Shown piece by piece: positions 1-64,000 of a stretch of DNA of 64,000 nt; position 1 is the stretch's first letter; every line of letters starts with the position of its first letter. The stretch lies in NCBI GenBank assembly GCA_043797815.1, contig JAZDPG010000107.1, positions 5,252-69,251 on the forward strand, written 5' to 3'. Source of the stretch: Bacteroidota bacterium. Its GTDB lineage: Bacteria; Bacteroidota; Bacteroidia; Bacteroidales; GCA-2748055. The notes under the pieces were generated by a model, which saw only the letters and a list, made by a program, of their open reading frames with translations, did no database searches and was not told the DNA's origin. Position numbers and translations under genes: made by a program.

Positions 1-344
1 AGTTTCTTGGCTGTCACCGAACAGGCCAGGGTGGCATTCACATCACCCACCACCACCACCCAGTCGGGCTTCTCGCTGATCACCACCTTTTCGAAGGCGA
101 TCATGGTATGCCCCACCTGCTCGGCATGGGTTCCCGATCCCACCTCCAGGTGAATATCGGCCGGGGGAATATTCAGCGCATCAAAAAAAGTCTGCGACAT
201 CTGGTGGTCGTAATGCTGCCCCGTGTGCACAAGGATGTGTTCCACCGGATCGGCCGACTGCCGGTTGTGTTTTTCAATGGCCCGTATAAACGGGGCGATC
301 TTCATAAAATTCGGGCGGGCGCCCACTACAGAGATAATCTTCAT
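1..344 (-). CDS. wecB: UDP-N-acetylglucosamine 2-epimerase (non-hydrolysing), 5' part; runs off the window
   Basis: Manual translation from ATG at 344: MKIISVVGARPNFMKIAP...HTGQHYD...VVVVGDVNATLA; absent from the ORF track because it is truncated. Confidence 0.9.
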   Translation of the reverse strand, partial: MKIISVVGARPNFMKIAPFIRAIEKHNRQSADPVEHILVHTGQHYDHQMSQTFFDALNIPPADIHLEVGSGTHAEQVGHTMIAFEKVVISEKPDWVVVVGDVNATLACSVTAKK

Positions 345-360
345 CAAATATATTTTGAAC

Positions 361-391
361 CAAAACTAACAAATTATTCTCATTAACTTTG
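361..391. promoter_or_regulatory. Back-to-back Bacteroidota -7 promoter elements (TAGTTTTG on - for wecB; TAACTTTG on + for manA)
   Basis: Both match the TAnnTTTG consensus, at 361-368 (-) and 384-391 (+). Confidence 0.6.
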
Positions 392-416
392 CGCGGAAAA
401 TGAACAGAGAACAATC

Positions 417-1403
417 ATGGAACAATCACTATACCCCATCCGGTTTCAGCCCATCTATAAAAAACTGATCTGGGGCGGAGAAAAACTAAGGGAGGAATAC
501 GGCAAAATTGATGCACCGGAAATGACCGGCGAGAGTTGGGAGATCTCCATGGTTGAAGACAACATTTCGTTGGTAACCAACGGATTCCTGAAGGGCAATA
601 CCCTGGAGGAGATCATCGAGATCTATATGGGAGATCTTGTGGGAGACTGGGTTTTCGAAAAATTTGGCACCTTCTTTCCCATCCTGACCAAATTCATTCA
701 CTCCAACGACTACCTGAGCATCCAGGTCCACCCGGACGACACCTATGCCATGGAGCATCATGGTGAGAACGGAAAAACCGAGATGTGGTACATCCTGGAA
801 GCAGAAAAGGATTCGAAACTGATTGTGGGATTCCGAAAAGACATGGACAAAGCCGGATTCCTGAGGAACCTGAAGGAGGGAACGCTGGTTGAGTGCATGA
901 ACTTTGAACCTGTAAAAAAGGGGGACGTGCTCTTTATGCCCACCGGCCGTGTCCATGCCCTGGGCCCCGGGATCGTACTGGCCGAGATCCAGCAAACTTC
1001 CGACATGACCTACCGGATCTATGACTGGGGGCGGACCGGTGCGGACGGAAAACCACGCGAGCTGCACATCGATCATGCACTGAATGTAATGGATTTCAAG
1101 CGGGCCGGTCAATACAAGACCGAATACAAAGCACCCTTGAACACAACTGCAACACTGGTTGATTGCCCCTACTTCACCACACAGTTTATGCAATTCGACC
1201 AGCCGGTGGAGAAAGATTACAACCTGATTGACTCATTTGTAATCTATATGTGCATGGAGGGTGACGTTGAGCTTCACTACGCGGAAGGTGAGGCTGTTGT
1301 GATGCAAAAAGGAGATTCCATCCTCATACCGGCCGTACTCAAGGAACTCCTCATCGTACCCCGGGAACAAAGTACCTTGCTCGAAATTTACATGAAACCC
1401 TGA
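417..1403 (+). CDS. manA: Mannose-6-phosphate isomerase, class I
   Basis: WGG, GESWE, LSIQVHPDD, GKTEMWY, HALG and EIQQTSD motifs. Confidence 0.9.
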   Translation: MEQSLYPIRFQPIYKKLIWGGEKLREEYGKIDAPEMTGESWEISMVEDNISLVTNGFLKGNTLEEIIEIYMGDLVGDWVFEKFGTFFPILTKFIHSNDYLSIQVHPDDTYAMEHHGENGKTEMWYILEAEKDSKLIVGFRKDMDKAGFLRNLKEGTLVECMNFEPVKKGDVLFMPTGRVHALGPGIVLAEIQQTSDMTYRIYDWGRTGADGKPRELHIDHALNVMDFKRAGQYKTEYKAPLNTTATLVDCPYFTTQFMQFDQPVEKDYNLIDSFVIYMCMEGDVELHYAEGEAVVMQKGDSILIPAVLKELLIVPREQSTLLEIYMKP

Positions 1404-1483
1404 CTTATACCAATTGAAAGTATTTATAAGTTCATATATTTGTTGCGAAATAATACGAAAGTCATTAATTTATATATCGAAAA

Positions 1484-2656
1484 TTGCACCTCATGGAATA
1501 TTTCAGTATCAGCGAAGAGAAATTGCTTAGGCTCGGAGCCCTGTTTACGGCCAGGGAAATTTGGGGCCAGCCATCCGTATGGTCGAAAACATCTGCCAAA
1601 TTTTTCAGCGAAAAAAAGGAAATAACCATGTTCAGGGATGAGATGATCAAAAAGAGCAAGAAAATCATCCTTACCGGGGCAGGCACAAGTGCCTATATCG
1701 GTTACTCGCTGGAGGGAACATTTCAAAGGCATACGGGAATCACCACTGTATCCATTCCCACCACGCACCTTGTCACCCATCCGAGAGATTACCTTGACCC
1801 GGAACTGCCCACGCTGGTTGTTTCCTTTGCCAGGTCGGGCAACAGCCCCGAAAGTGTTGCGGCGGTCAGGCTGATTGACCGGATCTGTACAAAGGTCGCA
1901 CACCTGGTGATCACCTGCGATGCAAACGGAGAGCTTGCCCGTTACCAGTCGAAGAACGACAAATTCACATTCATCCTGCCTCCCGAATCCAATGACCTGA
2001 GCCTGGCCATGACCGGCAGCTATACCAGTATGCTGCTTTCCGGCTTGCTATTCGCCCGGCTTCCTCAGACCGGTGAGCTCGACAAACAGGTGGAACTCCT
2101 CGTTGCATATGGAAACAGAATCATCCGGGATGGAAAAATCCTGAAAGAGATCGCCTCCTTACCATTCCAGAGGGCTGTGTTTCTGGGGTCCGGGCCCATG
2201 TTCGGCACATCCACCGAATCAAGCCTGAAGCTCCAGGAACTGACCGACGGCAACATCATTTGTAAAAACGATACCTACCTGGGATTCCGGCACGGACCCA
2301 GAGCTGTCATCGACGAAAATACCCTGGTGGTGTTCCTGTTCTCCTGCAAAGATTCGGTTCAGCGCTATGAGCGCGACCTGGTCCGCTCCATGCAAAAAGG
2401 CAAGAAAGCCTTCAGGCTTATCGGCGTTTCGGAAAAACCGGTGGAGGGTGTGGCCCTGGACACGGCGCTCTGCTTTTCCCAATCAGGCACAGGCATCGAC
2501 GAGGATTTCCTTTCCATTTGCAGCGTACTGCCTGCCCAGATGCTTGGTTTCTTTAAATCCATCGGGCTGGGACTGAAACCTGACAGTCCTTCGGTGAGCG
2601 GAGCCATCTCACGCGTGGTAGAGGGTGTGGTGATTTATGATACAGATGTTGCCTGA
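1484..2656 (+). CDS. agaS: AgaS-like double-SIS sugar-phosphate isomerase/deaminase
   Basis: TAREIWGQP, LTGAGTS, SFARSGNSPES, AMTGSYTSM, LKLQELTDG, GFRHGP; start may be ATG 1493; TATATTTG at 1435-1442. Confidence 0.85.
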   Translation: MHLMEYFSISEEKLLRLGALFTAREIWGQPSVWSKTSAKFFSEKKEITMFRDEMIKKSKKIILTGAGTSAYIGYSLEGTFQRHTGITTVSIPTTHLVTHPRDYLDPELPTLVVSFARSGNSPESVAAVRLIDRICTKVAHLVITCDANGELARYQSKNDKFTFILPPESNDLSLAMTGSYTSMLLSGLLFARLPQTGELDKQVELLVAYGNRIIRDGKILKEIASLPFQRAVFLGSGPMFGTSTESSLKLQELTDGNIICKNDTYLGFRHGPRAVIDENTLVVFLFSCKDSVQRYERDLVRSMQKGKKAFRLIGVSEKPVEGVALDTALCFSQSGTGIDEDFLSICSVLPAQMLGFFKSIGLGLKPDSPSVSGAISRVVEGVVIYDTDVA

Positions 2657-2671
2657 ACCGTTTAAACAGCG

Positions 2672-3937
2672 ATGAACAAAGAATTAAGAGCAAGAGCCAA
2701 AACTGCCGGTCAATCCTACCTGGATTATATCCTGGGACAACTGAATGACCTGGAGGAAAAAACGGGGATAAAAAGGACCCTTTTTGCCGCCTGTCCCAAT
2801 TCAATCACCGTACTGAAGGCATCCCTGCTGTCGGCCAAACGAAACAATGCCCCCATCAAATTTGCAGCCACGCTCAACCAGGTGGATACCGACGGGGGAT
2901 ATACCGGTTTTACCGCCCGGGAGTTTGTGGATACCATCCGCCAGGAGGCCCGGGTCATCAACTTCACCGGTCCGGTTGTCATCGCCATCGACCACGGGGG
3001 TCCCTGGCTGAAAGACAAACACCGGCTGGAGAACTGGAGCTATGAACAAACCATGGCGGCCGTGAAGGAATCCTTCGGGAAGGCCATCGATGCGGGGTAT
3101 GACCTGATCCATGTGGATCCCACAGTAGACATAACACTGGAAAAAGGAACATCCATCCGGATTGAGGTGGTGGCTGAAAGAACCATTGAGCTTATCGCGC
3201 ACTGTGAAGCCTGCCGAAGAGCAAAGGGCCACGACAAAATTGCCTACGAAGTGGGCACCGAAGAGGTGCACGGGGGACTGGCGGATATGGCTGTCTTTAA
3301 CCGTTTCCTGGAGTTGCTGCGGAAGGGGCTGGTGCAGAACGGACTGGAAGATACCTGGCCCTGTTTTGTGGTCGGAAAGGTGGGCACCGATCTGCACACC
3401 ACACTTTTTGATCCGGATGTGGCCCGTGAACTCACCGCAGCGGTACGGCCCTACGGGAGCAAAATCAAGGGACATTATTCTGACAGCGTGGACAATCCGG
3501 AACAATACCCGCTATCGGGCATGGGCGCAGCAAACATCGGTCCCGAGTTCACCGAGCGGGAATACGACGGACTGATTGAACTTACCGTTGTCGAATCTGT
3601 TTTATTGAATGAAGGCAGGCTGGCCAAAGCCTCGGGCATGAAAGAGCGCCTCCGGGAGGCTGTCATTGCGTCCGGAAGGTGGAAGAAATGGCTTATCCCG
3701 GGAGAACAGGATGATAATTTCTACGCCCTGAAGGAGGAACGGCAGGAGTGGCTTATCAAAACCGGTTGCCGCTACATCTGGGAAAATCCGGAAGTGCTTG
3801 CAGCGCGTACCAGGCTTTATGCCAACATGGCTTTGTCAGGTATAAAAGCCGAGGAGATTGTGCTGAGCCGGATCGGCCAGGCCATGGACAGGTATTTCCA
3901 TGCCTTTAACCTGGTGAATGTGACAGATCTGATTTGA
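2672..3937 (+). CDS. GatZ/KbaZ family protein (tagatose-6-phosphate 4-epimerase / aldolase accessory subunit)
   Basis: ATLNQVDTDGGYTG, DHGGP, IHVDPT, YEVGTEE, HYSD, ANIGPEFT. Confidence 0.85.
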   Translation: MNKELRARAKTAGQSYLDYILGQLNDLEEKTGIKRTLFAACPNSITVLKASLLSAKRNNAPIKFAATLNQVDTDGGYTGFTAREFVDTIRQEARVINFTGPVVIAIDHGGPWLKDKHRLENWSYEQTMAAVKESFGKAIDAGYDLIHVDPTVDITLEKGTSIRIEVVAERTIELIAHCEACRRAKGHDKIAYEVGTEEVHGGLADMAVFNRFLELLRKGLVQNGLEDTWPCFVVGKVGTDLHTTLFDPDVARELTAAVRPYGSKIKGHYSDSVDNPEQYPLSGMGAANIGPEFTEREYDGLIELTVVESVLLNEGRLAKASGMKERLREAVIASGRWKKWLIPGEQDDNFYALKEERQEWLIKTGCRYIWENPEVLAARTRLYANMALSGIKAEEIVLSRIGQAMDRYFHAFNLVNVTDLI

Positions 3938-3956
3938 TCCTGATAATCCGATTTGC

Positions 3957-4928
3957 ATGAAGGGAAAAAAAACATTTGATGTACTGGTGGTCGGAGAGCT
4001 GAACATCGACCTGATTCTCAACCATATCGGCGGATTTCCACAGATGGGAAAAGAGATCCTGGCCGGCGAAATGACCGTGACCCTGGGAAGCAGTTCAGCC
4101 ATTTTCGCCAACAACCTGAGCATCCTGGGGACAAAAGTCTCCTACCTGGGCAAGGTAGGGAAGGACCAGTTCGCTGCCCAGGTCTTCTCCGCCCTGGAAG
4201 CATCGGGAGTGGATGTAAGCCAGATCATTGCCACGCCTCATTTCCAGACCGGACTGACGGTGGCCATGAACTATGAAAACGACCGGGCCATGGTGACTTA
4301 TCCCGGGGCCATGAACGACCTTTCCATCGCCGACATCACCGATGAAGCCCTCGGAAGTGCTTCCCACATGCATGTAAGTTCGGTTTTCCTTCAGGAAGGC
4401 CTGAAGCCCGATGTGGTCATGCTTTTCAGGCGGGCCAAAGGACTGGGGCTGACCACCTCGCTCGATCCCCAGTGGGATCCCCATGAGAGATGGGATGTGG
4501 ATCTGCAGCATTTGCTGCCTTTTGTGGATGTGTTTCTTCCCAATGCGGGCGAACTGGAACAATTCACCGGCTGCAGGACCATTGAAGAGGCCCTTGCTGC
4601 CATCAGGGGTTTCTGTCACGCGGTGGTGGTGAAAAACGGTGTGGATGGCGCAGTGATGTGGGATGAGACCGGGTTGGTCAGACAGCCGGCATTTCTGAAC
4701 AGTCAGGTGGTGGATGCCATCGGGGCAGGTGACAGCTTTAATTCAGGTTTTATCCATAAATACACCCTGCACAGACCGCTTTCCGAATGTCTGGAATTTG
4801 CAGCCCTTACCGGGGCCATCAATACAACGGCTGCAGGGGGGACCTCGGCCTTTCAGAGCATGGAGCAGGTCACCGCCATAGCCGGAGAACGGTTTAACTT
4901 CAAGATAGCCTATGAAGCTGCAGAATAA
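3957..4928 (+). CDS. PfkB/ribokinase-family carbohydrate kinase
   Basis: GELNIDL, GKVGKDQF, DAIGAGDSF signature. Confidence 0.9.
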   Translation: MKGKKTFDVLVVGELNIDLILNHIGGFPQMGKEILAGEMTVTLGSSSAIFANNLSILGTKVSYLGKVGKDQFAAQVFSALEASGVDVSQIIATPHFQTGLTVAMNYENDRAMVTYPGAMNDLSIADITDEALGSASHMHVSSVFLQEGLKPDVVMLFRRAKGLGLTTSLDPQWDPHERWDVDLQHLLPFVDVFLPNAGELEQFTGCRTIEEALAAIRGFCHAVVVKNGVDGAVMWDETGLVRQPAFLNSQVVDAIGAGDSFNSGFIHKYTLHRPLSECLEFAALTGAINTTAAGGTSAFQSMEQVTAIAGERFNFKIAYEAAE

Positions 4929-5730
4929 ACTGGTGGAACTGCGCCGTGAGCGGAAAGCCATCCTGGCCGCCAACTTTTATAACCTTGAAACACTTCAGGC
5001 CATTGTGGGTGGTGCCGGCGATGCAGGTGCCCCGGTCATCCTCCAGCTGTCGGAAAGCTCCATTGACTACATCGGGCTGGACGTGGCCGTTCAAATGGCG
5101 AAAACTGCGCTCAGGATTTCAGGCGTGGAGGGTTGGCTGCATCTCGATCACGGAAGCAGCATTGCCCTGGTGCAAAGGTGCCTGGATGCAGGTTTCGATT
5201 CGGTCATGATCGATGCCAGCGAGCAATCCATGGAGAAGAATATCAGCATATCCCGGGAGGCGGTCAGACTGGCCGGATCCTACGGCGCCAACGTGGAAGC
5301 GGAACTGGGCTATATAGCCAAACTCAACCAGGCACAGGATCATTCAGGATTCACCCAGCCCGAAGATGCCAGGCGTTTCACGGAAGAAACCGGCGTGAAT
5401 GCACTGGCCGTATCCATTGGCTCCGCGCATGGTTTTTACAAAGAGGAGCCCAAACTGGACATTGAACTGCTGGGCAGGATCCGCTCGGCGGTGGACACCC
5501 CGCTGGTCCTTCACGGAAGCTCAGGAATTTCCGACACAGCCCTTGTGGAGGCCATCCGGAACGGGATCACCAAGATCAACCTGGCCACCGAGACCAAAAA
5601 CGCTTTCATGCGAAAGCTGAAGGCAGATCTGCTGGAAACCGATGAGATTGACCTGCGCGTCGTATTTCCAAGGGCCACTGAAACGGCCCGTGAACTGATT
5701 CGAAACAAGTTAAACGTAATTGCTCAATAA
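4912..5730 (+). CDS. Class II tagatose/fructose-bisphosphate aldolase (GatY/KbaY-like)
   Basis: HLDHG, SVMIDAS, VEAELG, GSAHG, LVLHGSSG, KINL. Confidence 0.9.
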   Translation: MKLQNKLVELRRERKAILAANFYNLETLQAIVGGAGDAGAPVILQLSESSIDYIGLDVAVQMAKTALRISGVEGWLHLDHGSSIALVQRCLDAGFDSVMIDASEQSMEKNISISREAVRLAGSYGANVEAELGYIAKLNQAQDHSGFTQPEDARRFTEETGVNALAVSIGSAHGFYKEEPKLDIELLGRIRSAVDTPLVLHGSSGISDTALVEAIRNGITKINLATETKNAFMRKLKADLLETDEIDLRVVFPRATETARELIRNKLNVIAQ

Positions 5731-5742
5731 ACTCCTGCCGCC

Positions 5743-6864
5743 ATGAAAAGAAAGATTCCACTCCTGCTTTTGATGTTTGTACTGCTCTCCTGCAAGCCCG
5801 GGCAGTCCGACAAAAACCAGTCTGCCACCCAAAGCCCTGAACAGGGGATTGAAACACTGGCCCTGAGCCGGTTCAGGCCGCATCCGGTCTACAACATCCC
5901 GGTCACGCACATAGAAAAGGCCGCCTTTCCGGTCACCGATATGCACTCCCACGACTATGCGGAAACCCGGGAAGAGATCGACCGCTGGGTGGAGACCATG
6001 GAGCAGTGCGGCATTGAAAAAACGGTGATCCTTTCCACGGAGACCGGTGCGGGGTTTGACGAGGTGGTAAAGAAATACGCCAGCTATCCGGAGCGCTTTG
6101 AGCTCTGGTGCGGACTCGACTATACGGGATATGACACCGATCCGCAGTGGACCGGTCATGCCATCAAAGAGCTGGAAAGATGTCACGCCCTGGGGGCAAA
6201 AGGTGTGGGTGAACTGGGTGACAAGGGACTGGGGCTGTTTTACTCAAAACCCACCGCTGCCTGGGGCCTTCACATGGACAATCCTGCCCTGAAGCCCATA
6301 TGGGAGAAGTGTGCAGAGCTGAAAATGCCGGTCAACATCCATGTGGCCGACCCCATCTGGATGTACCTGGCCATGGATTCCACCAACGACGGACTGATGA
6401 ATGCCTGGAAATGGGCGGTGGATCTTTCCAAAGAGGGGATCCTGGATCACGGCCAGCTGATGGAAACCCTGGACCGGGTGGCGGGACAGAATCCGGGGAC
6501 CACCTTTGTTGCCTGTCACTTTGCCAACTGCTCCCATGACCTGGATATACTGGCCGGTATGCTGGACAGGCACCCGAACCTGTGGGCAGACATTTCCGCC
6601 AGGTATGCCGAAACTGCCCCCATTCCCCGGCATGTGCGATCCTTCTACGAAAAGTACCGGGACCGCCTGCTGTACGGAACAGACATGGGTCCCGACCGGG
6701 AGATGTACCGGATCACCTTCCGGATCCTGGAATCGGAGGATGAGCACTTCTATGAAATCGACCAGTTTGGATACCACTGGCCCCTCAACGGCCTGGGCCT
6801 TTCCGGTGAAGTACTGGAAAAGGTTTACAACAGGAATGCATCCGCACTTTATCATTCCCTGTGA
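5743..6864 (+). CDS. Amidohydrolase_2 family lipoprotein
   Basis: Lipobox LLSC; DMHSH, INIHVAD-like, CHFAN and LYGTD metal-binding motifs. Confidence 0.8.
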   Translation: MKRKIPLLLLMFVLLSCKPGQSDKNQSATQSPEQGIETLALSRFRPHPVYNIPVTHIEKAAFPVTDMHSHDYAETREEIDRWVETMEQCGIEKTVILSTETGAGFDEVVKKYASYPERFELWCGLDYTGYDTDPQWTGHAIKELERCHALGAKGVGELGDKGLGLFYSKPTAAWGLHMDNPALKPIWEKCAELKMPVNIHVADPIWMYLAMDSTNDGLMNAWKWAVDLSKEGILDHGQLMETLDRVAGQNPGTTFVACHFANCSHDLDILAGMLDRHPNLWADISARYAETAPIPRHVRSFYEKYRDRLLYGTDMGPDREMYRITFRILESEDEHFYEIDQFGYHWPLNGLGLSGEVLEKVYNRNASALYHSL

Positions 6865-6865
6865 A

Positions 6866-8929
6866 ATGAAATCCAACAACCCGGTATGGCTGGTCCTGTT
6901 CGTGGCGGCCTCTGCCCTGCCCGGCTCGTGCGACAAACCGGTGGTGATTACCAGCGGTGATCTGAAAATCGAGTTCGACAAAAACATGTTCAGCAGGGTG
7001 AACTCCCTTCACCCCGGTACGGCTCCCTTTCAGGAGGAGTTCATGCGCACCGATTACCTGGAAACCAAAAACTTCACCACCGGCGAATTTAAAGTCACCG
7101 GGGTGCTTACCACACCGCTGGAGGGGCCGCCGGGAACCGGAGAGGAGACGCGGATCACAGGTTTTGCAGGCATGGAAGAGGTCGGTTTGCAAAAGATTGT
7201 TTCGGCCCGGACCTTTGCGGATTTCCCCAACATGGTTCTCTTTGAGGTGAGCTATGTGAACTGCGGCTTACAGCAGATCAGGGTGCAGGGGTGGACCAAC
7301 CACGGTTATCATATCAGGGCCCAGGAGACAGATCCCGGGTTCTGGAGTTTCCAGGGGAGCTCGTCGGACGCACGGGCCGACTGGGTGTTGCCCCTTGAGC
7401 CCGGATTCTTCCAGGAGAACTTCATGGGCATGAACCAGACCGACTACGGCGGCGGGATCCCGGTAAGCGATCTCTGGAGACAGGACGGGGGTCTGGCCGT
7501 GGGGCACCTGGAACCGGTTCCCAAAGAGGTCTCCCTGCCGGTGGACTACGACCTCTATTCGGGCGAGGCCCGCGTGGGTATTCAGAACAGCTGCAAGGGA
7601 GGGATTGAACTGGCCGTGGGCGATACACTGACCACGCTGCACACCTTTGTGGCGGTGCACCAGGGGGATTATTTCGAAACCCTCCGGCGCTATTCAAAGC
7701 TCATGCAGGCCGGGGGGATTGCCTTTGCCCCGTCGGAAGAGGAGGCTTTCGGGAGCATCTGGTGCGGATGGGGCTATGAAAGGCAGTTTACCACAACGGA
7801 TATTATCCAGACCCTTCCCAAGGTGAAGGAACTGGGGATCAGATGGGCTGTGATCGATGACGGGTTTCAGATTGCCGAGGGCGACTGGCGTGTGGATACC
7901 CGGAGATTCCCGGGCGGATCGAAGGACATGAAAAAGATGGTGGATGCCATTCACAGCTACGGACTCAGGGCCAAGCTGTGGTGGGCACCCCTGGCCGCCG
8001 ATCCCGGAAGCAGGGTGCTCCTGGAGCATCCCGATGCGCTTCTCATCAACGAGGCAGGGGCGCCCCAGTACATTACCTGGTGGAACAGCTATTACCTTTC
8101 ACCGGCCAGCGGGGCCACCATGACCCACACCCTGGAGACCCTGAAGATGTTCCTGGAGGAGTGGGGGTTCGACGGACTGAAGATGGACGGTCAGCACATG
8201 AATGCGGTACCGGCCGATTACAACTGGGAACGCCCCCTGGAATACCCGGAGAAGTCCATTGAGATGCTTCCCGGCTTCTTCAAAACCGTGTATGAATCGG
8301 CCCGGGAAATGAAGCCCCATGCGGTGATCGAAAACTGTCCCTGCGGCACCTGCATGTCCTTTTACAACATGCCCTACGTCAACCAGGTGGTTTCTTCCGA
8401 TCCCACCAGCAGCTGGCAGATCAGGCTGAAGGGAAAAACCTACAAAGCCATCATGCCCCAGACTGCCTATTACGGCGACCATGTGGAACTGAGCGACAAT
8501 GGTTCCGATTTTGCAAGCTCCTTCGGGACCGGTGCCGTGCTGGGGACCAAGTTTACCTGGCCCGCCGACAACCCCCACCAGGAGGAAAGCCAGCTGCTTA
8601 CCCCGGAAAAGGAGAAGATCTGGCATAAGTGGTTCAGTCTCTACGACCGGATGATGCTCTCCAGGGAACAATACCTGGGTGAACTGTACGATATCGGTTA
8701 CGACAAACCCGAAACCCATGTGATCGCCCGGGGCGATACCCTTTACTACGCATTTTACAATCAAAACTGGGATGGAAACATCACTTTGCGTGGATTACAT
8801 GAAAGCAAAGATTACAAGGCATTTGACTATGTGAATGAGCGGGAAATAGCCTCTTTCCCGGGAAATAATCCGGTGATTCATACAACATTCAGCAATTACC
8901 TGTTGTTAGAGGTATATCCGGATCATTAA
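6866..8929 (+). CDS. GH36-family alpha-galactosidase/alpha-N-acetylgalactosaminidase, putative lipoprotein
   Basis: Start re-called at ATG 6866 (signal peptide MKSNNPVWLVLFVAASALPGSC); WCGWG, VIDDGFQ, GLKMDG, IENCPCG, SSDP. Confidence 0.85.
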   Translation: MKSNNPVWLVLFVAASALPGSCDKPVVITSGDLKIEFDKNMFSRVNSLHPGTAPFQEEFMRTDYLETKNFTTGEFKVTGVLTTPLEGPPGTGEETRITGFAGMEEVGLQKIVSARTFADFPNMVLFEVSYVNCGLQQIRVQGWTNHGYHIRAQETDPGFWSFQGSSSDARADWVLPLEPGFFQENFMGMNQTDYGGGIPVSDLWRQDGGLAVGHLEPVPKEVSLPVDYDLYSGEARVGIQNSCKGGIELAVGDTLTTLHTFVAVHQGDYFETLRRYSKLMQAGGIAFAPSEEEAFGSIWCGWGYERQFTTTDIIQTLPKVKELGIRWAVIDDGFQIAEGDWRVDTRRFPGGSKDMKKMVDAIHSYGLRAKLWWAPLAADPGSRVLLEHPDALLINEAGAPQYITWWNSYYLSPASGATMTHTLETLKMFLEEWGFDGLKMDGQHMNAVPADYNWERPLEYPEKSIEMLPGFFKTVYESAREMKPHAVIENCPCGTCMSFYNMPYVNQVVSSDPTSSWQIRLKGKTYKAIMPQTAYYGDHVELSDNGSDFASSFGTGAVLGTKFTWPADNPHQEESQLLTPEKEKIWHKWFSLYDRMMLSREQYLGELYDIGYDKPETHVIARGDTLYYAFYNQNWDGNITLRGLHESKDYKAFDYVNEREIASFPGNNPVIHTTFSNYLLLEVYPDH

Positions 8930-9086
8930 GACGGCCCATGAAAATAAGCGTACGAAAGATTTTTTTAAAATTAAATAACCAAAAAAAAGCTTACTGCTTT
9001 TTAAAATCTCTCTTATATTTAAAGTCAGAATTGCAAAACATGCCCCGACAATAATAAAGACATTTGCAAACTTCAAATTTAATCCT

Positions 9087-9974
9087 ATGAAAAAGAACCG
9101 AATCGTTATTGTTGCCGCTGCAGCTCTTGTTGTGGCTGCGCTGGCCTTTGTCTCCTGTTCGGAAGACCCGGTAATGCCATCTCCCGATTTCACCTTTGTG
9201 ATCGCAGACAAGACTGTGACCTTTACCAATACATCCACTGATGCCACTTCCTATTCATGGGACTTTGATGATGGCGAAACATCAACGGATGAAAACCCTG
9301 TCCATACCTATACGGCATATGGCGACTATGATGTGCGCCTGACAGCCACCAACGCAGATGGTTCAGAGATTAAGAAAACAACCATTTCGGTTGTGAAAGA
9401 ATGGCCCGTTATTGCCATTGACGGTGATTTCAGCGACTGGGAAGCTGTTCCAAGCCTTTACAGCGGGTACGGTGATGCATCAGGAACATTGTCGGAAGCC
9501 AAGGTTACTTCCGATGCTGCCGGTTCAAAACTCTACATCTATCTGAAAGGAACCATGAATGCCGGTTTCCCGGTGGTCCAGGTGATGATCAATGCGGACG
9601 GTGACTCACTGACCGGCTGGAAAATCCCCGACTACAAATCATGTGGTGCGGAATATCAGTTTGAGTATTATGTGATGGACCTCTGGGGTGGTGCCTACTC
9701 CTGGAACGACAGTCCCGATGTTCAGGACTGGCCCTGGGTGGATGACATCACCGCCGATCCGGAAAACGGGGATATTACCGAATCATCGGGTGTGATCGGC
9801 GAAACAGAGATCGAATTCGTCATTGAAACTTCCCTGATGAAGAATCCGGTACTTGCCGATGAAATCGGTATCTACTTCTGGGCGCAGCCCGAGGACTGGT
9901 CCGTCACATCCGGAGCACTGCCCCCGCTGTTTGCCGAACCCCTGGCTGATGTTAAATTTTTCAGTTTTCAATAG
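9087..9974 (+). CDS. PKD-domain surface lipoprotein, possibly glycan-binding
   Basis: Lipobox FVSC followed by acidic residues; PKD motif SYSWDFDDG...NPVHTY; IDGDFSDW. Confidence 0.75.
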   Translation: MKKNRIVIVAAAALVVAALAFVSCSEDPVMPSPDFTFVIADKTVTFTNTSTDATSYSWDFDDGETSTDENPVHTYTAYGDYDVRLTATNADGSEIKKTTISVVKEWPVIAIDGDFSDWEAVPSLYSGYGDASGTLSEAKVTSDAAGSKLYIYLKGTMNAGFPVVQVMINADGDSLTGWKIPDYKSCGAEYQFEYYVMDLWGGAYSWNDSPDVQDWPWVDDITADPENGDITESSGVIGETEIEFVIETSLMKNPVLADEIGIYFWAQPEDWSVTSGALPPLFAEPLADVKFFSFQ

Positions 9975-9999
9975 GCAATTCTTCACCGGTTGAAAGAAC

Positions 10000-10035
10000 A
10001 AAAATGCTGCCCGAACATTCCGGGCAGCATTTTTT
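10000..10035. terminator. Intrinsic (bidirectional-type) terminator
   Basis: AAAAATGCTGCCCG-aacattc-CGGGCAGCATTTTT perfect stem with a T tract. Confidence 0.85.
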
Positions 10036-10050
10036 ATACCAGTTAAGCCC

Positions 10051-11238
10051 TTGATGATGAAACGAAGATCTTTCATACAGAAAACCGGTATGGCCGGGAT
10101 CCTGGCAGGAACAGGTTTGAATATGACTGCGTCCGGCTCCGGGGGTGTGAAATCCGGCTACAGGGTTCCTCCCCACAACTGGGATAACCACGATTTCGGT
10201 CCGCCACCTTCCATCACCGACCGGCTGAACCAGGGTCCCTTTTCTGCCTACGGTCCCGATGCCACCGCCCCGTCCAAAACAGCAGTTCCCAACGTGGGAA
10301 TGCGCATCCAGCTGATGAGTCCGGTCATCGAGCCCCACTCGGTTCCGGATTTCGTGGCGGACAAAGTGCCTTTCGTGGAGCTGGGCACAACCGGTGAGAT
10401 CGGGATCCCCGGCAAGGTCCATGCCGCTCCCAGGTACGATCATCCCGAATTTATGGCAGCCTATCAGGAGCTGGATAACCTGCTGTCGGACCTCTATAAC
10501 GGCCATGACCTGGTGGAATTCGTAGATACCTGTATGTATGGATTCTGGGGCGAAGGCCATACCTGGCCCTTTGAAGGGAATCCGTTTCCCGACTACCACA
10601 CCGCCGAGAAGACATCCATCGCACTTTTCGAACACCAGGCCGGGAACTGGGACCGGACACCGCTGCTGACCAACACCCAGCCCGACTTCAGCCATGTGGG
10701 GAATTCCGAGGTGCTGGACCGGACCATCCGGAGTCACAACTGGCTCCGGACAGATACCATCTTCATAGAGAACGAACAGATCGAAGCGCTGAGCAACAGG
10801 CCGCCATGGGCCGGGGCCCTGGTGGAAAACGGCATCTCCTCCGGCGGTCCCGGAACCCTTCGGATGAGTGAAGGGGTTAGTCGCTCCGAAAACATCATCC
10901 GCCACGCAAAAGATGTATCCCCCAACTACTTTTCACTATGGAACTGGCATCAAATCTCAGCCGCCCGCCTGAATGACTCCTGCGCGCAGTTCAAAGAACC
11001 CATCGATGAACTCCGGGTAACCATTGGCTACCGGGTACGACCTTCCTGGATCTGGATTTACGAACAGGAGTCCTGCCCCACCCTGATCGCAGGAGTTGTG
11101 AACGACGGGGTGGCCGGAGTACCGGGGGCATTAAGGATTTATGTGAAAAACAGCCGGGGAAGGTCAGGCAGGCAGCATTGGCCCTGCCGGCAGGAGCTGA
11201 ATGAAGATGGTTCCCTGATACTCCGCCGGAATATTTAG
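10051..11238 (+). pseudogene. Tat-signal putative glycoside hydrolase (GH-A/DUF4832-like), probably internally deleted and C-terminally frameshifted
   Basis: KRRSFIQK Tat motif; YGFWGEGH; GYRVRP...NDGVAG; short N-terminal barrel part and implausible C-terminus. Confidence 0.5.
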
Positions 11239-11277
11239 ATTTATTACACAAATGATTCACTTATAAAAGAGAGAAAG

Positions 11278-12171
11278 ATGGGAAAAAAGATCTGGTTGAT
11301 TTACGCACTGATTACGACAGTCACCTGGGGTTTCTGGGGTGCCTTGTCCAGCACACCCATGGTAAACGGATTTCCATCCACCCTGGTCTATTGCATCTGG
11401 GCGCTTACCATGCTGATTCCGGGTATCGTGGTGCTGAAGATCCATAACTGGAAGGTTGCAATGGACAAAAAATCTGTCGTTTACGGCTCCCTCATCGGCT
11501 TTCTGGGAGCCGGGGGACAGCTCCTGCTGTTTCAGGCACTGAAGGCCGGACCGGCTTACCTGATCTTTCCCATTATCTCCATATCACCCGTGGTTACCAT
11601 CACCCTCTCCTTCCTGCTTTTAAAAGAGCGGACAGGCAAACTGGGCATTGCGGGGATCGTTCTGGCCCTGGTGGCACTGCCCCTGTTTGAAGTTACAAAA
11701 GGCAGTGCAGCAGACGGCCACGGGGTCCTGTGGTTTGTCATGTCCATCCTGGTTCTTGCAGCCTGGGGCATACAGGCCTATTTCATGAAGCTGGCCAACA
11801 AGCATACCGACGGGGGAAGCATCTTTTTCTACATGACCGTCACGGCGCTTCTGCTGATCCCCATACCCCTGCTGATGACCGATTTTTCGGCCGATATCAA
11901 CTGGGGAATGAGCGGACTCTGGGCCACTGCCGGCGTACAGGTGCTCAACTCCGTTGGAGCGCTCTGCCTGGTCTTTGCTTACCGGCACGGGAAGGCCATC
12001 GTGGTTTCTCCCCTGGCCAATGCCGGGGCCCCGCTGATGACCGCAGTGATCTCCCTGCTGATCCTGGGTGTCATGCCCTCCACCACCAAAATGATCGGTA
12101 TCGGACTGGCCGTGATCGCGGCCCTGTTCATAGCGCTTCAGCCCGAAGATGATGCAAAACAGGCCCCCTGA
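11278..12171 (+). CDS. DMT/EamA family transporter
   Basis: About 10 hydrophobic segments in two repeats; WGFWG, LLKER. Confidence 0.85.
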   Translation: MGKKIWLIYALITTVTWGFWGALSSTPMVNGFPSTLVYCIWALTMLIPGIVVLKIHNWKVAMDKKSVVYGSLIGFLGAGGQLLLFQALKAGPAYLIFPIISISPVVTITLSFLLLKERTGKLGIAGIVLALVALPLFEVTKGSAADGHGVLWFVMSILVLAAWGIQAYFMKLANKHTDGGSIFFYMTVTALLLIPIPLLMTDFSADINWGMSGLWATAGVQVLNSVGALCLVFAYRHGKAIVVSPLANAGAPLMTAVISLLILGVMPSTTKMIGIGLAVIAALFIALQPEDDAKQAP

Positions 12172-12180
12172 GGAACTGTC

Positions 12181-14157
12181 ATGAATACAGGACACATGAG
12201 AGTCAAAATGAAGCTGACAACCCTTGTCTTTCTGGCCACCGGTGTGGTGATGACCGTTGCGCTCCCGGGCCAGTCAACCACCCATGTGTACCAGTCCACC
12301 TCTGCCGTCATAGCCAATCCCGAAAGGGGCTGGTACGATGACTACTACAGCCACGCGGGAGGAAAGACCCTGGGGACCACCTACAAACTCCTGAAAGCCA
12401 AAGAGATGAAGGAGAACCGGGAAAACGACAAGATTACCCTGATCCTGCGCCTGTTCTACCTGCATGAGTTCCTTGAGGAAGATGCCGTCAGCCAGGAATA
12501 TCTGGACCGCATGCAGTCCGATTTTGACTCCGTTCGCGCTGCCGGGGTGAAGTGTATCATCCGCTTTGCCTACAGTGCTTCCCAGAGTGCCGCTGTCTGG
12601 GATGCAACCCCCGATAAGGTGTTCTCACATATCGAATCCCTGGCCGGGGTTCTCACTGCCAACGGGGATGTGATCGCCGGAGCCCAGGCCGGATTTATCG
12701 GGGCATGGGGAGAGTGGTACTATACAAAGAACTTTGCCGGTTTCTCCTTCAAACCGGATGAAACCGACCAGCAGAACAGGCGGACGGTGGTGGAGAAGCT
12801 TCTGGACGCTTTGCCCGGACACGTGTCTGTGGCGGGAAGAACCCCGGCCATCATGCAGAACATTGCGGGAACAACTGATCCCCTTACCGAAAGTGAGGCT
12901 TTCGACGGAAGCTATAAATCCAGGACCGGCCATCACAACGACTGCTTCCTGGCCGATGCCTCCGATTATGGTACCTATACCAACCTGGAGGAGGACCTGG
13001 CCTACCTGCACGAAACCACCCAATACACCATCACCGGGGGTGAAACCTGCGATGCATCCAACCCGACCAGCGACTGTGTGAACGGTCTCCCCCGGATGGC
13101 GGAGCTGCACTGGACCTACCTGAACAGGGATTACAACCGGGATGTGTACGACAAGTGGGCAGGACAGGGCTGCTACGATGAGATCAATATTTCCATGGGA
13201 TACAGGATCCGCCTGGTTTCGGCCACACTTTCCGACTCGGTCAGCCCGGGAGCGGACATGCACCTCTCCCTCACCCTGCAGAACAACGGGTATGCGGCAC
13301 CCACCCTGTACAAGCCCATCCAGGTGGTGCTGACCCACACCACCTCCGGGGAACAGCTTACGCTGGACTACCATGGCACCCGTGATGACATCCGCTTCTG
13401 GCTCCCGGGAGAGATTTTGACTGAAGGAAGCGTTGTGATCCCGGCCGAATTGGAGGATGGCAATTACAGTGTGGCCCTTCGCCTGGCTGATAAGGACCCT
13501 GGGCTGGCTCAAAACACGGCCTACTCCATTCAGCTGGCCAACGCGGGAACCTGGGATGAACAGCAGGGAATCAACCTGCTGAACCACATGGTGGTTATCG
13601 GGGCGGGAGGAGAAGGAGCCCTCCCTTTGGCACCCATTGACCTGGAGGCAAGCACTGTGTCCGATACGGAGATCGCACTGACCTGGACCGGTGAATCCGG
13701 CAATGAGACGGGCTTTGAAATCATGCGGTCCAGGGGCGAAAGCGATACCTGGGAAACACTGGTTACTTTGGAGGCGGATGCAGCCTCTTACACCGATACC
13801 CTTGCCCTGAAGGGTACCATGTACAGCTACATCATCAGGGCCATCAACGCTTACGGAGCCTCTGCATGGTCGGACAGCGCCACTGCCACCACCCTGGGGG
13901 TTTCTGCCTCAGTCCCCGCAGTCCCCTCCTTCGAAGTCTATCCAAATCCGCTTTTCGGAGGCGATCTGACCCTCCGGTTTCCCGACAATGCAACCAGACA
14001 GGTGGTGATCACCTCCGCCTCGGGAGCACACATATTCAGTGCTTCCACCAGCGAATCCACCCTCACCGTCCGCGGGAACCTTTTCTCTCAGGGAATCCAC
14101 CTGCTTACCATCACAGAAGACCATAAGAAGACCGGAATGAAACTCCTTGTCTTATAA
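12181..14157 (+). CDS. DUF4874/DUF4832 putative glycoside hydrolase with FN3 domain and T9SS C-terminal domain
   Basis: NPERGWY, GFIGAWGEWY, GHHNDCFL, GGETC, MGYR; FN3 (ALTW...Y.IRAIN); VYPNP sorting domain. Confidence 0.8.
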   Translation: MNTGHMRVKMKLTTLVFLATGVVMTVALPGQSTTHVYQSTSAVIANPERGWYDDYYSHAGGKTLGTTYKLLKAKEMKENRENDKITLILRLFYLHEFLEEDAVSQEYLDRMQSDFDSVRAAGVKCIIRFAYSASQSAAVWDATPDKVFSHIESLAGVLTANGDVIAGAQAGFIGAWGEWYYTKNFAGFSFKPDETDQQNRRTVVEKLLDALPGHVSVAGRTPAIMQNIAGTTDPLTESEAFDGSYKSRTGHHNDCFLADASDYGTYTNLEEDLAYLHETTQYTITGGETCDASNPTSDCVNGLPRMAELHWTYLNRDYNRDVYDKWAGQGCYDEINISMGYRIRLVSATLSDSVSPGADMHLSLTLQNNGYAAPTLYKPIQVVLTHTTSGEQLTLDYHGTRDDIRFWLPGEILTEGSVVIPAELEDGNYSVALRLADKDPGLAQNTAYSIQLANAGTWDEQQGINLLNHMVVIGAGGEGALPLAPIDLEASTVSDTEIALTWTGESGNETGFEIMRSRGESDTWETLVTLEADAASYTDTLALKGTMYSYIIRAINAYGASAWSDSATATTLGVSASVPAVPSFEVYPNPLFGGDLTLRFPDNATRQVVITSASGAHIFSASTSESTLTVRGNLFSQGIHLLTITEDHKKTGMKLLVL

Positions 14158-14169
14158 ACTGCAGGAGAG

Positions 14170-15729
14170 CTATAAGATCAAAAACCTGTTTACCGATACC
14201 CGGCGGTCCTGCATCACTTTTAAAAAATAGGTACCCTGATCAAGCCTGCCGGTGGGGATCTCGATGACTCCCGGACCGGATACACCGGTGAGGGCAAGCC
14301 GTCCAAGGCTGTCATACACATAATAATTCACCTCAATCGCTTTACCGCTGCCATCCAGAAACATGGTTTCTCCCGGACCCACGGGATTGGGAAATGGCAG
14401 CCCCGGTGATCTCCCTGCCACAGCAGGCTCCGCCACACCGGTCAGTTCCTGTGTTCCGAAAAACTGAATTTCCTGTCCCTCCACCAGTTTATCGCATTCA
14501 ATGGTGAGTTCCGCACCTCCGGCTCCGGCCGGCACGCCGCATACGGCCGTATCTCCGGGGGACAAGAGTTTCAGCGAAACCGGTGACCTGACACCATCCA
14601 CCGCGATGAAGGCATCATAATAGATGGGCGCCACGCCCACGTTGGTAATCTCAAATACAGCGGTGTCGGGCGCACTCCGGAGGCTTACAATTTTAAACCG
14701 GTAACCGGTTGCCATGCCGGCCTCCCTGATCCGCTCCATGGTCTGGTATCCGGGCTGGTCGTTGCCGATCATGTAGGTGATGTGAAAATTCTCTGCCCAG
14801 GTCTCAAACGGGGTGCCATAGGGTCCGCCGGGCCAGTCCAGCACATGCTCCTGGTCGTAACCGGAGTAATAGCTGAACTCCCCTCCCGCCGGGGACAACC
14901 TGTAATGCTCCCTGTCAAAGAAGTTCCACTCCAGCTCATTCCATGAACTGTGATCCTTGTGCATAAAAGAGTCATCAAACAGCCCGAACCGTATATTTTT
15001 AAGCTCCGGTTTCCCGGCGAAGGGAGTATAGGTATCATCGGCCGCATCGATGGAAATGCTCCATGGTATGTTTTTGAATACAGAAGCCATGTGGTAGAAA
15101 AACTCTTCCTGGAAGGCCTTGCTTGGAAAGGTCCCTCCCAGAATAAACGGACCGTCGTAAATGTGGTATTCAGCCCAGAGTCCGAAACCGGTCTGGATAA
15201 AGGCCAGTCTGGGATCCTTGTCGTAGCGCTCCGCAAATCTGGTGTAGAACTCCAGGGTAAACCGCTGAAGCTCTTCGTTGGTCCAGTCGGGAAAATGGGT
15301 GGTCTTCCCTTCCGATATTCCAACGGTTTCATGGTAATCCTCCCTGCCGAGGATATAGGCCGGTACCGAGGTCTCGTACCCCGGGTAGACAAAACGGAAC
15401 CTGAGAATGGCCTGGTGTTTACGCGCAGCAATGGCATCCAGCTTGCTGTCCACCACATCCCAGTTGTAGACGCCGCTGTCCTGCACCACACGGTTGTACA
15501 GCATGTAGGAGAACTCCAGCGAAATCACATCGGTGTCCCTGTCTCCCGAATCATCCCAGAACACAATCCCGGTCATGGGCTGTACATCCGTGATGACTTG
15601 GTCCGGGTAAAGGTCTTCAAAATCCTGGGCGGGCAGCATGCCGGCCACCAGCATGCCAGCCACCAGCAGCAGGCCAAAACCAGCGCCCGGCCACGTCCAA
15701 TGCAGCATTCTCCTCTTTAACTTACCCAT
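14170..15729 (-). CDS. DUF4832-like putative glycoside hydrolase with T9SS C-terminal domain
   Basis: QPMTGIVFW, GFGLWAEYH, GGEFSYY, GYRF, NVGVAPIYY; PFPNP...YDSLGR...GTYFLKV. Confidence 0.75.
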   Translation of the reverse strand: MGKLKRRMLHWTWPGAGFGLLLVAGMLVAGMLPAQDFEDLYPDQVITDVQPMTGIVFWDDSGDRDTDVISLEFSYMLYNRVVQDSGVYNWDVVDSKLDAIAARKHQAILRFRFVYPGYETSVPAYILGREDYHETVGISEGKTTHFPDWTNEELQRFTLEFYTRFAERYDKDPRLAFIQTGFGLWAEYHIYDGPFILGGTFPSKAFQEEFFYHMASVFKNIPWSISIDAADDTYTPFAGKPELKNIRFGLFDDSFMHKDHSSWNELEWNFFDREHYRLSPAGGEFSYYSGYDQEHVLDWPGGPYGTPFETWAENFHITYMIGNDQPGYQTMERIREAGMATGYRFKIVSLRSAPDTAVFEITNVGVAPIYYDAFIAVDGVRSPVSLKLLSPGDTAVCGVPAGAGGAELTIECDKLVEGQEIQFFGTQELTGVAEPAVAGRSPGLPFPNPVGPGETMFLDGSGKAIEVNYYVYDSLGRLALTGVSGPGVIEIPTGRLDQGTYFLKVMQDRRVSVNRFLIL

Positions 15730-15743
15730 GAAACCGCTGTTGT

Positions 15744-17237
15744 TTAGTCGTTCTGTTCACACAGGGGATTGTAGGCAATCTCCTGGGCTGCCGGGATGTA
15801 ATAGATCTGCCTGGGCCCGTTGTAGGGATAGATCTCAGTAGTCCCGGGTACGTTCTGCGCCGAGCTGAAGGAGCGGTCCAGGTCGATCTTGTTCCGCATC
15901 AGGTCGTCGCGCCGGTGCCCCTCAAAGGCCAGCTCGAGCCTGCGCTCACCCAATACTGCATCCAGCACAGAGGCAAAACCATGGGCTGCCAGGTTTCCAG
16001 TGGTGATCAGCTCATCCCCCGAGAGCCCGGCCCGCATCCGGATGGTATTCACATCATCCAGTGCCTCTGCATCCATACCCAGGTGGGCATAGGCCTCCGC
16101 CCGGTTCAGCACCACTTCGGACAGGCGCATGAACTGGGGAGAATGTACCGTGGAAATCCCGTTCTGGTAGGAGAACTTGGTCATGTAGATCTTCTCATAG
16201 GAGGTTCCCTGGTACTTGGCGGGGCTTGTGCCGTCCCAGATGGTATCCAGCAGCTGGTTCCGCACATCATGGGGGTACCTGGAAACAAGTTCCCGGTACG
16301 GTGCCGACGGGAAAACCTCACCCCAGCCACCGTCGCCGTTGTACATGGAGCCGATGGCTCCCGTGCTGCGGTTCTCGGTATCGTCATGAAAGAGGATGAA
16401 CATGGCCTCGCCGGAGCTGGCCGAATTCTGCAAGGCGTAGATATAGTTCTCCCTGGGTTCCAGTTCGAAGGGAGAATTTTCAAGAACATCCGTGGCCACG
16501 GCCACCACCGAATCATACTGTTCGGTGAACAGGTAGGCCCTGGTGAGGTAACCCAGTGCTGCATATTTGTTTCCGTACTTGCTGGCATCCGACGACCTTT
16601 GCGTCATCAACCCGGCTCCGGCCCACAGGTCATTGATAATCTGGCGGTAGGTCTCCCCCACCGTGGCCCTGGCCTTGGCATCCTCTCCGCCCAGTCCGGT
16701 GCGCAAAATCACCCCCTTGTTACTGAGTCCGTGGGAAGGCGGGAACGAAAACAAGCGGGCCAGGTCGAAGAAAACCATGCCCCGGTAGAAATAGCTCTCG
16801 CCGATGTACTGCTTCGCCTCATCGCTGGTGCTTCCGTCAATCTCCGCATTGTTGATGATCTGGTTGCAGTTCAGGATGATCTTGTACCCGGTTGCCCACA
16901 GGTAGGAGGTATTCTCCTGGGAAAGAATATGGGCCCGGTTGAAGGACAGCCAGAGCGGGTCCGTGGTACTTTTCACGATCAGCACATTGTCCGAAGGGAA
17001 TTCCGTGGTCTGATACAGCACCCTTACATAGACGTTGTTTGCTTCATCTCCCAGCAAATCCTTCATCATGCGCAGTGACCCGTTGGCCAGTCCAGCCATG
17101 CCCTGCTCATCAAGCAGCAGCTGCTCGGCCGTCAGTGCGTCATAGGGTTTCAGGTCCAGGAAATCCTCGCATCCGGTTCCCATGGCAAGCAGGAGAACCA
17201 TGATCAGGCTGATGGAAATATATGTTCTGTTTTTCAT
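15744..17237 (-). CDS. susD: SusD/RagB family nutrient-binding lipoprotein
   Basis: Lipobox GTGC-EDFLD; GESYFYRG, RLSEVVLNRAEA, ERRLELAFEGHR. Confidence 0.92.
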   Translation of the reverse strand: MKNRTYISISLIMVLLLAMGTGCEDFLDLKPYDALTAEQLLLDEQGMAGLANGSLRMMKDLLGDEANNVYVRVLYQTTEFPSDNVLIVKSTTDPLWLSFNRAHILSQENTSYLWATGYKIILNCNQIINNAEIDGSTSDEAKQYIGESYFYRGMVFFDLARLFSFPPSHGLSNKGVILRTGLGGEDAKARATVGETYRQIINDLWAGAGLMTQRSSDASKYGNKYAALGYLTRAYLFTEQYDSVVAVATDVLENSPFELEPRENYIYALQNSASSGEAMFILFHDDTENRSTGAIGSMYNGDGGWGEVFPSAPYRELVSRYPHDVRNQLLDTIWDGTSPAKYQGTSYEKIYMTKFSYQNGISTVHSPQFMRLSEVVLNRAEAYAHLGMDAEALDDVNTIRMRAGLSGDELITTGNLAAHGFASVLDAVLGERRLELAFEGHRRDDLMRNKIDLDRSFSSAQNVPGTTEIYPYNGPRQIYYIPAAQEIAYNPLCEQND

Positions 17238-17255
17238 CGTTGCGTCATTTAAAAA

Positions 17256-20200
17256 TTAGAAGCTGAATTCCAGACCCAGCAGGTACTGCTTGTTGATCGG
17301 ATATTTGAAATACTGGGTTCCCGGGAGGGTATACGATCCCATGTAGAGGGGCACATCCGGATCGGCTCCGGAATATTTTGTAAAGGTGAACAGGTTGTCC
17401 ATGCTCAGTGTCACACGCAGGTTGTGCATTTTGATCTTCTGCGCGATGTTCTGCGGAAGGTCATAGGCAAGGGTCAGGTTGCGCAGCCGCACGTAGCTTC
17501 CGTCCTCCAGGTACCGTGAAGAGTACTTGTTCGAATTCAGGTTTCCCCCGTATACAGGTTCGGGGTGTGTGGCATCGTCACCGGGATTCACCCAGCGGGA
17601 CCATCCTTTCTGCATGACCATGGCATTCACGGAAAAATTCTCGCCGTCGTTGTCCGACTCCTGGCGGCTGGAGTGGTAGATCATGTTTCCCACCGAGTAG
17701 GAGAAGGCTGCATTCAGCGACAGCCCCTTCCAGGAGAAAAATGTGCCAAACCCGCCTGAGAAATCGGGGAAGGGTGATCCCATCACCTGGTAATCCTCCT
17801 CCGCGTCGGTATAAATGCTCGTGGCCACGCGGCCGGTCTCATTGCCGTCGGCATCATAGATGATGTCCTCCCAGAGCGGCTCCCCGTTGTCGGGATCCAC
17901 CCCCAGCCACTTGGGCATGTACCAGTCGAAGGCACCTCCGCCCACCACCAGGATCTGGCTTGGGTCTCCCCTGCTGATCACCATTTCGGTCACCGATTCC
18001 TTGTCCGAAAGTGCAATCAGCTTGTTGTTGTTGTGGGCGATATTGAAATTGATGTTCCAGGTGATATCCTTCGTCCGCATTGCCGTGGCATTCACAGCCA
18101 GCTCAATTCCCATGTTCCGGATTTCACCCACGTTGGCCCACTGGAACTCATACCCTTTGGACGAGGGGAGCGGGTTCCTGAAAAGCAGGTCTTTGGTCCT
18201 GGTGTCGTAAAAATCCACATTGACCTCCAGGCGCCGGAGAAATCCCATATCGATGCCGATATTCAGCGGGTTGCTGGTCTCCCAGGTCAGGTCGTAGTTT
18301 CCGGGTACTTCCGGGAAGTAGGGCGTCTGCCCGTTGTAGATCCCGGCCGCCGTAAAGGAGGGGAAGTAGGGATAGTAGGAACCATCGGGGAAAGATGAGT
18401 TACCCACCGCACCATAACTGGCCCTCAGCTTCAGGTAGTGAACAGCCTCCAGGTTCTGCATGAACTCTTCGCTGCTGATCAGCCAGGAAGCGGCATAGGT
18501 GAAGAAAGATGCATATTTGTTGGAGGGGGCAAATCTGGAATTGCCGTCGCGCCGGTAAGAGACCGTGGCAAAATACTTCTTGGCGTAGTTGTAATTCAGT
18601 TGCGACAGGATCGACACACCCCTGGATTCAACAATGGTCCCCGAGGGCTGCTCCTGTGCTCCGGCCACGCCCATTACCACCTGGCCGGGAAGGAATCCCA
18701 CAGCCACTCCTCCCAGGTTCCTTTCGCTGCGGTAGCTTCCCGCTTCGAAACCCACCAGGCCGTCGATGCCATGGGCTCCGAAATCCTTGTTGAACTTCAA
18801 AAGGGAGGTATTCCCCCAGCTTTGGTCGAGGGTCACATCATTGGAAATTCTTCCCCCGTCGGCTGCTCCCTCGAAACTTTTGGGCGAGTAAATGGCCTCG
18901 AATTTCGAGTAACCCATTCCCAGGGTGGTCCATGAATCAATCTTCAGCCAGTCGGTGATCCTGATCCCCAGGGTCACGTTGGCCTGACCGTCCAGTCCGT
19001 ACCCGCCCTCGCGGTTGTATTGCTCCGAATGGTAGGGGTTGCTGATCAGGTTTGACAGCCAGCCTGCCCCGGACACATCATAGATCAGCTCGCCGCCGGC
19101 ATCCACCGGCTGGTCCCAGGGCTGAAGCCTGAATGCCCCCTCTGCCATGTTCCAGTTGGCATAGGTGCTTTTCCCGTAATTGAATACGAAATTGGTTCCG
19201 ATGTTCACCCGGTCGTTCAGCTGGTACTTCACGTTGGACCTGATGCTCAGGCGGTCATAGGAGGTGGACCGGAGGGTACCCTGATCGTCCATGTAGTCCA
19301 CCGACAGGTAATAGTTTGTTTTTTCGGAACCACCCAGGGCCGAGACGTTGACCGTGGTGATGCTGGACTGCCTGTAGGTATTGTTCACCCAGTCGTAATC
19401 GTAATTCAGCAGGCTGTCGGGCCGGGCAATGGGAAACAGTGCAGGAGAAAAAAACGACTCGTGGTAATCATACAGCTGCTGCGTATTCATCAGCTGGTAA
19501 TTTCCGAATTCGGGTGTCTTGATCCCGCGTTTGATCCGGGCCCGGATCTCGGAGGAGCCGGGTTTTCCGCTTTTGGTGGTGATCAGGATCACACCTGCAG
19601 CTGCTGCCGACCCGTAGAGTCCGGTGGCACCGGCATCCTTCAGGATCGAAACACTCTCAATGTCATTCGGGTTGTAGGATCCCCCGATAATCCCGTCCAC
19701 CACAACCAGCGGCTTCTGCGGAGAAAAAACCGAACCCACACCCCTGATCCGGATGTCGCTGGCTTCACCGGGCTGACCCGATGCACTCTGCACGTGCACA
19801 CCGGCTACCTTGCCGATCAGCATATCCTCCACACTATTCACGGTGACCTGGTTGATATCATCTGCTTTCAGGGACACCACCGCACTGGAAATCTCGGTCC
19901 TTGATTTGCTCGAGTAGGCCGTCACAACCACCTCTTCCATGTTCATGTAATCCTGCTCGAGTGCAACATCGATGATGGTTTGTCCGTTCACGGGAATTTC
20001 CTGCCTCAGGTATCCCACATAGGAGATGACCAGTACCGCGTTTTGTCCGGCCACGGAAATGGCATAGTCTCCATCAAGGCCGGTGACAACACCGTTGGTG
20101 GTTCCCTTCTCCAAAACTGTTGCCCCGGGCAGCGGGGCACTTTCCAAAGCGGAGGTCACAGTCCCCCTCACATCGGCCTGCCCCTGCACCTGGGCGATCA

Positions 20201-20270
20201 CCAGGGAAAAACACAGGAGTAATCCCAGGCGGCCGGCTGGTTTTTGCAGCTTTCTATTCATGGTCATCAT
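17256..20270 (-). CDS. susC: SusC/RagA family TonB-dependent transporter
   Basis: N-terminal extension, IRIRG, PLVVVDG, DIESVSILKDA, LTWETS, RLRNLTLAY, C-terminal F. Confidence 0.95.
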   Translation of the reverse strand: MMTMNRKLQKPAGRLGLLLCFSLVIAQVQGQADVRGTVTSALESAPLPGATVLEKGTTNGVVTGLDGDYAISVAGQNAVLVISYVGYLRQEIPVNGQTIIDVALEQDYMNMEEVVVTAYSSKSRTEISSAVVSLKADDINQVTVNSVEDMLIGKVAGVHVQSASGQPGEASDIRIRGVGSVFSPQKPLVVVDGIIGGSYNPNDIESVSILKDAGATGLYGSAAAAGVILITTKSGKPGSSEIRARIKRGIKTPEFGNYQLMNTQQLYDYHESFFSPALFPIARPDSLLNYDYDWVNNTYRQSSITTVNVSALGGSEKTNYYLSVDYMDDQGTLRSTSYDRLSIRSNVKYQLNDRVNIGTNFVFNYGKSTYANWNMAEGAFRLQPWDQPVDAGGELIYDVSGAGWLSNLISNPYHSEQYNREGGYGLDGQANVTLGIRITDWLKIDSWTTLGMGYSKFEAIYSPKSFEGAADGGRISNDVTLDQSWGNTSLLKFNKDFGAHGIDGLVGFEAGSYRSERNLGGVAVGFLPGQVVMGVAGAQEQPSGTIVESRGVSILSQLNYNYAKKYFATVSYRRDGNSRFAPSNKYASFFTYAASWLISSEEFMQNLEAVHYLKLRASYGAVGNSSFPDGSYYPYFPSFTAAGIYNGQTPYFPEVPGNYDLTWETSNPLNIGIDMGFLRRLEVNVDFYDTRTKDLLFRNPLPSSKGYEFQWANVGEIRNMGIELAVNATAMRTKDITWNINFNIAHNNNKLIALSDKESVTEMVISRGDPSQILVVGGGAFDWYMPKWLGVDPDNGEPLWEDIIYDADGNETGRVATSIYTDAEEDYQVMGSPFPDFSGGFGTFFSWKGLSLNAAFSYSVGNMIYHSSRQESDNDGENFSVNAMVMQKGWSRWVNPGDDATHPEPVYGGNLNSNKYSSRYLEDGSYVRLRNLTLAYDLPQNIAQKIKMHNLRVTLSMDNLFTFTKYSGADPDVPLYMGSYTLPGTQYFKYPINKQYLLGLEFSF

Positions 20271-20275
20271 GCATT

Positions 20276-20344
20276 AATAACGATTGATTCGGAAATAATG
20301 ATTGATTCGATATAATGATTGATTCGATATAATGATTGATTCGG
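20276..20344. repeat. 4 x 17-bp tandem repeat (ATAATGATTGATTCG core) in the susC 5' UTR
   Basis: Copies at 20276, 20294, 20311, 20328. Confidence 0.9.
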
Positions 20345-20348
20345 ATCG

Positions 20349-20375
20349 GTAATCTCATGATTACAGACAAATATA
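20349..20375 (-). promoter_or_regulatory. susC -7 element (TATATTTG) with adjacent palindrome GTAATC-TCAT-GATTAC
   Basis: -7 element at 20368-20375; inverted repeat at 20349-20364. Confidence 0.6.
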
Positions 20376-20524
20376 CAATCTATTAAAGTTACGAACACTT
20401 TTCATAAACTATTTGATTTAATTTAACATGGTTTCGTTGGCTTATGTTTGCCGGGCCGCTCCCTGTGAAAATTTAAGTTATTTTTGCAGGACAACAGCAG
20501 CCCATGCAGATTTAACAGCAGCCC

Positions 20525-21124
20525 ATGCAAATCACCACAGCCGAATTCGTCATCAGCAATACCCGGGTGGACCTCTGCCCCAAAGAGGCCATTCCCGAAT
20601 ACGCCTTTATCGGGCGCTCCAACGTGGGGAAATCCTCGCTGATCAACATGCTGGTGGACCGGAAAAAACTGGCCAAGACCTCCTCTACCCCGGGAAAGAC
20701 ACGCCTGATCAACCACTTTAAAATCAATGATGAGTGGTTCCTGTGCGACCTGCCGGGCTACGGTTATGCCAAGGTTTCCAAAAAAGACCGGGAATCCTTT
20801 GCCAGAATGATCGAAAAGTATGCCACCCTTCGGTCGAACCTGGTCTGCTTTTTTGTGCTGGTGGACGCAAGGCTTCCACCCCAGCAGCTGGACCTGGACT
20901 TTATTGAGTGGCTGGGCGACAACAGGCTGCCCTTTGTGATCGTGCTGACCAAGGTGGATAAGATCAACCAGCGTGAGAAGTCCAAAAACCTGGGACTGCT
21001 CAAAGCAGAGCTTAAAAAGAGCTGGGAGGAACTGCCCCTGATCTTCGAAACCAGCGCCGTGAAAGGCACCGGACGCGACCAGGTGCTGGACTTTATCGAC
21101 CAGACCAACGCCCGGCTGGGCTAG
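20525..21124 (+). CDS. engB: Ribosome biogenesis GTP-binding protein YihA/YsxC
   Basis: GRSNVGKSS, PGKT, DLPGYG, TKVD; TATTTTTG at 20479-20486. Confidence 0.95.
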   Translation: MQITTAEFVISNTRVDLCPKEAIPEYAFIGRSNVGKSSLINMLVDRKKLAKTSSTPGKTRLINHFKINDEWFLCDLPGYGYAKVSKKDRESFARMIEKYATLRSNLVCFFVLVDARLPPQQLDLDFIEWLGDNRLPFVIVLTKVDKINQREKSKNLGLLKAELKKSWEELPLIFETSAVKGTGRDQVLDFIDQTNARLG

Positions 21125-21366
21125 GCGTGTTTCACTGATCCGTCTGCAAAGGTGACCCGCAGGTGGGTCACATGATCAAAGACCGCTTTGTGTCTGGGCC
21201 TCTCCCCTTTGGCGGGATTGCTCTTCTGGATGACAATCCTGAGCGGGGACTGCTTCACCTTTCTGAGCGTGCCGCTTACCCTGCCCCCGTTCTGGTAGGT
21301 GAGCTCCACTTCGGCGATCCGGCCGGGATCCGCAAAGAACTGTTCAATCGCAGGTGTGATATCCAT
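21121..21366 (-). CDS. Small hypothetical protein, possibly an Sm/SH3-like beta-barrel
   Basis: Fills the gap co-directionally after the hydrolase; ATG start; VELTYQNGGRVSGTL pattern. Confidence 0.6.
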   Translation of the reverse strand: MDITPAIEQFFADPGRIAEVELTYQNGGRVSGTLRKVKQSPLRIVIQKSNPAKGERPRHKAVFDHVTHLRVTFADGSVKHA

Positions 21367-21409
21367 GTGTTCGGTTTCCAGGTTATGGTTCAGGTTTCCA
21401 GGTTATGGT

Positions 21410-22222
21410 TCAGGTTCCCAGAAAATAGTTCAGGGTCTTCAGCAACAGGTCGGGCTGCTCGGCGTGGAGCCAGTGCCCGGCTCCCGGAATGGTCACAATC
21501 TCCGCCGCGGGGAAGACCCTGCGGATCAGGTAGTGGTCCTCCGCGCGGATGTAATCGGACTTCCCGCCGGAGATAAACAGGACCGGAAACCCGGTGATCC
21601 CGCCCTTTGCAGCGATCTTCTCCACATCCAGTCCGTCCAGGATCCGGTCCAGGTTCATCCGCAGTGCCGGCAGGTTGATGCGCCAGTGAAATGTCCCGTT
21701 TTTGTCCCGCCGCACATTTTTCAGCAGAAAACTCCGGATCCGCTCCGACCCGATCTTCACACCCAGGGCCTGGTCAATCTCCTCACGGCTCTCCGCACCG
21801 GAAAGATCGAGCTCCAGCATGGCGTCGATCATGCCGCCATGGTCGGCTGCCGAGTGCGATTCAAGGGCCAGCTCATGGTATGCCCTGGGCGCCATGTCCA
21901 CCGATACCAGCGACTGCACCCTGTCGGGCCACTGGGTTGCAAAGAACATGATGGTCTTGGCGCCCATGGAGTGACCGATGAGCACCGCCCGCCCGATCCC
22001 CTCGGCATCCATGAATTTTTTCAGGTCGTCCCGCATGGCGGGGTAGTTGTGGGTGTCCGAATGGGGACTCTGCCCGTGGTTGCGCTGGTCCACCACATAC
22101 ACCTCGAACCGCGATGACAGCTCCCGGGCAATGGTCACCCAGTTGTCCCCCGATCCGTACAAACCATGCACGATGATCAGCGGGGGGCCCGCCTCTCCGT
22201 ATTTTCTGTAAAACAGTTTCAT
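21410..22222 (-). CDS. Alpha/beta hydrolase (YbfF-like esterase)
   Basis: HGLYG, DQRNHG, GHSMG, GHWLHAE. Confidence 0.9.
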   Translation of the reverse strand: MKLFYRKYGEAGPPLIIVHGLYGSGDNWVTIARELSSRFEVYVVDQRNHGQSPHSDTHNYPAMRDDLKKFMDAEGIGRAVLIGHSMGAKTIMFFATQWPDRVQSLVSVDMAPRAYHELALESHSAADHGGMIDAMLELDLSGAESREEIDQALGVKIGSERIRSFLLKNVRRDKNGTFHWRINLPALRMNLDRILDGLDVEKIAAKGGITGFPVLFISGGKSDYIRAEDHYLIRRVFPAAEIVTIPGAGHWLHAEQPDLLLKTLNYFLGT

Positions 22223-22749
22223 CCGTTGTCCGCCTCCATGTACCTGGATGCCAGTTCGGCCACCAGTTCCCTGATGGAATCAAAGGCCCTGGAAGTCTCC
22301 GGGTTGACGGGGGTTTTCTTCAGTTTCAGGATCAGCAGTCCGTACAAGCCGTTCAGTGCCACCTGGATATCGTTCTCCTTCCTGTGCCCCGACCGCATCC
22401 GAAGTGCCTCCAGGTTGGGTTTGGCTTTTTTGTATACCTCCCTGTAAGCCATATCGATGCCCTGCTCCAGGATCCGGTGGTGCATCTCATGCATTTTTCC
22501 GGTGAGGTTTTCCAGGATCCCGAGGTGTCCCGTCTCCTCCCTGCCTTCATCCTGCATCATGGCGATGAGCGACTTGTACCACTCCCGCATCTCCCGCTTC
22601 ACATCGTACGGCACATCAAATTTACTAATCAGGGTGTTCTCGATGCTGTCCAGGTCCAGGTCGTTGGCGCGGATCATGTCCTCGACCTGGTACATGTATA
22701 AGAGGTATTCAGCTATATTTTCGGTTCTTTTTTGTTGAGCGATTATCAT
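22219..22749 (-). CDS. DUF4924-family protein
   Basis: MIIAQQKRTENIAEYLLYMYQVEDMIRA; start re-called at 22749. Confidence 0.75.
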   Translation of the reverse strand: MIIAQQKRTENIAEYLLYMYQVEDMIRANDLDLDSIENTLISKFDVPYDVKREMREWYKSLIAMMQDEGREETGHLGILENLTGKMHEMHHRILEQGIDMAYREVYKKAKPNLEALRMRSGHRKENDIQVALNGLYGLLILKLKKTPVNPETSRAFDSIRELVAELASRYMEADNG

Positions 22750-22815
22750 ATTGAACGAAAGTTTGTAGGGTAGGTGAAAGGATGATGGATAATGGTTAAA
22801 GTAACATGATTTCAT

Positions 22816-23532
22816 TTAGTCGCGGAGCTGGCGGAGGTACATCTGGATGGTGTTCTGGAGCCCGTAATAAAGGGCATCGGCAATGAGGGCGTGACCGATG
22901 GAAACCTCCTTGAGCCAGGGGATCTGCTGTTTCATGTATCGCAGGTTCTCCAGGCTCAGGTCGTGACCGGCATTCAGCTCAAGCCCCAGATCACGTGCCA
23001 GGATGGCCGCATCCACAAAAGGTTTGATGGCCCCGGCCGGGCCGGAAGGGTAAGCCGTCGCATAGGGTTCCGTATAGAGCTCTACCCGGTTGGTTCCCGT
23101 TTTGGCAGCCCCTTCAATAAACTCCGCTTCGGTTCCGACAAATATCGAGGTTCTGATCCCGAGCCTTTGAAACGCCCCGATCACATCCACCAGGAAATCA
23201 TGGTTTTTTACCGTATCCCAGCCGGCCGAAGAGGTAATGGCTTCGGGCGGATCGGGTACCAGGGTAACCTGGTGGGGTTTGATACGGGTAACCAGTTCGA
23301 TAAAAGACTTCGAGGGATACCCCTCAATGTTGAATTCGGTGGTCACAAGCGGCCTGAGCAGCTCCACATCACGGTAGCGGATGTGGCGCTCATCGGGCCT
23401 GGGATGCACCGTGATCCCCTGTGCCCCGAACTGCTCGCAATCCACCGCCACCTTCTGTACATCCGGAACATTCCCGCCCCTGGCATTCCGCAGGGTGGCA
23501 ATCTTGTTGATATTTACACTGAGTTTTGTCAA
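22816..23532 (-). CDS. pdxJ: Pyridoxine 5'-phosphate synthase
   Basis: [38 protein letters not shown]; TTG start directly after TAAATTTG (23540-23547). Confidence 0.95.
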
Positions 23533-23544
23533 ACCGGCACAAAT

Positions 23545-23946
23545 TTACAGCTTTATTTCTAACAAATCCTGTCCGAAGTCATGCAGTGCCCGTTCAATTT
23601 TTCTTGACTGTTTATTACTTGGTGTTTTAATCCCCAGTGCATATTGACTGATCAGGCTTTGATTCATCCCTGTTAATCTGGAAATACCTGATTTTGTCAG
23701 TACTCCCGAAAACCACTCGAACAGAGTTTCAACATCCATCTTATAAGTCAGTTCAAATTCCCCATTGAAACTCTCTGGAATGACCTGGTTTTCAATTCGC
23801 ATTCCTTCAAGGTGAAACTCCACTGCTTCCTTGATCGTGTTCTTCACCTCTGCAATTGTATTACCAGTTGATATACAGCCAGGTAGATCGGGCAAATAAG
23901 CCGAGTATCCACTGTTTGTTTTTTCTAACACCACCGTACTTTTCAT
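23545..23946 (-). CDS. hicB: HicB-family antitoxin with C-terminal HTH
   Basis: YSAYLPDLPGCISTG..I.E...EAVEFHLEG; low GC. Confidence 0.88.
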   Translation of the reverse strand: MKSTVVLEKTNSGYSAYLPDLPGCISTGNTIAEVKNTIKEAVEFHLEGMRIENQVIPESFNGEFELTYKMDVETLFEWFSGVLTKSGISRLTGMNQSLISQYALGIKTPSNKQSRKIERALHDFGQDLLEIKL

Positions 23947-23961
23947 AATATACTTTTACAT

Positions 23962-24147
23962 TTATTTCAATCCTGCCTGTCTCAGTACACTTTGAAGCGT
24001 CCCTTTTTTCATTTCGTCGGAAGGTTTTCCAGACACAGTAACCAACCCCCTCTTATCCGGGTGTTTGAATTGACGGTGACTGCCTTTTATCCTGACCAAT
24101 TTCCATCCATCGTTATGAAGGAGGTTTATAACTTGTTCAATTTTCAT
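23962..24147 (-). CDS. hicA: HicA-family mRNA interferase toxin
   Basis: DGWKLVRIKGSHRQFKHP...GTLQSVLRQAGL. Confidence 0.92.
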   Translation of the reverse strand: MKIEQVINLLHNDGWKLVRIKGSHRQFKHPDKRGLVTVSGKPSDEMKKGTLQSVLRQAGLK

Positions 24148-24205
24148 ATTCTTTGATCACTGTATTACCATACCAAAGAACATCCGGAAAGAACGACATA
24201 GAACA

Positions 24206-24260
24206 CAAAAGTAATATTTCTGTTACTTTTTACAAAGTAAAAGTAATATTTCTGTTACTT
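24206..24260 (-). promoter_or_regulatory. hicAB promoter (TTTG-N19-TACTTTTG) overlapped by two palindromic operators
   Basis: -33 at 24233-24236, -7 at 24206-24213; AAAAGTAA-N8-TTACTT(TT) at 24207 and 24239. Confidence 0.8.
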
Positions 24261-24314
24261 CTAAGTTCGAAGGATTACATAGCCAGATGCTCTTCTGGCC
24301 ATTAATGGATTGGA

Positions 24315-24899
24315 TCAGCCAATGATCAGCTCATCCAGGCTGCGCTTGGGGACGTGGTGAACGCCGTTTTCGTCGCGCCAGTAACGGATATCGCCGCCCT
24401 TCATGTCACCGCCCCGTTTGACTTTATCGATAACCACCTTCTCGGCGGGTTTTCCCAGGGCCAGTACCTGGATGATTTTGTAACGATCGTCCAGTTTCAG
24501 AAGGCTGCGAAGCTTTTCGCGCTGAACCGATCCGACGATACACCCCCCGAAGCCCTGCTCCACGGCGGTCAGCAGCATGCTCTGGGCGGCAATGCCGTCA
24601 TCGCACCACCAGTCGTCCGTCAGATCCAGATCCCCCAGCTGCACAATATAGGCAGAGGGCCTCTCCCCTTCAGCCGGGCCGGGCCACTCCTTCAGGTACC
24701 CGGCCCAGGCCAGGGTGTGAAAGATCTTCTCACAATCGGATGCATTGTTGAACAGCATGTAGCGCAGCGGCTGCATGTTCCGGGCCGATCCCGACAGCCG
24801 GGCCGCCTCCACCATCTCCCTGAGCAACGACATGGGAACGATCACCGACTGGTCAAAGCGTCGGTAGGAGCGGTTCTTGAGAATCAAATCTTTGAGCAT
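24315..24899 (-). CDS. Nitroreductase family protein
   Basis: NRSYRRF, SARNMQPL, DDGIAAQ, ALGKPAE, HHVPKR. Confidence 0.88.
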   Translation of the reverse strand: MLKDLILKNRSYRRFDQSVIVPMSLLREMVEAARLSGSARNMQPLRYMLFNNASDCEKIFHTLAWAGYLKEWPGPAEGERPSAYIVQLGDLDLTDDWWCDDGIAAQSMLLTAVEQGFGGCIVGSVQREKLRSLLKLDDRYKIIQVLALGKPAEKVVIDKVKRGGDMKGGDIRYWRDENGVHHVPKRSLDELIIG

Positions 24900-24987
24900 G
24901 GCAATATTGGTATTGTACGTGGAATTTATCGAAATATAATGGTTATTGTTTTATTCTGCTGGTGTGTTGGTGTGTTATTCAGATATT

Positions 24988-25045
24988 CACCAACCCAACC
25001 CCATAATAACCCAACCCCTCACCAACCCAACCCCTAATAACCAAC
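24988..25045. repeat. 3 x 16-bp-period C-rich repeat (CCCAACCCC-N7); G-rich on the - strand
   Basis: C runs at 24994, 24999, 25010, 25015, 25026, 25031. Confidence 0.75.
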
Positions 25046-25061
25046 AACAAATATTCTCCAA

Positions 25062-25625
25062 CTATTTGTTGTTATACGCCGTCATCGTCTGTTGAAGACC
25101 GGTCACCCCGAAGGATTTGATGATCTCCCCGGCCATCTCAATCCGTTCGGGCAAAACCTTCTCCTGTTCAGCGGTCCAGCCACCCAGCACATAATCCACC
25201 TGTTGTCCGGGATGGAAGTCGTTGCCGATCCCGAAGCGGAGGCGGGCATAGCCGCTGGTGCCCAGGATGGTACTGATGTGGGCCAGTCCGTTGTGGCCGG
25301 CATCTCCCCCCTTGGCCCGCAGGCGCAGGGTTCCGAAGGGAAGGGCAATGTCATCCACCACCACGATCAGGTTTTCAATGGGGAGTTTCAGCTTGTTGAG
25401 CCAGTAGCGGACAGCATTACCGCTCAGGTTTACATAGGTGGAGGGTTTCAGGAGCCAGTAAGAACGGGCACGGTATTTCATTTCACCCACAAACCCGTAA
25501 CGCCTGTCCTTAAAAGCAGTATTGGACACCCCGGCAAGGGCATCCAATACATCAAATCCTATGTTGTGACGCGTATGTGCGTACTCGTTTCCTATGTTTC
25601 CCAATCCTGCTACCAGGTATTTCAT
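25062..25625 (-). CDS. pth: Peptidyl-tRNA hydrolase
   Basis: GLGNIG...[29 protein letters not shown]. Confidence 0.96.
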
Positions 25626-25639
25626 AGGATTGTAAGGGG

Positions 25640-26296
25640 TTAATCTTCGCTGGATTCCTCATCTGAGGCAGCCTGAGCAGCAGGTGCTGCAGCAGTGGCT
25701 GCACCTTCAGCTGCCTCCTTGGCTTCAGCTTCTCCCATCTCCATCCCCTTGCTAATACGCGAGGATACAATGGAATAAATCATAGAGCGGAAAGGATCCA
25801 GAATCTCCAGGTTGTCGTAAGAGAGGTCTCCGATCTTAATCACATCCCCGATGGCCACATTGGTAATGTCGATTTCGAGCGCATCGGGAAGGTTGGCAAG
25901 CAGTCCGCGCACCTTCAGCACACGCCTTCTCTGGCGGGGCTTTCCACCATCTTTCAAACCAATTGCCGCACCCGTCAGACGGATGGGAATTTCAACGGTT
26001 ACCGGCCTGTCATCAAATACCTCCACAAAATCGATGTGGCTCAGTTTGTCGGTTACGGGGTGGAACTGCAGTTCCTTCATGACAGCTTTGTGAATACCAC
26101 CGTTGATTTTTACCTCAACCAGATACGCATTGTGGGTATAAACAATGTGCCTGAAGTCATTTTCGTGGGCATGGAAGTGGATCACTTCGGCTCCGCCGTA
26201 CATGACACATGGAACATGGTTGACTTTCCTCAGTTCGCGGGTCGATTTCTTACCCAGTTCGGTGCGCATTTCTGCGCTGATTGTAATTGTTTTCAT
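25640..26296 (-). CDS. rplY: 50S ribosomal protein L25/Ctc
   Basis: [28 protein letters not shown]; own -7 element TACATTTG at 26379-26386. Confidence 0.95.
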
Positions 26297-26391
26297 TGTA
26301 TTGTGCTACTCAGAATTAAATTGAACGTTAATTCCCCATCACACGGTGGGAAAATATGCCATTTTGGCAAAGCGGCTGCAAATGTAATGAA

Positions 26392-27330
26392 TTAATTCAG
26401 AAAAGTATCGCTGATGGATTTAAAATTGTAGACCTTGTCGATCACATCAGCAAAATGTGCGGCCACCGACAGTACCTTGATCTTTTTACTCTTTCGGCTC
26501 AGAGGAATGGTATCGGTCACAATCACCTCATCGATGGGCGACTGTTCGATCCGCTCGTAAGCAGGTCCCGAAAGTACCGGGTGTGTGGCCACCACCCTTA
26601 CGCTGGCGGCCCCCTCGCTCTTCATCATGCCTGCGGCAAAGGTGATGGTTCCGGCCGTATCCACCATGTCATCCACGATCACGATGTTCTTTCCCTCCAT
26701 GTCCCCGATGGCCTTGATCTCCTCCACCACATTGGGTTTCTTGCGAAGCTTGTAGCAAATCACCATGGAGGCATTCAAAAAACGTGAGTAAGCGTTGGCC
26801 CTTTTGGTCCCGCCCATGTCGGGTGCGGCAATGGCCAGGTTTTCAAGCCCCAGGCCCTGTATGTAAGGAACAAACAGGGAAGATGCATAGAGGTGGTCCA
26901 CCGGTACATCGAAAAATCCCTGCAGCTGATCGGCATGCAGATCCATGGTCATGATCCGGTCCACACCGGCAGCGGTGAGCAGGTTGGCCACCAGCTTGGC
27001 CCCGATGGCCGCGCGGGGACGGTCCTTGCGGTCCTGCCTTGCAAACCCGAAATAAGGGATCACGGCCACCACTTTATCGGCCGATGCACGCTTGGCCGCA
27101 TCCACCATCATCAGCAGTTCAATCAGATTGTCGCCCGGGGGGAATGTGCTCTGAACGATGAATACCGTACAACCCCTTACGCTCTCATCATAAGCAGGCT
27201 GAAACTCACCGTCACTGAACTGGTAAACACTGGTTCTTCCCAGTGGAGTACCGAATTTGGTAGCAATCTCCTCGGCCAAATAGGTGGAAGCTCTTCCTGA
27301 AAAAAACTTGATAGGTGCAATCCTGTCCAT
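26392..27330 (-). CDS. prs: Ribose-phosphate pyrophosphokinase
   Basis: FSDGE, PYFGFARQDRK, DLHA, APDMGG, VDDMVDTAGT. Confidence 0.96.
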   Translation of the reverse strand: MDRIAPIKFFSGRASTYLAEEIATKFGTPLGRTSVYQFSDGEFQPAYDESVRGCTVFIVQSTFPPGDNLIELLMMVDAAKRASADKVVAVIPYFGFARQDRKDRPRAAIGAKLVANLLTAAGVDRIMTMDLHADQLQGFFDVPVDHLYASSLFVPYIQGLGLENLAIAAPDMGGTKRANAYSRFLNASMVICYKLRKKPNVVEEIKAIGDMEGKNIVIVDDMVDTAGTITFAAGMMKSEGAASVRVVATHPVLSGPAYERIEQSPIDEVIVTDTIPLSRKSKKIKVLSVAAHFADVIDKVYNFKSISDTFLN

Positions 27331-27456
27331 GTGCCTGCAAAAATAAGAATATTTTAGATGACCCGACCGGCCTGCTTAACAATTTTTTAAAGTGAACAAT
27401 ATGTTAAAATGCTTGTTATTTAGAATTAGAACAAATAATCTAAACCGAAACCACAA

Positions 27457-28170
27457 ATGGCAGAAAAATTCCCCACAGTTCTGCTGGTTGAAGACGACCA
27501 ACAACTGGGACCCATGCTGAAGGATTCGCTCGGACTGAAGAATTACCAAGTGGACCTGGAGACAAGGGGTGACAGAGCCCTGCAGCTTTTCCAGGCTGAG
27601 AAATACGATGTTATGTTGCTGGACGTGGCGTTGCCCGGAATGAGCGGACTGGACCTGGCCAAAGAGATCCGCAAAACAGATTACAAAACTCCCATCCTTT
27701 TCATGTCGGCCAAAGACGAAGACAAGGACATGATCTACGCCTTTTGTGCGGGTGGCGATGATTATATCGTCAAGCCTTTCAGTGTCACCGAACTGGCCCT
27801 GCGGATGTATGCATTGCTGCGGCGAACCAGACCTGCCCCGCAGGACGATCTCATTCCGGAGACCCTGAAGTTCGGGACCTTCACTTTTGATTATCCCAAC
27901 CGGATGCTCTGTTCACCGGTTGACCAGGTGAACCTTACCAAGAAAGAGGCCGAAGTGCTCCGCATGCTGGCATCCAACGTGAACAGCGTGGTGAAGCGCG
28001 AAAAGGTGCTCACCGACATTTGGGGAGAGAACGACTACTTCATGGGACGGAGCATGGATGTTTACATCGCTCGGCTGAGAAAGATACTGTCGCCGGACAA
28101 GAACGTCTCCATCGTGAACGTGCACCGCATGGGCTTCAAGCTGGAAGTGAGCGGCAGCGCGGCAATCTGA
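27457..28170 (+). CDS. OmpR-family response regulator with no adjacent kinase
   Basis: LVEDD, LLDVALPG, DDYIVKPF, winged HTH RSMDVYIARLRK. Confidence 0.92.
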   Translation: MAEKFPTVLLVEDDQQLGPMLKDSLGLKNYQVDLETRGDRALQLFQAEKYDVMLLDVALPGMSGLDLAKEIRKTDYKTPILFMSAKDEDKDMIYAFCAGGDDYIVKPFSVTELALRMYALLRRTRPAPQDDLIPETLKFGTFTFDYPNRMLCSPVDQVNLTKKEAEVLRMLASNVNSVVKREKVLTDIWGENDYFMGRSMDVYIARLRKILSPDKNVSIVNVHRMGFKLEVSGSAAI

Positions 28171-28341
28171 GCCAGCCCGGATAATGCCGGAGACCTGGAA
28201 ACACTGAGTATTCCTAGATTCCCGATGATGCAGTTCCTGTCCCTGGCAGGGAGTTGATCTCCAACAATCCAAATCAGACTCCAAGATAGATGTGATGAAT
28301 TCTATTTTATCAGCTATTTTTACATGTTTAGAATTGGATCG

Positions 28342-29136
28342 ATGAACTATAAAGACAAGACCATCTGGATCACCGGAGCATCGTCGGGGATTGGTGCCGC
28401 ACTGGCACGGCAATTTGCTGGTGAAGGTGCCAGGGTGATCATCTCCTCCCACGAGGCCGAAGAGCTGGAGGGAGTCCGAAAAGCGCTCGAGGCGGTTTCA
28501 AAGGATGTACACTGCGTGGTATTCAACCTGGGCAATCCGGATGAGGTGAAGGCCACGGCCGGTCGCGTTCTGAAGGAATTCGGAAGGGTGGACGTGCTCA
28601 TGAACAACGGCGGTATCTCCACGCGGGCCGAAGCGCTGGAGACCCCCCTTGAGATGGACCGGAGGGTCATGGAGATCGACTATTTCAGCGGGGTAATCCT
28701 GGCCAAGGCCCTGTTGCCGGGGATGATCGAAAACGGATACGGGCACATCGGGGTGACCAGCACCATCTCGGGAAAGTTCGGATGGCCCCTTCGAAGCTCC
28801 TACGCCGCTGCCAAACATGCCCTGTTCGGGTTCTACAAAAGCCTCTGGGCCGAGAACAGCCGGAAAGGGATCCGTGTCACCATTTTCAGCCCGGGCCGCG
28901 TACAGACCAACATCTCCCTCCATGCGCTGGAAAAGGACGGGAGGGAACATGGGAAAATGGATCCGGGCCAGGCCAAAGGAATTACAGCTGAGGCTTGTGC
29001 CCGAAGAATGATCCGGGCCATGAAACGGAACCGCAAGGATGTGCTGGTGGGCGGATCCGAGCTGGTGATGGTCTGGATCCATAAATACTGCAAACCACTG
29101 TATTACAGGCTCGTGAACCGGGTCTCTGCGAACTAG
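28342..29136 (+). CDS. SDR family oxidoreductase
   Basis: TGASSGIG, NNGG, YAAAK; start probably ATG 28342. Confidence 0.9.
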   Translation: MNYKDKTIWITGASSGIGAALARQFAGEGARVIISSHEAEELEGVRKALEAVSKDVHCVVFNLGNPDEVKATAGRVLKEFGRVDVLMNNGGISTRAEALETPLEMDRRVMEIDYFSGVILAKALLPGMIENGYGHIGVTSTISGKFGWPLRSSYAAAKHALFGFYKSLWAENSRKGIRVTIFSPGRVQTNISLHALEKDGREHGKMDPGQAKGITAEACARRMIRAMKRNRKDVLVGGSELVMVWIHKYCKPLYYRLVNRVSAN

Positions 29137-29174
29137 CCAAGATTTTCCTGTCATTTGGTGCGATCTGAAGGGGG

Positions 29175-29309
29175 GGTATCACATCAACGTTTGTTGGTGA
29201 TGGTGTTACATCAACATTTGTTGGTGATGGTGTTACAGCGACATCTGTTGGTGATGGTGTCACAGCGACATCTGTAGGTGATGGTGTCACAGCGACATCT
29301 GTTGGTGAT
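29175..29309. repeat. 5 x 27-bp tandem repeat GGTGTyACAkCrACATyTGTTGGTGAT
   Basis: Copies at 29175, 29202, 29229, 29256, 29283, with no spacers. Confidence 0.92.
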
Positions 29310-29430
29310 GGCATCATTTGATGGTATCACAATGGCATCACATTGAAGTGGAGCACAGCCGATGACATCATCACGCTCCAAAACGATACTATCATTCGAT
29401 GGCATCACCAACAACCTGGAATGTCAATAC

Positions 29431-29560
29431 CCCTGCCAATAAAATGAACCTGGGCCCGATCCATACCAACAACATACAACTGAACTCAAACGCTGCCAAC
29501 AACATACAACACCAATAAAATCCTGCCAACCACATGAAACTGAACCACGCCCCTACAGGC
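29431..29560 (+). repeat. Degenerate 30-bp-period repeat running into the Fic start codon
   Basis: ccTGCCAAy-mAmAT units at 29431, 29461, 29491, 29521. Confidence 0.6.
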
Positions 29561-30493
29561 AAGATTTTAAACCTGACCGCAACTGTCTCAGAACAGCTTG
29601 GGGAATTGATCGCATTGCAGCCGGAAAATGTGCATCCCGAATCCAGGAAACAGGCCAGAATTGACTCCATTCATGCCACGATGCAGCTGGAAGGAAAGCT
29701 CCTCTCCCGTGAAAAGACTGCCGAAGCCGTGGGAGGATTTTATGTGGATGGACCCAGGACCAGGTTGCTGGAGGTTTCCAACCTGATCAATGTTTATAAC
29801 GGGCTGTACAAGACCAACCCCCGGAACCAGGATTCATTGCTGTCCACCCAGAAAAAAATGGCCATCGGGCTGGAAGACGATGCGGGCCAGTACAGGACCA
29901 CTGAATTATGGATCTTCAGGGGCCGGAATATCATCGGCATGGCACCATCGCCCGGTGAGATCGCCGGTTTCATGAATGAACTTTTTGATTTACTCAGCAA
30001 GAAGGACGAACATATCTTTATTAAAGCCTGCACAGCGCACTTCATCCTGGAATCAATCCAACCGTTCTCCGGTTTTAACGGAATGATGGGCAGGCTCTGG
30101 CAGACCCTGCTGCTGATGAAGGTATATCCCATGTTTGAATTCCTTCCTTACGAAAAACAGATCCTTCAAAATCCCAAAGCGTACCACAGGGCCCTGGCGG
30201 GAAGTGAGGCCGCAGGCCATCCGGCTGAATTCATCGAATATATGTTACAGGTGATCACCGGAGCATTAAAAGAATACGATGGTTGGAGAAAAAAATCCCT
30301 GTCACCGTCCGATCGTATCCTCTATTTTCATAAACTTGGCATGCCGTCTTTTACACGGAGGGACTACATGAAGGTGAACAGGAACATCTCAACCGCAACT
30401 GCAAGCCGCGACCTGGAAAAGGGAGTGGATGCAGGTTTATTCCGGAAGAGCGGAATCGGGAACGCAACCATCTACACATGGCAAAAACCGTAA
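29534..30493 (+). CDS. Fic-family protein with degenerate active site and C-terminal HTH
   Basis: SIHATMQLEG; motif reads QPFSGFNGMMGR instead of HPFxDGNGRxxR; ISTATASRDL HTH. Confidence 0.8.
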   Translation: MKLNHAPTGKILNLTATVSEQLGELIALQPENVHPESRKQARIDSIHATMQLEGKLLSREKTAEAVGGFYVDGPRTRLLEVSNLINVYNGLYKTNPRNQDSLLSTQKKMAIGLEDDAGQYRTTELWIFRGRNIIGMAPSPGEIAGFMNELFDLLSKKDEHIFIKACTAHFILESIQPFSGFNGMMGRLWQTLLLMKVYPMFEFLPYEKQILQNPKAYHRALAGSEAAGHPAEFIEYMLQVITGALKEYDGWRKKSLSPSDRILYFHKLGMPSFTRRDYMKVNRNISTATASRDLEKGVDAGLFRKSGIGNATIYTWQKP

Positions 30494-30852
30494 GAATCGA
30501 CAAATACCTCTGGGCGGTAAGGGTGTACAAAACCCGTTCCCTGGCAGCCGACGCCTGCAAAAAGGGAAAGGTAAGCGTCGATGAGATGCCGGCCAAAGCC
30601 TCCCGTACTGTCACCGCAGGCGATCTGATCAGGGTGAAAAAGATGCCGGTTGTTTACTCCTACCGGGTCAAAGACCCCATCGAAAAACGGGTGGGTGCCA
30701 AAATCGTGGACAATTACGTGGAAAACATCACCCCGGAGGAGGAGCTGCAAAAACTCAGGATGGAGGACGATTTCTTCATCCAGCGCGACCGCGGAACCGG
30801 CCGCCCCACCAAAAAAGAGAGGCGGTTGCTGGACGATATTACCGACAATTAA
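30478..30852 (+). CDS. hslR: Ribosome-associated heat shock protein Hsp15 (S4 domain)
   Basis: RIDKYLWAVRVYKTRS, GTGRPTKKERR. Confidence 0.92.
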   Translation: MAKTVRIDKYLWAVRVYKTRSLAADACKKGKVSVDEMPAKASRTVTAGDLIRVKKMPVVYSYRVKDPIEKRVGAKIVDNYVENITPEEELQKLRMEDDFFIQRDRGTGRPTKKERRLLDDITDN

Positions 30853-30892
30853 TTCATCAACCCCTGGAAATTACCAGGAAACTCCAAGAAGA

Positions 30893-31330
30893 ATGACCCA
30901 CGTGTTTATTGACCCGGATGTTTTACTGGATGTGGTAACCGGAAGGCTCCCTTTCTCGAAAGAAGCTGGTGCGCTTTTTACACTAATTGAGAAAAATCAA
31001 TTGAAAGGATATGCCTCAGCGCTGAGTTTCAGTAATATTTATTATGTACTGCGTAAGCATGCGTCACATTCCAGGGTGATAAAAAGCCTGAATGAATTAT
31101 CAGACCTTGTTGACATACTGCAAGTGGATCAGTCCATTGTGAAGACCGCGCTTCAATCGGGGTTTGGTGATTTTGAGGATGCCCTCCGATGTTATGCAGC
31201 CCAGTCTAACCCTGAGATTAAAATGATCATTACAAGAAATACCAAAGACTTTAAGAAGTCTGACTTACCCGCGATGACCCCGAATACCTTTCTGAAAACG
31301 GTTGCCCTATTGGGCCAGTCCGCCGACTGA
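30893..31330 (+). CDS. PIN-domain (VapC-like) protein with no adjacent antitoxin
   Basis: Start re-called at ATG 30893; VFIDPDVLLD, DFEDA, ITRNTKDF; low GC. Confidence 0.8.
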   Translation: MTHVFIDPDVLLDVVTGRLPFSKEAGALFTLIEKNQLKGYASALSFSNIYYVLRKHASHSRVIKSLNELSDLVDILQVDQSIVKTALQSGFGDFEDALRCYAAQSNPEIKMIITRNTKDFKKSDLPAMTPNTFLKTVALLGQSAD

Positions 31331-31344
31331 ACGGCGCTCCTTCC

Positions 31345-31505
31345 GCAGCAGCTCACCTCACGGACCAGTTCACCTCACACAGCAGCGCTCCTCACGCAGC
31401 AGCTCACCTCACGCAGCAGCGCTCCTCACGGACCAGTTCACCTCACGGACCAGTTCACCTCACGGACCAGCTCCCCTGCCGCATCAATGCCCCTGCCGCA
31501 TCAGT
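31345..31505. repeat. About 9 x 17-bp tandem array grading into the acyltransferase stop codon
   Basis: Units GCAGCAGCTCACCTCAC / GGACCAGTTCACCTCAC / GCATCAATGCCCCTGCC at exact 17-bp spacing from 31345. Confidence 0.9.
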
Positions 31506-32869
31506 GCTTCGGTCTCACTGAGTATCTCCTTGCGCAGCGCGATCAGATCCCAGGCATGGGACTTTTTGCGCCTCAGCTGCCGGCGGAACCAGCTGCCGCG
31601 AACGGTCTTTTTCCAGCGCAGGTACCAGATCAGCGCCGCCTTCCCCACGGGAAGCAACAGGACCAAAAAAGCAAGCCACCCCCACCAGGGCAGGCCGGAT
31701 ATCAGCCCGAAGGCCAGGGTCTCCAGCACATAGATCAGCGGGAAAAGAAGCAGGATCCCCAGGCCCGCTTTCACCGAGCTGTGAAACTGCTCATCCTTGA
31801 TATTCCGCACCAAATAGCCCGGCAGCAGATAGGGAAGCGCGCTGGTGATAAAGCCAACTGCAAAAAGCGGGAAAGTGACAAGCAGCGACAGGTACCTCCA
31901 CAGGGCGCACACCATGCTGTAACCGCGGTCACGCACCACCCAGTCGCGGATCCCGTGCTCCTTCACCCCGGCCGTGTAGGCATCCACCCTGCCGGCCAGC
32001 GAGCGAACAGGCCCGGAATCCCTCTCAATCAGAGCATCCATACGGGCGATCAGCTCCTTGTCAGCCGTAAACCTGTCCATCAGCCTCGATCCCGGAATCC
32101 CCATGATCTCCCGCATCTGCGGGTTGAACATGGCCTTGAGTGCCATGATGGTTTCGTAAAACTCTTCGCTCTCAATATGGATCATCAGCGGGAGCATCTC
32201 CTCGGCCAGCCGGGCTTTCATGGCATTGATCCCGCGGGCATTGTTCTCCGCATACTGTTCCCAGTATTCGGAAACCTCAATGGGTTTGCCGTACTGGATC
32301 AGCAGGGTCTGGTTCTGCTTCACGTAGTGGCCCATGTCATATCCCACCGGAAGAATCTTCACAAAAGACCTGCTTCCCCGTTCCTCCTGGGCCTTGAAGG
32401 CGATCCGGAAAATCCCCTTGACTATGGTACGGAGCTTTCGCTGGTGGCCGTGGTTCCCTTCGGGCATCACGCAGAGGTAGTGCCGGTTGTGCAGCACATC
32501 CACCGAGATGTCAAAAATATCCGTGTTCTTCCCCAGATCGGCCGCACCGTCGCGCTGGCGGAATACCGGGAGCATCTTCATGCTGTTCAGAAAAAACGCC
32601 AGTACCCTGTTGCTGAATATATCCGCCCGTGCCAGGAAGACCACATCCCCGGGCTGCGAGAAGAGCAGGATCAGGGCATCCATCAGGGCATTCTGGTGGT
32701 TGGGTGCAAAAATGACCGGTTCGTTGCGCGGGATATTCTCCAGCCCCACTACCTCCACCTTCCCGTAAAACATGAAGAAAAAAGACCTCACATAGGGGTA
32801 GATCATGTAGTAGAACAAATTCCGCTTGTGAACGCCCTTCACCGCCCCCCGCACTTTCGATCTCGCCAT
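31484..32869 (-). CDS. PlsC-like phospholipid/glycerol acyltransferase with C-terminal membrane segments
   Basis: NHQNALMD, FLARAD, MPEG; start re-called at ATG 32869 because the -7 element TATCTTTG lies at 32894-32901. Confidence 0.85.
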   Translation of the reverse strand: MARSKVRGAVKGVHKRNLFYYMIYPYVRSFFFMFYGKVEVVGLENIPRNEPVIFAPNHQNALMDALILLFSQPGDVVFLARADIFSNRVLAFFLNSMKMLPVFRQRDGAADLGKNTDIFDISVDVLHNRHYLCVMPEGNHGHQRKLRTIVKGIFRIAFKAQEERGSRSFVKILPVGYDMGHYVKQNQTLLIQYGKPIEVSEYWEQYAENNARGINAMKARLAEEMLPLMIHIESEEFYETIMALKAMFNPQMREIMGIPGSRLMDRFTADKELIARMDALIERDSGPVRSLAGRVDAYTAGVKEHGIRDWVVRDRGYSMVCALWRYLSLLVTFPLFAVGFITSALPYLLPGYLVRNIKDEQFHSSVKAGLGILLLFPLIYVLETLAFGLISGLPWWGWLAFLVLLLPVGKAALIWYLRWKKTVRGSWFRRQLRRKKSHAWDLIALRKEILSETEALMRQGH

Positions 32870-32945
32870 ACAGGTATCAAATTGATCAGGAGTCAAAGAT
32901 AGTTTTTTCTTCAAAATACCATTTAATCACTTAACTTTGCAGTCA

Positions 32946-34058
32946 ATGAAACAGACACAGGAACTTGACAGTAAATACATCTGCGGCATCCAGCAGATCG
33001 GAGTGGGAGTATCCAATTTTTACGAAGGGTGGAAGTGGTACATCCCCAACTTCGGGATGGACACCCGGATTTTTGAAGAGAAGGCCGTTGCCGAATACAT
33101 GCTTCCCCATACGGACAACAAGCCGTGGGAACGGCACGCCTGCCTGGCCATGAACATGCAGGGCGGCGGCGGATTCGAGATCTGGCAGCACACCCAGCGC
33201 ACTCCCCTGGCCCCTGCTTTTGAGATCCGGATCGGCGACCTGGGCATCTTCGCCGGGAAGATCAAGTCGCCCGACGTACAGGCCGCCTACGACCATCTGT
33301 CCAAAAGTTCAGAGCTCCTGACAGGGATCGGCAAAGACCCGGCCGGCAGGGACACCTTCTATATGAAGGACCCCTTCAACAACATCTGGCAGATCGTGGA
33401 GGAACACTCCATGTTCATGACCAAATACAAAAAACCCACCGGCGGATCCTACGGTGCGGTGATCGGCACCACCGATCCGGACAGGGCCATGACCATCTAT
33501 AAGGACATCCTGGGATACGACAAGGTAGTCTATGACAAGGAGGGTACATTCGGGGAGCTGAAAGGGGTCCCGGGGGGAGAAGGTAAATTCAGAAGGATCC
33601 TGCTGCAGCATTCCGAAGCCCGCAAAGGGCCCTTTTCCAGGCTCTTCGGTCCCTCCGAAATCGAACTGGTAAAATCGCTGGGCCGCAAGCCCGAAAAGAT
33701 CTTCAAGAACCGCATCTGGGGCGACCTGGGCTTCATTCACCTCTGTTTTGACGTGCTGGGCATGAAGGTGCTGAAGAAAGAGTGCAGCACAAAAGGGTAC
33801 CCCTTCACCGTGGACTCGGACATCCACCCGTCGGGCAAACCCTTTGATATGGGAGAGGCTGCGGGGCACTTCTCCTACATCGAGGACCATGACGGGACAC
33901 TCATCGAATTCGTGGAGACCCACAAGGTACCCATCTCCAAAAAGCTGGGATGGTATGTCAACCTCTGGAAACGCAGGGAGGTGACCCGGCCCCTGGCCAA
34001 CAGGCTGGTGAAACTGATGCGCTTCATGAAGGTGAACCCTGCCCGGTTGCACGGATAA
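32946..34058 (+). CDS. VOC (glyoxalase-like) family protein, two domains
   Basis: GIQQIGVGV, FEIWQ, DPFNN, HLCFD, GTLIEFVE; TAACTTTG at 32932-32939. Confidence 0.8.
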   Translation: MKQTQELDSKYICGIQQIGVGVSNFYEGWKWYIPNFGMDTRIFEEKAVAEYMLPHTDNKPWERHACLAMNMQGGGGFEIWQHTQRTPLAPAFEIRIGDLGIFAGKIKSPDVQAAYDHLSKSSELLTGIGKDPAGRDTFYMKDPFNNIWQIVEEHSMFMTKYKKPTGGSYGAVIGTTDPDRAMTIYKDILGYDKVVYDKEGTFGELKGVPGGEGKFRRILLQHSEARKGPFSRLFGPSEIELVKSLGRKPEKIFKNRIWGDLGFIHLCFDVLGMKVLKKECSTKGYPFTVDSDIHPSGKPFDMGEAAGHFSYIEDHDGTLIEFVETHKVPISKKLGWYVNLWKRREVTRPLANRLVKLMRFMKVNPARLHG

Positions 34059-34070
34059 ATCTGCTGGTTT

Positions 34071-34115
34071 TTAAACCTGAAAATATGTGTTTTAATTTGA
34101 ATATTTCAGGTTTAA
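34071..34115. promoter_or_regulatory. Inverted repeat directly upstream of the AAA ATPase (operator or terminator)
   Basis: TTAAACCTGAAA(34071)...TTTCAGGTTTAA(34115). Confidence 0.6.
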
Positions 34116-34131
34116 TGCGCATCTTTACATC

Positions 34132-35307
34132 ATGATACCAAGGCTTCTTACCGATAGTTTGCTTGAATCCATCCGTTTTTTCCCGGTCACAGGGATTGTT
34201 GGTCCCCGGCAGGTTGGAAAAACAACCCTTGCAAAACATCTTATGAAAAAAACCGGGAAGGATTCTGTGTATGTGGACCTGGAGAATCCTAAGGATCTGG
34301 CCATGTTGAGTGATCCGGTATTGTTCTTTGAGCAGAACCAGGAGCGTTGTGTTGTTCTTGATGAAATCCAGAGAAAACCCGAGCTTTTTCCTATTCTTCG
34401 TTCCATGGTTGATCTGAACCGCACCAGTGCACGTTTCATCATCCTTGGATCGGCCTCTCCGGATTTGATCAGAGACTCATCCGAATCTCTGGCCGGGCGT
34501 ATTGTTTATGAAGAACTTACGCCCTTTAACCTGGAAGAGGTAATCCACATGAAGGATATCTTTTTTCACTGGTTCAACGGGGGTTTTCCGGATTCCTTTC
34601 TTGCACCCGGTGATTCTGTCAGGAAAAAGTGGTTGTCAGGATTCGTTCAAACCTATATTGAACGGGACCTTCCCTTGCTCGGATTAAATATCGATCGCAC
34701 CATCATCAGAAGGCTGTGGACCATGCTGGCACATCTGCATGGTAATGTGCTGAACATGAACAACCTTTCACGCTCCCTTGAAGTGAGTTCAACAAGCATC
34801 AAGAAATACATTGCATTTCTTGAGGAGGCATTCCTGGTGAGACAATTGCAGCCCTTCCATGTGAACATCAAAAAGAGAATTGTCAAATCTCCCAAGGTGT
34901 ATATCAGAGATTCAGGGATTCTTCATCATTTGCTCCATATTCCGGATTATAAGTCACTTATGTCGAACCCTGTTGTAGGGGCTTCCTGGGAAGGATATGC
35001 CATTGAACAAATTGTTCAGCGGACCGGCCCTGAAACCGGTGTCTACTTCTTCAGAACCCATGAGGGGGCCGAATGTGATCTGGTGCTTGCGAAGGGCAAC
35101 ATACCAACCATGGCCATCGAAATTAAATTTACCTCCACTCCAAGGCTTTCACGGGGGCTGACCATGGCTTTCGGGGATGTGAATGCCCCGGAGAATTTCA
35201 TTATTACACCTGCAACGGAGGACTATCTGATCGGGACTCATACCCGGGTTTGCTGCCTGGAACTTTTTCTGCAAAAATATCTACACGCAAGTTCAACCAT
35301 CGCATGA
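34132..35307 (+). CDS. AAA_14 ATPase with DUF4143 domain
   Basis: GPRQVGKTT, LDEIQ, LGSAS, ESLAGR, GGFP, KSPKVY..DSG, ECDLV..AIEIK. Confidence 0.88.
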   Translation: MIPRLLTDSLLESIRFFPVTGIVGPRQVGKTTLAKHLMKKTGKDSVYVDLENPKDLAMLSDPVLFFEQNQERCVVLDEIQRKPELFPILRSMVDLNRTSARFIILGSASPDLIRDSSESLAGRIVYEELTPFNLEEVIHMKDIFFHWFNGGFPDSFLAPGDSVRKKWLSGFVQTYIERDLPLLGLNIDRTIIRRLWTMLAHLHGNVLNMNNLSRSLEVSSTSIKKYIAFLEEAFLVRQLQPFHVNIKKRIVKSPKVYIRDSGILHHLLHIPDYKSLMSNPVVGASWEGYAIEQIVQRTGPETGVYFFRTHEGAECDLVLAKGNIPTMAIEIKFTSTPRLSRGLTMAFGDVNAPENFIITPATEDYLIGTHTRVCCLELFLQKYLHASSTIA

Positions 35308-37091
35308 ATATCGCCCGCTTTCAAAACCGCCTCCAAATCCGTATCCTGCACCTGGTCAGGAACATCAACCAGCGGCGGCTGATCCTGGGGCTTGCCCTGG
35401 TGATCGGGTTTATGTCGGGGATTGCGGCCATCTTGCTCAAGAACCTCACCCATTTCGTGGAGGACAAATCGAAGTCGTGGCTGCTGGGCGACCACAGCTC
35501 CGAGCTCTCCTTTTTCCTGCCCCTGGCGGGGATCGGGCTTACGGTGGCGTTTGTGAAATACCTGCTGAAAGAGGACATCGGGCACGGGGTGAGCAAGATT
35601 CTCTTCTCCATCTCCAAACGGAAAGGGCACCTGAAACCGCACAACACCTGGTCGTCCATGGTGGCCAGCTCCATTACCGTGGGACTGGGCGGATCGGTGG
35701 GGCTTGAGGCGCCCATCGTGCTCACGGGCGCATCCATCGGCTCCAACCTGGGCCGCAAACTCAGGCTCAACTACAAAACCATCGTACTGCTGGTAGGGTG
35801 CGGCGCCGCCGGTGCCATCGCCGGGATCTTCAAGGCCCCCATTGCCGCCATGATCTTTGCCTTCGAGGTGCTCATGCTCGATCTGACCACCTGGTCCATC
35901 GTCCCCCTGCTGCTGGCCTCGGTCACCGCCACCACGGTCTCCTATTTCCTGCTGGGCGAACAGGTTGTATTCTCCTTTACCATCAGCGAACCCTTTGTGC
36001 TGAACAACCTCCCCTTTTACATCCTGCTGGGCGTACTGAGCGGACTGATCTCCCTTTACTTCACCCGCATGAACACCTATGTGGAATCGGCCATGGGCAA
36101 GATGAAAAACACCCTGGTGCGGACCCTTACCAGCGGACTGCTGCTGAGCCTGCTGATCTTTTTAATGCCCCACCTGTTCGGGGAGGGGTACATGACCCTG
36201 AAAACCTTGCTTACGGGACACTCCCTGGAGCTTTTCGACGGCACCCTTTTTGAGAACCTGGTGGGAAACCAGGGGATCTACATGATCCTTTTCTTCCTGC
36301 TGCTGATCCTGTTCAAGGTGATCGCCATGGCCATCACCACGGGCGGCGGCGGGGTTGGCGGGATCTTCGCCCCTGCCCTGTTCGTGGGGGGGATGACCGG
36401 TGCCACCCTGAGCCGGGCCATCAACCTGATTGCCCCGGAGAAAGTCTCCGAAAACAACTTCGCCCTGGTGGGCATGGCGGGTGTCATGGCCGGGGTGATG
36501 CATGCCCCCCTGACCGCCATCTTCCTCATTGCCGAGATCACCGGGGGCTACGCCCTGTTCATCCCCCTGATCATCACCGCCACCCTTTCGTACGTGACCA
36601 TCCTGGGATTTGAGCGGCAGAGCATCTACACCATGCGGCTGGCCAAGCGGGGCGAACTGATGACCCACGACAAGGACAAGAACGTGCTGAGCATCCTCTC
36701 GGTGCAGGAGGTGCTCGAAACCGACTTCAAAAAAGTGAATGCCGACGGCAAGCTGGCCGACCTGATCAAAGCCATCTCCAAGTCGAAACGGAACATCTTC
36801 CCCGTCCTGAACGAAGAAAAAGAGCTGGAGGGGATCATCAGCCTGGACGACATCCGCGACATCGTGTTCAACACCGAGCTGTACCAGAAAGTGACCGTCC
36901 GCGAACTGATGCAGACCCCGCCCGCCGTGATCGACCGCGACGAAAAGATGGGAAAGGTCCTGGAGCTTTTCGAAACCACCGGCGCCTGGAACCTCCCGGT
37001 CACCGAAAACGGCAAATACAAAGGCTTCATCTCCCGCTCCAAGATCTTCTCCTCCTACCGCAAGCTGCTCAGGGAGTTTTCGGATGACTAG
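35304..37091 (+). CDS. ClC chloride channel/antiporter with CBS domains
   Basis: GHGV, GSVGLEAP, GIFKAP, GGIFAP, tandem CBS; start re-called at 35304. Confidence 0.92.
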   Translation: MNIARFQNRLQIRILHLVRNINQRRLILGLALVIGFMSGIAAILLKNLTHFVEDKSKSWLLGDHSSELSFFLPLAGIGLTVAFVKYLLKEDIGHGVSKILFSISKRKGHLKPHNTWSSMVASSITVGLGGSVGLEAPIVLTGASIGSNLGRKLRLNYKTIVLLVGCGAAGAIAGIFKAPIAAMIFAFEVLMLDLTTWSIVPLLLASVTATTVSYFLLGEQVVFSFTISEPFVLNNLPFYILLGVLSGLISLYFTRMNTYVESAMGKMKNTLVRTLTSGLLLSLLIFLMPHLFGEGYMTLKTLLTGHSLELFDGTLFENLVGNQGIYMILFFLLLILFKVIAMAITTGGGGVGGIFAPALFVGGMTGATLSRAINLIAPEKVSENNFALVGMAGVMAGVMHAPLTAIFLIAEITGGYALFIPLIITATLSYVTILGFERQSIYTMRLAKRGELMTHDKDKNVLSILSVQEVLETDFKKVNADGKLADLIKAISKSKRNIFPVLNEEKELEGIISLDDIRDIVFNTELYQKVTVRELMQTPPAVIDRDEKMGKVLELFETTGAWNLPVTENGKYKGFISRSKIFSSYRKLLREFSDD

Positions 37092-37848
37092 TCCGGGTGT
37101 ATCTCTTCCGGGTTAATTCGAGTAACCCGTTTATAATGGTGAGCGGATGAACAGGGTTTCCGGCCATATACAGGTCAATTTTATATTTCGAAAGAAAACT
37201 CCGGTCAATGGCCGGGCTGCCGGCAAAGATCCCCCCGCTGATGGCATCGGTTCCTGCCAGGACAATGATTTTCGGGTCGGGCACGGCACGGTAGCAACGT
37301 TCGAGCGGTTCAGCCATATTCCCTGAAACGGGGCCGGTGATCAAAATACCATCGGCGTGGCGGGGCGAAGCAACAAAATCAATACCGAAGCGGCTCATGT
37401 CAAACTGTACATTGTTGCTTGCCGTTAATTCCCATTCACAACTGTTATCACCACCGGCAGATACATGCCTTAATTTTAGCGATTGTCCAAAGGTTCTTCT
37501 TATTTCTCCCCTGATTTTTTCAGGGTCGAGCAGGAGCGGCTTATCGACACCTTCGTAAATCAGGAGCCGTTCCCTGTCATTGGTGGATAACTTATAATCC
37601 TTTGTGAAAGACACCTTGGCAGGAAACTGAACGGCACATTCGCCACAGAAAGTGCATTTGCCAAGGTCGATACAAAAAGGGGAAGCCGTAATTGCACCGG
37701 TCGGGCAAAGCTCCACCGCCGCTTTTTCATCCACCTGAATTGTTGAAATTACCGGGCGGCCGCGAAATATCCCGGGTACTTCCGCTTTCGTTACATCCGG
37801 AATGAACTGTTTTCCCTGGTGCCATACTATTTTTACATTGTCAAACAT
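37069..37848 (-). CDS. Ehr/hydrogenase-4-like small subunit: ferredoxin fused to NuoB/HyfI domain, with Cys ligands substituted
   Basis: CPTGAI, CTFCGEC; SPRHADGILITGP; GGDNSCE, GTDAISGG, AGNPVHP. Confidence 0.85.
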   Translation of the reverse strand: MFDNVKIVWHQGKQFIPDVTKAEVPGIFRGRPVISTIQVDEKAAVELCPTGAITASPFCIDLGKCTFCGECAVQFPAKVSFTKDYKLSTNDRERLLIYEGVDKPLLLDPEKIRGEIRRTFGQSLKLRHVSAGGDNSCEWELTASNNVQFDMSRFGIDFVASPRHADGILITGPVSGNMAEPLERCYRAVPDPKIIVLAGTDAISGGIFAGSPAIDRSFLSKYKIDLYMAGNPVHPLTIINGLLELTRKRYTRTSHPKTP

Positions 37849-37866
37849 GGAGGTTTATTTTAGGGT

Positions 37867-39384
37867 TTACAGGTCGTGACCGCAATAAGAAAGGTTAAAA
37901 CTTTTATTGCACACCGGGAAATCCGATATTTCGTTGTTCCGCACAGCCTGCGCCAGGGCCATCCAGTTGTGGTGCGAGGGATCCTTGATTTTATAAGCCT
38001 TCAGTTTTCCATTTTCATCCGTCATGGCACAATGGCATATTTCGCCACGCCAGCCTTCAACCAGCGCTAAGGTGAATTTCTCTTTTCCCGCGGCAAACCC
38101 GGTGTTTCCAGACCCGGTGTTCCCGGGTTTACCAAAGGGGGGAATGTTTTCGAGCAGGTGGCGGCAATAACCTATAGACTGGGAAATTTCCTCACGGCGG
38201 ATGAGTGTCCTGGACAAAACATCGCCCTGGTGCATGATAACCGGGTTGTGGCGGATGGTCGCCTGATACATGTTAAAAGGATGCGATTTCCGGATGTCCC
38301 TTTCCAGGCCGCTCATCCGGGCAGACATCCCAACGGTTCCAATTTCCAGTACCTGCTGGTAATTCACAATTCCCGTACGTTCCAGTCTTGCCAAAACACT
38401 TGGAAGCTGAAAAAATTTCCCGGACATTTCGTTAAAGTCACGTTCATAGGCATCAAAGATATCCAACAGCCTTGCGGACAATTCTTCCGAAAAAGGATCA
38501 TTTATTTTGCCGGGCCTGATCAGCCCTTTCGCCAGGCGGTTTCCGCCCCACTCCTGGAAAAAATTAACGATGGGTGTACGCAGCCTGCCATACACCGAAT
38601 TCCCCAGCTGGTAGGCAATATCTGCACAGATGGCAGCCAGGTCGCCGGTATGGATGGCTATTCGTTCCAGCTCCAGGGCCAGGGTGCGTGAAAAATGAAG
38701 CGATTCACCCGTTTCTGTTTCACAAAGGCTTTCCCAGAGGTTTGCAAAAGCAGTGGCATGTCCGACGGTTGTGTCGCCGGCAATATTTTCGGCAAGGGTA
38801 GCCCGTTGCAACAGCCTCTCTTTTTGAAGAAACAACTGTTCAATTCCCCGGTGCTGGTATCCCAGCTGGATTTCGAGATGAAGGATCTGTTCCCCGTTGC
38901 ATATAAAACGGAAATGGCCGGGTTCAATAATACCGGCATGAATGGGGCCGACACCCACTTCATGCAACTCCTCACTTTCTGCCCGGTAAAAAGGGTAACC
39001 GGCCATTTGTTGTTGCTTATCCCACCTGTTGTGGCTGTACCGCACGGGCTTTAACCAGGGATGATCGGTATATTCAATACCAAAATTTTCGGCAATTTCG
39101 CGTTCAAATTTCTCAAAATTATAATTCCGGAATGTCAGTGATGGCAACTTCCCATCCCTGCTGACAAGCGAAGAATTTATATGTATTTCATGCGTGGTAT
39201 CATCAGCAATACAACAATACAGTCTGATCTGCCGGTGTTCCTTCACCCCGAAATAATTCACACAATGGCGTTCCGGATGTCCTGTTAACAAAGCTGCATT
39301 GTCATCAAGGAATTCCCGGTAGTTCAGAACAGGGATCTCTTTGATATCAGCGGTCTGATTGTTATGTATGGTACAATATCGCAT
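37867..39384 (-). CDS. Ehr/HyfG-like large subunit (NuoC+NuoD fusion) lacking NiFe-binding CxxC motifs
   Basis: Start re-called at ATG 39384; FEREIAE, VGPIHAGIIEPGHFRF, GYQHRG, ENIAGDT, VEGWRGE, SFNLSYCGHDL. Confidence 0.88.
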   Translation of the reverse strand: MRYCTIHNNQTADIKEIPVLNYREFLDDNAALLTGHPERHCVNYFGVKEHRQIRLYCCIADDTTHEIHINSSLVSRDGKLPSLTFRNYNFEKFEREIAENFGIEYTDHPWLKPVRYSHNRWDKQQQMAGYPFYRAESEELHEVGVGPIHAGIIEPGHFRFICNGEQILHLEIQLGYQHRGIEQLFLQKERLLQRATLAENIAGDTTVGHATAFANLWESLCETETGESLHFSRTLALELERIAIHTGDLAAICADIAYQLGNSVYGRLRTPIVNFFQEWGGNRLAKGLIRPGKINDPFSEELSARLLDIFDAYERDFNEMSGKFFQLPSVLARLERTGIVNYQQVLEIGTVGMSARMSGLERDIRKSHPFNMYQATIRHNPVIMHQGDVLSRTLIRREEISQSIGYCRHLLENIPPFGKPGNTGSGNTGFAAGKEKFTLALVEGWRGEICHCAMTDENGKLKAYKIKDPSHHNWMALAQAVRNNEISDFPVCNKSFNLSYCGHDL

Positions 39385-39427
39385 GGCTGTTATTGGATAA
39401 GATATCGCATGGCTGTTATTGGATAAG
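39376..39427. repeat. Exact 26-bp tandem duplication of the hyfF-stop/hyfG-start junction
   Basis: ATATCGCATGGCTGTTATTGGATAAG at 39376 and 39402. Confidence 0.95.
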
Positions 39428-40840
39428 TTTCGCGGCTTCCTCAATGAGCTGAACAAAGTCGATTGGCGGATGGTATGCAAAGTATACGGCAAAGGCCAGC
39501 AAAGCGTACTGCGAAACAGAATCCCACGGGCTGATGCGGGGCACGCGCTTTTCATCCAACCCCACCGGCGGTGTGAACAGCAGTTTGAATATATTGGAAC
39601 CAAAACCCCAGATGATCGTGGTCAGAAGGATCAGTACGACCGCCAGGAGGATCAGCCTGCGGGCTTCAAAAAGAGACTGAAAAAGAAGAAATTCGCTGAT
39701 AAACAAACCGGAAGGCGGCATGGCGGTGGCGGATATAAAACCCAGCAGCAGGACCAGGGCCCCGGCCCTGTTGTATTTGAAATAATGTCCCGTATCGTAA
39801 ATGCTTTTGCTCTGGTAGACCCTGTACACCTGGTTAAACTGAAAAAACAGGGCGGGTTTAACAAAGGTATGCAGAACAATGTGGAGGATCGCAGCGTAAA
39901 TGCCCACACCGCCGACTGCCAGCCCCAGGATCACGAGGCCCATATGTTCAATACTGGAATAGGCAAACATCCGCTTGATGTTTTTGATGTGGGTCATGTA
40001 GACAGTTGCCACAAAAATGGAGAGTATGGCGGATACGATCATCACCGTGGATGCCCAGTGGAGCAATCCGGTTCTGCTGAGAATGGCATACACCCTGAAA
40101 ATGCCGACAAACCCCATGTTCATAAGGATGCTGGAAAGCAGGGCTCCGGCAGGTGCCGGGGCCTTGTCCTTGGCATCGATACCGGCGGTATACATGGGGA
40201 CAAGTCCCATTTTAGCCGTGAAACCGGCAAAAATGAACAGGAAAGCCAGCTTAAGCCAGAAAGGGTCGAGAGCGGCTGCATGGTCCATGAGCACATCAAA
40301 GGAAAAAGTATCAATGGCCGCCTTCTTCATGGCAAGGCCGAGAAAAAGGATCCCTATGTATATAAAGGTGATGCTGATCGCACAAATAAATACGTATTTC
40401 CAGACTCCTTCCAGCGCCCTGATATTCCGGTGATGGTAAATAAGCACCGATGCACTCAGGGTGGTAACTTCCACAAAAATCCACATGACTGCAAGGTTGT
40501 TGGACACGTAAGCAATGCATATGGCTGAAATCAGGACAACCAGCGCAGCAAAAAACAGTCCTCTCGAGCGGGGGGGTTCATCATGGGTAACCATGTACCG
40601 GTAGGCATGGAAAAAAGCCGGAAGGCTCACGATGCAAAGGGCGAACAACATCAGAACCGACAATGGATCGGATTTGAAAAACTGATGATCAGCAACGTTG
40701 ATGTGGCTGAATTCATAAACCGCAAAGAGGCATAACATCAGGGCATAAAGCACAACCAGACCATAATGGATGACATTGTTTTTATTCAGGTAAAGCAAAA
40801 TGCCCGTTACAAGGGTGCCGGCTAGAAATATCAGGGTCAT
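39416..40840 (-). CDS. HyfF-like proton-translocating membrane subunit
   Basis: WIFVEVTT, WKY, KMGLVP, KRMFAYSSIEHMG, PPSGLFISE. Confidence 0.88.
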   Translation of the reverse strand: MTLIFLAGTLVTGILLYLNKNNVIHYGLVVLYALMLCLFAVYEFSHINVADHQFFKSDPLSVLMLFALCIVSLPAFFHAYRYMVTHDEPPRSRGLFFAALVVLISAICIAYVSNNLAVMWIFVEVTTLSASVLIYHHRNIRALEGVWKYVFICAISITFIYIGILFLGLAMKKAAIDTFSFDVLMDHAAALDPFWLKLAFLFIFAGFTAKMGLVPMYTAGIDAKDKAPAPAGALLSSILMNMGFVGIFRVYAILSRTGLLHWASTVMIVSAILSIFVATVYMTHIKNIKRMFAYSSIEHMGLVILGLAVGGVGIYAAILHIVLHTFVKPALFFQFNQVYRVYQSKSIYDTGHYFKYNRAGALVLLLGFISATAMPPSGLFISEFLLFQSLFEARRLILLAVVLILLTTIIWGFGSNIFKLLFTPPVGLDEKRVPRISPWDSVSQYALLAFAVYFAYHPPIDFVQLIEEAAKLIQ

Positions 40841-40845
40841 GAGAA

Positions 40846-41475
40846 TCAGTCTTTCAGGTTCCGTAATTGTGAAACATCCGGGTCCTGCAGTACATCCCCG
40901 ATTTTATTGAAGAAAATGCCCAGGATCAGCACACTGGCAAAAATATCGAGCATGATCCCAAGGTTCACCAGCATGGGCATCTCGTTTGCCACAGCCAGGG
41001 AAAGGATAAAAACACCATTTTCAATAACCAGGTAGCCGATCACATGGGTGATAATTTTTTTCCTGGAAACGATCAGGTATAACCCGGTAAAAAGATTGGA
41101 AAGTGAGGCCACAAAAATGGTCTTATCCAGATGGGGGTCTTTGATCTGGCTCGATAAGACAATGGTTGAGACAATAATCAGGGTGACGATCAGAAGCGAA
41201 ACAAAATTGGGCAGGTAGGGCTCTGCTTCGCGGGTAATATGATTCCGACTTATAACTCTTTTCAGAAAAACAGGAACTGCCAGAGCCTTAAAAACAATGG
41301 TTTCCAGCAGGATGAAAGCCAGGTTTACCAAGTTGATCTCCGTTAAAGTAAGAAGCATCACACCAAAAAGAATAAACCCCTGGAAAATCAGGATATTCAG
41401 GTAGGTGAATATCCTGTTCGCGATGCTCATGAAGAGGAGGCTGATGGCCAAAATGATCAATAAAATATCGCTCAT
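40846..41475 (-). CDS. HyfE-like membrane subunit
   Basis: GYLVIENG, MPMLVNLGIMLD; start probably ATG 41475. Confidence 0.82.
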   Translation of the reverse strand: MSDILLIILAISLLFMSIANRIFTYLNILIFQGFILFGVMLLTLTEINLVNLAFILLETIVFKALAVPVFLKRVISRNHITREAEPYLPNFVSLLIVTLIIVSTIVLSSQIKDPHLDKTIFVASLSNLFTGLYLIVSRKKIITHVIGYLVIENGVFILSLAVANEMPMLVNLGIMLDIFASVLILGIFFNKIGDVLQDPDVSQLRNLKD

Positions 41476-41485
41476 GTTTACTTGT

Positions 41486-42391
41486 TTAATTGAATTTTCC
41501 AAGGACTAGCAATACCCCAAAAAAGATCAGCAGTGAAACCGATGTCAGGATAAAGATAAACTGGGGATTATGTCCCATCCTGAACCTGGCCATGAATGAC
41601 TCGAACAGGCCTATGGTAACAGCAAAAATGACCTGTACTGCAAAAAATACAGGTACCGACCAATGCAGGGGAAGCCCGCCAATAAAAAAATTGGCGATGA
41701 TCGCCCCGTACATGACAAATTTCAAAGGTGCGGCGTACATGATCATTCCCAAATCAAAGCCGCTGTTGTCCAGCACCATCACTTCATGGATCATCGTCAG
41801 TTCCAGGTGTGTTTTGGGGTCGTCCACCGGCATGCGGCTGTTCTCTACCATGGCAACAAACAAGAGCACAAAAGCTGCCAGTCCGCCGATCAGGTAGGAG
41901 ATATGGCTGCCAAAATGCAGTGAATTGAAAATGTCATAAAAAGAAGAGTGACCCGTGAACAGGGCAAGTGAGCCCATCACAATAAAAAAAGCCGGTTCAA
42001 CGAGCATGGAAAACAAAGCTTCGCGGCTGGCTCCCATGCCTTCGAAACTGCTTCCGGTATCCAGAGAGGCAATGATCATCACAAACTTGCCAAGCCCCAG
42101 GATGTAGGCAAACATGACAAAATCCCCTTCAAAGGAGATGAGCCCCGGCAAATTTCCGTGGGGCAGCATCAGTACGGCCATCAGGATGGATGCAAGGTAT
42201 ACTGAAGGCGCTATCCTGAAGATAAAACTAGTTGTCGTGCTAAACACCGAGCCCTTCCGCAGAAGCCTGATGATATCTTTGACGGGCTGCAAAACACCCG
42301 GCCCCTTACGCCCGGAAGCGAGGCTTTTCGTGCGCACCACAATGCCCATAAAAAAAATACTTGCCGTCAGGATGATTATGACACTCACCAT
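41486..42391 (-). CDS. HyfC/HycD (NuoH-like) membrane subunit
   Basis: GRKGPGVLQP, GMGASRE, ENSRMPVDDP.THLELTMIHE. Confidence 0.9.
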   Translation of the reverse strand: MVSVIIILTASIFFMGIVVRTKSLASGRKGPGVLQPVKDIIRLLRKGSVFSTTTSFIFRIAPSVYLASILMAVLMLPHGNLPGLISFEGDFVMFAYILGLGKFVMIIASLDTGSSFEGMGASREALFSMLVEPAFFIVMGSLALFTGHSSFYDIFNSLHFGSHISYLIGGLAAFVLLFVAMVENSRMPVDDPKTHLELTMIHEVMVLDNSGFDLGMIMYAAPLKFVMYGAIIANFFIGGLPLHWSVPVFFAVQVIFAVTIGLFESFMARFRMGHNPQFIFILTSVSLLIFFGVLLVLGKFN

Positions 42392-42398
42392 ATTCCAG

Positions 42399-44420
42399 CT
42401 ATTTAATAAAACTGATAAAATCCATAAGCTTTGAAATAATCACAGGAACCACAAATACCAAAGTGATGAAAATGAATCCGTAAAGAATATAATACTGGAT
42501 GTTGCCATTCTGAAGGAATACAAACCGGTTCAGCAGTCTTTTAAACCGGCGAACAGGTTTATCAATAAGCCAGTATTCCACTTTGTCATATGGATGGGTG
42601 GACTGACTGATTTCGACGGGATAAAGGGTGGCTGACAGGCTTTTTTCCTTCTTCATCAAAAGAAGAGGTTCGGCCAGCTTCCTGTAGGTCCGTATGAACG
42701 ATGATGCGGTATACTGTGCTTTGGGGATGCTGCCGGTATAACCGCAGCCCCAGGTTTCATATTCGCTTGCTGGTTTATTTCCGGTCATCTTTTTCCTTGT
42801 GAAAAAGATGGCGAGGACCATTACAATCAAACCCAGTGAAACCAACCCGGCAAGCGAGATGCTGCGAAAAGCGGAGGTCATTCCGTTTACCGAATCAGCA
42901 GGATTGCCTTGACCGAACAGGGAGGCGACCTGCAGAAGCGGTTCCGAAAACAGGAAGGGCATGACACCAATCACCAGGATCGCCAGGGCAATGAAATAGA
43001 GAGGGACGATGTTGAGCGGTTTTTCGATTTTTTCCATGCCCGCGCTGCCGCGGCTGTTTCCCAGGAAAACCACTCCAAAGGCCTTGGTAAAACAAATGAG
43101 CGCCAGTCCGCCAACCAGGACCAGTCCCACCATCGAGAAAAGCATGGAGAGCGTAAAGAGGAAATTGTTTGTTCCCAACCCCTCAAAAAAGCCTTTGAAA
43201 ATGAAAAATTCCGAGACAAAGCCGTTCAAAGGGGGCAGGCCGCAAATGGCCAGTGAGGCAACCAGAAACAGATACCCGGTATGCGGAACCTTTTTAATCA
43301 TACCTCCCAGGGCTTCGATATTCATCGTATGGGTGGCCTGATAAACGTTTCCTGCAGCAAAGAACAGCAAGGATTTAAACAGGGAGTGGTTGAGTGTATG
43401 CAGCAGCGCGCCTCCGAAACCGAGCCCTATGAGCACCGGGTTATCCGTGCCCATTCCAAGGCATCCCAGTCCCATGCCCATCCCGATAATACCGATATTC
43501 TCGATGGAGTGGTAAGCGAGCAGGCGTTTCAGGTTGTGCTGCACAATGGCGAGCATGACCCCGTAAACCCCCGTAATGACGGAAACGGCAAGCACAAAAT
43601 AGCCGATGAAGGTATAATCCGTATGAATGAGGGTGATCATGCGCAGGATCCCGAAAATCCCAATCTTGATAATCACCCCCGACATCACTCCCGAAATGTG
43701 CGCCGGTGCAGCCGGATGGGCCAGCGGCAGCCAGGTATGAAAAGGGACAAAACCTGCTTTGACGGCGAAGCCGGTAAAGAAAACGATAAACAGACCGATG
43801 GCTGCCCGGGGATGGCTGGCTGTAAGGGAAGCAATAGCCGAAAAATCAAAGGAGCCGGTTTTAACCTTCACCCAGATAAACCCGATGGTCAAAAGAAGAA
43901 TGCCGATATGCGACTGGATTAAAAAGTTGATACCGGCCTTCAGCGTCTCTTTCTTCTCCCACTCAAAAACAATGACAATAAACGAGCTGATGGCCATGAT
44001 CTCCCATACCGTCAGGAACATGATGGAGTTCTGAACAAGGCATAAATCGATCAGTGAGGTGAAATTCAGGATATAAAAAACAATATGCACCTTCAATTCG
44101 GCCCGTTTTTCCCGGTATTTCTTCATGTAGCCAATCCCGTAGAACGAGCTGATCAGGAACGAAAAGCTGATGATGAGCATGAACCAGGCCGACAGATAAT
44201 CAAACCTGATTGCCGTTTTACCCATGGGCCCGGAGCTGTTCAGGTAAAATTCACCCGCCCCTTTGGCAAAAATGAAAACAGCCAGAACAGAAACCATGAT
44301 GACCTGCAACACATGGAAAGCTGCCGAAATCCGGACAGGAAGCCTTTTCCCGGATAAAACAACCAGGAATACAGCCACAACAGCTACGATGTTGAACCCT
44401 TCAAAAAGCAGTTTTTCCAT
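42399..44420 (-). CDS. HyfB/HycC-like antiporter-type membrane subunit
   Basis: WEIM, KAGFVPFHTWLP.AHP, KRLLAYHSIENIG, GLPPLNGF, WGCGY; start probably ATG 44420. Confidence 0.9.
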   Translation of the reverse strand: MEKLLFEGFNIVAVVAVFLVVLSGKRLPVRISAAFHVLQVIMVSVLAVFIFAKGAGEFYLNSSGPMGKTAIRFDYLSAWFMLIISFSFLISSFYGIGYMKKYREKRAELKVHIVFYILNFTSLIDLCLVQNSIMFLTVWEIMAISSFIVIVFEWEKKETLKAGINFLIQSHIGILLLTIGFIWVKVKTGSFDFSAIASLTASHPRAAIGLFIVFFTGFAVKAGFVPFHTWLPLAHPAAPAHISGVMSGVIIKIGIFGILRMITLIHTDYTFIGYFVLAVSVITGVYGVMLAIVQHNLKRLLAYHSIENIGIIGMGMGLGCLGMGTDNPVLIGLGFGGALLHTLNHSLFKSLLFFAAGNVYQATHTMNIEALGGMIKKVPHTGYLFLVASLAICGLPPLNGFVSEFFIFKGFFEGLGTNNFLFTLSMLFSMVGLVLVGGLALICFTKAFGVVFLGNSRGSAGMEKIEKPLNIVPLYFIALAILVIGVMPFLFSEPLLQVASLFGQGNPADSVNGMTSAFRSISLAGLVSLGLIVMVLAIFFTRKKMTGNKPASEYETWGCGYTGSIPKAQYTASSFIRTYRKLAEPLLLMKKEKSLSATLYPVEISQSTHPYDKVEYWLIDKPVRRFKRLLNRFVFLQNGNIQYYILYGFIFITLVFVVPVIISKLMDFISFIK

Positions 44421-44554
44421 TACATCACGATTGAATAGATACCATTGCAAAGTAAGCGTAAAATTTGCTCCAGCTGTGGGAGAGTGCAAAAGAAGCTGCT
44501 GAAAAAAATCCAAAGCTCAAAAAAGGAAAAAGCGGACGAAAACGCAAGAAACCG

Positions 44555-44602
44555 TTTTAACCCCTGGATTTATGAAGAAAAGTGTAATTTTAACCCTTGG
44601 AT
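44555..44602 (+). promoter_or_regulatory. Direct repeat TTTTAACCCyTGGAT x2 upstream of the AAA ATPase
   Basis: Copies at 44555 and 44588, 33 bp apart. Confidence 0.55.
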
Positions 44603-44613
44603 AATTTATTATT

Positions 44614-45951
44614 ATGTATTTAACAAGAACCGTAGACAAGTTCTTACTGGAATGGAAAAATGATTTGAGAAGGAAGCCCTTACTGCTTCGGGGTGCCAGG
44701 CAGGTTGGAAAATCATCCAGTGTAAGGGAACTCTCAAGAAAGTTTGACTATTTTCTGGAGGTAAATTTTGAAGAAAACAAGGATATTCATGGTTTTTTTA
44801 CCGGCAACTTATCTCCGGAAAACATTTGTAAAAACTTATCGCTCGTCTATGATATACCTGTTATTCCAGGAAAAACACTTGTTTTTTTCGACGAGATACA
44901 ATCGTGTATTCCTGCCATATCATCAATAAGATTTTTTTATGAGAGAATTCCGGATCTGCATCTGATTTCAGCTGGTTCACTATTAGAATTTGCACTTGAA
45001 GAACTTCCTTCATTTGGCGTAGGTCGTATTCGATCTTTGTTCATGTACCCTATGTCTTTCAACGAATTTCTTATGGCAAATGAACTTCAACCACTATTAA
45101 CAGCCATTGAGGAGGCAAATGTGAATTTTCCGCTTTCAGAACCTGTTCACAAAAAGATTATCTCCTTATTAAAAGAGTTTCTCATTATCGGAGGCATGCC
45201 TGAAGTTGTAGCAAAATATGTAGAAAACGGTGATCTCCGGGAATGTCAGTCTGTTTTAGATGATTTAATCATATCCCTTCAGGCTGATTTTACAAAATAT
45301 AAACAAAGAATTCCTTCAATTCGAGTCCGCAAAGTTTTTGAATCCATTGTGTATCAGTCAGGAAAGAAATTTATCTATGCAAATGCTGTGGATGATGCAA
45401 ATTCTCAACAGATACATGAAGTTGTGGAAATATTGATTCTTGCTCATCTGGTGATACCGGTAACTCACACCTCAGCGAACGGTTTGCCGTTGGGTGCAGA
45501 AAGCAACAGCAAAAAGCGCAAACTTATGTTGCTTGATACCGGTGTAACGCAGCGAATACTTAATTTGCAACTGTCGGATATTTTACTTTCGAATGATCTT
45601 GAGGTGGTCAACAAGGGCAGCATTGCAGAACAATATGCAGGTCTGGAGTTAATTAAAAATACTTCACCTTTTCAGCCTCAGCAACTATTCTATTGGCACA
45701 GAGAAGAGAGAAACAGTAATGCCGAAGTGGATTATATCATTCAGATGGGTAATAAGATCATTCCTCTTGAAGTAAAGTCAGGGATCAGAGGTAAAATGCA
45801 CAGCTTGCGGCTCTTTCTCAGTGAGAAAAAAACCAGTTACGGCATCAGGACTTCCCTTGAGAAATACGCGAAATACGATAACATCCTGGTATTGCCTCTC
45901 TATGCACTTTCAGATCTGGAAAATGAAGACAAACCGTTACAATCAGATTGA
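44614..45951 (+). CDS. AAA_14 ATPase with DUF4143 domain
   Basis: GARQVGKS, FFDEIQ, AGSLL, VGR, GGMPE, DTG, AEVDY..PLEVKS; low GC. Confidence 0.88.
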   Translation: MYLTRTVDKFLLEWKNDLRRKPLLLRGARQVGKSSSVRELSRKFDYFLEVNFEENKDIHGFFTGNLSPENICKNLSLVYDIPVIPGKTLVFFDEIQSCIPAISSIRFFYERIPDLHLISAGSLLEFALEELPSFGVGRIRSLFMYPMSFNEFLMANELQPLLTAIEEANVNFPLSEPVHKKIISLLKEFLIIGGMPEVVAKYVENGDLRECQSVLDDLIISLQADFTKYKQRIPSIRVRKVFESIVYQSGKKFIYANAVDDANSQQIHEVVEILILAHLVIPVTHTSANGLPLGAESNSKKRKLMLLDTGVTQRILNLQLSDILLSNDLEVVNKGSIAEQYAGLELIKNTSPFQPQQLFYWHREERNSNAEVDYIIQMGNKIIPLEVKSGIRGKMHSLRLFLSEKKTSYGIRTSLEKYAKYDNILVLPLYALSDLENEDKPLQSD

Positions 45952-46069
45952 AAACAAAGATTCTTATCCCATCCATTCCCGTTTACCTTACGCCTCGAAG
46001 CAATTTTGCCCATGCTCATTCGTAATGCAAATACATGGTGAAACGGAACCATCCGCATTTTACGGAAGA

Positions 46070-46947
46070 TCAGGCCTGGAAATCCAGTTTCCCTTCAGAG
46101 GGTTCCAGGAAAGCGTTGCAACTATCCAGGTAAAGCTGCATCCGGTCCATGTTCCCTGCACCAACTCTTTATCAACAAATGAAGTGCCCCCGGCTACCTT
46201 GTTCCTGTCCTTGAACAACCCGGGATTGGCATCCCTCCTGGCTCCCAGAAGGGTTTTGTGCCTGCGCCTGAGTATGGCCAGAAATTCTTCACCCGTACCA
46301 GCGATCAAAGCCATCTCCCGCCGATCAGATACCAGTTTGTAAGTCCCCAGAATATCATGCGAATCCTCATTCCTGGCAGGTAGCGGAAGACCGGTTTCAT
46401 TGATTTTCCGGGCTTCATCAATTTCAAAACGGGTTCCTGGCTCCAATCAGAGAATCGAGCCGGACAAACTCCTTTTCCATATGCAACATCCCGGATATCT
46501 TTCGCGCCGTATCCCGGAGACGCTTGATCTCCTCCTCTCCATGGACCCTGATGATCTGTTCCAGCTTTTCTTCAATTTCAGGGATAGTCAAAGTTTTAGA
46601 GGCAGGGCCCGGCTTTTTGCCGGGCTGGAGATTCTCAAGAAACGCCCGTGCCTGCTGAGAAACAAATAACTGCCCCGAAAAAGGATGGTCCCCCTCAACA
46701 GGTGCAGGCCCCTCCAGGAAGCGGATGCTTACCCCGGGTAGCTCAACCTTTTTGGTATACTTGTATGTCAGGAAAAAATGACCTGCTTTTGTTGGCAAAA
46801 ACTCAAACGCCGACCGGTGACTGATGATGGCGCCCGGGTACAACTTCTCCAATACCTCGAAAAGGTTTCGCTGAATAATCAATTCAGCTTTTTATCAGCA
46901 GTCCCGGCAATGATCTCTTTCAGCCATATGGGAGGATTTTTTTCCAT
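46070..46947 (-). pseudogene. Large Fic-family gene reduced to fragments; catalytic region missing
   Basis: Four segments in different frames: MEKNPPIWLKEII.. / IIQRNLF..ISHRSAFE..RAFLENL.. / GTRFEIDEA..DSHDILGTY..PGLFK..LVQGT / MQLYLDSCNAFLEPSEGKLDFQA*; no HPFxDGNGR. Confidence 0.7.
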
Positions 46948-47070
46948 TATAATGTCACTTCGAGGGATTTTTTTTCAAAATTTGCCTAAACAGGAATTTG
47001 GTTTCGGATCCATTCCGGGAACAGGAGTACTTTTTTCCAGGTCTATCATCATAAATAAACTTTAATCAGT

Positions 47071-47235
47071 TTAAAGACACGTGGCCTTTTCAGGGCTTGC
47101 CAATGCAATTTTCCTTCCTCTGCCCGGCCGGTTCACTGATGGATCCACTTCCATCAGGGTTTGGCCGAAGCCAAATAACTCCGGTTTAATCCGGTGGTAG
47201 ATCAGGTTGGCCGCCAGCCAGCTTATATTTTCGCT
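47071..47235 (-). pseudogene. Possible AbiEi-type (type IV TA) antitoxin fragment
   Basis: Manual translation YHRIKPELFGFG...IALASPEKA. Confidence 0.35.
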
Positions 47236-47307
47236 GCTTTCGGTGTCAGAATTGTACTATATTCCGTTCTCTTTTGCTATATTTGCCTTTATTATAGTAC
47301 AAATATA

Positions 47308-47610
47308 ATGAAGAAGAAACGCCAGATACTATTTCCGAAGCACCAGAAAATTCTGGAACAGTTGGGGGAAAACATCAAGCTGGCAAGGAAAAGACGGAAG
47401 TTAACAACCCTTCAGGTAGCCGAGCGAGCCGGTATTGCACGCAACACGCTATACCTGATCGAAAAGGGAAGCTCCAGTGTTTCGATTGGAGCCCTTTTTA
47501 ACGTTCTAAGGGTATTGGGACTACAGGATGACTTTCTCAAACTTGCAGCTGATGATGCACTGGGGAGGAAACTGCAAGACATGAATTTACTGGGTAACAG
47601 ATCATCATGA
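47308..47610 (+). CDS. XRE-family HTH protein (HipB-like antitoxin)
   Basis: LGENIKLARKRRKLT..QVAERAGIARNTLYLIEKG; start re-called at ATG 47308; overlaps the hipA start. Confidence 0.85.
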   Translation: MKKKRQILFPKHQKILEQLGENIKLARKRRKLTTLQVAERAGIARNTLYLIEKGSSSVSIGALFNVLRVLGLQDDFLKLAADDALGRKLQDMNLLGNRSS

Positions 47611-48170
47611 AAGCAAACAAAACCGACATATTTGTTTACACCCACTGGGTCGGCATGCCAAAACCCAAGCTGATCGGTACCCTTTCTGCACACCAGGGGA
47701 AAGGGAGAAAATCATATAGTTTCGAATACGATATTGACTACCTGTTGGGTGTTTTTGACCATAACCGAATGGGTGCTTTGCGATTTAATATGATACAATT
47801 GACAAAGCAAAGTGGGAGTTTCTGGCGCATAAACTGGCCATCGCTTCCGGAATCGAAATGGCTGAATCTGACGTTCAAAATGTTGCCGGGAAGTATCACA
47901 CCTTTTTTACCAGGCGAACAAGACCTTCATCAATTGTGGAGGAGAATCATCTTCAATATAGCCATCTCCAATACAGACGATCATCTGCGGAATCATGGGT
48001 TTATCCTCAAAGACAAAGGGTGGCGGTTGTCCCCTGCCTATGATATCAATCCATCAGACGAAATCATAGATGAAGTTAAAACGGCAGTAAGCGGCTGGAA
48101 AACACTGGCCACGCACCTGGAAATCCCCCGGTCAGAACAACAAATCATGGCGTCGGCTTTCAGATATTGA
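47607..48170 (+). pseudogene. hipA: HipA-family toxin with multiple internal deletions
   Basis: Only 187 codons; retains N-terminus, DYLLGV..RMGALRF, an out-of-frame WEFLAHKLA..GIEMAES piece, NTDDHLRNHGF..LSPAYDINP and the C-terminus. Confidence 0.8.
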
Positions 48171-48357
48171 TCCTCAACAAGCGCTTTTAGGAATCACCTT
48201 GAATGGTACCCTTTTCTTTTCCAGAAGCGCAGCATGAAATCGAGGTTATCCATCAGCAGTTCGCGCCCGCTTAATCCGGGGAATTCAAGACCGGGAAGGT
48301 CATAGCGGGCCAACATGTAATGCATCCAGTTCCCGCTGATATAAGGTGATTCGAGCA

Positions 48358-48656
48358 TCCTCATCGCAAAAAATCATCAGAAACCAAAGCAAAAACAACC
48401 TCTTCTATCGCAATTTCCCTGATGCTGGTTTTGAATTCTGTTGTTATGATTGTTTGCGTATCGAAACTGGGAGATTCAAGAAGTACTTCGCAATCTGCTT
48501 CTTTTGTCGTTACACTGCCAGTAACGGAAATTTTATAGACTTTCCCTGCGTTTTTACCCAGGTAATCTCTATATCATCATATTTTTCACAACGAGACGCA
48601 GTCAATACAATGATGAGTACTGCTAAAAATGCATTCAGTGATTTTTTTTGTCTCAT
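48358..48656 (-). pseudogene. Frameshifted lipoprotein remnant
   Basis: MRQKKSLNAFLAVLIIVLTASRC-EKYDD signal/lipobox, then early stop. Confidence 0.35.
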
Positions 48657-48695
48657 ACAGTTAGAATTTAAGAGTGGCATGCTGTGCCCGTGAAA

Positions 48696-48890
48696 TCACC
48701 TACCAACTGCTGCTCTGATTCGGTAATTCACTTTTCTCATAAGCGCTTTAATCTTACTTTCCTCAACTTCAAGTAACCTTAGGGCTGTTCGTACTACCTC
48801 ACTTGCTGAGCTATACCTCCCTGCTGCTACTGCATTTTGAATAAAGCTTTCAAAGTGATCGCCTAACGATATTGATGTATTCTTACCCAT
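48696..48890 (-). pseudogene. ParD-like (RHH) antitoxin, C-terminally truncated or fused; ParE partner absent
   Basis: MGKNTSISLGDHFESFI...GRYSSASEVVRTALRLLE. Confidence 0.75.
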
Positions 48891-48940
48891 ATTTTCTGTT
48901 TTTCTCAAAAGTGCCAAGGTTTGGTAACACTTCAAAATGA

Positions 48941-49024
48941 ATCTCCAGGGATTTTTCATACGCACTGATAAGCTCGTGAAGATCGGCCAGGTCCTGTTCG
49001 CTTGCCATGTAGTGGCCAAATCTG
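48941..49024 (-). pseudogene. 84-bp remnant of a paralog of the 51313-51957 gene
   Basis: Aligns by eye with 51488-51572 (YMASEQDLADLHELISAYEKSLEI vs YMVSEQDLAGLHALIKAFEKSMEI). Confidence 0.85.
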
Positions 49025-49085
49025 AAAACCGAAGACTAATCATATAATCCCCTTTATAATCTGCTTTTTCTATTGACACTACCAT
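49020..49085 (-). pseudogene. DUF2442 N-terminal remnant
   Basis: MVVSIEKADYKGDYMISLRFSD resembles IDSAKYLSDYAIRIKFSD of the intact copy. Confidence 0.65.
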
Positions 49086-49088
49086 GAC

Positions 49089-49271
49089 TTACCTTTTTCC
49101 CATTGATTTTGAAGGGCTTGAATAGGCCTTTGTCAACTTTCCGGTTGGTGTATAAATTCCGGTCCGGACCAGAAAATCAAGAGATTCCCTCGATGCTGTA
49201 ATCTCTTTTGAGAAGCTTTTAAACTCCTGCAAATAAGTTTGGTGTTCTTTGGAATTCATGAGTTGCAACAA
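49089..49271 (-). CDS. Small hypothetical protein
   Basis: ORF whose 3' end is duplicated at 50006-50050; FLVRTGIYTPTGKLTKAY. Confidence 0.55.
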   Translation of the reverse strand: MLQLMNSKEHQTYLQEFKSFSKEITASRESLDFLVRTGIYTPTGKLTKAYSSPSKSMGKR

Positions 49272-49299
49272 ATTATTTTGATCATAACAAAGGTATATT

Positions 49300-49368
49300 C
49301 TCCCGATCAGAATCCGGAAGCAAAGCTATAACTGCATACTCGATCAGGTCTTTTTTGGCGCCGCTCAT
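49300..49368 (-). pseudogene. HEPN toxin remnant
   Basis: ATGA overlap with the MNT stop; MSGAKKDLIEY joined directly to AVIALL. Confidence 0.55.
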
Positions 49369-49694
49369 TGTATGCGAATTCCTTCTTTGTGAATATATTC
49401 ATAAAGTGGCGTAAATGAATGTTTGTTAAACCATTCATTTTTTGAATATATAAGGGGTGATATAATTTCACCAGTTTCTAATTCTATTTCGTAGAATTCG
49501 TCCATGAATCTGGTTTCTACCTCAAAAGGTATATTCTGCCGGTTGAGTAATACTAAAAAATCCCAATCTGAGTACTCTCTTGCATCTCCTCTAGCCCTTG
49601 ATCCGTATAAGTAAATTTCTGAATTAGGATCGTTTTCATTAACAACTCTGATAATTCTCTGCAGTATTTGCTCTTTATCAATCATACAATTCAT
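49365..49694 (-). CDS. Minimal nucleotidyltransferase (MNT antitoxin)
   Basis: LYGSRARGD...SDWDFLVL. Confidence 0.88.
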   Translation of the reverse strand: MNCMIDKEQILQRIIRVVNENDPNSEIYLYGSRARGDAREYSDWDFLVLLNRQNIPFEVETRFMDEFYEIELETGEIISPLIYSKNEWFNKHSFTPLYEYIHKEGIRIQ

Positions 49695-49700
49695 CGTGGT

Positions 49701-49991
49701 TTATGCTTGTATCTTACCATTGTATAAATCTGAAATTGGAAAAATCAAATCGTAATCATTCCAATTCAAATTTCCATCAGTCAATGAAAAATTCGAAAAC
49801 TTATTTTCATCAAAATATTTATTAATGGATGGGTGAAGTGATTTTGATAAAAATGGTTTAAAATCAACAAGCTTTTCATTTCCATCGCTAAATTTTATCC
49901 GAATAGCATAATCCGACAAGTATTTTGCAGAATCAATCTTTAACTGGTCTAATCCTGCTTCAGAATCCTTATAGTCAACTATTATTCTCAT
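49701..49991 (-). CDS. DUF2442-family protein
   Basis: Y.IRIKFSDG..KLVDFKPFL...F..F...GNLNW...DLY; start re-called at ATG 49991. Confidence 0.75.
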   Translation of the reverse strand: MRIIVDYKDSEAGLDQLKIDSAKYLSDYAIRIKFSDGNEKLVDFKPFLSKSLHPSINKYFDENKFSNFSLTDGNLNWNDYDLIFPISDLYNGKIQA

Positions 49992-50049
49992 TTTAGTCGT
50001 ATGGCTTACCTTTTTCCCGTTGATGTTGAAGGGCTGGAATAGGCCTTTG

Positions 50050-50349
50050 TTATAAAAATGTAAAACCAATTTTCTTATTTAATCCTTTTTCAAATATTCT
50101 AATTAGGGTCGAAAGCTGGATATTTCCTTTAGCATTTTCAATCTTTGAAATATAGCTCTTTTTAGTACCGGCTTTCTCTGCAAGTTGTTGTTGTGTCATC
50201 TTAGCTTCTTTCCTGGCTTCTTTTAGCATTTCGCTAACAATAAACATTTGAGCTCTTTCTTCATAATCGTTACGGCTGTCTGTTCCTATCTTACCATGTT
50301 CTCTCTCGACTAATTCATCGAATGTCTTTATGCCTGAATAATCTGTCAT
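50050..50349 (-). CDS. HigA-like HTH antitoxin
   Basis: LKEARKEAKMTQQQLAEKAGTKKSYISKIEN. Confidence 0.88.
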   Translation of the reverse strand: MTDYSGIKTFDELVEREHGKIGTDSRNDYEERAQMFIVSEMLKEARKEAKMTQQQLAEKAGTKKSYISKIENAKGNIQLSTLIRIFEKGLNKKIGFTFL

Positions 50350-50690
50350 GACTTTTTGTTTTTAAGTTCAAAATACTCTTGTTTCAATCTCATGGCTTTC
50401 TCAATCTCTTTCCTTGGCGTTTTTTGTGTCTTCTTTTGAAACCCATTAAATAATACAACTAATCGTCCCTGGTCAAAGCAACAAAAGATCCGGTAGATGT
50501 TTGACTGATATTCCACTCGTATCTCAAACAGACCTTCGTATCCGGTCATGGGAGCTAAAAATTTCTTTGGAACTCTGTCTACTTGTTTAATTAATTCAAA
50601 GACATACTGAATCTTTGATTTAATGTCAGAATCAAGATTCCTATAGAAATCTAAAAAGTACTCTCCATGAAATATAATTTGTCTTGACAC
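50346..50690 (-). CDS. RelE/HigB (Gp49-like) toxin
   Basis: GLFEIRVE..SNIYRIF..VVLFNGFQKKTQKTP..EI. Confidence 0.9.
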   Translation of the reverse strand: MSRQIIFHGEYFLDFYRNLDSDIKSKIQYVFELIKQVDRVPKKFLAPMTGYEGLFEIRVEYQSNIYRIFCCFDQGRLVVLFNGFQKKTQKTPRKEIEKAMRLKQEYFELKNKKS

Positions 50691-50695
50691 AGTGA

Positions 50696-50727
50696 CAAAG
50701 TTATCTCATATGATAACAATTCCCAAA
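50696..50727 (-). promoter_or_regulatory. higBA promoter TTTG-N20-TAACTTTG with palindromic operator; near-leaderless transcript
   Basis: -33 at 50724-50727, -7 at 50696-50703, GTTATC-N6-GATAAC at 50700-50717; GTG start 5 bp after the -7 element. Confidence 0.8.
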
Positions 50728-50809
50728 TAACTCTTGCAAGATTTTCAACTTTATCGGTCTGCCTAAATCTAGGCTGGTATGCACCCTAACGGTTTGTTGG
50801 ATTAAGATT

Positions 50810-50872
50810 GGTGCCGCTCATAGTATGCGAATTCCTTCTTAAGGATTGTTTTCATTAACAACTCTGATAAAC
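50810..50872 (-). pseudogene. Collapsed second copy of the MNT/HEPN pair
   Basis: 50813-50840 matches 49361-49388; 50842-50870 matches 49626-49654; the intervening ~235 bp are missing. Confidence 0.85.
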
Positions 50873-50878
50873 ACTCTC

Positions 50879-51300
50879 CTTACAAGGCTCCAATGCCAAT
50901 CCAAACCAATCTCAAGCCATCTTACAAGGCTCCGATGCCAATCAAAATCAATCTCAAGCCATCGTATAAGGCTCCGATGCCAATTCAAACCAATCTCAAG
51001 CCATCGTACAAGGCGCACAAGCCAATCCAAATCAATCTCAAGCTATCGTACAAGGCTCCGAAGACAATCGCATCACCTCACAAGGCAATCCACCCGGACA
51101 AAATGTCATCCGGAAAGCCTCTCAAGACATCTTACAAGCCTCTCAAGACATCTTACAAGGGTCTCAAGACATCTTACAAGGGTCTCAAGACAGCTTACAA
51201 GGGTCTCAAGACAGCTTACAGGGCTCTCAAGCCATCTTACAAGGGTCTCAAGCCATCTTACAAGCCTCTCAAGCCATTTCGCAAGGCTCTCAAGCCAATG
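50879..51300. repeat. Compound array: ~4.3 x 42 bp followed by ~8.5 x 21 bp sharing the core CTCAAGmCATCTTACAAGG
   Basis: 42-bp units from 50879; 21-bp units from 51121. Confidence 0.92.
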
Positions 51301-51312
51301 ATCCGGGGGAAT

Positions 51313-51957
51313 TTAAAGATCCACGATGGTCCGGGCATTCCGGTAGGCCTCGTAAAAAGCGGGGTGCCCGGGCTTCAGGCGGGAAATGAAACGATCCAGC
51401 ATCCTGTTCAGCAGCGTATCGGTTTCCCTGAACAAGGCGGACAACCGCGCGTTCAGGGCCACACTTTCACTCTTCACCCCTCCCTGGATCTCCATGGATT
51501 TTTCAAACGCTTTGATCAGCGCGTGAAGACCGGCCAGGTCCTGTTCACTCACCATGTAGCGGGCCAGATCTGCCCGGTGACCGGTCAGTTCATACTCGAT
51601 GGCCAGGGCCATCTGCAGGGTCTTTGCATCCCGTGCATAGCGTAGGTCACTGTAGGAATATCCCAGAGCGGCTTCCATCACGGTATCGGAGCGGTCCATC
51701 GCAAACACCGATCCGAGAGCCGCCAGCGAGCCGGCCGTCGATGCCAGCTTCTTCTTGGCTGCATTCTTGGCCGCGGTTTCACCCGTGGTATCCCTCCTTG
51801 CGCGACCGGCCAGGGTATTTATTTCGTCCACCAGCCTGAAGAAGCTGTCCACCGTTTTTTTGATCTCCCCGACGGACGCATAGATTTTCACATGGTCCTC
51901 CAGCACACCCTTCATGCTCAGGTAGGAATTCAGTTTGTTGCTTTGCCTTTTATTCAT
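51313..51957 (-). CDS. Hypothetical helical protein
   Basis: MNKRQSNKLNSY...LDRFI..LK..HPAFYEAYRNARTIVDL; start re-called at 51957; paralog remnant nearby. Confidence 0.75.
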   Translation of the reverse strand: MNKRQSNKLNSYLSMKGVLEDHVKIYASVGEIKKTVDSFFRLVDEINTLAGRARRDTTGETAAKNAAKKKLASTAGSLAALGSVFAMDRSDTVMEAALGYSYSDLRYARDAKTLQMALAIEYELTGHRADLARYMVSEQDLAGLHALIKAFEKSMEIQGGVKSESVALNARLSALFRETDTLLNRMLDRFISRLKPGHPAFYEAYRNARTIVDL

Positions 51958-52021
51958 GGGCCAAGGTTCCAGACATTTTAAAAAAACTTCCCGTAAAAAT
52001 ATGCACAAACCTTAACGCAAG

Positions 52022-52405
52022 TCAAGAATACACTGCTCTTTTTCGGAAGATCACAAGCACGGATATGCCCAGCACCACGCCCACCGTATTTGCAAGAAGG
52101 TCATTGATGTTAAAGGACCGGTAAGGCAACAGCATCTGGATTCCTTCGAACAGCACGCCGATACACACAGAATACAAAATTACTTGTATCCAAATCAAAG
52201 CCGACAAGCCCCGCTTCAAACGCAGGAACATCAGTACCGGTAAAGGCATGTAAATGAAAAAATGGATCAGGTAATCCCAACGGATATGCAGCGTATAATT
52301 GTTACTCAGGACAGTCGAACCCTGCCACAGTGGAACCACCGATCCCAGAAAGAGAAAAGCCAAATAGTAAATAATGATCTGGCTGGTGTTGATTTGCTTC
52401 CTCAT
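52022..52405 (-). CDS. VanZ-family membrane protein
   Basis: DYLIHFFIY...EGIQMLLPYRSFNINDLLANTVG. Confidence 0.85.
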   Translation of the reverse strand: MRKQINTSQIIIYYLAFLFLGSVVPLWQGSTVLSNNYTLHIRWDYLIHFFIYMPLPVLMFLRLKRGLSALIWIQVILYSVCIGVLFEGIQMLLPYRSFNINDLLANTVGVVLGISVLVIFRKRAVYS

Positions 52406-53541
52406 GCGCCGTGGATCCCGTGCCAGATATTACTGAGACCTGCATTTCCCTGGATAAGTTTCAGCACACGCCAGGAGGTATCGGTGATGGTATAGTCTCC
52501 GGGTATTTTGGTATAGGTTCTTTGCCCGTGTTCCCGGATGGTAAGGGCAATGGCGTCCAGCACCCTTTGTGTCTCGAATCCTGTGAGGATAATGGTTCCT
52601 GCATCCTGGGCTTCGGGGCGCTCCATGGACTGGCGGATGGAGATGGCCGGGAACGAAAGGATGGCCGACTCTTCGCTGATGGTTCCGCTATCGGAGATGG
52701 TGCACTGTGCATTTTGCTGCAAATGCACATAATCGGTGAATCCGAAAGGATTTAAAAACCGCAGCATATCACCATGCATTTCAATCCCATTCTTTTCAAG
52801 TTGTTTCCTGGTTCTTGGGTGTGTTGAGACAATGACCGGCAGATTGTATTCATCCGCAAGGCGTTCTAATACTTCTATAATCTTGTTGAGATTGTCCGGT
52901 TGATCCACATTCTCCTCCCTGTGTACGCTGGCAACGAAATACTTCTTTTTCTCAAGTCCCAGCTCCTTCAAAACGGACGATCCGTTGATTTTTGACTTGT
53001 AAAAGGAAAGCACTTCGTTCATGGGCGATCCGGTCAGGTAGATCCTGCGTTGTGGCAGTCCCTCGCTGATCAGGTGCCTGCGGGCATGTTCCGTATAAAC
53101 CAGGTTAAAATCCGCAATGTGATCGATGATCCTGCGGTTGATCTCCTCCGGCACATTGAAATCAAAGCACCGGTTCCCCGCCTCCATATGGAACACCGGC
53201 ACTTTCATCCTTTTGGCCATATAGGCAGAGAGGCAGGAATTGGTATCCCCCAGAACCAGCAAAGCATCGGGCTTCACGTCCCTGATCACGACCTCGGATT
53301 TCTCTATGATGTCTCCCACAGAAGTCCCCAGGGAGGTGGTGTTTACCTCAAGAAAGAAATCAGGTTTTCTCAGTTCAAGGTCTTTGAAGAACACCTCGTT
53401 CAGTTCATAATCATAGTTCTGACCCGTGTGGACCAGCGTATGATCCAGCTGGGAATCCAACAATGAAATCACCCTGGAGAGCCTGATGATCTCAGGGCGG
53501 GTTCCTACGATGGTCATTACCTTTAAGCCTGATTTCTTCAT
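52402..53541 (-). CDS. fnlC: UDP-2-acetamido-2,6-dideoxy-L-talose 2-epimerase (FnlC/WbjD/Cap5G)
   Basis: VGTRPEIIRLS, HTGQNYDYEL, HMEAGNRCFD, SDSGTISEES; context after fnlAB. Confidence 0.85.
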   Translation of the reverse strand: MKKSGLKVMTIVGTRPEIIRLSRVISLLDSQLDHTLVHTGQNYDYELNEVFFKDLELRKPDFFLEVNTTSLGTSVGDIIEKSEVVIRDVKPDALLVLGDTNSCLSAYMAKRMKVPVFHMEAGNRCFDFNVPEEINRRIIDHIADFNLVYTEHARRHLISEGLPQRRIYLTGSPMNEVLSFYKSKINGSSVLKELGLEKKKYFVASVHREENVDQPDNLNKIIEVLERLADEYNLPVIVSTHPRTRKQLEKNGIEMHGDMLRFLNPFGFTDYVHLQQNAQCTISDSGTISEESAILSFPAISIRQSMERPEAQDAGTIILTGFETQRVLDAIALTIREHGQRTYTKIPGDYTITDTSWRVLKLIQGNAGLSNIWHGIHGA

Positions 53542-53550
53542 ATCTTTTAG

Positions 53551-54669
53551 CTATACGGTTTCGAAAAAAGTATCGGGATCATCGGGATCAAAAAACTCAT
53601 TGATCCAGAACAGGGTATACAATTCATCATCTCCCGCATTGGTGATGTTGTGGGTATACCACACGGGCATATCCACATAGGAAGGATGGGCACCGTCAAG
53701 CCTGAATTCCAGCACTTCACCTGTCCCTATCCGGCGCAGCCGGATCACCGCCTGACCCCTGATCACCACAAATCGTTCAATTTTCCTTGTATGGAAATGA
53801 TTCCCTCTCGTAATCCCGGGTTTTGTCTTAGAAAAAGAGACCTGTCCGCCCACCCCTAGCCGCATGGTTTCCACGAAACTCCCGCGCTCATCCGCATGTT
53901 CATTCAGAAGAACCGGGAAATGACGGGGAATGTCCATGAAACAGCGGAAGGTATTGAACAGGTTGATCTCAAAGGCATTTTTCAATTGGGGCAACTCCCC
54001 CTTCCCGGCATAGCCGGCCTTATACCCTTTCAGCAATTGGAGTATTTCCGAGACCATCATCTCCGAGGTATGGGGAACCCTGTATTCTGGCGCCGGTGTG
54101 CCCTGCAGGATGCATTCACCCATCACCTTCGTCAGTTCTCCCACATAAACAAGTCTGAGCAGCTGGTCCACATGAATGGCCGGCTCCTCCCCATGGTTTA
54201 ACTGGTGACAAAAGGTCGCCACCACCGAATTGTAATACGGATGGCCAAAAGGTCCGAATACATTGGGGATCACCAGACCGGTGAATTTCCCTCCCGACCT
54301 TTCCGCCCATTGCATCAGTAATTCCCGTCCCTTCTTTTTAGACCGGCCATAGGGATTGTCAGCCATCTCCTGGGTGGAGCCGGAGAAAAGCAGGTGGGGT
54401 TTCGACCCGGACTGTTCCAGGGCTGAAATAAGCTCTTTTACCAGCCTGAGGTTGGTCTGATAGATTTCATCCGGATCGTTGTGGCGGTTGAGCGCAGCCA
54501 GGTGGACGATGGCATCACATTTTGCAGCCCAGTCCGCCAGTACCGCCGGATCATCAAAGAATGCATCCTCAAATGGGATCAAATAATAATGATCAGGATC
54601 AAGACGTAAATAGTTGAACAGGTGGGTCCCGACAAATCCCGACTGACCGGTAATGCCAACTTTGATCAT
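53551..54669 (-). CDS. fnlB: FnlB/WbjC/Cap5F reductase-epimerase (SDR plus cupin)
   Basis: ITGQSGFVG, YGRSKK, PNVFG..YNSVVATFC, RGNHFHTRK. Confidence 0.88.
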   Translation of the reverse strand: MIKVGITGQSGFVGTHLFNYLRLDPDHYYLIPFEDAFFDDPAVLADWAAKCDAIVHLAALNRHNDPDEIYQTNLRLVKELISALEQSGSKPHLLFSGSTQEMADNPYGRSKKKGRELLMQWAERSGGKFTGLVIPNVFGPFGHPYYNSVVATFCHQLNHGEEPAIHVDQLLRLVYVGELTKVMGECILQGTPAPEYRVPHTSEMMVSEILQLLKGYKAGYAGKGELPQLKNAFEINLFNTFRCFMDIPRHFPVLLNEHADERGSFVETMRLGVGGQVSFSKTKPGITRGNHFHTRKIERFVVIRGQAVIRLRRIGTGEVLEFRLDGAHPSYVDMPVWYTHNITNAGDDELYTLFWINEFFDPDDPDTFFETV

Positions 54670-55676
54670 AGGTCGTTCCGGACCATGTCCAGTTTTAAAA
54701 GCAGCTCTTTCATCCCTTCCACATCAAGCCTGGTGGTATTGTGTGAGTGGTAATCCTCAATATCTGCTACAGCCGTTTTCCCTTCTGAGAAAAAACTGGC
54801 ATAATTCAGATCCCGGGTATCTGCAGGAATCCGGTAATAACTACCCAGATCTTCAGCCTTCAGCATATCTTCCCTGGTTACCAGTGTTTCATAGAGTTTC
54901 TCCCCATGCCTGGTTCCTATGTATTTGATCTCGGTATCTGACCCATACAGATCGATCAGCGCTTCGGCCAAGGTTTTGATGGTGGCAGCCGGTGACTTCT
55001 GTACAAAGATATCTCCGTTCTGTCCATTCTTAAAAGCATAGAGGACCAGCTGCACCGCATCATCCAGGCTCATCATAAAGCGGGTCATCCCGGGATCGGT
55101 AATGGTAATGGGCCGGCCGTTTTTGATCTGTTCAATGAACAGGGGGATCACCGAACCACGGGAAGCCATGACATTTCCATAACGCGTTCCGCAAAAGATG
55201 CTGCCGGAGCCATTCAGATTCCTTGAACGGGCAATCATCACCTTCTCCATCATGGCTTTGGAAAGACCCATGGCATTGATGGGATAAACCGCTTTATCGG
55301 TACTCAGAATTACCAGCTTTTTTATCCCATATTTTTCTGCCGAGATCATGACGTTTTCCGCACCCAGAATATTGGTTTTCACAGCCTCAACCGGAAAAAA
55401 CTCGCACGAAGGAACCTGTTTCAATGCGGCCGCATGGAAGACATAATCCACTCCGTTCACTACCTGGTCAACCGCAAAAGGATCACGCACATCCCCAATG
55501 TAGAATTTCACGGAGGCGTTGTTCAGCCGTTTACGCATGTCATCCTGCTTCTTCTCATCGCGGCTGAAAATCCGGATTTCCTTCAGTCCGGCATCCAGCA
55601 TTCCCTGCAGCACAGCATTCCCAAAGGAACCTGTTCCGCCGGTAATTAACAGGGTCTTATTTTTAAACTCATTCAT
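54666..55676 (-). CDS. fnlA: UDP-GlcNAc 4,6-dehydratase FnlA/WbjB/Cap5E
   Basis: TGGTGSFG, SRDEKKQDDMR, LKQVPSCEF, YGNVMASRGSV, YHSHNT. Confidence 0.92.
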   Translation of the reverse strand: MNEFKNKTLLITGGTGSFGNAVLQGMLDAGLKEIRIFSRDEKKQDDMRKRLNNASVKFYIGDVRDPFAVDQVVNGVDYVFHAAALKQVPSCEFFPVEAVKTNILGAENVMISAEKYGIKKLVILSTDKAVYPINAMGLSKAMMEKVMIARSRNLNGSGSIFCGTRYGNVMASRGSVIPLFIEQIKNGRPITITDPGMTRFMMSLDDAVQLVLYAFKNGQNGDIFVQKSPAATIKTLAEALIDLYGSDTEIKYIGTRHGEKLYETLVTREDMLKAEDLGSYYRIPADTRDLNYASFFSEGKTAVADIEDYHSHNTTRLDVEGMKELLLKLDMVRNDL

Positions 55677-55819
55677 CTCTATACCTGGCTTTCATCTGTT
55701 AAAGATAATTGATTTCTTCACAAAGAACTTTGTGTGTACATGCTGTTGATTATTTCGCTTACAAAATCAGTATATTTAATTAATTTTGATAGCTAACCCA
55801 AAACCGAAGGAGAAGAGCG

Positions 55820-56350
55820 TTGGATGCAGTGCAGACAGATATAGCCTTTAAATGGTACGCCGTATATACCCGTCCGCGGTTCGAGAAGCAGGTCTTCCAG
55901 CGCTTGCTGGAGCAGGGGATTGAAGCATACCTCCCCATGATCAAGACCATGCGCCAGTGGTCGGACCGGAAGAAGATGGTGGAGATCCCCCTGTTCAGCT
56001 CCTATGTATTCGTTAACATCGACCGGAAATATTATGACGAGGTCCTGAAGACCTTTGGGGTGGTCAAATACATCACTTTCGAAGGCAGGGCAGCTGCCAT
56101 TCCGGCCGAGCAGATCAACAACCTGAAGATCATTGTGAACAGCAATGAGAAGGTGGAAACCACCTGGGAAAAAAGGAAAAAAGGAGACCGTGTCATGGTC
56201 ACCGCCGGCAGTCTGAAGGGATTAAAAGGCGAACTCATTACGGATGGTGGCCGGAAAAAAGTATTGGTGAGAATTGACAGCATAGACCAAAACCTGACCG
56301 TGGAGGTACATGCGTCTTTGATTGAAAAGATCAAAGACGATTATAGATAG
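55820..56350 (+). CDS. upxY: UpxY-family (NusG paralog) transcription antiterminator
   Basis: WYAVYTRPRFEK, RQWSDRKK, PLFSSYVFV, KOW motif; TAATTTTG at 55781-55788. Confidence 0.9.
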   Translation: MDAVQTDIAFKWYAVYTRPRFEKQVFQRLLEQGIEAYLPMIKTMRQWSDRKKMVEIPLFSSYVFVNIDRKYYDEVLKTFGVVKYITFEGRAAAIPAEQINNLKIIVNSNEKVETTWEKRKKGDRVMVTAGSLKGLKGELITDGGRKKVLVRIDSIDQNLTVEVHASLIEKIKDDYR

Positions 56351-56458
56351 AAGTTAGTAGATAGTAAATCATAAGCGCCGTAGTCTTCACTTTGTGACTG
56401 ACCAGGCGAAGCCGTGAAAAGACCCAACCAAATTTGTCAATAAATCAAACCAGAATAT

Positions 56459-57616
56459 ATGTCTAAAGTTGCTTTAATTACCGGTATTACAGGACAGGAC
56501 GGTGCTTACCTGGCCGAACTCTTACTGAAAAAGGGATACATCGTTCACGGGATCAAACGGAGGGCATCCATGTTCAACACCGAACGGATCGACCACCTCT
56601 ACCAGGACCCCCACGTCAATAACCGCAACCTGGTCCTCCATTACGGGGACCTCACCGACTCCATGAACCTGACCAAGATCATCCAGGAGACCCAGCCCGA
56701 TGAAATCTATAACCTGGGAGCCATGAGCCATGTAAAGGTGAGTTTCGATTCGCCCGAATACACCGCAAATGCCGACGGGATCGGAACCCTCCGGATTCTT
56801 GAGGCGGTCAGGCTGCTCGGACTGACAGAGAAAACCCGCATCTACCAGGCCAGTACTTCTGAACTTTACGGACTGGTGCAACAGGTACCCCAGTATGAAA
56901 AGACCCCCTTTTATCCAAGGAGCCCCTATGGTGTGGCCAAGCTCTATGCCTACTGGATCACTGTGAACTACCGGGAAGCCTATGGCATGCATGCCAGCAA
57001 CGGGATCCTGTTCAACCACGAATCGCCCATCAGGGGCGAGACCTTCGTCACCAGGAAAATCACCCGGGCCACCGCCCGGATTGCCCTGGGTATGCAGGAA
57101 AGGCTCTATGTGGGAAACATGGGAGCCAAACGGGACTGGGGCCATGCCAAGGACTATGTGCAGGCCATGTACCTGATTCTCCAGCAGGAGAAGCCGGATG
57201 ATTATGTGATCGCCACCGGAATTACCACCGAGGTGAGGGAGTTTATCAAACGTGCCTTCAGGGAGATCGGGCTGATCCTCAAATTCAGCGGAACGGAAGA
57301 GAAAGAGACGGCCATTATCGAATCGGTGGATGACACCGTTTTTGTCAAAAAGGTGGGAGAACCCCACATTTCAGGCATCCTGAAAAAGATCAATGCCGAA
57401 ACCGTGGTGGTGAGTGTGGATCCGGCCTATTATCGTCCGGCCGAAGTGGAATTACTGATCGGGAATGCCTCGAAAGCCAGAAAACAGCTGGGTTGGGAAC
57501 CCAAGTACGATCTTAACGCACTGATCAAGGACATGATGCAGTCGGATGTACACCTGATGAAGAAAGAGAACTACCTGAAGGAAGGTGGCTATAAAACGCT
57601 GAATTACTTTGAATAA
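56459..57616 (+). CDS. gmd: GDP-mannose 4,6-dehydratase
   Basis: [44 protein letters not shown]. Confidence 0.97.
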
Positions 57617-57619
57617 GTT

Positions 57620-57697
57620 TTTCAAGGGATGCTTATTTGTAACGTGGTTATTTACTTCGTAAAAAATCCCAGGTTACTTCATAAGCATCCCTTGAAA
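57620..57697. other. 78-nt long imperfect hairpin between gmd and fcl
   Basis: 17-bp perfect arms TTTCAAGGGATGCTTAT/ATAAGCATCCCTTGAAA plus inner GTAAC/GTTAC, TGG/CCA and TTTAC/GTAAA pairs. Confidence 0.85.
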
Positions 57698-57715
57698 TCA
57701 AAAAAATAAAGAAGA

Positions 57716-58825
57716 ATGGAAAAGAATTCCAAGATATACATCGCCGGACATACCGGGCTGGTGGGTTCGGCCATCACCAAGACCCTGATCAACAAGGGTT
57801 ACACCAACCTGCTGACCAGGGACATCAGTGAGATGGACCTGACCAGTCAGGCTGAGGTGAAGGCCTTCTTTGAAAAAAAGAAGCCCGAATATGTGATCCT
57901 GGCAGCTGCCAAGGTGGGTGGCGTGGTGGCCAACAACATCTACCGGGGCGAGTTCATCTACCTGAACCTGATGATCCAGAACAACGTGATCCATCACGCC
58001 TACGAAAACGGCGTGAAGAAACTCCTCTTTTTGGGATCCACCTGCATCTACCCCAGGGAGGCTCCCCAGCCCATGAAGGAGGAGTACCTCCTAACCGGTC
58101 CGCTGGAGTACACCAACGAGCCCTATGCCATCGCCAAGATTGCCGGCATGAAGCTCTGCGAATCCTACAACATCCAGTACGGCACCAACTTCATCGCCGT
58201 GATGCCCACCAACCTCTACGGGCCCAATGACAACTTCGACCTGGAAAAGTCCCATGTCCTCCCTGCCCTGCTCAGGAAGATCCATTTGGGAAAACATCTA
58301 CAAAATAACGATTGGGAAAACATCCGGAAAGACTTGAACACCTTCCCGATTGAAGGAGTCGATGGGTCCAAAGAAGAAAGCGAGATCCTTCAAAAACTGA
58401 ATAAGTACGGAATTACCAAAGATGGCAACCAGGTCCAAGTAGAGATCTGGGGAACCGGTAAACCCATGCGGGAGTTCATGTACTCCGAAAACATGGCCGC
58501 CGCCTGCGTATTTATGATGGAGAATGTAGACATCCAACAGATCAACAGCTTCACCAAAGAACCCATCGATCCGAAAGACCCGCGAAAGATCCACTTCGTG
58601 AATATCGGCACCGGCCAGGAGATCTCCATCAAAGACCTGGCCCTGAAAATAAAAGGCTCCTTAGGTTACCAGGGTGAAATCTATTTCAACACCGAAAAGC
58701 CCGACGGTACCATGCGCAAACTCACCAACGTGGACCTGCTGCATAAGCTTGGCTTCAGGCACGACATCGAACTTGACCAAGGCCTTGATCTGATGTATAA
58801 TGCCTACCTTAGCAAACAAGACTGA
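57716..58825 (+). CDS. fcl: GDP-L-fucose synthase
   Basis: AGHTGLVGS, AAAKVGG, LGSTCIYP, YAIAK, MPTNLYGP, WGTGKPMREF. Confidence 0.96.
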   Translation: MEKNSKIYIAGHTGLVGSAITKTLINKGYTNLLTRDISEMDLTSQAEVKAFFEKKKPEYVILAAAKVGGVVANNIYRGEFIYLNLMIQNNVIHHAYENGVKKLLFLGSTCIYPREAPQPMKEEYLLTGPLEYTNEPYAIAKIAGMKLCESYNIQYGTNFIAVMPTNLYGPNDNFDLEKSHVLPALLRKIHLGKHLQNNDWENIRKDLNTFPIEGVDGSKEESEILQKLNKYGITKDGNQVQVEIWGTGKPMREFMYSENMAAACVFMMENVDIQQINSFTKEPIDPKDPRKIHFVNIGTGQEISIKDLALKIKGSLGYQGEIYFNTEKPDGTMRKLTNVDLLHKLGFRHDIELDQGLDLMYNAYLSKQD

Positions 58826-58844
58826 CTCGAAAACCGCCATCCAT

Positions 58845-59642
58845 ATGAAGACCCTGATCAAACTGGCAACAGCATTCATTGTTGCCATTATCGTTTTTGG
58901 AAGCTGCACCTCCCAGAAAGAACTGATGTACCTTTCCAACCTCGACACCACCAGTGTGCAGCAATTCTTCCCCATGGAACGACCAGACTACCGGATTCAG
59001 TATCAGGATATTCTATACGTAAATCTATTTACATTAAATGCGGAAATGAATGATTTGCTTAATCCAGGCAGCGGTACAACAAACAGTGCTTATATGTTCC
59101 GCGATCCAAGTAGCTCCTACATTTATGGATACACAGTCAGTGATTCCGGAACAATATCGTTACCTATTTTGGGTGAGGTAGAAGTATATGGTTTGACTCT
59201 TTCAGAAGTAAAAAAAGCGGTGGAATTACGTGCCGAACAATACCTGAAAGACGCTGTAGTGAATATCCGATTACTCAGTTTTAAATTCACAGTAATTGGA
59301 GAAGTAAACCGACCAGGAACATTTACCAACTATAACAATCAATTAACTGTCTTGGAAGCTATCGGGATGGGAGGAGATATCACAGATTATGGTAACAGGA
59401 AACAAGTATTGGTGGTCCGCCCGTCTAAAGAAGGCACTTACACCTATCGTATTAACCTCCAGGATAAAAACCTTCTTCAATCGGAAGGATATTTCCTGTT
59501 ACCAAATGACATCGTCATTGTTGAACCCATAAAGAGCAAACCATTCCAGCTAAATATACCAACTACTTCTTTGCTAATTTCCACAACCCTAACTACGGTA
59601 TCTACATTAATTCTTTTACTTAGCTTCATGAACAGCAAATAG
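58845..59642 (+). CDS. wza: Polysaccharide export lipoprotein (Wza-like)
   Basis: Start re-called at 58845, lipobox FGSC; GTISLPILG, VIGEVNRPG, GGDITDYG. Confidence 0.88.
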   Translation: MKTLIKLATAFIVAIIVFGSCTSQKELMYLSNLDTTSVQQFFPMERPDYRIQYQDILYVNLFTLNAEMNDLLNPGSGTTNSAYMFRDPSSSYIYGYTVSDSGTISLPILGEVEVYGLTLSEVKKAVELRAEQYLKDAVVNIRLLSFKFTVIGEVNRPGTFTNYNNQLTVLEAIGMGGDITDYGNRKQVLVVRPSKEGTYTYRINLQDKNLLQSEGYFLLPNDIVIVEPIKSKPFQLNIPTTSLLISTTLTTVSTLILLLSFMNSK

Positions 59643-59681
59643 CCGCTTTTCGCAATCACCTGAATAAAATGAGTACTATAT

Positions 59682-62096
59682 ATGAACCAGCATACAAAGA
59701 ACCAGCCTCCATCAGCAGGGCCAGGATATCCTGAAAGCAATTATAGTTATCCTTCTCAAGCTTTCCAGCAGGGAGAGACCAATATAAACTGGAAGAAATA
59801 TTTCTTTCTTTATTTATCAAAATGGTACTGGTTTTTTATTGCAATGGGCTTGGCAATTGGAATTGCTTTTTTCAAAATTAGATATACTATCCCACAATAT
59901 CAGGCAACCGCCACATTGATTATTGAAGATGGGCAAGGATCTAATGATATACTGAGTGAATTAAGGTCAGTTAGATATTCCCGGCGACAGACCGATATGG
60001 CCAATGAGGTCGCAAAACTGAAGTCATTTACCATTACCAAACGTGCAATTGACAGCTTAAATCAAGATATCTATTGGACTGCTTACGGGCGCATACGCGA
60101 ACGGCCCCTTCTGTCTAATTCAGATCTAGAATTACATATCCTTAGTGATTCCGTCAATTGGTATAAGAACCAGAAATGGTTCGTTGATTGCATTGATGAG
60201 GTAAAATTTCGTTTATACCAGGATCAAGGAATAGATACCCTTCTAATGTTCAACCGGGAGTTGAATATTCAGGGGTGGCTTTTTAGTTTAAAACTTATTT
60301 CAGAAAGTAGTGGATACCATACTTATAACTTCGTGGTCAATGATCCTATTTACCTTGCTAAACATTACAAAAGCAAGCTCGAAGTTGAAACCGAGGAGAA
60401 AGAAGGAACGATAATTACCACTCGGTCTTCGGGACCAGTGGGTGAAAGAGAGGTAGATTTCCTGAATACTTTAAGTAAAATATATATTCTATCTGGTCTT
60501 GAACGCAAACAGGAGATCGCAGAAAATACTTTTCTTTTCATTGATGAACAGATTAATATCATCCTGGACTCCCTCACACAGGCTGAAGATCAATTGTTAA
60601 CTTTCAGACTATCCAACAACGCAATTAATCTAAGTCGTGAAGGTGAAATGGCCTATGATAAACTAAAAAGTTATTATGAACAAAAAACGGCGTTGAAATT
60701 AAAAGAGAACTATTACAGGTACCTTCAATCCTATGTAGAGGAGCGTAACGATCCGAAAACCCTTATTTCACCTACATTGGGGAATGATAATGATCAGGTA
60801 TTAATAAGTGCCATCCAGGAGTTACAGGGTTTATATGAATCACGCGAAAATCTCGATTATGCAGTCCAACAGGCTAATCCGGGATTAGGGAGTATTAATG
60901 AGCGAATAAGCGCAGCCCGGCTGCGCATTCTAGAGGTTATAAAAGGATTGATCATTAATAATGACCTGATTATGGATCAAATTAATACTGAGGAACAGGC
61001 TGTGCTTAACCAATTAAAAAACCTTCCTCTAAATGAGCAGCAGCTTCTGAATATCAAGCGAAAATATGACCTCTATAACCAGTTTTACACCTTTCTTCTT
61101 CAAAAGCGAGCCGAGGCTGGCATACAAAAGGCATCTACCATTTCAAATATCTCAATGATTGATGAAGCAAGGTATGACCAGATCATCCAGATAGGAAATG
61201 ACAAAATGAAAATCGTACTTATTGCATTTATACTGGGTTTGTTGTTCCCGGCTGTAATATTTCTTCTCTGGGATCTGTTGGATGGACGGATCAGGGAAAA
61301 AGAAGATATTACAAATAACTCATCTATCCCCATTATTGGTATTGTTGGACACGCCATAAGCCCAAGTGGCCTTTTAATTAAGGATGCTCCTAACTCTGCT
61401 TTTGCAGAGTCTCTGAGGAGAATCCGTTCCAATCTCCAGTTTATTCTTCGGGATCCTGAACAAAAAGTGATAATGATCACTTCAAGCGTCAGTGGAGAGG
61501 GTAAAACCTTCATAGCTGCAAATCTTGCTGCAATTTTTGCAATGAATAACAAGCGGGTGCTTCTTGTAGGCTGCGACCTCAGGAGGCCCTCGCTGCATAA
61601 ATTATTCAACATAGAAAATAAAATCGGATTATCTTCAATTATTATTGGGGAGGAACTTACCAAGGATTGCATATTTTCGACTTCGATACCAAATCTTGAC
61701 TTATTACCTGCCGGCCCTGTCCCTCCCAATCCATCTGAATTAATTGAAACAAAGGAAATGGAACAACTGTTTAATGAACTTATTAAACAGTATGACTTTG
61801 TCATTCTAGATACACCCCCTCTTGCTCTGGTTTCCGATTCATTATCACTGAGCAAATATGCCCATACCACACTGTATGCAATAAGACAAAACTACAGTCA
61901 CAAAGATGTAATTAATGTTGCCAACCTTATGCAAGAGGAAGACCGTTTACCCAAACTTGGATTAATAATAAATGACATCAACCCATCAAGAAGCCTTGGA
62001 TACAGATATTATTATGGTTATGGCAAATCATACCATTATGGTTATTACGACTACAAGTATGCAAAAGATTATTACAATGAGGATTTTCAATCTTAG
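59682..62096 (+). CDS. wzc: Polysaccharide co-polymerase / tyrosine autokinase (Wzc-like)
   Basis: Two TM segments, AESLRRIRSN, SGEGKT, DLRRP, DTPP, Tyr-rich tail. Confidence 0.92.
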   Translation: MNQHTKNQPPSAGPGYPESNYSYPSQAFQQGETNINWKKYFFLYLSKWYWFFIAMGLAIGIAFFKIRYTIPQYQATATLIIEDGQGSNDILSELRSVRYSRRQTDMANEVAKLKSFTITKRAIDSLNQDIYWTAYGRIRERPLLSNSDLELHILSDSVNWYKNQKWFVDCIDEVKFRLYQDQGIDTLLMFNRELNIQGWLFSLKLISESSGYHTYNFVVNDPIYLAKHYKSKLEVETEEKEGTIITTRSSGPVGEREVDFLNTLSKIYILSGLERKQEIAENTFLFIDEQINIILDSLTQAEDQLLTFRLSNNAINLSREGEMAYDKLKSYYEQKTALKLKENYYRYLQSYVEERNDPKTLISPTLGNDNDQVLISAIQELQGLYESRENLDYAVQQANPGLGSINERISAARLRILEVIKGLIINNDLIMDQINTEEQAVLNQLKNLPLNEQQLLNIKRKYDLYNQFYTFLLQKRAEAGIQKASTISNISMIDEARYDQIIQIGNDKMKIVLIAFILGLLFPAVIFLLWDLLDGRIREKEDITNNSSIPIIGIVGHAISPSGLLIKDAPNSAFAESLRRIRSNLQFILRDPEQKVIMITSSVSGEGKTFIAANLAAIFAMNNKRVLLVGCDLRRPSLHKLFNIENKIGLSSIIIGEELTKDCIFSTSIPNLDLLPAGPVPPNPSELIETKEMEQLFNELIKQYDFVILDTPPLALVSDSLSLSKYAHTTLYAIRQNYSHKDVINVANLMQEEDRLPKLGLIINDINPSRSLGYRYYYGYGKSYHYGYYDYKYAKDYYNEDFQS

Positions 62097-62191
62097 AAAA
62101 TAAAAACCTAACTGTCGCTAGTGTGAATGACAAACTTACCTTTCAGTGCAATTGATTACAAATATTATTCAAATTATCAAATAACATCACC

Positions 62192-63196
62192 ATGATCAAA
62201 GTTGGAATAATTGGTTTTGGCTACTGGGGGAATAATATTGTGAGAAATTTCTATAAAAACCAAAACTTCAAAATTGAGAAAGTAGCTGACAAAAGATTAG
62301 ATAGACTTAAAATCCTAAATCAATCCTACCCCTCGATTAAAACCACTACCGATCCGACAGAAATTTTGACTGATCCATCAATCGATGCTGTTGCAATAGT
62401 AACGCCTGTTTTCACACATTTTCAATTTGCCAAAGATGCCCTTGAAAATGGTAAACATGTATTACTGGAAAAGCCAATGACAACTAAGACGAGTGAAGCA
62501 GAAAAATTAATTGACCTGACTATTCAGAAAAATCTTTCTTTGATGGTTGATCACACTTTTCTTTATACAGGTGCAGTTCAGAAAATGAAGCAACTAATAT
62601 CAAGTGAGGTAATTGGAAAAATTCAGTATTTTGACTCAACAAGAATTAACCTCGGCTTATTCCAATCTGATATTAATGTATTATGGGATTTGGCTCCTCA
62701 TGATATTTCTATTTTATCACATCTATTCAGTGAAAAACCATATAGTCTTAATGCCACAGGTGTTTCACATACTCACAACGGATTAGAGAATATTGCGTAT
62801 TTAACTGTCAATTATGAATCAGGTATGATAGCCCATTTTAATTGTTCATGGTCTTCACCGGTAAAAATTCGTATGATGCTGATTGGGGGTGACAAGAAAA
62901 TGATTGTTTTCAATGATTTGGAACCGACGGAAAAAATTAAAATCTATGATACCGGATATACTATCAAGAATTATAATGAAAAACAAAATATTTTAATTGA
63001 CTACCGAACAGGTGATATTTTTATTCCAAAAACACCGATGACTGAGGCCTTATCTTTAATGGTTGAGGATTTTGCTCAATCGATCAAAAATAGAAGCCTT
63101 CCTGTTTCCGACTATAATTCAGGACTAAATGTTGTTAGGATTTTAGAGGCTTCGAATAGGTCCCTTATGAATAAGGGATCAGAAGTAATCATTTAG
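62192..63196 (+). CDS. Gfo/Idh/MocA oxidoreductase (nucleotide-sugar dehydrogenase-like)
   Basis: GFGYWG, HVLLEKP, WDLAPHD. Confidence 0.88.
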   Translation: MIKVGIIGFGYWGNNIVRNFYKNQNFKIEKVADKRLDRLKILNQSYPSIKTTTDPTEILTDPSIDAVAIVTPVFTHFQFAKDALENGKHVLLEKPMTTKTSEAEKLIDLTIQKNLSLMVDHTFLYTGAVQKMKQLISSEVIGKIQYFDSTRINLGLFQSDINVLWDLAPHDISILSHLFSEKPYSLNATGVSHTHNGLENIAYLTVNYESGMIAHFNCSWSSPVKIRMMLIGGDKKMIVFNDLEPTEKIKIYDTGYTIKNYNEKQNILIDYRTGDIFIPKTPMTEALSLMVEDFAQSIKNRSLPVSDYNSGLNVVRILEASNRSLMNKGSEVII

Positions 63197-63205
63197 AAAG
63201 TAAAT

Positions 63206-63715
63206 ATGGAACTTATTAATGTTGATTCTCCGAGACAAGTCTTGCGAAATGTTCAAATAGGTAAAAATGTTAGGATCTTTGATTTTGTTAATGCCTATGA
63301 ATGCATCATTGGCGATAATTCTAAAGTTGGTGCTTTTGTAGAGATCCAAAAAAGCGCTTATATTGGGAAAAATTGCAAAATATCCAGCCATTCTTTTATT
63401 TGTGAGGGTGTTACAATAGAGGATGATGTTTTTATCGGACACAATGTTACATTTATTAATGATAAATATCCCCGTTCCACGAATCCTGATGGGACTATTC
63501 AATTAGATACGGACTGGGAAGTTGAAAAAACCTTGATTAAACGAGGAGCATCCATTGGATCAAGCTCAACCTTATTAGGTGGCCTAACTGTTGGTGAAAA
63601 TTCTATTATTGGCGCCGGAAGTGTTGTAACAAAAGATGTCCCGGCAAATACTATTGTAGCTGGCAATCCTGCGAAAATAATTCGTTTCCTTAATGAAACT
63701 AAACGAGAAATATAA
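63206..63715 (+). CDS. Hexapeptide-repeat N-acetyltransferase (WbpD/WlbB-like)
   Basis: IGKNCKISSHSFICEGVTIEDDVFIG, GAGSVVTKDVP, GNPAK. Confidence 0.88.
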   Translation: MELINVDSPRQVLRNVQIGKNVRIFDFVNAYECIIGDNSKVGAFVEIQKSAYIGKNCKISSHSFICEGVTIEDDVFIGHNVTFINDKYPRSTNPDGTIQLDTDWEVEKTLIKRGASIGSSSTLLGGLTVGENSIIGAGSVVTKDVPANTIVAGNPAKIIRFLNETKREI

Positions 63716-63719
63716 GCTC

Positions 63720-64000
63720 ATGAAAGATAATAGTATCCTATGTCTGGATTTAAAGAAACAACATAAGCAAATACAAAATGAGATATTTGCTCAATTTGAA
63801 GCGGTTTACAAAAATACTGCCTTTTCTGGAGGCCCATTTGTATCTGCTTTTGAGAAGGAATTTGCACGTTTCTGCGGAACAAAATATGCAGTGGCAGTTA
63901 ATAGTGGTACCTCAGCATTACATTTATCAATGTTGGTATTGGGAATTGGAAAGGGAGATGAGGTAATTATTCCGGCAAATACTTTTATTGCTACTGCTTG
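63720..64000 (+). CDS. DegT/DnrJ/EryC1/StrS aminotransferase, 5' part; runs off the window
   Basis: Manual translation from ATG 63720: ..GGPFVSAFEKEFA..AVNSGTSALHL..GDEVIIPANTFIATA. Confidence 0.9.
   Translation, partial: MKDNSILCLDLKKQHKQIQNEIFAQFEAVYKNTAFSGGPFVSAFEKEFARFCGTKYAVAVNSGTSALHLSMLVLGIGKGDEVIIPANTFIATA

Follow-up and report, generated by a model that had tools for sequence, protein, structure and literature searches.

The window, a 64,000-nucleotide stretch of DNA from a member of the Bacteroidota, carries on its minus strand an operon whose products identify it by sequence as an Ehr (energy-converting / Ech hydrogenase-related) six-subunit membrane complex, and the small subunit of this complex has Asp, Asp and Asn in place of three of the four cysteines that hold the proximal iron-sulphur cluster. 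Judged by its conservation among related sequences, this D/D/N state is fixed and is not a product of decay. The Ehr family itself is known, and the new element is the cluster-less variant state. The complex may be a redox-independent, or at most redox-gated, proton or cation translocator that is neither a hydrogenase nor a ferredoxin-driven pump, a proposal which in our estimate could equally prove right or wrong.

Cluster ligands of the small subunit

The small subunit is a fusion of a ferredoxin/NuoI/HycF-like N-terminal half with a NuoB/HycG-like domain that lacks cluster ligands. Pfam Oxidored_q6 matched residues 136-245 (E 7e-19), and scores against the NCBIfam NuoB-family models lay below their cut-offs, the best being 78.1 bits against 116. 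When solved chains were searched with phmmer the best match was MbhJ (6cfw_J, E 1.3e-22), followed by HycG (7z0s_G, E 6.4e-19), and Nqo6 was also matched (2fug_6, E 7.4e-16). These alignments place D134, D201 and N231 opposite cluster cysteines and C137 opposite the fourth; the Nqo6 residues facing S136, C137, D201 and N231 are presumably those numbered C45, C46, C111 and C140. A gap-free BLASTP alignment (31% identity, residues 120-249) with the small subunit of a true hydrogenase encoded by the same genome (contig C110) sets D/C/D/N against C/C/C/C. The original prediction that three ligand cysteines are replaced by Asp, Asp and Asn is thus borne out at the true ligand positions. The strings that it quoted are present in the protein (GGDNSCE at aa 132, GTDAISGG at aa 199, AGNPVHP at aa 229), and the motifs that it called typical are those of cysteine-bearing relatives, which read C-C-C-C in 70 of 151 aligned rows with GSCNGCE or GGCNGCE, GACAISGG and PGCPPHP. 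The protein is not a complex I NuoB, the set of four N2 cysteines being absent and the score falling below the curated cut-off, and where a group 4 [NiFe]-hydrogenase small subunit has the CxxC...C...C ligands of the proximal [4Fe-4S] cluster it has D134, C137, D201 and N231. The AlphaFold2 model of the small subunit had a mean pLDDT of 92.7 and a pTM of 0.89.

The sole ligand cysteine retained, C137, is replaced by Ser in locus L038, by Ala in locus L072 and by Thr, Asn, Val or Ile in more distant members of the clade. The only other cysteine of the NuoB-like part, C185, occurs in 40 of 51 aligned rows that lack the proximal cluster ligands (N2-less rows), and a fifth cysteine of the ferredoxin part, C59, in only 4/51, so no conserved cysteine is left to stand in for the lost ligands. 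Occupation of the ligand positions by other cysteines, a possibility raised when the substitutions were first noted, therefore finds no candidate in the sequence.

Within the ferredoxin part, residues 58-95 align with the second CxxCxxCxxxCP motif of NdhI/NuoI, with F75 at the position of the last cysteine of that motif. Two full CxxCxxCxxxCP motifs, as expected of a 2x[4Fe-4S] ferredoxin, are not present, motif 1 being reduced to Cys-Pro and motif 2 to CxxCxxC; C48-P49, C65, C68 and C71 are found in 81 of 81 aligned rows. In ferredoxins of this kind the clusters are cross-ligated, such that the CxxCxxC of motif 2 and the Cys-Pro of motif 1 make one site. This rule and the retained cysteine pattern leave one cluster site in the ferredoxin part, which is thus predicted to hold a single cluster in a composite site of C48, C65, C68 and C71, in agreement with the earlier view that its cysteines suffice for one [4Fe-4S].

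Features of the operon and of the small-subunit gene (positions within the window)
Feature	Position	Strand	Basis or remarks
Small subunit (EhrS-like), 259 aa	37069..37848	minus	ORF, Pfam/NCBIfam, solved-chain alignments, AlphaFold2 model
N231 codon AAC, fourth ligand Cys position	37156..37158	minus	N in 51/51 N2-less rows
D201 codon GAT, third ligand Cys position	37246..37248	minus	D in 50/51 N2-less rows, E in 1
C137 codon, sole ligand Cys kept	37438..37440	minus	C in 49/51 N2-less rows, one S, one A
D134 codon GAT, first Cys of hydrogenase-type CxxC	37447..37449	minus	D in 51/51 N2-less rows, C in 30/30 N2-bearing rows
Cysteines (four) of the remaining ferredoxin-type cluster	37636..37707	minus	C48 37705-37707, C65 37654-37656, C68 37645-37647, C71 37636-37638
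Large subunit (EhrL-like; NuoC-like + NuoD/HycE-like)	37867..39384	minus	Probable start M74 of longer ORF from 39603
HyfF/NuoN-like antiporter-like subunit (EhrD-like), 474 aa	39416..40840	minus	Conserved E124, K210, K289, H324, K328
HyfE-like membrane subunit (EhrC-like)	40846..41502	minus	Start uncertain; conserved E67, E161, D186
NuoH/HyfC-like membrane subunit (EhrB-like), 301 aa	41486..42391	minus	22 charged/titratable positions >=93% conserved
HyfB/NuoL-like antiporter-like subunit (EhrA-like)	42399..44420	minus	Probable start ATG 44420 within ORF from 44513
TTACTTTG, putative promoter element	44448..44455	minus	Ends 28 nt before ATG 44420

The operon and its other subunits

The six genes are adjacent and all intact, with the small-subunit gene last, and Pfam and NCBIfam matches identify the gene content of an Ehr operon, namely HyfB-, NuoH-, HyfE- and HyfF-like subunits, a large subunit and a small subunit. 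This gene order is repeated in most of 80 related loci. The large subunit has neither of the NiFe motifs RxCGxCxxxH and DPCxxCxx(H/R), as is the case for Ehr; it reads A-G-D-T at L1 (for C-G-x-C) and N-L-S-Y-C-G at L2 (for D-P-C-x-x-C), and when aligned with HycE (7z0s_E, E 3.8e-33) it has Ala and Thr at the L1 cysteines and Ser and Gly at the L2 cysteines. The four NiFe-ligand cysteines that a group 4 membrane-bound [NiFe]-hydrogenase has in this subunit are therefore lacking. Among 72 related loci in which all four NiFe columns were readable none had more than one Cys and nine had one, and the NiFe site was already gone in every fetched relative, whether the cluster ligands were present or not. 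A group-4 NiFe hydrogenase of the normal kind, complete in its ligands, is encoded in the same genome together with hyp genes, the large subunit of the C110 paralogue carrying the NiFe motifs ERICGICSTSH and DPCYCC, and the cluster-less state is therefore specific to the Ehr-type complex.

The membrane arm has the residues of an ion-translocating arm, with conservation of at least 93% over 61-65 rows for the Glu, Lys and His residues of its two antiporter-like subunits and for the acidic ones in the NuoH-like subunit; in the HyfB-like subunit the conserved positions are E171, K252, K283, H372, K380 and E435. The helices to which these membrane-arm residues belong are assigned here by assumption. 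No MrpE/F/G-like subunit was matched among the six operon proteins with Pfam and NCBIfam, so a Mrp-type Na+/H+ exchange path is not evident.

Leaders upstream of N2-less operons are short. Regions upstream of N2-less loci contained the 8-mer TTACTTTG, which we take to be close to the Bacteroidota -7 promoter element, in 10 of 33 cases, and a search of positions 36500-45200 against Rfam at E values up to 0.1 came back empty. A search of sequencing runs listed no RNA run matching this sequence and one DNA run with a small share of matching words, which bears neither way on expression. When flanking ORFs were clustered, gene families reached at most 6 of 80 loci, and the commonest families were unrelated housekeeping ones (PAS histidine kinase, M49 peptidase, GFO/IDH/MocA oxidoreductase and DoxX, together with ABC ATPase, gamma-glutamyltranspeptidase and EPSP synthase). 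No dedicated redox partner or acceptor-related gene linked to the operon is evident among the flanks of the 80 loci.

Comparison of N2-less and N2-bearing relatives

When 51 N2-less rows were compared with 30 N2-bearing rows, a switch of residue within the small subunit was confined to columns 134, 201 and 231. Hydroxyl residues have arisen beside the ligand positions, with S136 in 51/51 and T200 in 46/51 N2-less rows. Among columns with at least 90% conservation across N2-bearing rows, the N2-less group kept the same residue in 90 of 101 columns of the large subunit, 52 of 58 of the NuoH-like subunit and 60 of 82 of the small subunit, and the first of these counts indicates that the large-subunit pocket is kept irrespective of its access to electrons. 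In N2-less Bacteroidota the large-subunit residues H22 and Q241 have become fixed; they were considered as compensation for cluster loss and dropped, since an independent lineage (D-E-D-S, see below) has Arg and Ala there, and they are best regarded as marks of the lineage. A Cys/His swap at L1 of the large subunit (Ala with His against Cys with Tyr) was likewise dropped, as Tyr is also seen with Ala and Val.

Distribution and selection

All 50 N2-less loci fetched were labelled Bacteroidota, and sampling of 201 genomes from the order turned up the gene in 52. Carriers named in the records include the cultured Labilibaculum antarcticum and Arcticibacter eurypsychrophilus MJ9-5, and the operon also occurs in records labelled Arcticibacter and Gillisia, which we take to be aerobic genera. 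Purifying selection is strong on all six genes; median NG86 dN/dS values, with dS near saturation, were 0.062 for the small subunit, 0.074 for the large and 0.050 for the NuoH-like subunit. Both synonymous codons are in use at each replaced position across rows that are 48-94% identical (GAT 23 and GAC 28 at D134, AAC 20 and AAT 31 at N231). D/D/N therefore defines a conserved clade, with the near-invariant counts of the table and a dN/dS of about 0.06. Strain-private substitutions under relaxed selection, on which the original prediction would have been given up, were not found, given 50 Bacteroidota loci, occurrence in 52/201 genomes and purifying selection. Its description of the complex as the strongest candidate for a new system finds no support, because the Ehr family is already named, the gene occurs in 52/201 genomes of the order and the NiFe site is lost in all fetched relatives; what is new here is the variant form that a known complex has taken.

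A decaying, functionless remnant would be in keeping with the patchy distribution of the gene, the second genome sampled from the genus having yielded no copy, with the synteny to that genome ending at the edge of the operon, and with the fragmented genes of some long-read MAG loci. This reading is nevertheless contradicted by the conservation data, with dN/dS at about 0.05-0.07, 58 of 259 small-subunit positions invariant over 51 N2-less rows, all six genes intact in the window and occurrence in 48 of the 167 genera sampled from the order, and has in our view scarcely any chance of being correct.

A second lineage with parallel loss

Ligand loss was also found in a second lineage, of type D-E-D-S, which belongs to Acidimicrobiales/Actinomycetota where named and reads D-[ED]-[DE]-[SA] in 80/80 fetched loci. 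Its four ferredoxin cysteines are kept in 80/80 loci, its large subunits lack the NiFe cysteines, and 100 of 120 proteins have no Cys in the NuoB-like domain. A single clade of Cys-less forms was rejected both for all such forms (AU p 0.0134) and for the two large Cys-less clades alone (AU p 0.0176), the groups in each test having been named after the tree was seen. Sequences sister to either lineage agree on the order in which clusters were lost, from three to two to one. The cluster-less end state, as reconstructed from these sequences, arose independently in at least two lineages. At least two of the four positions are acidic in 22 of 25 Cys-less representative rows, and both large lineages share a recurrent pattern in which position 1 is Asp, position 3 Asp or Glu and position 4 Asn, Ser or Asp. 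Other patterns are T-D-E-S, D-A-A-D and D-S-S-D in small lineages, and D-T-D-N, D-N-D-H and D-V-E-A in the wider clade; the Cys-less forms of Chloroflexota are D-A-A-D and S-A-E-S.

Proposed function and alternatives

The substitutions had originally been taken to suggest either a different cofactor or redox-uncoupled ion translocation, and we lean towards the latter. On this reading the ancestral electron wire has been cut: the NiFe ligands are absent, the proximal site reads D134, C137, D201 and N231, and one ferredoxin cluster site is left. The retained cluster would be the middle one, adjoining the lost site, and would be mainly structural for the ferredoxin fold and possibly a redox sensor. 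A [4Fe-4S]2+ cluster with four thiolates carries a charge of -2; D134 and D201, with N231, S136 and T200, may fill the cavity of the lost cluster and mimic its net negative charge, and the filled cavity would keep the junction of small, large and NuoH-like subunits native-like while the membrane arm translocates protons or cations without redox turnover. Passages of PMC8042128 describe the Yarrowia lipolytica variant NDUFS2-R121M/K as lacking N2 in an 'otherwise intact enzyme' with no quinone-reductase activity, from which it appears that complex I without N2 can still assemble. Several points weigh against uncoupled translocation. Both the ion translocation and the lack of redox turnover are read from sequence; an invariant lone [4Fe-4S] (81/81 and 80/80) is equally expected of a working redox centre; the oxygen-rich pocket and its recurrent geometry fit a specific cation or metal site too; two buried carboxylates without a counter-ion are unusual; and no driving force or Mrp-type path is evident.

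If the pocket is instead a non-redox site for a cation (Na+, K+, Mg2+ or Ca2+) or a proton relay, the lone [4Fe-4S] could act as a redox or oxygen sensor, its charge state altering the pKa or affinity at the pocket and so gating ion flow through the membrane arm. The oxygen-rich ligands, the convergence of two lineages on a pattern with Asp first, Asp or Glu third and a polar residue fourth, the retention in both of exactly the cluster adjacent to the pocket, the conserved ion-translocating residues and the occurrence of the operon in the presumably aerobic genera Arcticibacter and Gillisia are all in its favour. The acidic positions shift, however, in the small lineages (T-D-E-S, D-A-A-D, D-S-S-D), so a charge requirement fits better than a fixed coordination geometry; ion binding is moreover putative, and a structural role accounts equally for retention of the cluster. 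We regard such a gated site as fairly unlikely. A related and speculative view, to which we attach a similarly low probability, is that the acidic pocket is a functional device (a fixed-charge or cation/proton-binding site), convergent in at least two phyla and tuned electrostatically by the adjacent [4Fe-4S], in which case Ehr complexes of this type would be redox-gated, not redox-driven, ion translocators derived from hydrogenases.

Repair of the wire by a mononuclear redox metal bound in the Asp/Asp/Asn pocket, together with S136, T200 and C137, would make the complex a ferredoxin-driven pump with an acceptor that we cannot name. We know of no all-oxygen mononuclear site that serves as an electron relay in this family. 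The four positions do converge on one point in all homologous structures, as is established for NuoB/HycG-type proteins, the replacements are ligand-type and invariant with two neighbours turned to Ser and Thr, conservation is strict both for the remaining cluster and for the pocket of the large subunit, and a passage of PMC8042128 raises a mononuclear centre as a possible occupant of the emptied N2 site. Yet the wider clade can do without C137, the sole soft ligand (D-T-D-N, D-N-D-H, D-V-E-A), the second lineage mostly has no cysteine in the domain (100/120 proteins), position 4 may be Ala and position 2 Val or Ile, and no acceptor-related gene is linked to the operon, which together make a metal relay decidedly improbable. 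That an Fe-S cluster is still bound, through Asp, Asn and one Cys, is in our judgement extremely unlikely. Coordination of a [4Fe-4S] cluster by a single Asp is known from other proteins, but only one Cys is left here and is itself lost in parts of the clade, the domain of the second lineage is mostly Cys-free, and we are aware of no cubane whose ligands are two Asp and one Asn with a single Cys at most.

Ion pumping by complex I, the membrane hydrogenases and related enzymes is thought to be powered by a redox reaction where the peripheral and membrane arms meet. Here a phylum-level clade keeps all parts of the machine under strong selection and yet has the last electron-transfer step removed, and a second lineage independently repeats the sequence of losses with similar acidic replacements. 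Either the electron path was dispensable in such complexes from the start, with consequences for the role of Ehr overall, or the membrane arm is coupled to something other than electron transfer. Should the pocket be functional, these complexes would provide a natural experiment on communication between peripheral and membrane arms in complex I-family machines. Because cultured carriers are named, the question is open to bench work. In databases these genes are labelled 'NADH-quinone oxidoreductase subunit B' or 'Ni,Fe-hydrogenase III small subunit', labels that should not be followed in metabolic reconstructions of Bacteroidota.

Comparison with known systems

Among the closest known systems is the Ehr of Geobacter sulfurreducens (EhrA-1/A-2/B/C/D/L/S, GSU0739-0745), the function of which had never been investigated according to passages of PMC7894505 and PMC8691401. 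Ehr large subunits without Ni/Fe ligands are described in parts of PMC6349859, PMC7304191 and PMC4378227. The Geobacter complex has the same set of NuoL-like, NuoH-like, HyfE-like, second antiporter-like, large and small subunits, and its large subunit lacks NiFe motifs, whereas in the window the proximal ligands and one of two ferredoxin clusters are also lost, in a fused ferredoxin-small-subunit protein, a putative difference read from the window side. Our literature search found no description of small-subunit cluster loss in Ehr, although Coppi 2005, Marreiros et al. 2013 or supplements such as Fig. S6b of PMC7304191 and Supplementary Note 4 of PMC6349859 may already mention it; the same search of main texts found no Ehr structure or assay.

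Formate hydrogenlyase and hydrogenase-4 of E. coli (HycE/HycG/HycF; HyfB-C-E-F-G-H-I; 7Z0S) include HycE, the best solved match of the large subunit. The NCBIfam names of the window membrane subunits are those of hydrogenase-4 B, E and F, with scores of the operon proteins all below curated cut-offs, and the ferredoxin part resembles HycF. Unlike the E. coli enzymes, the window complex has no NiFe site, no proximal cluster, one ferredoxin cluster instead of two, and fused equivalents of HyfH and HyfI. MBH (6CFW) and MBS (6U8Y) of Pyrococcus furiosus share the common plan of a peripheral module on NuoH-like and antiporter-like subunits. They keep all three Fe-S clusters, reduce protons or polysulfide and carry a Mrp-like Na+ module, for which Pfam and NCBIfam matched no subunit among the operon proteins. 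The Mrp Na+/H+ antiporter, a redox-independent relative with the same antiporter-like subunits, provides a working model for a wire-less complex. It is not known to have a NuoH-, NuoD- or NuoB-like module, whereas the window complex keeps the full peripheral module under strong selection, has no MrpE/F/G matches and so is not of the Mrp type.

The D-E-D-S clade resembles the window complex in lacking NiFe ligands and proximal cluster, in the acidic residues at the old ligand positions and in its single ferredoxin cluster; its gene order, B-(C)-D-L-S-A, is unlike that of the window operon, and the residues at positions 2 and 4 also differ. The Chloroflexota forms and the CPR Ehr clade described in PMC7304191 (Jaffe et al. 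2020) have reached the same end state; by the tree tests these lineages, the D-E-D-S clade included, have independent origins. The Yarrowia lipolytica NDUFS2-R121M/K variant, as described in passages of PMC8042128, is likened here to the window complex as assembled and otherwise intact with N2 absent. That variant is a dead laboratory mutant in which the cysteine ligands are still present, whereas the complex described here lost its cluster in nature, long ago and for good, with conserved polar residues in place of the ligands.

Small-subunit ligand positions and the fused ferredoxin

The small subunit had been predicted to carry Asp, Asp and Asn in place of three of the four Cys ligands of its proximal (N2-type) [4Fe-4S] cluster. 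The three motifs quoted for this, GGDNSCE, GTDAISGG and AGNPVHP, were found at residues 132, 199 and 229, and alignments to the solved MbhJ, HycG and Nqo6 structures confirmed that D134, D201 and N231 face cluster Cys, with C137 facing the fourth (positions 1–4, pattern D-C-D-N). Contig C110 of the same genome supplied an internal control, its small subunit giving a gap-free alignment with D/C/D/N in the window protein versus C/C/C/C. The AlphaFold2 model of the small subunit is confident (pLDDT 92.7, pTM 0.89). In the ferredoxin half, the match is to the second of the CxxCxxCxxxCP motifs in NdhI/NuoI, and F75 takes the place of the final Cys. Two-cluster ferredoxins follow a cross-ligation rule, by which the motif-2 Cys and C48-P49 leave one composite site, in agreement with the predicted retention of only four cluster-motif Cys. 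The remaining Cys, C59 and C185, are not conserved.

Operon type and genomic context

The small-subunit gene is the last of a six-gene minus-strand operon in the ORF listing of the window (Table). The six subunit assignments come straight from Pfam and NCBIfam, all NCBIfam scores lying under the curated cut-off. The large subunit aligns with HycE (E 3.8e-33) and MbhL, and its two NiFe Cys motifs (L1 and L2) read A-G-D-T in place of C-G-x-C and N-L-S-Y-C-G in place of D-P-C-x-x-C. Such degenerate NiFe motifs identify the operon as Ehr type. Published work describes Ehr as group-4-hydrogenase-like clusters without Ni/Fe ligands and of unknown function (PMC6349859, PMC7304191, PMC4378227, PMC7894505). 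The NiFe site was absent in every related locus, with more than one Cys in none of the 72 loci in which all four columns were readable. In 70 rows that represent many phyla, conservation of at least 93% was seen at 99 of 487 aligned positions of the large subunit, including D186 (between the two former L1 Cys), C144 and, at the C-terminus, Y482 and D486. This pattern suggests that a polar pocket is upheld at the former NiFe site.

Table. Features of the Ehr operon, its surroundings and the hydrogenase cluster of the same genome
Feature	Position	Strand	Remarks
HyfB/NuoL-like	44513-42399	-	704 aa ORF as listed; probable start ATG at 44420
NuoH/HyfC-like	42391-41486	-	301 aa
HyfE-like	41502-40846	-	218 aa
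HyfF/NuoN-like	40840-39416	-	474 aa
Large subunit (NuoC + NuoD/HycE-like)	39603-37867	-	578 aa ORF as listed; probable start 39384
Small subunit	37848-37069	-	259 aa
ClC chloride-channel gene with CBS domains	35250-37091	+	converges on small-subunit gene
AAA_14/DUF4143 ATPase gene	34132-35307	+	near operon
AAA_14/DUF4143 ATPase gene	44614-45951	+	near operon
Fic/DOC-family gene, S4-domain gene, PIN-domain ORF	29534-31330	+	in a row, frames overlapping
True group-4 membrane-bound [NiFe]-hydrogenase cluster	about 15000-33200		own genome, contig C110, outside window
Three ORFs upstream in C110 cluster			165, 274 and 331 aa

Upstream of the operon lies the octamer TTACTTTG, its end 28 nt ahead of the first ATG; the octamer resembles the Bacteroidota -7 promoter element. 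At the other end, the 3' ends of the ClC/CBS channel gene and the small-subunit gene overlap by 23 bases (37069-37091). No conserved neighbour gene was found in the flanks of 80 related loci, and no riboswitch was found with Rfam in 36500-45200. The window operon has one HyfB-like gene; many related Bacteroidales loci (L014-L083 and others) have two in tandem, making seven genes. The ATPase gene at 34132-35307 is absent from an otherwise collinear stretch of contig C58 of G523, the only other sampled genome of the genus, which carries a 70%-identical copy on another contig.

The hydrogenase cluster on contig C110 encodes a 397 aa large subunit with both Cys motifs, the C-C-C-C small subunit and a NuoH-like subunit, and several further ORFs are taken to be putative Mrp/antiporter-like subunits. 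HypD adjoins it, beside ORFs taken to be putative other hyp genes. Matches to PF01058, like those to PF00346, are confined to this cluster and the operon in the window, so that the genome (99.75% complete) yielded no canonical complex I; it also holds five FeFe-hydrogenase-like matches and two Rnf/Nqr-type loci.

Distribution and constraint of the N2-less state

The best 120 database matches to the small subunit were 73-100% identical, and names among them include Bacteroidales, Salinivirgaceae, Labilibaculum and Mariniphaga. As scored by regular expression, Asp occupies position 1 in at least 115 of these 120 proteins and position 3 in 118, and Asn occupies position 4 in 108, the remaining proteins having failed to match the expressions; C137 is replaced by N or V in a few. 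A scan with one genome per species gave 80 related loci, 50 lacking the N2 ligands (D-C-D-N in 47, with D-S-D-N, D-A-D-N and D-C-E-N once each) and 30 with C-C-C-C. The 50 N2-less loci span five NCBI classes and carry the label Bacteroidota without exception. Two of the 30 N2-bearing loci bear that label as well, and the other 28 belong to different phyla or to unplaced records.

The two Bacteroidota-labelled N2-bearing operons, L029 and L085, lie on MAG contigs; the L1 motif of L085 and the L2 motif of L029 are the same as in Ehr loci from non-Bacteroidota records, a likeness that could reflect transfer or mis-binning.

Phylum-wide sampling detected the gene in 19 of 401 genomes, and sampling within the order in 52 of 201 (50 of 180 good-quality genomes; 48 of 167 genera). 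Cultured carriers to which the database records give a name are Labilibaculum antarcticum and Arcticibacter eurypsychrophilus MJ9-5. The gene was not found in G523, in which 91%-identical synteny with the window stops exactly at the end of the ClC gene; no counterpart of the G523 DNA past this point was found near the window.

Within 51 N2-less rows of 48-94% identity, D134 and N231 are constant and D201 is changed to Glu once, and both synonymous codons are in use at all three positions. In close pairs, pairwise NG86 dN/dS came to 0.062 in the small subunit; the large and NuoH-like subunits gave 0.074 and 0.050, respectively. These values are rough because dS is near saturation. The wide, near-invariant D/D/N state and low dN/dS exclude strain-private substitutions under relaxed selection, one of the outcomes that the original prediction had named as its refutation.

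Graded and parallel loss of clusters

The 80 loci fall into three grades. In 14 loci, from taxa including Acidobacteriota, Nitrospirota, Lentisphaerota, Pseudomonadota and Bacillota, a full two-cluster ferredoxin accompanies N2-type ligands. In a second grade of 16 loci (Cloacimonadota 6, Melainabacteria 5, Spirochaetota 3, Ignavibacteriota 1, Bacteroidota-labelled 1) the first ferredoxin motif is degenerate and the N2-type ligands are kept. The third grade comprises the 50 Bacteroidota loci, which retain the motif-2 cluster alone. Because two-cluster forms keep this same ferredoxin cluster along with N2, it would be the one adjacent to N2, the middle of an ancestral three.

Almost nothing else changed with N2 loss. 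When the 51 N2-less rows were compared with 30 N2-bearing rows, the only small-subunit columns fixed to different residues were 134, 201 and 231; elsewhere, switched columns numbered three in the large subunit, one in the NuoH-like subunit and none in the HyfB-like subunit. Beside the ligand positions there is a shift to hydroxyl residues, with S136 in 51/51 N2-less rows versus G, A or S in N2-bearing rows, and T200 in 46/51 versus A, S or T. Columns conserved to at least 90% in N2-bearing rows mostly carry an unchanged residue in N2-less rows: this holds for 90 of 101 such columns of the large subunit and for 52 of 58 of the NuoH-like subunit. The typical Glu/Lys/His of both antiporter-like subunits and many acidic NuoH-like positions are at least 93% conserved in all rows. 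Conservation across both groups thus indicates that the large-subunit polar pocket and the membrane machinery are kept with or without electron arrival.

A survey of 151 rows (the query and 150 representatives at 50% clustering) found C-C-C-C in 70, besides many different Cys-less patterns. On a 111-row tree the Cys-less state requires six changes, at least four of them forced by well-supported branches. For AU tests, 18 rows whose partial patterns looked like the product of faulty gene calls were dropped, as were two very long branches, and the ligand columns were retained, a choice favouring union of the Cys-less rows. A single clade was rejected both for all 23 Cys-less rows (p 0.0134) and for the two large Cys-less clades alone (p 0.0176), both groups having been named after tree inspection. 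Two or more acidic residues occur among the four positions in 22 of 25 Cys-less representative rows; a Cys to Asp replacement takes two base changes.

The second large Cys-less clade (proteins P0295-P0413; loci L092-L171) is Acidimicrobiales or Actinomycetota where named. Its proteins read D-E-D-S in 111/120 and have no Cys in the NuoB-like part in 100/120, and across its 80 metagenome loci the cluster ligands are always absent and the four ferredoxin Cys always present. Gene order is B-(C)-D-L-S-A and the large-subunit L1 motif is E-R-x-E-G-x-A; no NiFe Cys were found in the large subunit wherever it was present on the DNA of the 80 loci. Cys-bearing sisters of this clade, with N2 ligands, include forms with a full ferredoxin (P0267) and with a one-cluster ferredoxin (P0197), so that the two lineages lost their clusters in the same order.

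Proposed function and comparison with known systems

We infer a mechanism in which no donor would any longer be wired to the large-subunit pocket, and the lone cluster would persist mainly because the small ferredoxin fold, located where the subunits meet, needs it. Two carboxylates together with Asn, Ser and Thr would occupy the cavity and make up for the -2 charge of a four-thiolate cluster, leaving the contact with the large and NuoH-like subunits in its native state. The complex would then translocate protons or cations with no redox turnover, the redox state of the lone cluster serving at most as a gate. Outside support for the proposed mechanism comes from Yarrowia lipolytica complex I, in which N2 was lost via a second-sphere Arg mutation; that complex is described as 'otherwise intact', with no quinone-reductase activity (PMC8042128).

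Several points count against such a redox-uncoupled translocator. The lone cluster is invariant, and the oxygen-rich, geometrically recurrent pocket would suit a cation or metal. Pfam and NCBIfam searches of the six proteins revealed no Na+ module of the Mrp type and pointed to no driving force, and no member of the Ehr family has a known function.

The Ehr family itself is already known. A literature search, which stopped short of the founding Ehr papers and of supplements in general, returned no mention of small-subunit cluster loss. Added here are the comparison documenting surgical replacement of the ligands, a second parallel lineage with the same order of loss, the control from within the same genome and the accessory distribution of the operon.
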